A stretch of DNA of 32,603 nt from a virus (IMGVR_UViG_3300025718_000022:1-32603); one strand, 5' to 3'; shown: positions 1-32,603, counted from the first letter of the stretch. The notes: generated by a model from the letters alone, not told the origin. Numbers and translations: made by a program.

Positions 1-131
1 CAAGGCTTGCCACCTATGCCGCAAGGTGCATAGAAAATGAGATACTTATGCTTATTCGAAATAATAAAAAAACAAAAGGTGAAGTATACCTGCAGGATCC
101 TATTGGTATAGATAAAGAGGGAAATGAATAG
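1..131 (+). CDS. sigK: Sporulation sigma factor SigK, 5' portion (runs off left edge), interrupted by prophage
   Basis: Frame from nt 3 reads [42 protein letters not shown] then TAG (129-131). This matches the SigK region 2.4-3 signature ([14 protein letters not shown]...DPIGxDKEGNEISL). The expected ISL continuation is missing. Not in the ORF track. Confidence 0.93.
119..131 (+). other. Putative attL crossover region (GGGAAATGAATAG; AATGA at 123-127)
   Basis: SigK homology stops after GGA AAT GAA, and the recombinase stop codon lies 25 bp further on. The exact core cannot be defined without attR. Confidence 0.7.
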
Positions 132-155
132 CGTTCCATATGATAGACATATAGA

Positions 156-1661
156 CTAAACCTTAGGAAATAGCTTGATTGTAAAGTTATCATTCCTCTG
201 TTCTTTAGTCTTTTTATATTCAACTTTATATAATACACTTTTTAATAACTCATTTTTTAGAGCTATATCGTTTGTGTTTTTATAACTTTCAATTGCATTT
301 TTTATTTTAGTGGTACTATTATTATTTGTTTTTTTATTTTGTTTTTTTATTATAATTTTTATGTTGCAAATCTCATTTTCAATAGCGTCTGTACGATTAG
401 AGATATTATTCATACGCTCAATGAATACTTCGTTTGTGTAAATCTCTTGCTCTAGTAAATCAAATAATTTAAGTTTTTGGGAGCTTAATGTACCCAGTTC
501 TCTATTTAATATCTCAATTTGCTTTGCATATATATCTACATCGACAGTAGATGCGATATTCTCAGATTCGACATTTAAATCTTTTAAATATTGTTCAAGT
601 GATAATATAATTTCATGTTCAATGTATTTAAATTTAGCACTTCTATTACCACACTTATTTTTACAATTAATGTGGGCATCCTTATCTCCGTATTTTCGCA
701 TAAACATTTTACCACCACAGAGATCACACACAATTAAACCTGCAAGGGGATTTGCAACACCACTCGCAAATTTATAAGGTACATGATATTTTCCCTTTAA
801 AATTTCCTGAGCTTTATTAAAAGTTTCCTCTTTTATAATAGCTGGATGTTTTCCATCAGCAATTATCCATTCTTCTACAGCTCTTGTCTTTGAATCAGTA
901 ATCTTATTTGGATCCTTTGATTTTTTGATATCTTTCTTTTTCCAAGTAACTTTTCCAATATAGACAAGATTCTTTAGAGTAAATAAAATACTACTAGCTC
1001 CAAATTCATTGCCGAACTTTGTCTTGTATCCTAAACTATTAAAATAATTTGCAATTGTACCTGCTCCAGAACCTTCTGTATACATTTTAAATATTAATTT
1101 CACAACTTCACTTTCAATTTCATTAGGCTGTAAGGTCCTACTTTTATTTATAAAGGTAATGTCATAACCAAAAGGAGGGTTTGGGGATATGTAGTTTCCA
1201 TCCTCTACGCTACGGACTCTTCCACCCTGCATACGTCTATTTATCATCTTTAATTCTTTTCTAGCCATAAATGCTTCAAATTCGCTATATTCTTCATCAA
1301 AGTCGTTATCAAGGTCATATGTCTTTTGAGGGGTTATAATCTTGCACTGTGCGTCTTTAAATGTTTTTAATATTATGCCTTGGTCTTGCATATCACCACG
1401 CCCTAGACGCTGTATATCCATCGTTAAAACACCATCGTACTGTTTTTCTTCAATTTCTTTTAAAAGTTCCAACATTTTTGGCCTGAAAAATAGACTTTCA
1501 CCACTAACTATTTCTTCTTTAATTTCTACGATATTTAATTTTTTTTCCTTAGCAAATTTTAATAGAGCCCTCCTGTGCTTAGAGAGAGTTTCACCTTGGC
1601 CCAAAGTCTTTTCTAATTCTTCATCAGCTCTAGATTTCCTTAAATAAATAGCTATCTTCAT
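156..1661 (-). CDS. Large serine recombinase/integrase (SpoIVCA-like role)
   Basis: N-terminal YLRKS catalytic motif, DIQRLGR, PPFGY recombinase domain, LAGLIVCDLCG...CKNKC zinc ribbon, coiled coil; 501 aa; adjacent to the att site. Confidence 0.95.
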   Translation of the reverse strand: MKIAIYLRKSRADEELEKTLGQGETLSKHRRALLKFAKEKKLNIVEIKEEIVSGESLFFRPKMLELLKEIEEKQYDGVLTMDIQRLGRGDMQDQGIILKTFKDAQCKIITPQKTYDLDNDFDEEYSEFEAFMARKELKMINRRMQGGRVRSVEDGNYISPNPPFGYDITFINKSRTLQPNEIESEVVKLIFKMYTEGSGAGTIANYFNSLGYKTKFGNEFGASSILFTLKNLVYIGKVTWKKKDIKKSKDPNKITDSKTRAVEEWIIADGKHPAIIKEETFNKAQEILKGKYHVPYKFASGVANPLAGLIVCDLCGGKMFMRKYGDKDAHINCKNKCGNRSAKFKYIEHEIILSLEQYLKDLNVESENIASTVDVDIYAKQIEILNRELGTLSSQKLKLFDLLEQEIYTNEVFIERMNNISNRTDAIENEICNIKIIIKKQNKKTNNNSTTKIKNAIESYKNTNDIALKNELLKSVLYKVEYKKTKEQRNDNFTIKLFPKV

Positions 1662-2023
1662 TTTATTTTCCTCTCAATCTCTAAAAGTACAGCTTTTTTG
1701 ATGATTTCCCAAGCTTCATCACTAAGATCAGTATCTTTTATCAAGTCCGCTTCTATCATCTTATCTAATACTAAATCTACTGTATTAGGTGCTTCGTACT
1801 CATCAACACCATTCATCCAGAAACTTAAGGATTTACCACTATGTTCTGCTAACTTTATTAAAATTGTTTTAGATGGCGGTCGTTTACCACTTTCTAAGTT
1901 TCCAATATTACCCTTACTTATTCCTAGTTCAGTAGCAAGTCGGATTTGACCGACCTTCTCATTTCTTTTTATTGCTAATTCTTTTCTATATTCTTTTAAT
2001 TTTTCAGCAAATATTTTATTCAT
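1658..2023 (-). CDS. Phage immunity repressor, XRE/Cro-C1 HTH
   Basis: GQIRLATELGISKGNIGNLESGKRPPS HTH. Divergent from the cro-like gene. RBS GAGGTG precedes the ATG at 2023 (better than the GTG at 2032). Stop overlaps the recombinase start (ATGA). Confidence 0.88.
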   Translation of the reverse strand: MNKIFAEKLKEYRKELAIKRNEKVGQIRLATELGISKGNIGNLESGKRPPSKTILIKLAEHSGKSLSFWMNGVDEYEAPNTVDLVLDKMIEADLIKDTDLSDEAWEIIKKAVLLEIERKIK

Positions 2024-2041
2024 ATTTAACACCTCTTAACT

Positions 2042-2070
2042 ATAGTATATCTTTTATTCTCACATATCAA
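2042..2070 (-). promoter_or_regulatory. SigA-type promoter for repressor-integrase operon
   Basis: Minus strand TTGATA (2070-2065), 17 bp, TACTAT (2047-2042), just upstream of the repressor RBS. Confidence 0.65.
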
Positions 2071-2205
2071 GAGAATACGAACGACAAATTATTCTTTCAA
2101 AGTGTGAGAATACTAGTAAATGGGATTATTTTCTCGCATTATGGAGTTTAATCAAAGAAAACTGGCGAATATGATTATTTACTATTCTTTCATAATGTGA
2201 GAATA
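2055..2205. promoter_or_regulatory. Operator array of the genetic switch: three 23-bp TATTCT-N11-AGAATA sites plus one degenerate site
   Basis: 2055-2077 TATTCTCACATATCAAGAGAATA, 2090-2112 TATTCTTTCAAAGTGTGAGAATA, 2183-2205 TATTCTTTCATAATGTGAGAATA, degenerate inverted copy 2129-2151. Confidence 0.85.
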
Positions 2206-2228
2206 TAGTCATAGGAGGTGAGCAAATA

Positions 2229-2471
2229 ATGACAGGTTTGAGAAAATTAAGGTACGACAAAGGGCTTCAAAGAAAGTTTGTGGCACTTAAAATCGGTATC
2301 TGTGGAAAGCATCTCAATGACATTGAGATTGGCACAGTAAGCTTAACAGTTGATGTTGCAAAAAGGTTTTCGGACTTTTATGAAATTGAAGTTAACGAAA
2401 TAAATAATATGTATATGGAGGGTAAGAATGAGACAATCAGAAGTTTTAAAAAAACAGGATCAACTTCTTAA
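2229..2471 (+). CDS. Cro-like XRE HTH regulator
   Basis: LRKLRYDKGLQRKFVALKIGICGKHLNDIEIG HTH; strong RBS AGGAGGTG; divergent from the repressor. Confidence 0.85.
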   Translation: MTGLRKLRYDKGLQRKFVALKIGICGKHLNDIEIGTVSLTVDVAKRFSDFYEIEVNEINNMYMEGKNETIRSFKKTGSTS

Positions 2472-2517
2472 AGACATTGATTTTCTAATAAATAAAAGTA
2501 GTAAAAAAAATAAATAA
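2428..2517 (+). CDS. 29-aa hypothetical peptide
   Basis: GGAGG RBS then MRQSEVLKKQDQLLKDIDFLINKSSKKNK; overlaps the end of cro. Confidence 0.35.
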   Translation: MRQSEVLKKQDQLLKDIDFLINKSSKKNK

Positions 2518-2588
2518 ATATTTATAGTAAAAGCAATCAAGGTATAGTACAAGCTGATGATTTCATAAGAAATATAGAGGTGGTTTAT

Positions 2589-2735
2589 ATGGTTCAAGTA
2601 ACAATAGTCAAACCGACTATTACCGCAGCAGAAGAAAAAAAAGTTTTTGAAGGTATAGCATATGTTTTAGAAAAAATAGCAAACAAAGAATTCGGTGGTA
2701 TGACTAAAATCACAATAACCCGAAATATCTCGTAA
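2589..2735 (+). CDS. 48-aa hypothetical early protein
   Basis: RBS AGAGGTG; MVQVTIVKPTITAAEEKKVFEGIAYVLEKIANKEFGGMTKITITRNIS. Confidence 0.6.
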   Translation: MVQVTIVKPTITAAEEKKVFEGIAYVLEKIANKEFGGMTKITITRNIS

Positions 2736-2868
2736 AACTTAAATATTAATAAAAATTAATACACAAAAGATATAAATTGAATACACATCTTGTTAATTCT
2801 AACAATGCTACACCGCAATGGTGTACAAGCTCCCCGCCAGAGGGTAATAAGTTTAAGGAGGCAATGTA

Positions 2869-3054
2869 ATGTTAAAGGTGCTTATAGCGCAACTCATAGG
2901 ACAGGCTATTACAGATGAAGAGTTTGTAATAATAATGGAAATAGCTACCGATGATATTAAATTTAACAGAATTAGTTTTAAAAAATATACAAATTTAGCT
3001 TATGTTTTGGATATAGCAGCAAAGAGTGCTGAAATATTTAAAAGATGTGCTTAA
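2869..3054 (+). CDS. Hypothetical phage protein
   Basis: RBS AAGGAGG; 61 aa; in the early operon. Confidence 0.75.
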   Translation: MLKVLIAQLIGQAITDEEFVIIMEIATDDIKFNRISFKKYTNLAYVLDIAAKSAEIFKRCA

Positions 3055-3068
3055 AAGAAGGTAATGAG

Positions 3069-3218
3069 GTGGAAAGAATTATAGAGAAAAGTTTACAAAA
3101 GATAGTTGAATTATATTTTTATGGATACACAGTATCAGAAGCTATACAAGAAATTGACAAGCCAATAACAAAGAAAGAACCCTTATCAGAGGGTCCAGAC
3201 AAAACAATTCAAAAATAG
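3069..3218 (+). CDS. 49-aa hypothetical protein
   Basis: GTG start after GAAGGT; MERIIEKSLQKIVELYFYGYTVSEAIQEI...; fills the gap before the initiator. Confidence 0.5.
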   Translation: MERIIEKSLQKIVELYFYGYTVSEAIQEIDKPITKKEPLSEGPDKTIQK

Positions 3219-3259
3219 TATAACATATTTACTGAATAAATCAACATGGAGGGCACTGA

Positions 3260-4084
3260 ATGGCACAAAGAAGAATGTTTGCACTTAAAATTATAGATAC
3301 AGATTTATTTTTAGATATGCCAGTTAGCTCTCAGCTACTATATTTCCAACTTTCAATGAGAGCTGATGATGATGGGTTTGTAGGTTCTCCACAGAAAATA
3401 ATAAAAATGGTTAATTGTTCAAGTGATGATTTGAAAATATTAGTTTCAAAAAGTTTTATAATACCTTTTGAAAGCGGAATTTGCGTAATTAAACATTGGA
3501 AAATACACAATTATATACAAAAAGACAGGTATCAAAAAACATTATATGGCCAAGAAAAATCTTCTTTAGAAAATGATAATGGCACATATAATCTTATGGA
3601 TACAAAATGTATACAAAATGTACACGAAGTGGATACTCAGGTTAGGTTAGGTAAGGCTAGGTTAGGTAAGGCTAGTATAGATAAGATTAACAAAACTTTT
3701 TTATCCGATTCTGACGAATACAGATTATCTACTTTTTTATGGAATCATATTAAAAGGAATAATGAACTAGCAAAAGAGCCTAATATGCAAAAATGGTCCA
3801 AGCAATTTGATGCAATCATAAGATTGGATAATAGGAAAACAGAAGATATAAAAAATATAATAGCATTTGCTCAGAACAATGAATTTTGGTATAAAAATAT
3901 TTTATCACCGGATAAAGTTCGCAAACATTATGAGACTCTAATATTGCAAATGAAAGAGCCTAAGTATAAAAAAGAAGGCTGCAAGAAAAGTGACTTTGTT
4001 AATAATTGTAGCGAGAGAGAGCATGAAGCCGGTTACTATAAAGACTTAGAAGATAAGTTATTAGGATATAAAGATGCTGAATAA
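3260..4084 (+). CDS. Phage replication initiator (replisome organizer)
   Basis: N-terminus MAQRRMFALKIIDTDLFLDMP...ADDDGFV...IKHWKIHNYIQKDRY typical of Firmicute phage initiators; C-terminal FWYKNILSP; internal iterons. Confidence 0.9.
   Translation: MAQRRMFALKIIDTDLFLDMPVSSQLLYFQLSMRADDDGFVGSPQKIIKMVNCSSDDLKILVSKSFIIPFESGICVIKHWKIHNYIQKDRYQKTLYGQEKSSLENDNGTYNLMDTKCIQNVHEVDTQVRLGKARLGKASIDKINKTFLSDSDEYRLSTFLWNHIKRNNELAKEPNMQKWSKQFDAIIRLDNRKTEDIKNIIAFAQNNEFWYKNILSPDKVRKHYETLILQMKEPKYKKEGCKKSDFVNNCSEREHEAGYYKDLEDKLLGYKDAE
3597..3685 (+). repeat. Probable phage origin: four 11-bp iterons plus pentamer array
   Basis: TGGATACAAAA/TGTATACAAAA/TGTACACGAAG/TGGATACTCAG (3597-3640), then GTTAG GTTAG GTAAG GCTAG GTTAG GTAAG GCTAG TATAG ATAAG, inside the initiator gene. 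Confidence 0.8.
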
Positions 4085-4241
4085 GGATATATTCACTCTA
4101 AAAGAAATTGCAGAGGAGCTGGACAAGCTTATTAAATATACGATGGAGATGCATAGTCTAACTAGATACGATGGCGGAGAGAAGGCTAATATTCAAAAAC
4201 TGAGACTGTGGACGTACTATGTTTTAAAAGAAAATAAATAA
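4074..4241 (+). CDS. 55-aa hypothetical protein
   Basis: MLNKDIFTLKEIAEELDKLIKY...; overlaps the initiator stop; AGGA upstream. Confidence 0.55.
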   Translation: MLNKDIFTLKEIAEELDKLIKYTMEMHSLTRYDGGEKANIQKLRLWTYYVLKENK

Positions 4242-4266
4242 GTAAATAAATTAAGGGAGTGAAATT

Positions 4267-4542
4267 ATGAGTGGTAGAATATCAGCATTAAAAAATAAAA
4301 TAATGAAATTGGAGTCAAGCGCAAGCTTAAAAATGTATTTAAAAAAAGATAATGAGGTTATCATTGCCAAACAGGATTTACAATGCTTGCAAGTGGAAAT
4401 GGATAGCGTGCAATTAAGGCTAGACAAATGCCATGTGATGTTATTAATTTCCGATTTAGAAGTTACAAAATTAAATAAATATATAGAGGCGGAAGAAAGC
4501 AAGAAATTGAAAAATAGGTTTAAAAAGCTTTTAGGCGCTTAA
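4267..4542 (+). CDS. Hypothetical coiled-coil protein
   Basis: RBS GGGAGTG; 91 aa. Confidence 0.7.
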   Translation: MSGRISALKNKIMKLESSASLKMYLKKDNEVIIAKQDLQCLQVEMDSVQLRLDKCHVMLLISDLEVTKLNKYIEAEESKKLKNRFKKLLGA

Positions 4543-4800
4543 ATGGATGTTGAAAATATGTTAATCGCTGAGGATGTAAAAGGATTTGAAAAGCTTAAGG
4601 TGCAAGCAAACAAAGAGATGTTTAAACAGTTTTTAATTAATTTTTATCAAGCTTGGGGACTAGATGCAAGAGAGACTATTGTTCCCATTAGTATTAAGTT
4701 TTGTAAAGATAAATCAAATAGTAATTATCTTAGGTTTGATTATAAGATGTATGACAAAGCTGAATGGATTCATGTGAGAAATTCACGTGATTGGTATTAA
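4543..4800 (+). CDS. Hypothetical phage protein
   Basis: 85 aa, abuts the previous gene. Confidence 0.7.
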   Translation: MDVENMLIAEDVKGFEKLKVQANKEMFKQFLINFYQAWGLDARETIVPISIKFCKDKSNSNYLRFDYKMYDKAEWIHVRNSRDWY

Positions 4801-4835
4801 TTTAAAATTTAATTATGTAAGAGGAGTGAAAAACT

Positions 4836-5192
4836 ATGTTAAATAAAGCTATTGAAAAAATTAAAGCTGAAATTGTTGGAAGCAAAAATAATCCTTATAT
4901 TCAGGTAGTTGGAGAGTTTCTACTCCAATATCTTGAGAGTAATCCTAGTAGTGCAGAAAAAATTGTTCAAGAAGGAAAAACTATTGGATCAAGCTTGAAT
5001 GAAATGAAAAAAGAAGCGGAGAAAAAGAAAGTTGCGAACTGCGCAGTATTAACAGATCACGAAGGCTTTAGTATAGTTTTAAAATATTTTGATATCAAGA
5101 CAGTTAATCCAAGTGTTATTCCAAGGCCGGTTGAAGTTATTCAGGTATCAGATGAAAAACCTATTGAATTTAATGTTGAACTCGATTTTTAA
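4836..5192 (+). CDS. PcfK-like protein (family related to AcrIIA9)
   Basis: KTIGSSLNEMKKEAEKKKVANCAVLTDHEGFSIVLKYF pattern; immediately upstream of a PcfJ-domain gene, the usual pairing. Confidence 0.65.
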   Translation: MLNKAIEKIKAEIVGSKNNPYIQVVGEFLLQYLESNPSSAEKIVQEGKTIGSSLNEMKKEAEKKKVANCAVLTDHEGFSIVLKYFDIKTVNPSVIPRPVEVIQVSDEKPIEFNVELDF

Positions 5193-5205
5193 GGGAGGAT
5201 AAAAG

Positions 5206-6771
5206 ATGGATGAAGAATATGAAGAATACTTTGAACATTTCACAAAAGCAATAAGCAAAGAGACAAAGGATTATGCAACTAATGAAGTATTTAAATCTAA
5301 AAGATATATATTCACTAGACGCGAGGGCAGACAACAATATGGTTACTGTACTCACTGCAAGACAGAACTTAAAAGTGAGAGTTTAAAACATAATAAAAAG
5401 GCTGAATGTCCTAGGTGTAAAAGTGTATGTACTATAAAAAGTAGTGGCATGGGTAGGAGCACAATGATAGATGAAGCATATTTTGTTTATTATCAAAAAT
5501 CTCTAAAGGATCCTAATGTGATTACAGCAAAAGGTATATATGCAGTAAGAGACTATAGATATGATTACCATAATGTTAAAACAAAGTATGGAGAAACTGC
5601 ACTTTATATCTTTAGATTAGGAGCAAGCGTAATGCTCCAAAGAGAATTCTATTACTCGGGAGCTAAAGATATAAACTTATACAGTTACGGGAAGACTGGA
5701 AAAATTTATAGCGAGTACTACAGGGGCAGTTTAGCAAATATAAATACAGCTTGTCAATGCTCGGAGAAGAGTATAGAAGATGCAGTAAAGGATACTCCAT
5801 TTCAGTATTGTGGTTATAAGGATTACAGAAGGTATATAAACGACGATATAGTAGAATATTTTGACCTTTATACAAAGTATCCAAAGATTGAGTATCTTAC
5901 AAAGACTGGTTTGAATGAGTTAGTAAGAGATAAGTTGTTAGGATTCAAAACATATAGTGCTCTTAACTGGAGAGGAAATACTTTGTTTAAAATGTTGAAA
6001 ATCAATAAAGGTGATTTGAAAGAAATAAAGACAAAAAAAATTGAAATCACATTTTTATTTCTTAAGTATTTTCAAATTGCTAAAAAAGATGGCTCTAAAC
6101 TTTCACTTGAGCAAATTTCAGAGTTTTCTAAGCATTATATTGGAAATTACAATAAAATATATGGCATTTTAAAATATACTTCATTAAAAAAGGCAATTAG
6201 ATATATAGAAAAGCAGACCGAAGAGCGAAGCAAAGAGATTCTTAGCCACTATGTAAGTGATACGGTCATTACATGGAGGGATTATATAGATGATTGTATA
6301 AAACTTGGAATGGATTTAAGTAGTGAAAATGTTATTCTGCCTCGCGATTTATATACATCTCATGAAAACACTATAAAACAAATAAAACTAAAGGCTGATG
6401 AGACTTTGAATTTAAAAATGAAAGAAAGAAAGAAATTACTAGAAAGATATAGGTTCCAATATAATGGCTTAATGATTAGAGCTGCTGAAAGTTCTGATGA
6501 ACTTATTGCAGAAGGTGCAGCACTTAGTCACTGTGTAGGGATGTATGCTGGTAGGCATGCAAGTGGAGAAACTAATATATTGTTTATACGCAAAGCATCT
6601 GAGTTGGACAAGCCTTATTATACTGTAGAAGTCAAAAACAATATTATTATTCAAGTGCATGGTAAGAATAATCGTTCTGCAAATGAAGAAGTTGCGAATT
6701 TTGTTAATGCATTTAAAAATGAAAAATTAGAGAAGAAAACTAAGGAAAATAGAGTAAGATTAACAGCTTAA
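5206..6771 (+). CDS. PcfJ domain-containing protein
   Basis: N-terminal CTHC...CPRC zinc ribbon; C-terminal WRDYIDDC...PRDL..H and ELIAEGAALSHCVGMY...ILFIRK...PYYTVEV...QVHG. Confidence 0.85.
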   Translation: MDEEYEEYFEHFTKAISKETKDYATNEVFKSKRYIFTRREGRQQYGYCTHCKTELKSESLKHNKKAECPRCKSVCTIKSSGMGRSTMIDEAYFVYYQKSLKDPNVITAKGIYAVRDYRYDYHNVKTKYGETALYIFRLGASVMLQREFYYSGAKDINLYSYGKTGKIYSEYYRGSLANINTACQCSEKSIEDAVKDTPFQYCGYKDYRRYINDDIVEYFDLYTKYPKIEYLTKTGLNELVRDKLLGFKTYSALNWRGNTLFKMLKINKGDLKEIKTKKIEITFLFLKYFQIAKKDGSKLSLEQISEFSKHYIGNYNKIYGILKYTSLKKAIRYIEKQTEERSKEILSHYVSDTVITWRDYIDDCIKLGMDLSSENVILPRDLYTSHENTIKQIKLKADETLNLKMKERKKLLERYRFQYNGLMIRAAESSDELIAEGAALSHCVGMYAGRHASGETNILFIRKASELDKPYYTVEVKNNIIIQVHGKNNRSANEEVANFVNAFKNEKLEKKTKENRVRLTA

Positions 6772-6784
6772 ATTAAAGGAGGAA

Positions 6785-7849
6785 ATGGATATGAATGAGT
6801 TATCAAGCGTTTTAAAATCAATAGGAGAAAGCGAAATAGTAATAAAAAGCAATGAAAATTTTGTTGGAATGGGTTTGTGGAATATAGGGAATGAACTTAA
6901 ATACATTCGAGATAATAAAACCTACACTGAAAAGAGTTGTAAAAGTTTTGAGGAGTATGTTGAAAAGGAACTAGATTATTCAAAGCGAAATGCTTATAGA
7001 TATATTGAAATATCAGAAGGGTACAATGTGACATCGATGGCACAAATAGGACATTTGGGAATGGTTAAGCTACTTGCACTATCAAAACTTGATGAAGTTA
7101 ACCGCAAAGAATTTATTCAGATAAATGAAGTGGATAAAATGACAACAAAAGAGTTCCAACAGGCTATAAAAGATAAAAAGGAACTGGAAAACAAATTAAA
7201 GGCAGCAGAGGCACAAATAGAAACTGAGCATAATTCATATGAAAAAATATCAGATAGCTATAGTAAATTAGAAAAAACAAATAAAGGACACTTTGAAAAA
7301 TCTGAAAAATTGAAAAAACAACTTATAGACGATAAACAAATATATGAAAATAAGTTAAAAGCCATAGAAATTACACTTCAAAAAGAAAAGGATGATTTGA
7401 AAAAGGAGAAAGAAAATTCTAAAGAAGAAATTGCAAAACTTCAAACATTTATTGGAGAGGCCAAAGCTGTTGGAAATGATGAAGAGGTAATAAGGCTCCA
7501 GGCATCACTAACGGAAATACAAACTGATTTAGATAGCTCAGCTCAAAAGATAGATGAACTCGAATCACAACTCAAAGAAAGACCTATTGACGTAATAACT
7601 GCAGAACCAGTAATAATTGAAAAGGTACCTGAGGAAATACAAAAAGAGCTTGAGGGGTTTAGGGCAAAAGATATTCGAGATAACAATCCTTTGCTTAAAA
7701 AGTTTAGAAAAAATCATGGAATACTTAATCTAATGTTTGCTGATCAATTGAAAGTAATAGCTGAAATAGAAAAGGATGATCCTGAAACTTATGTTAAATG
7801 CAAAGATGCTTTTTCAAATTTAATAAGCAAAATGTCTGAAAGATTATAA
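6785..7849 (+). CDS. DUF3102-like protein with long coiled coil
   Basis: IGNELKYIRD...FEEYVEKELDYSKRNAYRYIEI and MTTKEFQQAIK motifs. Confidence 0.75.
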   Translation: MDMNELSSVLKSIGESEIVIKSNENFVGMGLWNIGNELKYIRDNKTYTEKSCKSFEEYVEKELDYSKRNAYRYIEISEGYNVTSMAQIGHLGMVKLLALSKLDEVNRKEFIQINEVDKMTTKEFQQAIKDKKELENKLKAAEAQIETEHNSYEKISDSYSKLEKTNKGHFEKSEKLKKQLIDDKQIYENKLKAIEITLQKEKDDLKKEKENSKEEIAKLQTFIGEAKAVGNDEEVIRLQASLTEIQTDLDSSAQKIDELESQLKERPIDVITAEPVIIEKVPEEIQKELEGFRAKDIRDNNPLLKKFRKNHGILNLMFADQLKVIAEIEKDDPETYVKCKDAFSNLISKMSERL

Positions 7850-7863
7850 ATAAGGAGGACCAT

Positions 7864-7989
7864 ATGGGCAGCAAGTATGTATGTCAGGGGTGCAAATTTA
7901 ATAATAATGGTTGGTGCAAGAAACATAAAATTGAAAATCTTAAAGTTAAAAAGATTCAAGTGTGCGAGAGCCATAGAAAAACAAATTAA
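7864..7989 (+). CDS. 41-aa Cys-rich hypothetical protein
   Basis: RBS AAGGAGG; MGSKYVCQGCKFNNNGWCKKH... Confidence 0.6.
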   Translation: MGSKYVCQGCKFNNNGWCKKHKIENLKVKKIQVCESHRKTN

Positions 7990-8009
7990 TAAATGGAGGT
8001 ACGTACTTA

Positions 8010-8378
8010 ATGCAGAAAAGAATATGTCCTAAATGCTTAACAAGGTGGTATTCGTGTGCTCACAACTTAGAAGTTTGGAAATGTGGAAGTTGTGGCCATG
8101 ATATTCCAGTACCAAAGAAGGATGAAAGTGTGATTAAATTATTTCAAATTTTCATTTGTGGAGAAATAGGTTGGGTTACTGAAAATCCTCATAATTTTGA
8201 AAATGAGATTGAGGAATATATAAGAGAATTCAACAAAGATATTGGTACAAAAGATACTATGGATAAAATTGAAAAATTAAATATTGGAGAAGAATTTGAG
8301 GTTGAAGAAATAAAGTTCCAGTGTATTGAAATGGGGTTGGAAGAGTATTCAAATTTAGGTGAGTGGAGTGGCTGGTAA
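8010..8378 (+). CDS. Zinc-ribbon hypothetical protein
   Basis: CPKC...CGSC N-terminus, acidic C-terminus; RBS GGAGGT. Confidence 0.7.
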   Translation: MQKRICPKCLTRWYSCAHNLEVWKCGSCGHDIPVPKKDESVIKLFQIFICGEIGWVTENPHNFENEIEEYIREFNKDIGTKDTMDKIEKLNIGEEFEVEEIKFQCIEMGLEEYSNLGEWSGW

Positions 8379-8437
8379 GCCACTCTTGATAAATAGTGTG
8401 AAGTAACTAATTAAAAATCGAGAGGGGCAAATTATTA

Positions 8438-9598
8438 ATGAGTATAGATAGTTTTACTGTATATAAAGATTCAGTAAGTATTAATTTTTATAATAATTCG
8501 GGAGAAAGAAAAGATATATTAGCAGAGGATTGGACACATTACAAAATTCTTGATAAGGTATTAAATTTTATGAAAAAAAGGGGATTCAAAGTAGGCAAAG
8601 ATCCTAGGATTGAAAAAGATTATAAATGCTTGAGTAAAGATCATAGAGCTGGACAAAAATGCGAATTAAGATTTAAAACACATAGATACCCAGCAGGATT
8701 TGGGATTGAATTTTATCAAGAAATAAATACAAAGAATAAAAGTGGTGGTTTTTATGATTTTAATAAATTTAGTATGATGCCCTATTTAATAAAACTAGCA
8801 TTTATTAATGAATCAAATAAAATAGCTGAATTTCTAGAAAAGTTAGGTGTAGAAAATAAAGAAAAGCATGAATATAAACTTGCGGAAGATCAAATTAAAA
8901 ATGATTGGGTAAGTAGTTGCCATTACCCACAAAAAGATATGAATTTTGAATTATCTGATTTAGATGGTACAACATGCGAAGGCAGCTATAACAATACAGA
9001 TAGAGATAAAAAGACCATATTAAATGGACAAATAAAATATTTCAGACATTGGGATGGCAGGCTAATGCGTGGGAAAGTATATCGCAATTTAAATAATATG
9101 TGGTGGGCAATCATAAATGATACTGAAATTAGGAATACAGCTGACTTTGAATTATTTGACCCAACGGATGAAGATTTTAAAATAAGACGTTTTAAAAAAG
9201 GTAAAAACCCAAAGATTTTAACTGGGAATGAAAAAGCTAGACAGTGTTTTAAAGATAAAGGACTTACTTATAACAACATAACTGAGGGTGATATTTGTGT
9301 ACTTGCTATGTTGTTAAATAAAAGCATTAAAACTGCTTGCAAAAATCACGAAATGTCAGTTGATACCATGAGGATGAGTTTAAAAATAAAAAGTAAGTTT
9401 ACAAACAACGGAGAATTAATTGAGTGCTATCTATATGTGAATAGTCATTATTTTACTCAAAGGGAATGTATTAGTTTTAATAAGGATGGGTTTATAGGGT
9501 TTTGTGGATGGGCCGCTGGAGACAATGCAATACCAATACTAAAAGCCTTTTGTAAATGGTGTGATCAATTAACCGATATGGAGGAAAATAATGAATAA
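8438..9598 (+). CDS. Hypothetical phage protein, probably two domains
   Basis: 386-aa ORF with RBS GAGGGG. Confidence 0.8.
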   Translation: MSIDSFTVYKDSVSINFYNNSGERKDILAEDWTHYKILDKVLNFMKKRGFKVGKDPRIEKDYKCLSKDHRAGQKCELRFKTHRYPAGFGIEFYQEINTKNKSGGFYDFNKFSMMPYLIKLAFINESNKIAEFLEKLGVENKEKHEYKLAEDQIKNDWVSSCHYPQKDMNFELSDLDGTTCEGSYNNTDRDKKTILNGQIKYFRHWDGRLMRGKVYRNLNNMWWAIINDTEIRNTADFELFDPTDEDFKIRRFKKGKNPKILTGNEKARQCFKDKGLTYNNITEGDICVLAMLLNKSIKTACKNHEMSVDTMRMSLKIKSKFTNNGELIECYLYVNSHYFTQRECISFNKDGFIGFCGWAAGDNAIPILKAFCKWCDQLTDMEENNE

Positions 9599-9749
9599 AA
9601 AATGCGTTCTATGTGGCTGGAGAAGCGATAAATGTAAAAACCATGACAATATACACTATGACCAATTTAGACATGGAGAGGATAGATGTAGTGGAAATAT
9701 AAAGGCAAAGAAAGCGGAGGTTAAAGATCATGAGCTTTTGGGAAAGTAA
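9591..9749 (+). CDS. 52-aa Cys-rich hypothetical protein
   Basis: RBS GGAGG; MNKKCVLCGWRSDKCKNH...; overlaps both neighbours. Confidence 0.55.
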   Translation: MNKKCVLCGWRSDKCKNHDNIHYDQFRHGEDRCSGNIKAKKAEVKDHELLGK

Positions 9750-10134
9750 AAAAATAAAGAAAACTAGAAAGATACACAGATGTGCATATTGCGGAGGAAT
9801 AATTTCAGTTGGAAGTAGTTGCAACAATGAAGTTGGGACATACGAGGGTGATTTTGATAATTATTATTTAGATAAAAGGTGTATTTCATTTATGGACCTC
9901 TTTACTGATAAATCTGAAACAGAATTAGGTAATTTGGATGATGATTTAGCAAATTCTGACCTATTGGATTGTCCTATATGTGGCAAAAGTAACCATAGTG
10001 AATATGAATTCAAGGAAAATAAACAAAGTTTGAGTTTAGAATGTGATGATTGCGGTAATAGATGGGTATTAGATTTGTCACTTGAAGCTATAGAAAAACT
10101 GAAAATAATGAAACGAGGTGCCAGTAAATGTTAA
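9730..10134 (+). CDS. Double zinc-finger hypothetical protein
   Basis: KTRKIHRCAYCG, CPIC...CDDC; RBS GGAGG. Confidence 0.75.
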   Translation: MSFWESKKIKKTRKIHRCAYCGGIISVGSSCNNEVGTYEGDFDNYYLDKRCISFMDLFTDKSETELGNLDDDLANSDLLDCPICGKSNHSEYEFKENKQSLSLECDDCGNRWVLDLSLEAIEKLKIMKRGASKC

Positions 10135-10316
10135 GTGAGAAAACATTTAAAGAAATGGAAATAAACTATGGGTGTGGTTACTGGGGCATGTGTTATGAGC
10201 ATTCATGTCCTTGTGCAATAGTTACTGAAAATAAAGGGTTGCAAGAAAGTATTTACAATGGATTTGTTAAAGAAAACCGTAAATTACGTGAAGAATACGA
10301 TAAATATGGATTTTAG
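10128..10316 (+). CDS. Cys-rich hypothetical protein
   Basis: RBS GAGGTG; 62 aa. Confidence 0.65.
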   Translation: MLSEKTFKEMEINYGCGYWGMCYEHSCPCAIVTENKGLQESIYNGFVKENRKLREEYDKYGF

Positions 10317-10353
10317 TTAATACAAAATATGAGAAAATAAGGAGGATATTTAG

Positions 10354-10524
10354 TTGTTCTTTGGAGAAATTAAACTGGATTTTTTAGATGGCTTATGCAA
10401 ATGGAAAAACTGCAAAGTCATTGAAATAGATGATAAAGAAATGGATGAATGTAGTTTTAACAATGATTGTGAAAATTGTGGAATGAATACAAAAAGTGAT
10501 AGTTATGATAGCAACAATAATTAG
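10354..10524 (+). CDS. 56-aa Cys-rich hypothetical protein
   Basis: AAGGAGG then TTG; MFFGEIKLDFLDGLCKWKNC...DCENC. Confidence 0.6.
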   Translation: MFFGEIKLDFLDGLCKWKNCKVIEIDDKEMDECSFNNDCENCGMNTKSDSYDSNNN

Positions 10525-10611
10525 TCAAAACATGAAAAAATAAACATATTCGTGAAGTCACAAAAAGGAGTTGTTCGGTAATTCCGGGCAACTGAAAGGT
10601 AAAAAAATATA

Positions 10612-10791
10612 ATGGAAAAAGAAAAACCAATAATAATTAATATACCAGCTGTAGAAACTTGGACTATTACAGACCTTAGATATACTTGCAGAAAAAATAA
10701 AATAAAAGGTTATACAAAAATGAATAGGGACGAGCTAATAATTGAGGTAAATAGTATTATCACAAATAGTTATTCTAAATTCAAAATATGA
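10612..10791 (+). CDS. 59-aa protein with Rho N-terminal-like (HeH) nucleic-acid-binding motif
   Basis: WTITDLRYTCRKNKIKGYTKMNRDELI resembles the Rho_N pattern TxxELKxxAKxxGIKGYSKMxKxELI. Confidence 0.55.
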   Translation: MEKEKPIIINIPAVETWTITDLRYTCRKNKIKGYTKMNRDELIIEVNSIITNSYSKFKI

Positions 10792-10805
10792 AATGAGGTG
10801 CAACA

Positions 10806-10943
10806 ATGAGTTGTAAATGTTCAAAATGCGAGCTTTGTGAAAAACATACCCAATTAAAAAATACACTAATAATCAAAAATAAAATAAATGGTAAGGAACT
10901 AAGAATTTGCAAGAAATGCGGTAAAGAATTTAATTGGATATAG
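10806..10943 (+). CDS. 45-aa zinc-finger peptide
   Basis: RBS GAGGTG; CELC...ICKKCG. Confidence 0.6.
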   Translation: MSCKCSKCELCEKHTQLKNTLIIKNKINGKELRICKKCGKEFNWI

Positions 10944-10998
10944 GTGATTGTTACTACAAAATATGAGAAAAATACGTCATAATCGAAAGGAGTTAATT

Positions 10999-11178
10999 AT
11001 GTTTTTAAGCAGAGAAGAAAGAGCCTTAGTATTGACATATAGGATTCAGAAAGAGAGGGAACTAACACTAATGGGTGGGCATACCTCCTACGATATTGGA
11101 GAAAAAAGAATAAGAAAACTAAAGAAGAAAATAGAAAAAATTGGTGGTAATTCAGATTTAATACTTGACATTAATTAA
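10999..11178 (+). CDS. 59-aa hypothetical protein
   Basis: RBS AAAGGAG precedes the ATG at 10999; the 10948 start in the ORF track lies in a junction repeat. Confidence 0.65.
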   Translation: MFLSREERALVLTYRIQKERELTLMGGHTSYDIGEKRIRKLKKKIEKIGGNSDLILDIN

Positions 11179-11221
11179 GTCACACTTCAATAGTATCATG
11201 TCACATTGAAAGGAGAATATT

Positions 11222-11674
11222 ATGAATAAATTTACTGTTATAAAAAATGAGGATATTGAAAAATACTTAGCCCCAGTAGATGCTAATGACTTAATTCATT
11301 TAATTGAAAGATTGCGAGTATCTAAAGGTTGTAATAGTGGTATTAAAAAAGAAAATAGATATGCAATAATAAATCTTGATGAAGTTTATGCTAAAGAGAT
11401 TATAGAAATAATGAAAAAACATGGGCATTGGGGCGAATTAGTCAATGGGTTAAATGGGAAAATGGACATTGAGAAAGCAAAAAAACTATGTGATGAACAT
11501 GAGATATTATCAAAAACAGTTAGAGTAATAGAAGAGGCAGCAAAAGAAAATCATTGGGTTGCTATAAAAACACCTAGAGGTGAAAGCTCTCTTTCTAACA
11601 ATCAAATAAGAATTGTGTTAGAAGACGCAAGAGAAAGACTTGATGAGATAGAAAAAATAATAAAAAAAGATTAG
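11222..11674 (+). CDS. Hypothetical phage protein
   Basis: RBS AAAGGAG; 150 aa. Confidence 0.75.
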   Translation: MNKFTVIKNEDIEKYLAPVDANDLIHLIERLRVSKGCNSGIKKENRYAIINLDEVYAKEIIEIMKKHGHWGELVNGLNGKMDIEKAKKLCDEHEILSKTVRVIEEAAKENHWVAIKTPRGESSLSNNQIRIVLEDARERLDEIEKIIKKD

Positions 11675-11700
11675 TTGCGCAATTCAAGAAGGAGGTATAT

Positions 11701-12033
11701 ATGAGTAATAGTAATGAATCTAGTGAAGATAAGCAAAAAAGATTAGGGTGTTACATGGGTAGAGGCATTAACAATTGGCGTTGCTATAAAGATTGTGCAT
11801 TTTGGGATGGTAAAAAGTGTACCAACTATGAATTAGAAAAAGAAACGGATATAGGGGTTACATGGCAAGAAGCATTTCAAGCAGGATTAGAAGGTAAAAA
11901 AATAAAGGTATATGGTCAATATTTAACATACCGTAAATTTGAATCTTTGCATTTTGCTTTGGAGTATTTAAGCATAAGACCAAATTATTATAAAGATTTA
12001 TTAAGGAAAGAGTGGTATATCCAAAAATCTTAA
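11701..12033 (+). CDS. Hypothetical phage protein
   Basis: RBS AAGGAGGT; 110 aa. Confidence 0.75.
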   Translation: MSNSNESSEDKQKRLGCYMGRGINNWRCYKDCAFWDGKKCTNYELEKETDIGVTWQEAFQAGLEGKKIKVYGQYLTYRKFESLHFALEYLSIRPNYYKDLLRKEWYIQKS

Positions 12034-12071
12034 AGTTGGATTAAAAAATAGGGTGAAGCAAAGGAGGAGTT

Positions 12072-12236
12072 ATGAAATTTAACATAATAAAGGCTGTAGG
12101 CATGTTCTTAATATTACTTGTATTTTTTACATCAACAATGCTTGGGTTAAAAACAATTTTCACAGGATATAGTTTGTTTATCAGCTATTTAGCTCTTTGC
12201 ATAGGAAGTGTTCTTTTCTCTTATGAAAATAAATAG
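12072..12236 (+). CDS. 54-aa two-TM membrane protein
   Basis: RBS AAGGAGG; MKFNIIKAVGMFLILLVFFTSTMLGLKTIFTGYSLFISYLALCIGSVLFSYENK. Confidence 0.65.
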   Translation: MKFNIIKAVGMFLILLVFFTSTMLGLKTIFTGYSLFISYLALCIGSVLFSYENK

Positions 12237-12271
12237 ATGAGATACAAAAATATTACGAAAGGAGTGATTTT

Positions 12272-12436
12272 ATGATTATAGAAGAAAGTACTGGTAAAGA
12301 AGTAATACTAATAAGAGGATATACGTTAAGTAATAGTAAAGGTGAAGTTATAGCAGAGGTAAAGGATCACTTGCAGTATGTAGATGGAACTCAGTTAGAC
12401 AAACAGCCACCAAATGTTAGGTTGATAGAACAATGA
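12272..12436 (+). CDS. 54-aa hypothetical protein
   Basis: RBS AAAGGAGTG; MIIEESTGKEVILIRGYTL... Confidence 0.65.
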   Translation: MIIEESTGKEVILIRGYTLSNSKGEVIAEVKDHLQYVDGTQLDKQPPNVRLIEQ

Positions 12437-12470
12437 TGTAATACAGCAAAATTGATTAGGAGGGGATTAA

Positions 12471-12725
12471 ATGACTAACGATGAGCTAGAAGAAGCTAAT
12501 AAAATTAAGAAAGAAATAAAAGAATTAGAGTTTTTCATATGGAAGGCTGAGCATGTTTGGACAGGTAAAATAATAAAAAAAGATACAAAATATATTTTTA
12601 AAGCTAATGCTTATGGTGGACTAGAGTCTGCTGAGTATAACATGAATACAGAAATGAAAGACAAAGTTTTAGATGTTTTACGAGACCGTTTAAAAGAATT
12701 AAAAATGAAACTAGAAAATATTTAG
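12471..12725 (+). CDS. Hypothetical phage protein
   Basis: RBS AGGAGG; 84 aa. Confidence 0.75.
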   Translation: MTNDELEEANKIKKEIKELEFFIWKAEHVWTGKIIKKDTKYIFKANAYGGLESAEYNMNTEMKDKVLDVLRDRLKELKMKLENI

Positions 12726-12744
12726 TTGCATAATATAAAGTTAT

Positions 12745-12969
12745 TTATTTGATTGAATTTGTTTCACAAGGAAATTCTATTAAATCAAATAAACAAATAT
12801 CAAGGTCAACACAAATCATATCAAATTTCCTAAGTGGAATTTCACCAACATCTTTATTATTCCACATTCTTAATATATAAAGTTTGCTTAATCTAGTCTT
12901 AGTTTGTAATTCTTTTACAGTGATTATACCTTTGGTTTCACAAATTTGTTTAAGATTACATTTACACAT
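12745..12969 (-). CDS. Small XRE-type (HTH_26-like) regulator, reverse orientation
   Basis: NLKQICETKGI...ELQTKTRLS...FDMICVDLDICLFDLIEF; own RBS AAGGAG and an extended -10 (TGTTACAAT) on the minus strand. Confidence 0.75.
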   Translation of the reverse strand: MCKCNLKQICETKGIITVKELQTKTRLSKLYILRMWNNKDVGEIPLRKFDMICVDLDICLFDLIEFPCETNSIK

Positions 12970-13084
12970 ATATTATCAGCTCCTTATATTTATTGTAACA
13001 GTAAAAGGATAGCAAAAGAAATATATTTTAAAAAGATTAAAATTTCAAAGTTTTTATTGAATATTTCATTATAGTATCTATAAC

Positions 13085-13179
13085 GAGAAAAGAGAGCTCC
13101 GCCTAGTCAACAGGTTGCTCTCTAATCTCTTAAATTCCACAAGGGTATATAGCAATTATACACCTGTATCTCCTTGTGG
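13085..13179 (+). promoter_or_regulatory. Two-hairpin structured region upstream of the tyrosine recombinase
   Basis: AGAGAGC(13091-97)/GCTCTCT(13117-23) and CCACAAGG(13137-44)/CCTTGTGG(13172-79), each with inner stems. Confidence 0.6.
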
Positions 13180-13206
13180 CAAATAAAAATTATAGGAGGC
13201 ACATGA

Positions 13207-14199
13207 ATGTCAATTGCAAATAATGAGGTAATAATTAGGTTAGTTGGTAAATTAACGTTAGAGTTTCCAACAATAGATCAACTTAAGGTTAGACAAATCG
13301 CGGAAGAGGTACTTTATAAATATGATATTGTACCGCAAGAAAATGCATTAGTGGCAAGTGATATTGAGGATAGATTGATAATATATTTAGCTTGTAAAAA
13401 GCTAGATGGACTAAGTGTAGATACACTGAAGAATTATAAAGGAGAATTATTAAGGTTTACAAATTGTCTTATAAAGCCAGTTGCAACCGTAACTACTATG
13501 GACTTAAGGATGTACTTATCGCAAAGATGTAAAAATCTTAGTCCTGGAACCCAAAATACAATGATGTATATTTTAAGATCTTTCTTTTCATGGCTATGTG
13601 ATGAAAAGTATATCCCAGAGGACCCATCTAGAAGATTAAAAGCGACTAAAGAACCTGTTCGATTAAGACAACCTCTTGCAGAAGATGAAATGGAAATATT
13701 TAGACAGGCTTGTATAACAGATAGAGAAAAAGCGTTAACAGAATTTTTATATAGCTCAGCTTGTAGGCTTCATGATGCATATAGCTTAAATATAAGCCAA
13801 GTTGATTGGAACGAATGTACAGCTGTGGTAATCGGTAAAGGTAATAAAGAACGTATAATTTATTTTAGTATCAAAGCAAAAATACTATTACAAAAATATT
13901 TTAAAACAAGAAAAGGCGAAAGTGATGCATTGTTTATAACAGAAAAATTCCCATTTAACAGACTGGGGAAACGTAGCATAGAGCGAGCAATAACAAAAAT
14001 AAATATAAGAAGCGGATTAAAAGTAAATGTATTTCCTCATAAAATGAGGCATACGAAAGCCTCTGATTTAGCAAATGCGGGAGCTCCAATACAGATAATC
14101 CAGGGCATTTTGGGCCATAACAATATTACATCTACAACGATATATGCAAAAACTACAAAAGCTAATATGTTGCATGAATTTAGAAGATTTTCTGCTTAA
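13207..14199 (+). CDS. XerC/D-like tyrosine recombinase
   Basis: SAM-like N-domain; catalytic SACR, GKGNKER, HKMRH, LGH, TTIY all present. Confidence 0.93.
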   Translation: MSIANNEVIIRLVGKLTLEFPTIDQLKVRQIAEEVLYKYDIVPQENALVASDIEDRLIIYLACKKLDGLSVDTLKNYKGELLRFTNCLIKPVATVTTMDLRMYLSQRCKNLSPGTQNTMMYILRSFFSWLCDEKYIPEDPSRRLKATKEPVRLRQPLAEDEMEIFRQACITDREKALTEFLYSSACRLHDAYSLNISQVDWNECTAVVIGKGNKERIIYFSIKAKILLQKYFKTRKGESDALFITEKFPFNRLGKRSIERAITKINIRSGLKVNVFPHKMRHTKASDLANAGAPIQIIQGILGHNNITSTTIYAKTTKANMLHEFRRFSA

Positions 14200-14237
14200 A
14201 CAAATTATTTAAATAACATAATAGGGGGAAAACAAAT

Positions 14238-14753
14238 TTGAACAAAATACAGTTAGAAAAAATACTTAGAGGGTATAAGGTCAATAAATCCATAGTTGAT
14301 ACTACAAATGCAAGAATACAAGCTTATACTGATGCAATGAATAATCCTGAATTGATTGCATCGTGGGGTTATTCAATTAATACAAGAGAACCTGGAATGC
14401 CAGGAGCACCATTAAGGAATACATCATCACCTATTGAACGTGAAATTTGTGATAGTGAATTGACAATTGAAACTATTAAAGAATGGATTGCAGAGGATAG
14501 GAGCAGAATATATAGATATAATTTGCAAACAGACATAATAGAAGGTGCCTTAAAATCACTTACAGAGCAAGAAAAATATATAGTTGAGTTAAAATATTTT
14601 GAAAAGATGTGTTGGAGTAATATAGAATTAAATTTCAATAACCAATTTAAACAGAAAAATGATATATCTAGCGAACAAATAAGAAAGCTAAGTACACAAA
14701 TTTTAGATAGCTTATTAGTGGTAATTTCACCTCTCAAAAGCACATTTATATAA
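14238..14753 (+). CDS. ArpU/RinA-like late transcriptional activator
   Basis: C-terminal ALKSLTEQEKYIVELKYFEKMCWSNI (sigma region-4-like HTH); last early gene, followed by tandem repeats. Confidence 0.75.
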   Translation: MNKIQLEKILRGYKVNKSIVDTTNARIQAYTDAMNNPELIASWGYSINTREPGMPGAPLRNTSSPIEREICDSELTIETIKEWIAEDRSRIYRYNLQTDIIEGALKSLTEQEKYIVELKYFEKMCWSNIELNFNNQFKQKNDISSEQIRKLSTQILDSLLVVISPLKSTFI

Positions 14754-14821
14754 AACTACCTAAAAACTACCTGAAAATTACCTGTAAATTCACTGTTTTA
14801 TCCATTTTAATGATATATAAT
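14752..14821 (+). promoter_or_regulatory. Putative late promoter: four 11-bp direct repeats plus TATAAT
   Basis: AAAACTACCTA/AAAACTACCTG/AAAATTACCTG/TAAATTCACTG (14752-14795); -10 TATAAT at 14816-14821; no canonical -35. Confidence 0.75.
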
Positions 14822-14846
14822 AATATTGTTAGAAAAATATAGAAAC

Positions 14847-14885
14847 AAAAAGGAACTCAAAGCCATGTGCTAAGGGTTCCTTTTT
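14847..14885 (+). terminator. Intrinsic terminator-like hairpin (possibly bidirectional)
   Basis: AAAAAGGAAC...GTTCCTTTTT. Confidence 0.65.
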
Positions 14886-14904
14886 ACGTGAAAGGGGCAA
14901 GGAC

Positions 14905-15129
14905 ATGCAAAGTATTTATACAGGGTATAAATGTATTTCATGTAGATCAGAATTTGTTTTATTAAGTGAAGATATTAAAAAGATGGCTAAAGGTAGATAT
15001 GTAGCATGTCCTTACTGCAGTAGTAAAAAGGTTAAAATTGAAAATTGTAATAATAGTCTAAAAGAGTGTATGGGACATGATGCTTATAAGAAAGTTCATG
15101 GAGCTCTAAGGCAGGTGAGAAATGGGTAA
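14905..15129 (+). CDS. Zinc-ribbon protein
   Basis: YKCISC...ACPYCSS; overlaps the next gene. Confidence 0.75.
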   Translation: MQSIYTGYKCISCRSEFVLLSEDIKKMAKGRYVACPYCSSKKVKIENCNNSLKECMGHDAYKKVHGALRQVRNG

Positions 15130-15745
15130 TACAATGAGACCAATTGAAAATATGGAAGATGTAAAGAGACTACAGTATTATTTTAATTGCAGAAACCCTA
15201 GAGATAAAATGCTATTTCGTTTGATGCTGCAGACAGGATATAGAATTGGAGATATGGTAGGGCTGCTAGTCGGCGATGTAAAAGAGGCCATAGATATAAG
15301 ATGTTTTATCATAAGAGAAAATAAAATAGTAAATATGAAAAAACATTATTGTAGAGAAAAAGGAATAAATTTCATAGAAACTGATGTCATTCCTAGAAAA
15401 GTACCTATACCTTTAGATTTTATAAAAGAGCTAAAAAAATATATAGAAAATAAAAAAGATAATGAGTATATGTTTCCATCAAGAAACACTGGATTTCATA
15501 TATCAGAAGATAGATTTGGAAAGATACTAAGTGAAGCAGGAAAAGAATGTGGCATCAAAGATCATATTTGTAATCATACACTTAGAAAAACGTATGCACT
15601 TAATATTCAAATAATAACTGGTGACATATCAAAAACACAAATGATGTTAGCTCATTCATGCAAAGAAGCTACAGAAAAGTATCTTGGAATTGACATGATA
15701 ATGTTTAAAAACACTATGGATGACTTAAATAAGCGATACAGATAA
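15122..15745 (+). CDS. Short tyrosine recombinase (catalytic domain only)
   Basis: TGYRIGD, HTLRKTYA, LAHS, TEKYLG; 207 aa, no N-terminal core-binding domain. Confidence 0.9.
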   Translation: MGNTMRPIENMEDVKRLQYYFNCRNPRDKMLFRLMLQTGYRIGDMVGLLVGDVKEAIDIRCFIIRENKIVNMKKHYCREKGINFIETDVIPRKVPIPLDFIKELKKYIENKKDNEYMFPSRNTGFHISEDRFGKILSEAGKECGIKDHICNHTLRKTYALNIQIITGDISKTQMMLAHSCKEATEKYLGIDMIMFKNTMDDLNKRYR

Positions 15746-16007
15746 AAAAGTAGTAATTTATATATTTTTTTACCCTAAATACCTTGTTTCTCTTATAATC
15801 GGTACTCAGTCTAAAAAATAAAATCATTACTATTATATGCATTAAAAAAATGAGTAATGGACTCTTAGTATAAGAAGTACGGTGTTTAACAATGCTTACC
15901 TAGTGATTTTATGTATTAAATTACCTAATAAAAATAGCATGTAAAAGATATAAAAAATATCGTAGCACCTAAAATACGAAAGTGCTACGATAATGAGGTG
16001 ATGAAAA

Positions 16008-16493
16008 ATGGAAAGAAGCAACAGTTTTGAAGGAATAATAGAAAGTCACCTAGACCAGATAGAGGCTTGGATTGAAGGCAATAACACAGATAAAGAAATT
16101 GCAATAAAACTTGGAGTTGCATATTCCACTTATAGGAAATATAAAACATCAAATGCAGCACTAAAAGGGCGAATTGCTACGGCAAAAGATAAGAAATCGC
16201 AAGAGGTCGAAAAGGCAGTATATAAAAAGTGTCTTGGATATGAATATACAGAAGAAATCTTGACAAAAGTTAAAGAAGAAGTTCTTGCAGAAGATGGAAA
16301 AACAATACTAGTAAAAGAAAATGTTATTGTAAGTAAAGTTAAAAAGTATTCAGGACCTGACTTAGGAGCACAAAAGTTTTATTTAACTAATAGATCATTT
16401 GCTAACTGGAAATGTGACCCTCATAAAGTAGAGAATGATAAGAAACTTACTAAGATTAAAGAGAAAGAGGTCAATTCAAAGATAGTTGAGTGA
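16008..16493 (+). CDS. HTH DNA-binding protein, small-terminase-like
   Basis: IEAWIEGNNTDKEIAIKLGVAYSTYRKYK HTH; VEKAVYKKCLGYEY and PDLGAQKFYLTNR motifs. Confidence 0.7.
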   Translation: MERSNSFEGIIESHLDQIEAWIEGNNTDKEIAIKLGVAYSTYRKYKTSNAALKGRIATAKDKKSQEVEKAVYKKCLGYEYTEEILTKVKEEVLAEDGKTILVKENVIVSKVKKYSGPDLGAQKFYLTNRSFANWKCDPHKVENDKKLTKIKEKEVNSKIVE

Positions 16494-16511
16494 TAGAGGA
16501 GTGATTAAGAC

Positions 16512-16715
16512 ATGTATAGGTGGAAAATTACAATGGCAAGTAGCAAAGAATATATAGTGTGGAGTGATATGAAAGAAGCATATGATATGAACAAATATGT
16601 ATTTGGTGTTGAAGCAAATGGAATATGTTTAAGTTACCATACCCTTGATAAGACATCGCAACAGGGTGTTACTATTAATAGCAGAATGGTAGAAAGCATT
16701 GAATTAAATTTTTAG
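16512..16715 (+). CDS. Hypothetical protein
   Basis: RBS GAGGAGTG; 67 aa. Confidence 0.7.
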   Translation: MYRWKITMASSKEYIVWSDMKEAYDMNKYVFGVEANGICLSYHTLDKTSQQGVTINSRMVESIELNF

Positions 16716-16727
16716 GAGTGATTATTA

Positions 16728-17024
16728 ATGGATAAAGTAGATGAAGCATATGTAGAGTCAGTTAAGTGCTGGTTAAGAAAGCAGGACATTGATAAGAAAA
16801 GGAATATACAAGATATAGCAATGACTAAAAAACAAATGATACTTGATGATGAAGTAACAAGGTTGGCAATCATTCGCTTTAATGAATGGGCGAAAGAGAA
16901 TGGAGCAGAAGGTATATATGTTTTAGGTATGGACTTAGCAAGTGGAGATGATTGTACAGGACATAGTATCCCGTTTCAGCAAGAAGTATGGAACATACCC
17001 AAAGGCGCTAAGATAATTAGATAG
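16728..17024 (+). CDS. Hypothetical protein
   Basis: RBS AGGAGTG; 98 aa. Confidence 0.7.
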   Translation: MDKVDEAYVESVKCWLRKQDIDKKRNIQDIAMTKKQMILDDEVTRLAIIRFNEWAKENGAEGIYVLGMDLASGDDCTGHSIPFQQEVWNIPKGAKIIR

Positions 17025-17035
17025 CAGGTGAGAGT

Positions 17036-17473
17036 GTGTTATACAAAGTATGTCCAACATGTAAAGAAAAGTATGAGCATATAAGCAAGGATAGTAAGTG
17101 TAGCAATGGCTGCATGAATAAGGCTAAGAGTGAACGCAATAGTAACTACGATAAGTTTAGCAGGAACAAAGAGAGCACGGCGTTCTATGCAACAGGACGG
17201 TGGAAGAAGTTAACTAAGATATGTCGTAACAAGTTTGTTGGCTTAGATATATATGCTTACTATATACATAACCAAATGGTTGGTGGAAGTTTATCACACC
17301 ATGTCATTGAGATAGCAGAGGATAAGGACAAGGCCTATCGCCTAGACAACTTAGTGTGGCTTAGTGATAGTAGCCATAAGGAAGTGCATGTTGCATATAA
17401 GAACGGAGAGAGAAAAGAAATGCAAAAGATATTAAATGATTTAATTAAGAGGTATGAGAAAGATTTTGGATAG
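17036..17473 (+). CDS. Packaging-associated HNH endonuclease
   Basis: FYATGRWKKL...SHHVIEI...DNLVWLSDSSHKEVH; immediately upstream of terS. Confidence 0.85.
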   Translation: MLYKVCPTCKEKYEHISKDSKCSNGCMNKAKSERNSNYDKFSRNKESTAFYATGRWKKLTKICRNKFVGLDIYAYYIHNQMVGGSLSHHVIEIAEDKDKAYRLDNLVWLSDSSHKEVHVAYKNGERKEMQKILNDLIKRYEKDFG

Positions 17474-17570
17474 TGGGGGGGCGGTCGAAAAAGTTTTGAA
17501 GTAATTTTAAAAAACCGTATGGAATCAAACAGAAAGAATTAATCTGTAAAATGAAAGTTTTGAAATTTTA
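17474..17570. other. Probable cos region
   Basis: Intergenic between HNH and P27-type terS; G7 run (17475-81); AAAGTTTTGAA direct repeat at 17490 and 17554. Confidence 0.5.
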
Positions 17571-17590
17571 AATAAAAGGAGGTTTTGAAT

Positions 17591-18058
17591 TTGGCAAGAC
17601 CAACTAAACCTGCAATAGTATTATCGGAATGTTCGCAAACTAAAGAAGAAATACAAAATAGAATAGACAATGAAGAAAAGTTAAAAGGAAATTCTGATAA
17701 AATAGATCCCCCTGATTATTTAGACAAAAATCAAGTAGATCTCTTTAATTATATAAAAAATGAACTTGAAGCAAGTAAACTTTTAAGTAACTTAGATATT
17801 TTTATTCTAGCTAAATGTGCAATTGCTATTAGCAGATTACAATTTATAGAGAAAAAGGTTAATGATAATCCTAGATTACTATTAGTACAAAATCCTCTAA
17901 TGAGTAATAAAAAGAATTATGATGCTGACTTTTTTAGATGTTGTAATGAATTATCATTAACGCCTGCGGCTAGAGCAAAACTTGGAAATATAAAATTAAA
18001 TTCAGAAATGGAAAAAGATGATCCGGTTGCAAGAGCGTTGCGTGGCGATGATGAATGA
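17591..18058 (+). CDS. terS: Terminase small subunit, P27 family
   Basis: MARPTKP, PPDYLD, NPL, ELSLTPAARAKL; the TTG at 17591 is 8 nt from AGGAGG. Confidence 0.9.
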   Translation: MARPTKPAIVLSECSQTKEEIQNRIDNEEKLKGNSDKIDPPDYLDKNQVDLFNYIKNELEASKLLSNLDIFILAKCAIAISRLQFIEKKVNDNPRLLLVQNPLMSNKKNYDADFFRCCNELSLTPAARAKLGNIKLNSEMEKDDPVARALRGDDE

Positions 18059-19767
18059 TACTACTAGAACGTGCCCTAAAATATTGTAATGATGTAATAG
18101 AAGCTAGAGAGGTAACTACAGTTGAGGTCATAGTCCAATGTACAGTATTTTTAGAGGATTATAATAAAAATCAATATGATGAAAAATTTGAATTTTGTTT
18201 TGAAGAAAAGGAACTTAAGAAAATAAATAATCTTTTAAAACTATTTAACTATGCAACAGGATTTGTAGCAGGTAAACAAGTATTAAGTGGACTGGAAGGC
18301 TTCCAGTCCTTATTTTTATGTGCATTGTTTGGATGGAGATATAAAAACAATATTAAAAAGTTTAGATACAGAGATATAGTTTTATTTATACCTCGTAAAA
18401 ATGCAAAAACTTTTTTAAGCGGTTTAATAATTTTACTCTTAATGCTTACAGAACAAAACTTTTCGGAATTTTATAGTATATGTATTGATAGAGACTTAGC
18501 AAAAGAAACAAGGAAAGCAATGGCACAATTAATAAGTGCTAGTCCAGCTATTTCAAAACATTTTTTTGTATCTGAAAGTGAAATAGGTATTATAAGATGC
18601 AAGTTGACTAAAAGTTATTTTGTTCCAAGGACTTCCAAGGCTGATAAAAACAACTCTATAAGACCATCGTGTTATATAGCGGATGAAGTTGGAGCATTTA
18701 CAAGCAATGATAATATACAAGCTATGCGCAAAGGGCAATTAAGCGTTATGAATCCCATTTGCATCAAGACAACTACTGCATATGCTAATAGTGACAGTAT
18801 AATGCTAGAAGAATTAGAATATGATAGAGCAGTTTTAAATGGTACCATAAAAAATCCTAGACTATTTTGTTTACTATACTATTGCAGCAAAGAAGAAGCA
18901 TGGACCGATGAAGGACTTTATAAAGCTAATCCATTAAGAGTTGAAGAAAATTACAAAGAAATAAGAGAAGATCGTGAAACCGCAAAAGTAAAAACTAGTG
19001 AACAAAAAGAGTTCCTTACTAAAAATATGAATATATTTCTCGATACTGATGAATTACACAAGTATGTGAATATAGAATATTGGAAGAAATGTAGAATAAC
19101 TCTTAAAGAGTTTAGACAAAAGATAAAAGGTAAGAAAGTAAAAATAGGAATTGATTTATCAGTGACTACAGATCTAACTGCAGTTGGTATAGTATTTGAG
19201 GATGAAGGTATTTTATACTGTCACTCATATGGATTTTTACCTACAGACAATTTAGATGATAGACGTGAGAATATAGACTATAGAGAATATAAACGAAAAA
19301 AATATTGTGAAATTCATCCTGGCATGACGGTGGATTATGATCTAGTTGAAAAGTACGTAAGAAAGATAGAACATAATTTTGAATGTGAAATAGATAGTAT
19401 AATAACAGATCCAATGAATGCTGGCGAAATGGTTGGAAGACTAGCCGAGGATTATGATGTTACTAAATTAAAACAGACATACACAAACTTAAGCCCGAGT
19501 ACAAAGGAATTCAGAAAAAAAATGTATGATGGTAAAGTTAAGTATGCTGAAAATGAGCTACTTGATTGGAATATGAATAATGCTACTACAAGTGTAGGAA
19601 AAGCTGATGATGAAATGTTAAATAAACAAGATAAAAATAAACAAAGGATAGATATGGTTGTGGTATTAATATTTGGACACACTGAATTAGTAGACGATAA
19701 ACCGAAGCCACCAAAATTAACAGAGGACTATATAAATAGATTCTTTAAAAAAGAAGGTGTGAAATGA
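18055..19767 (+). CDS. terL: Terminase large subunit
   Basis: Walker A variant PRKNAKT, Walker B YIADE, nuclease GIDLSVTTDLTA, RIDMVV. Confidence 0.95.
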   Translation: MILLERALKYCNDVIEAREVTTVEVIVQCTVFLEDYNKNQYDEKFEFCFEEKELKKINNLLKLFNYATGFVAGKQVLSGLEGFQSLFLCALFGWRYKNNIKKFRYRDIVLFIPRKNAKTFLSGLIILLLMLTEQNFSEFYSICIDRDLAKETRKAMAQLISASPAISKHFFVSESEIGIIRCKLTKSYFVPRTSKADKNNSIRPSCYIADEVGAFTSNDNIQAMRKGQLSVMNPICIKTTTAYANSDSIMLEELEYDRAVLNGTIKNPRLFCLLYYCSKEEAWTDEGLYKANPLRVEENYKEIREDRETAKVKTSEQKEFLTKNMNIFLDTDELHKYVNIEYWKKCRITLKEFRQKIKGKKVKIGIDLSVTTDLTAVGIVFEDEGILYCHSYGFLPTDNLDDRRENIDYREYKRKKYCEIHPGMTVDYDLVEKYVRKIEHNFECEIDSIITDPMNAGEMVGRLAEDYDVTKLKQTYTNLSPSTKEFRKKMYDGKVKYAENELLDWNMNNATTSVGKADDEMLNKQDKNKQRIDMVVVLIFGHTELVDDKPKPPKLTEDYINRFFKKEGVK

Positions 19768-19934
19768 AACACTTTATAAATATTATTGGCACTATATTAG
19801 CAGAAATATTACTAATTATAGGTGCTATTTTTATTTTACTAGCAACTTATATCACTAATATGATAGCTTTTTACTACCTCTTAGGAATACTTTTTATCCT
19901 ATTAGGTTTATTTATTGCAAAAACAAGGGGGTGA
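19764..19934 (+). CDS. 56-aa two-TM membrane protein (DUF1056-like)
   Basis: ATGA overlap with terL; MKHFINIIGTILAEILLIIGAIFILLATY...; typical position between terL and portal. Confidence 0.75.
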   Translation: MKHFINIIGTILAEILLIIGAIFILLATYITNMIAFYYLLGILFILLGLFIAKTRG

Positions 19935-19948
19935 GAGGGGGTGAATAA

Positions 19949-21205
19949 ATGAAATTATTTGGAAGAAATACAAAAACAAATATTAAAAATACAACTATGA
20001 CACTTAATAGTCCTGAATTTCTAAGTTCTATGGGTATTGATGGAACAAGTACTGGTGACAAAATGGGTGAGATTACTTATTTTATATGTATGAAAACTTT
20101 ATGCGAAATAATGGGTAAGCTTGAAATTAAAAAATATAAGATTGATGATAAAAAAGGTAAAGAAAGAGTATTAGATAATGAACTCAATTATTTATTAAAT
20201 ATTGAACCTAATCAATATTATACTGCTAGTACATTAAAACAATCTATTGAACTTAATAGAAACCATTACGGTAATGCTTATGTATATGCAGAGCGATACA
20301 TAACGGGTAGAGATGGCGGTAAACTTAAAGCTTTATGGATATTGCCTAGCAATGAGATTACGATATGGATGGATGATAAGGGATTATTTGGTCAAGTAAA
20401 TGCAATGTGGTATGTGTGGCAGGATTCTAAAACAGGCAAGCAATATAGATTTAGTATGAGCGAGATACTACACTACAAGTCATCTATAACATTTGATGGA
20501 ATAACAGGGAAGAGCATTAAAGACATATTAATTGACCAGTTAGAAACAGCACAAAGCGGTCAAAATTATTTAAAAAAACTTTATAAGGGTAATATGCAAA
20601 GTTCAAAAATACTCTTATATTATACAGGAGAATTAGACCCAAAAGGAGAAAAAGCACTTGTAGCAAATATGGAAAACTTTTCTTCAAGTGTTGGTACCGG
20701 AACATTTATACCTTTACCAGTTGGGTTAACGGCAACAACACTAGATAGTAAGCTAGTAGATGCAGAATTTAGCGTATTAAAACAAGCAAATGCATTAGGT
20801 ATCGCCGCAGCATTTGGGGTAAGCCCTAACTTTATAAACGACTATAGCAAAAGTAGTTATGCTAATAGTACAACTCAACAACAGTCTTTATATACAAATA
20901 CTATGCAACCTATTTTTAAATTATATAATGAAGAAGATACTAGAAAATTATTAATATCGAATGAAAAAAGAAATGGTGTTACCTTAGAAGTTGATACTAA
21001 AGCATTATTTAAATTAAATCCAATTGAACAAGCGGATGTTCTTATGAAGCAAATTCAAAACTTTATGATAACACCAAATCAAGCAGCAGAAGAACTAGGA
21101 TTACCTTATATAGATGACCCTAAGGCTGATATGTTAATAGGAAATGGGAATTATATTTCTCTTGATTTAGTTGGAACTCAATATACAAAAAACACTCAAA
21201 AGTAA
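19949..21205 (+). CDS. Portal protein, HK97 family
   Basis: LLNIEPN, YGNAY, EILHYK, IAAAFGVSP, ITPNQAAEELGLP. Confidence 0.95.
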   Translation: MKLFGRNTKTNIKNTTMTLNSPEFLSSMGIDGTSTGDKMGEITYFICMKTLCEIMGKLEIKKYKIDDKKGKERVLDNELNYLLNIEPNQYYTASTLKQSIELNRNHYGNAYVYAERYITGRDGGKLKALWILPSNEITIWMDDKGLFGQVNAMWYVWQDSKTGKQYRFSMSEILHYKSSITFDGITGKSIKDILIDQLETAQSGQNYLKKLYKGNMQSSKILLYYTGELDPKGEKALVANMENFSSSVGTGTFIPLPVGLTATTLDSKLVDAEFSVLKQANALGIAAAFGVSPNFINDYSKSSYANSTTQQQSLYTNTMQPIFKLYNEEDTRKLLISNEKRNGVTLEVDTKALFKLNPIEQADVLMKQIQNFMITPNQAAEELGLPYIDDPKADMLIGNGNYISLDLVGTQYTKNTQK

Positions 21206-21218
21206 AGGAGGTGAATAG

Positions 21219-21902
21219 ATGAAAATAAATATTAAAGGTGTAATTGTAAGTAGTAGTGATGCATGGATTTATGAATGGTTAGACATAGAACACACTAGCC
21301 CTGTTGGTGTAAATAAAGCACTAGAAGATGCTAATGGCGAAGACATCGAAGTTGTGTATAATAGCGGCGGTGGTGATGTATTCGCAGGTTCTGAAATATA
21401 TACATCAATAAAAGATTACAAAGGTAAAAGTATTGGTAAAATTGTAGGTATAGCTGCAAGTGCTGCAAGTGTAGCTGCAATGGGAGTTGATATATTACAA
21501 ATTTCCCCTACCGCACAAATTATGATCCATAATTCGGCAATGCAAACTAGGGGAGACAATAGAGACTTAACACAAGATGCAAGTGTACTTAAAAATATTG
21601 ATGCAAGTATAGCAAATGCATATGTATTAAAAACAGGGTTGCCCCAGGATGAAGTATTACAACTTATGGCGGATGAAACTTGGCTTACAGCACAACAAGC
21701 AAAAGAAAAGGGGTTTGCGGATAGCATTATGTTTGAAAAAGAAAATAAGTTTGCTGCAAGTACCGGTAATGGATTATTACCTCAAAATATTATAGATAAA
21801 ATAAGAAATGAATTCACAGAAAAAAATAAAGTTAAAAATGAAAACATTGAAAATGCAGCCTTAAAATTAGCAAAAGCACAACTTGAACTATTAACATTAT
21901 AG
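21219..21902 (+). CDS. ClpP-type head maturation protease
   Basis: NSGGGDVF, AASAAS, IMIHN, ETWLTAQQAKEKGFAD. Confidence 0.95.
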   Translation: MKINIKGVIVSSSDAWIYEWLDIEHTSPVGVNKALEDANGEDIEVVYNSGGGDVFAGSEIYTSIKDYKGKSIGKIVGIAASAASVAAMGVDILQISPTAQIMIHNSAMQTRGDNRDLTQDASVLKNIDASIANAYVLKTGLPQDEVLQLMADETWLTAQQAKEKGFADSIMFEKENKFAASTGNGLLPQNIIDKIRNEFTEKNKVKNENIENAALKLAKAQLELLTL

Positions 21903-21912
21903 TTCTTTTTTT
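21885..21912 (+). terminator. Terminator-like hairpin between protease and capsid genes
   Basis: GAACTAT-N7-ATAGTTC followed by T7. Confidence 0.55.
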
Positions 21913-21945
21913 ATACCAAAAATTAAAACAAAAGGATGGGATTAA

Positions 21946-23199
21946 ATGAAATTATCAGCAGAATTAAAAATAATACTAAATACGCTAAGAAATGAAGCAG
22001 AGGTTTTAAACAAAAAAGAAGGTGTAACTATTGAAGAAGTACAAAATAAATCAAATGAAATCAAATTAGCAAAAGCAAAACTAGATTCACAGTTACAGAT
22101 CGAAGCAGATGAGGAAGCAGAAATAAATGCAGCAGGTAAAAAACCAGTAGCGGGAGTAGAAACAGGATCAGAAGCAACAGGTACTAAAATGAATAAATTG
22201 GTATTTGCAAAAGCATTGTTAGGAAAAGCAACAGCTGAGGAAATGTCACAAATTACAAACTTAGTGTTAGAGGGTGATAGAACAAAAGGCGGAGTTGCAA
22301 TTCCTTCTGATATAGTAACGGAAATAAAAGTATATCAAGATGCAACTAGAATGTTTGATATTAGACCATATATCACAATAGAGCCAGTATCAACTCTTAA
22401 AGGATCAAGACCATATGCAGTTAATCAACCCGAAGCAGCTGGATTTGCAAGTGTAGATGAGGGCGGAGATATCCAAGCACTATACGAACCAACCTTTGAT
22501 GAATTAGCATACTTAGTTAGAAAATATGCTGGTTATATTCCGCTAACTAATGAATTATTAGAAGATTCTATTGCTAATATTTATGCTTATATTGTTAAAT
22601 GGATTGCAGAAAATGAGTTAAATACTTATGTATATCAAACTCTACATGGTACAGGGATAAAGAGTGCACAGGGCATTATAACAGAAGCTACGACTCCAAC
22701 AACTGGTATGTTACTATCAAGAACCGAAGAAATCACAACAGTATTTGCAAGTGATAAAATAGCAATAAAGAAATTTAAAACTGTTTTTAATTCTGATCTA
22801 GAAACAGTAACAGGCGATAACATTAAGATATTTACTAACTCTGATGGTTATGACTATCTTGATGGATTAATGGATACACAAGGAAAGCCTTATTTAATGC
22901 CTGATGTTACTAAAAAGAGTGGATTTTCATTTTTAGGAAGAGAAATAATCAAACTTCCTAAGAAATTTTTAGCTAATATTGTAGTTGATGTAAATACATT
23001 AACACCTTTTATCGTAGGAGACCTTAAACAACTCTATACAATGTATGACAGAGGACAGATGTCAGTAGCTACTACTAATGTTGGTGGAGATACTTGGAGA
23101 AAAGATACTACTGAATTAAAAGGCATTTTCAGATTTGATGGTAAAATCCAACCTCAAAACATCGAAGCAATAAAAGTATTATTAATAAAGTTAGTATAA
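21946..23199 (+). CDS. Major capsid protein, HK97 fold
   Basis: Coiled-coil delta domain, GGVAIP, IPLTNELLEDS, FRFDG. Confidence 0.95.
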   Translation: MKLSAELKIILNTLRNEAEVLNKKEGVTIEEVQNKSNEIKLAKAKLDSQLQIEADEEAEINAAGKKPVAGVETGSEATGTKMNKLVFAKALLGKATAEEMSQITNLVLEGDRTKGGVAIPSDIVTEIKVYQDATRMFDIRPYITIEPVSTLKGSRPYAVNQPEAAGFASVDEGGDIQALYEPTFDELAYLVRKYAGYIPLTNELLEDSIANIYAYIVKWIAENELNTYVYQTLHGTGIKSAQGIITEATTPTTGMLLSRTEEITTVFASDKIAIKKFKTVFNSDLETVTGDNIKIFTNSDGYDYLDGLMDTQGKPYLMPDVTKKSGFSFLGREIIKLPKKFLANIVVDVNTLTPFIVGDLKQLYTMYDRGQMSVATTNVGGDTWRKDTTELKGIFRFDGKIQPQNIEAIKVLLIKLV

Positions 23200-23252
23200 T
23201 TTAAAGGGTGTAAAAACCCTTTTACTTTTAAAAGTAGGTGATTTAAATAATA

Positions 23253-23549
23253 TTGACTATAGAAGAGGTTAAAAATTTTATTAAATATGATGGTGAAGAA
23301 GCGGCAGAGATTGAATATATTACCGAACTTATTCAAACAAGTGAGGATTATTTAATTGATGCATTAGGCACTGAAAACTATGATATAAAAATCTTAAATA
23401 AAAGGTTTGAAAGAAAAGCTAGGTTATGTTGCTTAGTAATAATACAAGATTGCTACGATAACAGAACGTTTGTTACTAAAGACAGTCAAAAAATAAGGTT
23501 AATTATAAGTGGTATATTGTTTCAAATGCAATATGCAACTTATGAATAA
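23253..23549 (+). CDS. Head-tail connector (gp6-like)
   Basis: MTIEEVKNFIK...LIQTSEDYL...YDNR. Confidence 0.85.
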   Translation: MTIEEVKNFIKYDGEEAAEIEYITELIQTSEDYLIDALGTENYDIKILNKRFERKARLCCLVIIQDCYDNRTFVTKDSQKIRLIISGILFQMQYATYE

Positions 23550-23563
23550 AGTAGGTGGGCTAA

Positions 23564-23911
23564 ATAGACATAGGTAAATTAAATAAAAGGATCACAATAC
23601 AAAAGTTTACAAATACAGTTAACGCTAATGGTTTCAATGAAAAAGCATGGGTTGATTTTAAGCCGATTTGGGTAAGCAGGGATGACTTACAAGGTCGCGA
23701 ATATTATGCAGCAGCAGCAGTTCAATCAGAAAGCACAGTTAAATTTGAATTGAGATATATGAAAGAATTGGACCAAGATATAAGCACAGAGACTACTGCA
23801 ATTACCAAATTATTCAGGATAAAATATTTAAATTCCATTTTAGATATAAAGTCGATTGCTAAGATTGGTAAAAATCAATTTATGAAAATAAATGCAATGG
23901 CGGTGAATTAG
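23564..23911 (+). CDS. Head closure/head-tail adaptor protein, starts at ATA
   Basis: Open frame (I)DIGKLNKRITIQK...GREYYAAAAVQSESTVKFELRY; RBS AGGTGG 5 nt upstream; in-frame TAA directly before. Not in the ORF track. Confidence 0.8.
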   Translation: MDIGKLNKRITIQKFTNTVNANGFNEKAWVDFKPIWVSRDDLQGREYYAAAAVQSESTVKFELRYMKELDQDISTETTAITKLFRIKYLNSILDIKSIAKIGKNQFMKINAMAVN

Positions 23912-24301
23912 ATGGCTGAAATTGAATTACAAGGTATGCAGGAGTTGCTTAATAAAGTAGAAGAATTAGGCAAGAGAGGTAAAAGAATAGAAAATAAAGC
24001 AATATTAGCTGCGGCAAAACCTATTTTAGATGCAGCAGCAAAAACTACTTTATTTTATGATGTAAGCGGTGATGGCAGAGCGGGATTAAAAGTAAGTAGA
24101 GTATATACAAAAGGTGACACGAAAAGAGTAATAATAGGCATAGAAAAAGGGGATATTTCAGAAATATTTTATATGAAAATGATAGAATTCGGTACCTCTA
24201 AAATGGTTGCAAGACCATTTCTACAAAATGCTTATATACTAAAAAAAGGTGAAGCAATGGAAATATTAAAAAAAGAGTTTAGAAAAGGTCTTGGATTATG
24301 A
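23912..24301 (+). CDS. HK97 gp10-family neck/tail protein
   Basis: IEFGTSKMVARPFL motif. Confidence 0.9.
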   Translation: MAEIELQGMQELLNKVEELGKRGKRIENKAILAAAKPILDAAAKTTLFYDVSGDGRAGLKVSRVYTKGDTKRVIIGIEKGDISEIFYMKMIEFGTSKMVARPFLQNAYILKKGEAMEILKKEFRKGLGL

Positions 24302-24624
24302 ATAAACAAATTATTGATGCCTTAAAAGACTTAGGAGTTTCAGTAACATTCCAAACCTATGATGGAACTGAAACAACCTATATAACCTTTTTTAACTATT
24401 TAGAGAATGGATCAAGTTATGCAGATAACAAAGAAACAAGTACAGGTAACTATATTCAAATAGATGTATGGTCAATGGGTGATTACACCACTTTAGTTGA
24501 TGGTGTATTAGAAGCACTAAAACAGGCTGAATTTCAGCGCACATATGTTACAGAAATGTACGAAAAAGATACAGGAATATATCACAAAGTTATTAGGGTT
24601 TCAAAATTCGAGGAGGTTTTATAA
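24298..24624 (+). CDS. Tail completion/terminator protein
   Basis: YITF...IQIDVWS...YEKDTGIYHK; position before the major tail gene. Confidence 0.8.
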   Translation: MNKQIIDALKDLGVSVTFQTYDGTETTYITFFNYLENGSSYADNKETSTGNYIQIDVWSMGDYTTLVDGVLEALKQAEFQRTYVTEMYEKDTGIYHKVIRVSKFEEVL

Positions 24625-25197
24625 ATGGCAGGAGAAATAGTAAATTCATCAACCACAGGTGTAAAAAAATTAGTATATGCGGTAATGATAGATGAAATAT
24701 TAGAAACGTATGCAGCGGTAAAATCAGCACCACCACTTATCAATATTAAGGTAGCGCCAAAGGTTGATGCGGCTTCATTATATGCAGATGATCACGTAGT
24801 CGAAACAGCCACTACCGTAGGAGATATAGCCGTAGACTTTGAAACACAAGACATGCCTTTAGAGGTACAAGCAGATTTTTTAGGACATGTTCTTGATGCA
24901 ACGTCAGGCATACTAGTGTATAACGTTAATGACAAAGCACCTTATATTGCGATAGGGTATGAAAGAACTAAGGGTAATGATAAAAGTAGATTTGTTTGGC
25001 TGCATAAAGTTAAATTCCAAGAGATTGAAGAAGAGTCTAAAACAAAAGAAGATAAAACAACTTTTCAAACTCCAAAGACGGCAGGAATTGCAATTGCTAA
25101 CAATGCTGGAGTGTGGAAAACAGTAGCGGATGAAGATACAAAAGGTTCAGCAATAACGGACTTTTTAACAACAGTTGGTGGAGCAGTGACAGTTTAA
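24625..25197 (+). CDS. Major tail protein, phi13 family
   Basis: GVKKLVYA, LYADD, APYIAIG, VWLHKVKF, TKED..TFQT. Confidence 0.9.
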   Translation: MAGEIVNSSTTGVKKLVYAVMIDEILETYAAVKSAPPLINIKVAPKVDAASLYADDHVVETATTVGDIAVDFETQDMPLEVQADFLGHVLDATSGILVYNVNDKAPYIAIGYERTKGNDKSRFVWLHKVKFQEIEEESKTKEDKTTFQTPKTAGIAIANNAGVWKTVADEDTKGSAITDFLTTVGGAVTV

Positions 25198-25227
25198 GGA
25201 CAAGAGGGCAGATGTCCTCTTGTTCTT
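25196..25227 (+). other. 14-bp stem hairpin after major tail gene
   Basis: AAGGACAAGAGGGC-AGAT-GTCCTCTTGTTCTT. Confidence 0.6.
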
Positions 25228-25247
25228 ATAAATATCAGGAGGTATTT

Positions 25248-25418
25248 ATGAATTGTAAAATGAAATTCAAACTTGAATTTGACATAGAAACTAGCGCTGA
25301 CAATATGGCAGAGGTACTGGAAATAATAAATAGTAATATATTCAAAGAATTTAATGAGAAGATAAAAGACAAAACAGATATAAAAGTAACACCAACTATA
25401 ACTAAAATTGAAATTTAG
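25248..25418 (+). CDS. Small hypothetical protein in tail operon
   Basis: RBS AGGAGGT precedes the ATG at 25248; the 25212 start sits inside the hairpin. Confidence 0.65.
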   Translation: MNCKMKFKLEFDIETSADNMAEVLEIINSNIFKEFNEKIKDKTDIKVTPTITKIEI

Positions 25419-25433
25419 GAGGTAATTAACAAT

Positions 25434-25760
25434 ATGGAAATAAAATTAGATTTTATAACGGGGAAAGACGAAAAAGGTGAAGAAATAGTAGAAGTGAGGA
25501 CATTTGTGGCCAATAAACCAAAAGCATTACTTGTAAGAAGGGCAACAGAAATAGAAAAAGAAGTTGATTTTAGTCATTTTACACCTGAAACATTAGATAT
25601 AGCTGTAGATTTTATATGCCAAATATATAATAACAAGTTCACAAGAGATGAACTTTACAATGGCCTTGAATCAGATAAACTATTTTCAACCTATAGCAAA
25701 TCAGTTGAAGAGGTAATACATGGTGTTACAAGCATACTAGATACATTTCCCAAAGAGTAA
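25434..25760 (+). CDS. Tail assembly chaperone (gpG-like)
   Basis: FICQIYNNKFTRDELYNG; between major tail and tape measure genes. Confidence 0.85.
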   Translation: MEIKLDFITGKDEKGEEIVEVRTFVANKPKALLVRRATEIEKEVDFSHFTPETLDIAVDFICQIYNNKFTRDELYNGLESDKLFSTYSKSVEEVIHGVTSILDTFPKE

Positions 25761-25950
25761 TAATTCCAGTGGAGAGAAATTCAATTTAATTGACTATATT
25801 AAAGAAACATACCTAGGATTAATGGCAGATGGGTGGACCCTTAATGATATAGAAGATATGGATTTTTATTATTACTTGGAATTATTAAGCTATAAAGCGA
25901 ATAAAGGCGTTAAGACCCAGGTACAAATGCTAGATGATGCAGGACTATAA
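25747..25950 (+). CDS. gpT-like extension of tail chaperone in the +1 frame
   Basis: Frame open 25741-25950: ...IKETYLGLMADGWTLNDIEDMDFYYYLELL...; the -1 frame closes within about 10 codons of the gpG stop. Confidence 0.75.
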   Translation, partial: FPKSNNSSGEKFNLIDYIKETYLGLMADGWTLNDIEDMDFYYYLELLSYKANKGVKTQVQMLDDAGL

Positions 25951-26022
25951 TTATTTGTAATTAAAGCATATTTTATAGCAAAAATGGTATAATTATATTA
26001 AAAAGGTTAAGGAGTGATTATT

Positions 26023-26151
26023 ATGATTATAGTTATTTTATTTTTTATATTTGCTTTAGCTATACCTTTAGGGATTGCAAAGGGTATATCTGATATGAAA
26101 GCACAAAAAGTACAAAGAGAAATTCTGAAAAAACTTAAAAGCAAGGGTTAA
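26023..26151 (+). CDS. 42-aa single-TM membrane peptide (moron)
   Basis: TGGTATAAT at 25985-93, RBS AAGGAGTG, MIIVILFFIFALAIPLGIAKGISDMKAQKVQREILKKLKSKG. Confidence 0.75.
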   Translation: MIIVILFFIFALAIPLGIAKGISDMKAQKVQREILKKLKSKG

Positions 26152-26154
26152 AGA

Positions 26155-26180
26155 GACATCCGAAAGGGTGTTTTTTATTT
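26155..26180 (+). terminator. Intrinsic terminator of the moron
   Basis: GACATCC-GAAA-GGGTGTT followed by a T-rich tail. Confidence 0.8.
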
Positions 26181-26200
26181 TGTAAGAAAGGAGGAAATAC

Positions 26201-29200
26201 ATGGCAGAGGATATTGGTGCATTAGGAGTCAGTATTGGAATGGATGCTAGCGGGTTTACAACAGGAATGACACAGATAAATAGGAACCTAAAAACTTTAA
26301 ATTCTGAATTTAAAATGAATACTGCTGCAATTGGATTAAATGGAACAGCATTAGATCGCTTAAAGCTAAAATCTAGCAATCTTTCAAGTGCTATGGTACA
26401 ACAACAGAATAAAGTTAATGCTTTAGAAGCAGCTTATGACAGAAGTGTTACCGCAACTGGTAGAGATTCTGCAGCTACACAAAATTTAGAACAAAGATTA
26501 AATTTAGCAAGAGCAAGTTTATCTAATATGGGAAATACACTCACTACTACTAATGTACAAATAGCGATACAAAGTAGTAGGTGGACAGTAGCTGGCAATG
26601 CAATGGTTAGCGCTGGAACGTCAATTAATAATGTAGGAACTAAAATTAAGACTGTTGGTAGCAATATTACTAAAGTAGGTGCTACAATTACAACTGCATT
26701 TGGGCTTGTAGGTGCAGGAAGTTTGAAGGCTTACGAAGAAGTCAAGACTGGAACAAATGAAATTGCAAGATTAACTGGTGCGACTGGTAAACAATTCGAG
26801 GACTTAAAAGGTATTTATGAAGATGTTGCTAGAGAAAGTGCAAATAGTTTTGAAGATATAGGAATAGCAGTTGGAAGTGTAAGTGTAAGATTAAATCTAA
26901 CTGGGAATGAATTAAAACAAGCAAGTTTAGATTTTATGAAGTTTGCAAAAGTTAATAAAGTGGACGTAACTACAAGTGTTGCTTTAGTTAGTAGAGCTAT
27001 GGGAGATGCTGGGATTAAAACAACAGAATATAAAGAAGTTTTAGATCTATTAACTATGGCAAGTCAAAAAAGTGGTATAAAAGTAGATGTGTTGAGTGAA
27101 AGTTTAGCCAAGTACGGAGCACCAATGAGAGCATTAGGGTTTGATACGAAGGAATCCATAGCATTATTTAGTGGTTGGGAAAAAGCCGGAGTAAACACAG
27201 AGTTAGCATTTGGTGGTATGAAAAAAGCTATTGGAAATTGGGGTAAGGCAGGGAAAGACAGTGGTGTAGAATTTAAAAAAGTGCTCAAAGATATACAAAA
27301 CACTCCAACATTAGCTGCAGCTACAACTAAAGCAATAGAAATATTCGGGATAAAAGCAGGACCAGATTTAGCAGATGCAATAAAAGGCGGAAGATTTGCA
27401 TATGAAGATTTTTTAAAAATATTAGAAAATAGTAAAGGGACCGTAGATAGTACAGCTAAAAATATGACTAGTTATACGGCTGAAATGAAAAAAGCATGGC
27501 ACTCAGTAACTTTAGCAAGTGCAGAACTGGGTGAAAGTGTTGCTAAGGAATTAGCCCCTATTATGAAAGATGTAGCGTCAACTATCAAGGACTTAACTAA
27601 ACGATGGGATAGTCTAGATGATAGTACAAAAGCATCTATTGCTAAGTTTGGATTAATTACTATAGCCATTGGTGGTGTAGCAACTGTTTTGGGCGGGGTT
27701 GTAATTGGAATAGGTGGATTTGTAAGCGGTATAGGTGGAATTGTCTCAATGGCAGGCGGCGCAATTGCTGCTATAGGTGGAATAGGCACAGCAACAACAG
27801 GAATTGGAGCAGCAGGAGTTGCAGGAGCAACAGGACTTGGAGCTGCAGGACTAGCAGGAGGATTAGGCGCCGCAGTAATAGCAGCCGCTCCATTTGTTGT
27901 AGCAGGTGCAGCAATTGTAGGTACAGGTTATTTAATTAAAAAGAGTATGGATGAAGAAGTTATTCCAAAAGTAAATTTATTCGCAGATAGTGTTGTAACA
28001 ACAAGCAAACAAATAAAAGATGCTAATGGCCAAATAGTTATAAGCTATGATACTACTGTAACCAAAATAGGCGAAGGTACTAAAAAAGCGGTTGAAAGTT
28101 ATTTAGCATTAGATAAAGGGTCAACAGATGCTTTAAATAAATTATATTTAAATAGCACAACAATTACAGGGCAAATAGTTACAGATGTTAGTGGAAAATA
28201 TAATGCAATGAACGAGACTGTAAAAATTGCTATTGATAAAAGGTTTGCAGATGAATATAAAACTATGACTGAATTCTACGGTAAAAGCGAAGTATTAACA
28301 AAAATTGAAGAAGAAAAAGCATTACTTAAAATGAAGTCTGATAATGTGGCAGAGAAAGCAGAAGAAGATAAAGCAACCAAAGAAATACTCGCTATTTATC
28401 AAAAATCAAAAGATGAAAATAGAGCATTAACATTAGCTGAGGAAGAAGCTATTAAAGTAATCCAGAATAGAAAGAAAACAACTGCAATTACGGTATTATC
28501 TGCAAGTGAAGCTGAATCTAAAGTTATCTTGGATAGAATGAAAGCCTATGGAACAAGAGTAACCGCAGAGCAAGCGGGAAAAGAAATAGAAAATGCTAAT
28601 AAAAGCAGAGACGGTACAATTAAAGCAGCAAATGAACAGTATGATAAAACTGTAAAAGCAATAAAAGCTACTTATGATGAATCGACACCTCAGGGTAAAA
28701 AAATGGCGGATAGTCTTATAAAAGATGCAGAAAGACAAAAATTAATGACAATTGAGCAAGCACAAATAATGCGAAGTGGTGTTGTTGGAAAGATTATGTC
28801 TATGAATTCTGAAAATGAGGGGAAAATAGACGAATCTACAGGCAAAATAATAAAAACATTAGATAAAATTAAGGCATGGTTTAAAGACCCAACTGGGACT
28901 AATAAAACGTATACTATAACAACTAAATATGTGAGTTTAGGAGATAAAACCGCAGCGGTCGCAAAGGACAAAAATCTTAATCCTTATCTTCTTTACACGC
29001 CAATAAAGACTAAATGGACAGGTGATAAAAACTTTGACGGTGGATTAACAACCCTTCACGAAAGAGGATATGAGGTTTATAATTTAAATAAAGGATCACA
29101 AATTTTAAACCATGAAGCAAGTTTGGATTTAATGACAAAGACAGCGCAAGAGGTGGCTAAGGGTGTTTTAGCAAATTCACAAGGCAATAAAAATGGAAAT

Positions 29201-29311
29201 GAACTAAGCTTAAATATAGAAAACTTTGTTAATGCAAGGCAACAAGATGTTGCAGCATTAGCAGTAGAATTACAATATTATTTAAAACAACAGAATCTAG
29301 GGAGGGGATAA
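26201..29311 (+). CDS. Tail tape measure protein
   Basis: 1036 aa, Ala/Gly/Lys-rich helical, central Gly-Ala hydrophobic segments; canonical position. Confidence 0.95.
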   Translation: MAEDIGALGVSIGMDASGFTTGMTQINRNLKTLNSEFKMNTAAIGLNGTALDRLKLKSSNLSSAMVQQQNKVNALEAAYDRSVTATGRDSAATQNLEQRLNLARASLSNMGNTLTTTNVQIAIQSSRWTVAGNAMVSAGTSINNVGTKIKTVGSNITKVGATITTAFGLVGAGSLKAYEEVKTGTNEIARLTGATGKQFEDLKGIYEDVARESANSFEDIGIAVGSVSVRLNLTGNELKQASLDFMKFAKVNKVDVTTSVALVSRAMGDAGIKTTEYKEVLDLLTMASQKSGIKVDVLSESLAKYGAPMRALGFDTKESIALFSGWEKAGVNTELAFGGMKKAIGNWGKAGKDSGVEFKKVLKDIQNTPTLAAATTKAIEIFGIKAGPDLADAIKGGRFAYEDFLKILENSKGTVDSTAKNMTSYTAEMKKAWHSVTLASAELGESVAKELAPIMKDVASTIKDLTKRWDSLDDSTKASIAKFGLITIAIGGVATVLGGVVIGIGGFVSGIGGIVSMAGGAIAAIGGIGTATTGIGAAGVAGATGLGAAGLAGGLGAAVIAAAPFVVAGAAIVGTGYLIKKSMDEEVIPKVNLFADSVVTTSKQIKDANGQIVISYDTTVTKIGEGTKKAVESYLALDKGSTDALNKLYLNSTTITGQIVTDVSGKYNAMNETVKIAIDKRFADEYKTMTEFYGKSEVLTKIEEEKALLKMKSDNVAEKAEEDKATKEILAIYQKSKDENRALTLAEEEAIKVIQNRKKTTAITVLSASEAESKVILDRMKAYGTRVTAEQAGKEIENANKSRDGTIKAANEQYDKTVKAIKATYDESTPQGKKMADSLIKDAERQKLMTIEQAQIMRSGVVGKIMSMNSENEGKIDESTGKIIKTLDKIKAWFKDPTGTNKTYTITTKYVSLGDKTAAVAKDKNLNPYLLYTPIKTKWTGDKNFDGGLTTLHERGYEVYNLNKGSQILNHEASLDLMTKTAQEVAKGVLANSQGNKNGNELSLNIENFVNARQQDVAALAVELQYYLKQQNLGRG

Positions 29312-29314
29312 CTT

Positions 29315-29998
29315 ATGGTTATGCCTTATTTTCATTTTAAAAAAATTTTAAGTACAGATTATCTAACAATCGAAACGCTACCCTCTATAGTTCGAGCATC
29401 TAAAGATATAAAAAAAATAGAAATAGAGGGCAGAGACGGTTTTATAACCGAAGATTTAGGAAGCTACAAAAGCACTATTAAAAGTGTGGAGTGTTGGATA
29501 AGGAATTTAGAAGATTTAGATTTTATATGCAGTTGGCTTACCGGATCAGGCGATATAATATTTTCAAACGAACCTGATAAAGCATATGAGGTTACAATAA
29601 TAAATCAAATTGAATTTAAAAAATTCATAAAAGAATTTCATAAATTTATAATTGTTTTTGAGTGTCAACCGAAGAAAAAAAATATTGATAACCCTATAAT
29701 CACTTTAACGAGCGTAGGAACGATTTTTAATAGTGGTAGTGCAATTAGCCGACCGATTATAAAATTATTCGGTACAGGCTCTATTACGCTTATCATTAAT
29801 GATATAAACATATATTTAAATAATATTAGCGGATATGTTACTTTAGATAGTAATTTACAAGATGCTTTCAAGGATTTAGTATATAAAAATAGTGATATGA
29901 ATGGAGAATTCCCGATTTTAGAAGTTGGAACTAACACTATTAGTTGGGTTGGCACAGTAACAAAGGTAGAAATTACCCCTAATTTGAGGTGGTTGTAA
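29315..29998 (+). CDS. Distal tail protein (Dit)
   Basis: IEGRDG, WLTGSG.IIFSNEPD, FECQP, GEFPILEVGTNTISW. Confidence 0.9.
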   Translation: MVMPYFHFKKILSTDYLTIETLPSIVRASKDIKKIEIEGRDGFITEDLGSYKSTIKSVECWIRNLEDLDFICSWLTGSGDIIFSNEPDKAYEVTIINQIEFKKFIKEFHKFIIVFECQPKKKNIDNPIITLTSVGTIFNSGSAISRPIIKLFGTGSITLIINDINIYLNNISGYVTLDSNLQDAFKDLVYKNSDMNGEFPILEVGTNTISWVGTVTKVEITPNLRWL

Positions 29999-31720
29999 GT
30001 GATTAATATTTACGATGCTAATACTACCGATTTTGGGAATAATGGCCTAGCTGTACTAAACGAAGCTAAATTATGTGTTAGTACATATGAGATGAATAAA
30101 ACTCGTAGCCTGGAACTAGAATATCCTATAGATAAACGTGGTAAATATTTAAATATTGTAGGTTTAAATATTATAAGAGCTGGTGGCCAATTATATCGGA
30201 TACCATTACAAAATAACATACAAAGCGATGGTTGCACAGTAACGGTTACCGCTAATCACATTTTTTACGACTTGAATAATGACTTTAATGAAGATACAAG
30301 GGCAGAAAATAAGAGCGTTACAGATGCTTTAAAAATAGCAATAGCAATTAATCCTAAGTTTGGCGTGGGAACGTGTGATAATTTAGGATTAAATACTGCT
30401 TATTTTGTATCAGAAAGCCCTACAGCTGGCATTTACAATAAAATTTTACCACTATGGAAAGGTGAGTTAGACTGTAATAATTTTATTATATCTGTTAAAA
30501 GCAGATTAGGTAAGGATACAGGACGATTAATAAGTTATGGTAAAGATATAGACGGGTTTACACAACACTTGGATTGGAGCAACGTAGCTACTAGAATTAA
30601 GGTTACAGGTAAAGATGGTGCTAAGATTGATTTAGTAAATGGTGGTAGTAGCTATTTAGTAAGTCCTCTCGTAAATAATTACCCCTTTATCATCACAAAA
30701 GAAATTAAATTCGACCAGATTGAAGATGCTACAGAACTTAAAAATGCTGGGTTAGCATTATGGGGGACAATAGATAAGCCAACTGTTAATTATACAATTA
30801 ATTTTATAGATTTATCTAAGACTATAGAATATGCTAAATTTAAGGATTTACTGTTTTGGGAAATGGGCGACAGTGTAATAATCCGGCATAAGATATTCAA
30901 AGTAGATCTAACGGCTAGAGTAATAAAAATTAAAAAGAATGAAATAACTGGTGTTATTGAAGAAATAGAGTTAGGACAATTTAAAGATAATATAAGTGAT
31001 AGATTTAATCAAATGGATAGTAATATAGCTTATAACCAGGCTGCAATAGTAGAAACAAAAGCAGATTTAGCAACAACTAAAACTACAGTATTCCAAAATG
31101 AAGAAGAAATAAGACTTTCAGCAATTGCAGTAGATGATCTAACTGGAAGGGTAGATGATGCAGAGTTACTAATTACCGCGAAAGCTATTACATCAACAGT
31201 TAGAACTTCACAGGAATATATCGATGATCTAGGGGAAAAGATTACAGAAGAACAAAGTTCTACAATTGCCCAGACTGCGGCTAATGTAAAAATAGGGTTT
31301 AACAAAATATCTAATATTGTAAATGTTGATGAACTAGGTATTACTGTATCTCATGCCGGTGAAGATTATACGCATATGGGCGCAGACGGATTTAAAAAGC
31401 ATGTAGGTAGTACAAACATGGATTATAATTATCTTCTTTTCAAAGGGTTTGTATCAAACGTGGAAAGCTTATCTACAGTAAGAATCCAATTGCCTTCGGA
31501 ATTTATAGGCAAAAATTATTTGCTTAGTTGGTGGACTGGTAATATATTTCCAGCTAATCCTACAGATTTATTATTTTCAGCAAATGCAGAAATGACTGCG
31601 GAAAATAGGGCGGAAGGATGGTTTGAGGTAAAGGCAAATATGTTAGTTAGAAACCCTGAAACGGAGGGAGCACCAGACTGGCGAGGCAGCATGAATATAT
31701 TGTATAGAGTTACTGCCTAG
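29999..31720 (+). CDS. Tail-associated (Tal/endopeptidase-like) protein
   Basis: NNGLAVL...LELEYP, HIFYDL, GDSVII, IELG; follows Dit. Confidence 0.88.
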   Translation: MINIYDANTTDFGNNGLAVLNEAKLCVSTYEMNKTRSLELEYPIDKRGKYLNIVGLNIIRAGGQLYRIPLQNNIQSDGCTVTVTANHIFYDLNNDFNEDTRAENKSVTDALKIAIAINPKFGVGTCDNLGLNTAYFVSESPTAGIYNKILPLWKGELDCNNFIISVKSRLGKDTGRLISYGKDIDGFTQHLDWSNVATRIKVTGKDGAKIDLVNGGSSYLVSPLVNNYPFIITKEIKFDQIEDATELKNAGLALWGTIDKPTVNYTINFIDLSKTIEYAKFKDLLFWEMGDSVIIRHKIFKVDLTARVIKIKKNEITGVIEEIELGQFKDNISDRFNQMDSNIAYNQAAIVETKADLATTKTTVFQNEEEIRLSAIAVDDLTGRVDDAELLITAKAITSTVRTSQEYIDDLGEKITEEQSSTIAQTAANVKIGFNKISNIVNVDELGITVSHAGEDYTHMGADGFKKHVGSTNMDYNYLLFKGFVSNVESLSTVRIQLPSEFIGKNYLLSWWTGNIFPANPTDLLFSANAEMTAENRAEGWFEVKANMLVRNPETEGAPDWRGSMNILYRVTA

Positions 31721-31730
31721 GGAGGTAAAA

Positions 31731-31991
31731 ATGGCCACAATAGCAGAACATGAAGCGAGTATGACAATATACTATAGTAAAAGTACAGGAGAAATAAAAG
31801 GGCTTTGTACAGGAATACAGGATATGTCCTTTTATGGAGTTGATGCAATAGACTTTAGTACAATTTGGGCATATGTTAATTTAACAAAAGATAATTATGT
31901 CCTCGAAAATCCTAGCAAATTTATTATGAATTTAGCAAGTGGAGCACCTATTTTATCTTTAAAAGAAATTAACCAGTATCCAGTAATATAA
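31731..31991 (+). CDS. Hypothetical tail-region protein
   Basis: RBS GGAGGT; 86 aa. Confidence 0.7.
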   Translation: MATIAEHEASMTIYYSKSTGEIKGLCTGIQDMSFYGVDAIDFSTIWAYVNLTKDNYVLENPSKFIMNLASGAPILSLKEINQYPVI

Positions 31992-32004
31992 AGGAGTGAC
32001 GCAA

Positions 32005-32603
32005 ATGATAAATACAATAGACCATACTATAAATATAGATTTGGCTAATAAGATAAATATGAATAACTCAATCAATATTAAACAAAATGATACTAATAGT
32101 CATAAATTTATAATCAATTTGTTTAACAACTCGGCTAGTCATGTTTTAACTAGTACAACATCAAGAATATATTTCAAAAAAGCTGATGGAACAAATGTAT
32201 TTTTAGATTGTGTATTAGATGTCTCAATTACTAATAAGTTAAGCGTGTTGCTAACTACGCAAACATTAACTAGCGTTGGATCAGTGGCGTGTGAAATAAC
32301 TACTTATGGCACCAGTGGAGAAATTCAAACAAGCTTTACTTTTAATTTTAATGTGCTTGAAAATATCAGGGATGATGATGCAATCGAAAGTAGAAGTGAA
32401 TTTACTGCATTAACAAATGCGTTAGCAGTTGTAACAACTATTTCGAATAAACTTGATAAGACAGATTTTAATATTTTTAAGGGAAGTACAGAGTCGGCAT
32501 TGGCAAATATGTCGACGGAAAAAGCGGATACAACTTATGTTGACAATGGACTGGCTAGTGTGGCGAGTGGTAGTCCTAAAACCACCTATACTACATTAGC
32601 ATT
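32005..32603 (+). CDS. BppU/DUF2479-like upper baseplate protein (truncated by window end)
   Basis: RBS AAGGAGTG; IKQNDTNSHKF...FKKADGT...LTTQTL...AIESRSEFTALTNAL; open to the end of the window. Confidence 0.8.
   Translation, partial: MINTIDHTINIDLANKINMNNSINIKQNDTNSHKFIINLFNNSASHVLTSTTSRIYFKKADGTNVFLDCVLDVSITNKLSVLLTTQTLTSVGSVACEITTYGTSGEIQTSFTFNFNVLENIRDDDAIESRSEFTALTNALAVVTTISNKLDKTDFNIFKGSTESALANMSTEKADTTYVDNGLASVASGSPKTTYTTLA

Follow-up and report, generated by a model that had tools for sequence, protein, structure and literature searches.

The window analyzed here, which is an entire virus record of 32,603 bases, very probably covers the left attachment junction (attL) of a temperate siphovirus and the greater part of its genome, the phage being inserted in sigK of a Clostridium closely related to C. 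tagluense, where it would be a reversible resident. Such an arrangement is already known from phiS63, the site-A prophages of C. tetani, phage MMB025, and 15 surveyed skin elements, and the locus itself therefore adds an example from peat that is similar to C. tagluense. The features identified in the window are listed in Table 1.

Table 1. Features of the window, with positions counted from its first base.
Feature	Position	Strand	Basis or remark
Internal fragment of the sigK 5' half, host DNA	3..128	+	Cut by record start; ends GNE
attL	101..152	+	Host B arm ~101-125; GA 126-127 (putative crossover); phage P' arm 128-152
Large serine integrase, 501 aa	156..1661	-	PF00239 Resolvase, PF07508 Recombinase, weak PF13408 Zn-ribbon
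CI-like HTH repressor	1658..2032	-	PHROG transcriptional repressor/regulator matches; overlaps integrase start
Three 23-bp partly palindromic repeats	2055-2077, 2090-2112, 2183-2205	.	Repeat search; self-symmetry 14, 16, 18 of 23
Cro-like HTH protein	2229..2471	+	phrog_3
Weak sigma-E-like motif (ATA, 15 bp, CATA) and conserved ATAG(T/G)ACAA element	2542..2571	+	Just upstream of 48-aa ORF
48-aa ORF	2589..2735 (listed from GTG 2580)	+	Short extended segment and one helix; candidate recombination directionality factor
Early/replication region	2869..15745	+	Profile and PHROG matches
DnaD-like initiator	3260-4084	+	
PcfJ-like protein	5206-6771	+	
Two tyrosine-recombinase-like genes	13207-14199, 15122-15745	+	
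Late regulator-like gene	14238-14753	+	
Packaging and head: HNH nuclease, small and large terminase, portal, protease, HK97-type major capsid	16008..23199	+	PHROG; TIGR01554
Connector and tail	23253..32603	+	Adaptor, head-completion, terminator, major tail protein, chaperone, tape measure, Dit, Tal, BppU-type protein cut by record end

Interrupted sigK gene and extent of the record

The left end of the window carries a sigK fragment of 42 codons in frame 3, which ends with DKEGNE and runs into a TAG stop codon at 129-131. This reading had been given in an earlier note on the same DNA and is confirmed by the translation and by the profile scores (TIGR02846 for SigK, E 1.2e-22, versus TIGR02835 for SigE, E 1.2e-13), with the match to TIGR02846 spanning profile positions 100-141 of 227. 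The interrupted copy is a canonical-type sigK, with its reading frame broken at the TAG. The fragment shares 41-42 of its 42 residues with SigK from the canonical locus of relatives (6/6 copies), compared with 37-39 residues for the extra SigK copies of relatives (8/8 copies). It is identical (42/42) to the canonical SigK of G016, G023, and C. tagluense, and its DNA is 95% identical to that of G016.

A large serine recombinase gene convergent with sigK is indeed present, as had been noted earlier, although the two stop codons are separated by 24 bp (132-155) rather than 25 bp. The phage genes described behind it were also found, occupying the remainder of the window (32 kb). However, the description of the prophage as full-size and structurally complete did not stand. 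The right end of the record falls within a BppU-type tail/baseplate gene, no lysis gene was recognized among the 53 ORFs of the window, and no 3' sigK motif was found in any of the six frames across it. Because the record stops inside a tail gene, it contains no attR, no 3' sigK half, and no lysis genes, and completeness is unproven.

The integrase and its relatives

The integrase gene lies at the element edge and encodes intact catalytic and zinc-binding residues; Ser10 and Cys312/315/333/337 are invariant across 24 aligned relatives. The protein matches SPbeta SprA in the PDB (E 1.8e-41). Its sequence identity is 80% to the homolog of C. tagluense A121, 65% to that of C. magnum, 62% to that of C. 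fallax, 62-63% to those of the phiCT A-site phages of C. tetani, and 56% to gp24 of phiS63. In a tree of 40 rows, from which four of 30 loci collected earlier were left out as duplicates or broken, the integrase groups with those of C. tagluense and the viral contig L173 (support 100/99), and a 28-row clade around it (100/99) includes phiS63 and phiCT19406A.

Among 385 scored genomes of the family (16 others were not scored), the integrase was detected at E<=1e-100 in 22, and 5' sigK is found on its 3' side in 19 of these. The other three cases are a contig ending at the core, a locus without sigK within ~15 kb, and a distant integrase. The integrase clade and the adjoining 5' sigK support the earlier classification of the element as a skin-like, phiS63-type prophage in sigK. 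The phage is otherwise mosaic, with 8 of the 53 window proteins matching the C. tagluense-like provirus G005 and 2 of 53 matching phiCT19406A. Separately, the contig L171 (G048:C210) ends exactly at the sigK core, which suggests a split or mixed locus in G048.

Attachment junction and probable crossover site

Both halves of sigK occur in four named genomes. They are ~51 kb apart in C. magnum and 3.9 kb apart in C. fallax, whereas C. tagluense and Ca. C. eludens each have them on two different contigs. Virtual excision restores an open reading frame in every case, measuring 248, 237, 236, and 237 codons between stop codons, and the virtual attP of all four is most symmetric around the GA within the Asn-Glu codons. 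The same GA is the center of attP symmetry in phiS63 and L008, and the symmetry also peaks on it in the attP-form viral contigs L173, L174, and L180; the integrase of L173 is 80% identical to that of the window. Based on this GA-centered symmetry in the relatives, we infer that the crossover dinucleotide of the window is GA at 126-127, such that the TAG at 129-131 is provided by the phage P' arm. The earlier placement of the phiS63 core at the GNEI codons was right; the core given in the relevant passage of the phiS63 paper, GTAATGAAAT (PMC3442830), is centered on the same GA. Precise and in-frame excision is thereby supported in the relatives by their predicted products, and by analogy the 3' half of sigK would be expected beyond the missing right end, with in-frame restoration here as well.

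Two peat runs contain the element, one of which is possibly the source of the record itself. In run X1, a contig identical to positions 1-127 (depth 47) stops at 127 and the prophage contig (depth 7.8) begins at 98, indicating a branch at the core. The prophage/sigK junction was seen in one of the two runs, the possible source. No attP path was seen in that run, and no attR junction was found among the loose ends listed for the two runs when these were compared with the sigK of an intact relative.

As a metagenome contig, the record includes just 127 bp of host DNA, and with the junction seen in one of two runs, assembly might have fused host sigK to phage DNA by mistake. Such an assembly artifact is largely refuted and scarcely credible: the junction recurs in many independent genomes, the join coincides exactly with the crossover of the family, and the P' arm resembles those of C. 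tagluense and L173.

A pattern scan of metagenome contigs returned two matches, L078 and L079. The former (L078:5114-5255) is a true attR accompanied by lysis-type genes, and its P arm fits the P' arm of the window at 18/25; it has no overlap with the window and cannot be assigned as its far end. The latter was rejected as a chance match. Four further loci (L192, L199, L200, and L205) encode integrases of 49-50% identity and have the 3' half of sigK beside the integrase 3' end, such that these elements are in the opposite orientation at about the same sigK codon.

Phage gene content

The CI-like repressor is 80% identical to that of the C. tagluense element, and the three 23-bp repeats are likely its operators. 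No ImmA-type protease gene is located between the repressor and the integrase, unlike in phiCT19406A and THSA-485A. The 53 ORFs cover 91% of the window, and the main virion genes are full length. With full packaging, head, and tail modules present, this is not a defective element devoid of virion genes. An infectious phage is plausible, as close relatives exist in attP form (L173, L174, and L180), which is indirect evidence.

The head-completion gene (23564-23911) has an ATA start right behind a stop codon, and its 80%-identical relative L128 has ATG. This ATA (23564-23566) may be a rare start, a lesion, or an assembly error. The ATA start, the lack of an ImmA-type protease beside the repressor, and the lack of an attP path in the possible source run could all be read as signs of a prophage in decay that has lost the ability to form particles. 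We consider such decay unlikely: ATA is an allowed rare start or possibly an assembly error, contigs drop rare forms, and the dense ORF coverage, the full-length main virion genes, and the operator-like repeats all argue against it.

Two tyrosine-recombinase-like genes sit mid-genome in this serine-integrase phage, and the larger (13207-14199) has homologs of 52-55% identity in two other sigK prophages. At 25740-26200, an overlapping open frame follows the tail chaperone gene, and a 42-aa hydrophobic ORF precedes the tape-measure gene. A tail chaperone followed by an overlapping open frame is the usual frameshift arrangement. No tRNA gene was found in the window, and none of the 13 proteins examined was convincing as a defense protein.

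A small ORF as candidate directionality factor

Serine integrases require a partner protein for excision (PMC6957869; PMC5025042), and the finding and binding of such directionality factors have been described (PMC12286644; PMC11722253; PMC11795197). For the yin element, a factor was proposed by modeling (PMC10747680). None is named for phiS63 or the C. tetani sigK phages in the literature passages considered here. To find shared genes, all ORFs of 35-160 aa located up to 9 kb from the integrase were compared among 30 elements (five of them near-duplicates). An ORF of 48 aa was found in 23 of the 30; two HTH genes were found in 25, and the next best ORF in eight, making the 48-aa ORF the only widely shared small gene that does not encode an HTH protein. 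Of the seven elements in which it was missed, three offered <510 bp of flanking sequence, and G004 has a divergent copy at a greater distance. The homolog in phiS63 is unannotated (26372-26503), and that in phiCT19406A is gp09.

The association was also seen in a set of 80 viral loci. The 48-aa ORF is located within 6 kb of all 21 integrases that are at least 55% identical to that of the window, compared with 9 of the 59 integrases below 55%; this threshold was chosen after the data had been seen, and three of the 21 loci were already in the ORF alignment. Furthermore, elements stripped of the repressor and virion genes keep the integrase and the 48-aa ORF (3/3), namely, those of C. fallax (~3.9 kb; L085), G318 (~5.6 kb; L281/L123), and G255 (~8 kb; L124). 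In G318, the ORF is the sole gene between the integrase and attR. This retention fits the attL-int-rdf-attR unit outlined in PMC6957869. Given the 21/21 close viral integrases and the 3/3 stripped elements, the 48-aa protein is reasonably likely to act as the directionality factor.

These mini skin elements (C. fallax, G318, and G255) also carry cargo that is host-like. The integrase of G255 is divided between two reading frames, yet the element interrupts sigK.

The 48-aa protein could instead be a generic small phage protein, with the true factor encoded elsewhere, perhaps in the missing right end. A family-wide search found the ORF in 26 of 387 genomes, and 13 new places were examined, none of which had a large serine recombinase in the stretch covered (0/13). 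Two are at contig ends in genomes where a different contig end carries the sigK integrase, and one resembles an unrelated enzyme. The others, about 10, are true orphans; a tyrosine integrase adjoins one of them, and some are solitary on the chromosome. These roughly 10 homologs without a nearby serine recombinase fit a generic protein, as does the location of the rdf gene at the far end of the element in SPbeta and phi3T (PMC6957869). However, apart from the integrase, G318 and G255 have retained no phage-type gene other than the 48-aa ORF. In addition, directionality factors are often scavenged phage proteins (PMC11795197), which would explain the orphan homologs. A generic protein is thus a real possibility, although one that we are inclined to doubt.

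Among these additional homologs, three (L160, L159, and L166) are immediately followed by an excisionase-like HTH gene, one of them also being accompanied by a tyrosine integrase. Three others (L164, L165, and L167) are solitary chromosomal copies, including a second C. tagluense copy preceded by the same motif.

The structure model of the 48-aa protein has one helix (residues 16-38; mean pLDDT 79). It had no fold match in the PDB, and the sequence had no PDB match of note. No Pfam family was matched, the PHROG matches were only of unknown function, no match was found in the Atlas, and a word-index search returned only the protein itself. A profile of the ORF did not match the SprA-SprB fusion chain. 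The identities of the integrase and the 48-aa protein are correlated (rho 0.47, n=14), which is expected from shared descent and is not counted as support. In a control with tyrosine integrases, the ORF was found in 0 of 29 loci; this control is poorly matched (24-37% identity to the seed) and carries little weight.

Promoter motif upstream of the 48-aa ORF

Relatives of the element share the ATAG(T/G)ACAA element upstream of the 48-aa ORF and often have ATA, 14-16 bp, and CATA just before the ribosome site. A longer sigma-E consensus was used for scoring. Mismatches to this consensus average 4.0 in 17 related elements versus 5.3 in 165 control genes. The window copy has five mismatches, which is no better than the controls, and 11 further loci average 4.7. 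For SpoIIID, 4 of 18 sequences have a perfect box versus 1.2 on average after shuffling (at least 4 in 10 of 300 shuffles), which is a weak signal. Among published motifs, the sigma-E -35 motif is ATA and the mother-cell -10 box is CATATTAT (PMC3789822); in PMC517825 and PMC7438776, the consensus logos are given as figures only. Expression of the 48-aa ORF in the mother cell may thus be taken as a modest lead. Because the ORF follows cro, lytic induction could also express it.

Copies of sigK in the host and its relatives

In peat run X2, a 424-bp contig (depth 49) is identical to the window over 1-127 and runs 49 bases into an intact 3' sigK; an empty site therefore exists for this allele. 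The prophage pieces in this run have depths of 2-5, contig depth not being a share of cells. Of 30 sigK loci, the best found among 60 relatives, 28 are uninterrupted; the other two are the junction of C. tagluense and a contig that stops exactly at the core. In G033, the contig of L042 (G033:C10) ends exactly at the sigK core, which suggests a split or mixed locus there.

Furthermore, 15 of 21 close relatives, with sigK DNA 87-95% identical to the fragment, have two or three SigK genes, counted as full-length genes over the family cut-off. This host may accordingly not need excision. The one or two extra genes are located at unrelated chromosomal sites in G006-G026; examples of extra sigK genes are L065 (G016:C8), L067 and L069 (G023), L071 (G010), and L075-L077 (G027). 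A loss of the target site in the spare copies was considered and rejected; some have AATGA changed to AAAGA, yet the central GA is kept. No report on multiple sigK copies or on sigK in C. estertheticum was found in a literature search that mostly covered papers outside subscription.

In C. tagluense A121, sigK is split and the draft genome yielded no intact copy, yet the strain is described as forming endospores (PMC6357643). This is an argument that lysogens of the prophage family do rebuild sigK. The earlier note held that the element must excise for sporulation. This is partly supported: it fits A121, the nearest named lysogen, but is not assertable for the present host, given the uninterrupted allele in peat, the 28/30 intact loci, and the spare sigK in 15/21 relatives.

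Two further interpretations bear on these observations. The element could be a domesticated and obligatory switch, as are skinBs and skinCd, in which timed mother-cell excision from the only sigK of the host controls sigma-K. We regard this as improbable. Sporulation of A121 without an intact sigK found, the stripped elements that keep only the integrase, the 48-aa ORF, and cargo, and the enrichment of the sigma-E-like motif across the 17 elements would all agree with it, but an obligatory switch is difficult to reconcile with 28 of 30 related loci being uninterrupted, an integrase in only 22 of 385 family genomes, the same allele being empty in peat contigs, the frequent spare sigK in relatives, and the full packaging, head, and tail modules retained by the element.

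Conversely, the phage could be a parasite that knocks out the canonical sigK and excises only for lytic growth, with the host using a spare sigK or not sporulating. The spare SigK genes of 15/21 close relatives, the weakness of the promoter motif in the window, and the position of the 48-aa ORF behind cro, where induction alone could express it, are in line with this interpretation. Against it, A121 is a spore former without a spare copy found, and elements without a repressor or cro still keep the 48-aa ORF and its upstream motif. A pure parasite consequently also seems unlikely to us.

Comparison with known elements

The comparisons below follow the relevant passages of the papers cited. phiS63 (JQ660954; PMC3442830) is, like the present element, a siphovirus-type temperate phage in sigK at the GNEI codons, with its integrase gene opposite to sigK and an integrase of the same clade. 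Induction and precise excision were shown experimentally for phiS63, with the sporulation phenotype left open, whereas the present element is known from sequence alone. The two also differ in host group. The site-A prophages of C. tetani (skinCt; phiCT19406A, phiCTC2A, phiCT9441A, and phiCT453A; PMC5553647) are full prophages at the same sigK site, and their attL starts with the same GNE junction as the window. However, these phages are described as resembling myoviruses, and a DUF955 gene adjoins their repressor gene, whereas the present phage is a siphovirus. In C. difficile, skinCd (CD1231 recombinase and CD1234 RDF; PMC5025042) has a similar location in sigK, and its serine recombinase with a small directionality factor controlled by sigma-E/SpoIIID is a model for the timing of the present element. 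It differs in being a 14.6-kb defective element with the recombinase in the other orientation and a host SigK without a pro-sequence.

The earlier note places the break point of the B. subtilis skin element at IENEI. This skin element (SpoIVCA and Skr) and SPbeta (SprA and SprB) are both serine-recombinase elements that split a sporulation gene, as is the case here (PMC6957869). As a precedent, SPbeta is an active phage that is excised under stress as well as during sporulation, although it targets spsM rather than sigK; skinBs inserts in a different sigK region and is defective, unlike the present element. The Alicyclobacillus phage MMB025 (PMC13141910) is an infectious phage identical to a prophage integrated in sigK; it differs from the present phage in being a 105-kb contractile-tailed phage with a TCTC core and a host of another class. 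In a survey of Firmicutes, 15 skin elements were described, with only the recombinase common to them (bioRxiv 10.1101/2022.02.25.481979).

Proposed cycle and implications

In the scenario that we favor, the serine integrase likely inserted the phage at the GA of the sigK Asn-Glu codons and would excise it precisely, likely aided by the 48-aa protein. This protein would be made after prophage induction, as part of the early region behind cro, and perhaps also from the weak sigma-E-type promoter in the mother cell. With such mother-cell expression, the lysogen would rebuild sigK and finish the spore. The phage would then be an optional resident with reversible insertion, not a switch on which the host lineage depends.

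A broader version of this scenario is put forward tentatively, being possible but doubtful as a whole. The 48-aa protein would be the excision factor of all phiS63/C. tetani sigK phages and would have its own mother-cell promoter, such that lytic phages double as sporulation switches. These phages would decay to elements of 4-8 kb that leave the integrase and the 48-aa gene, and the spare sigK of psychrotolerant clostridia would bypass the switch.

These results would fix the crossover dinucleotide for the family of sigK phages of the phiS63/C. tetani type, and they name a testable directionality-factor candidate that is unannotated in phiS63. If the pair of integrase and factor is confirmed, it would provide a further reversible recombinase tool from cold-adapted clostridia. 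The spare sigK genes in the host clade are relevant to the question of whether such phages control sporulation or simply leave it unharmed.
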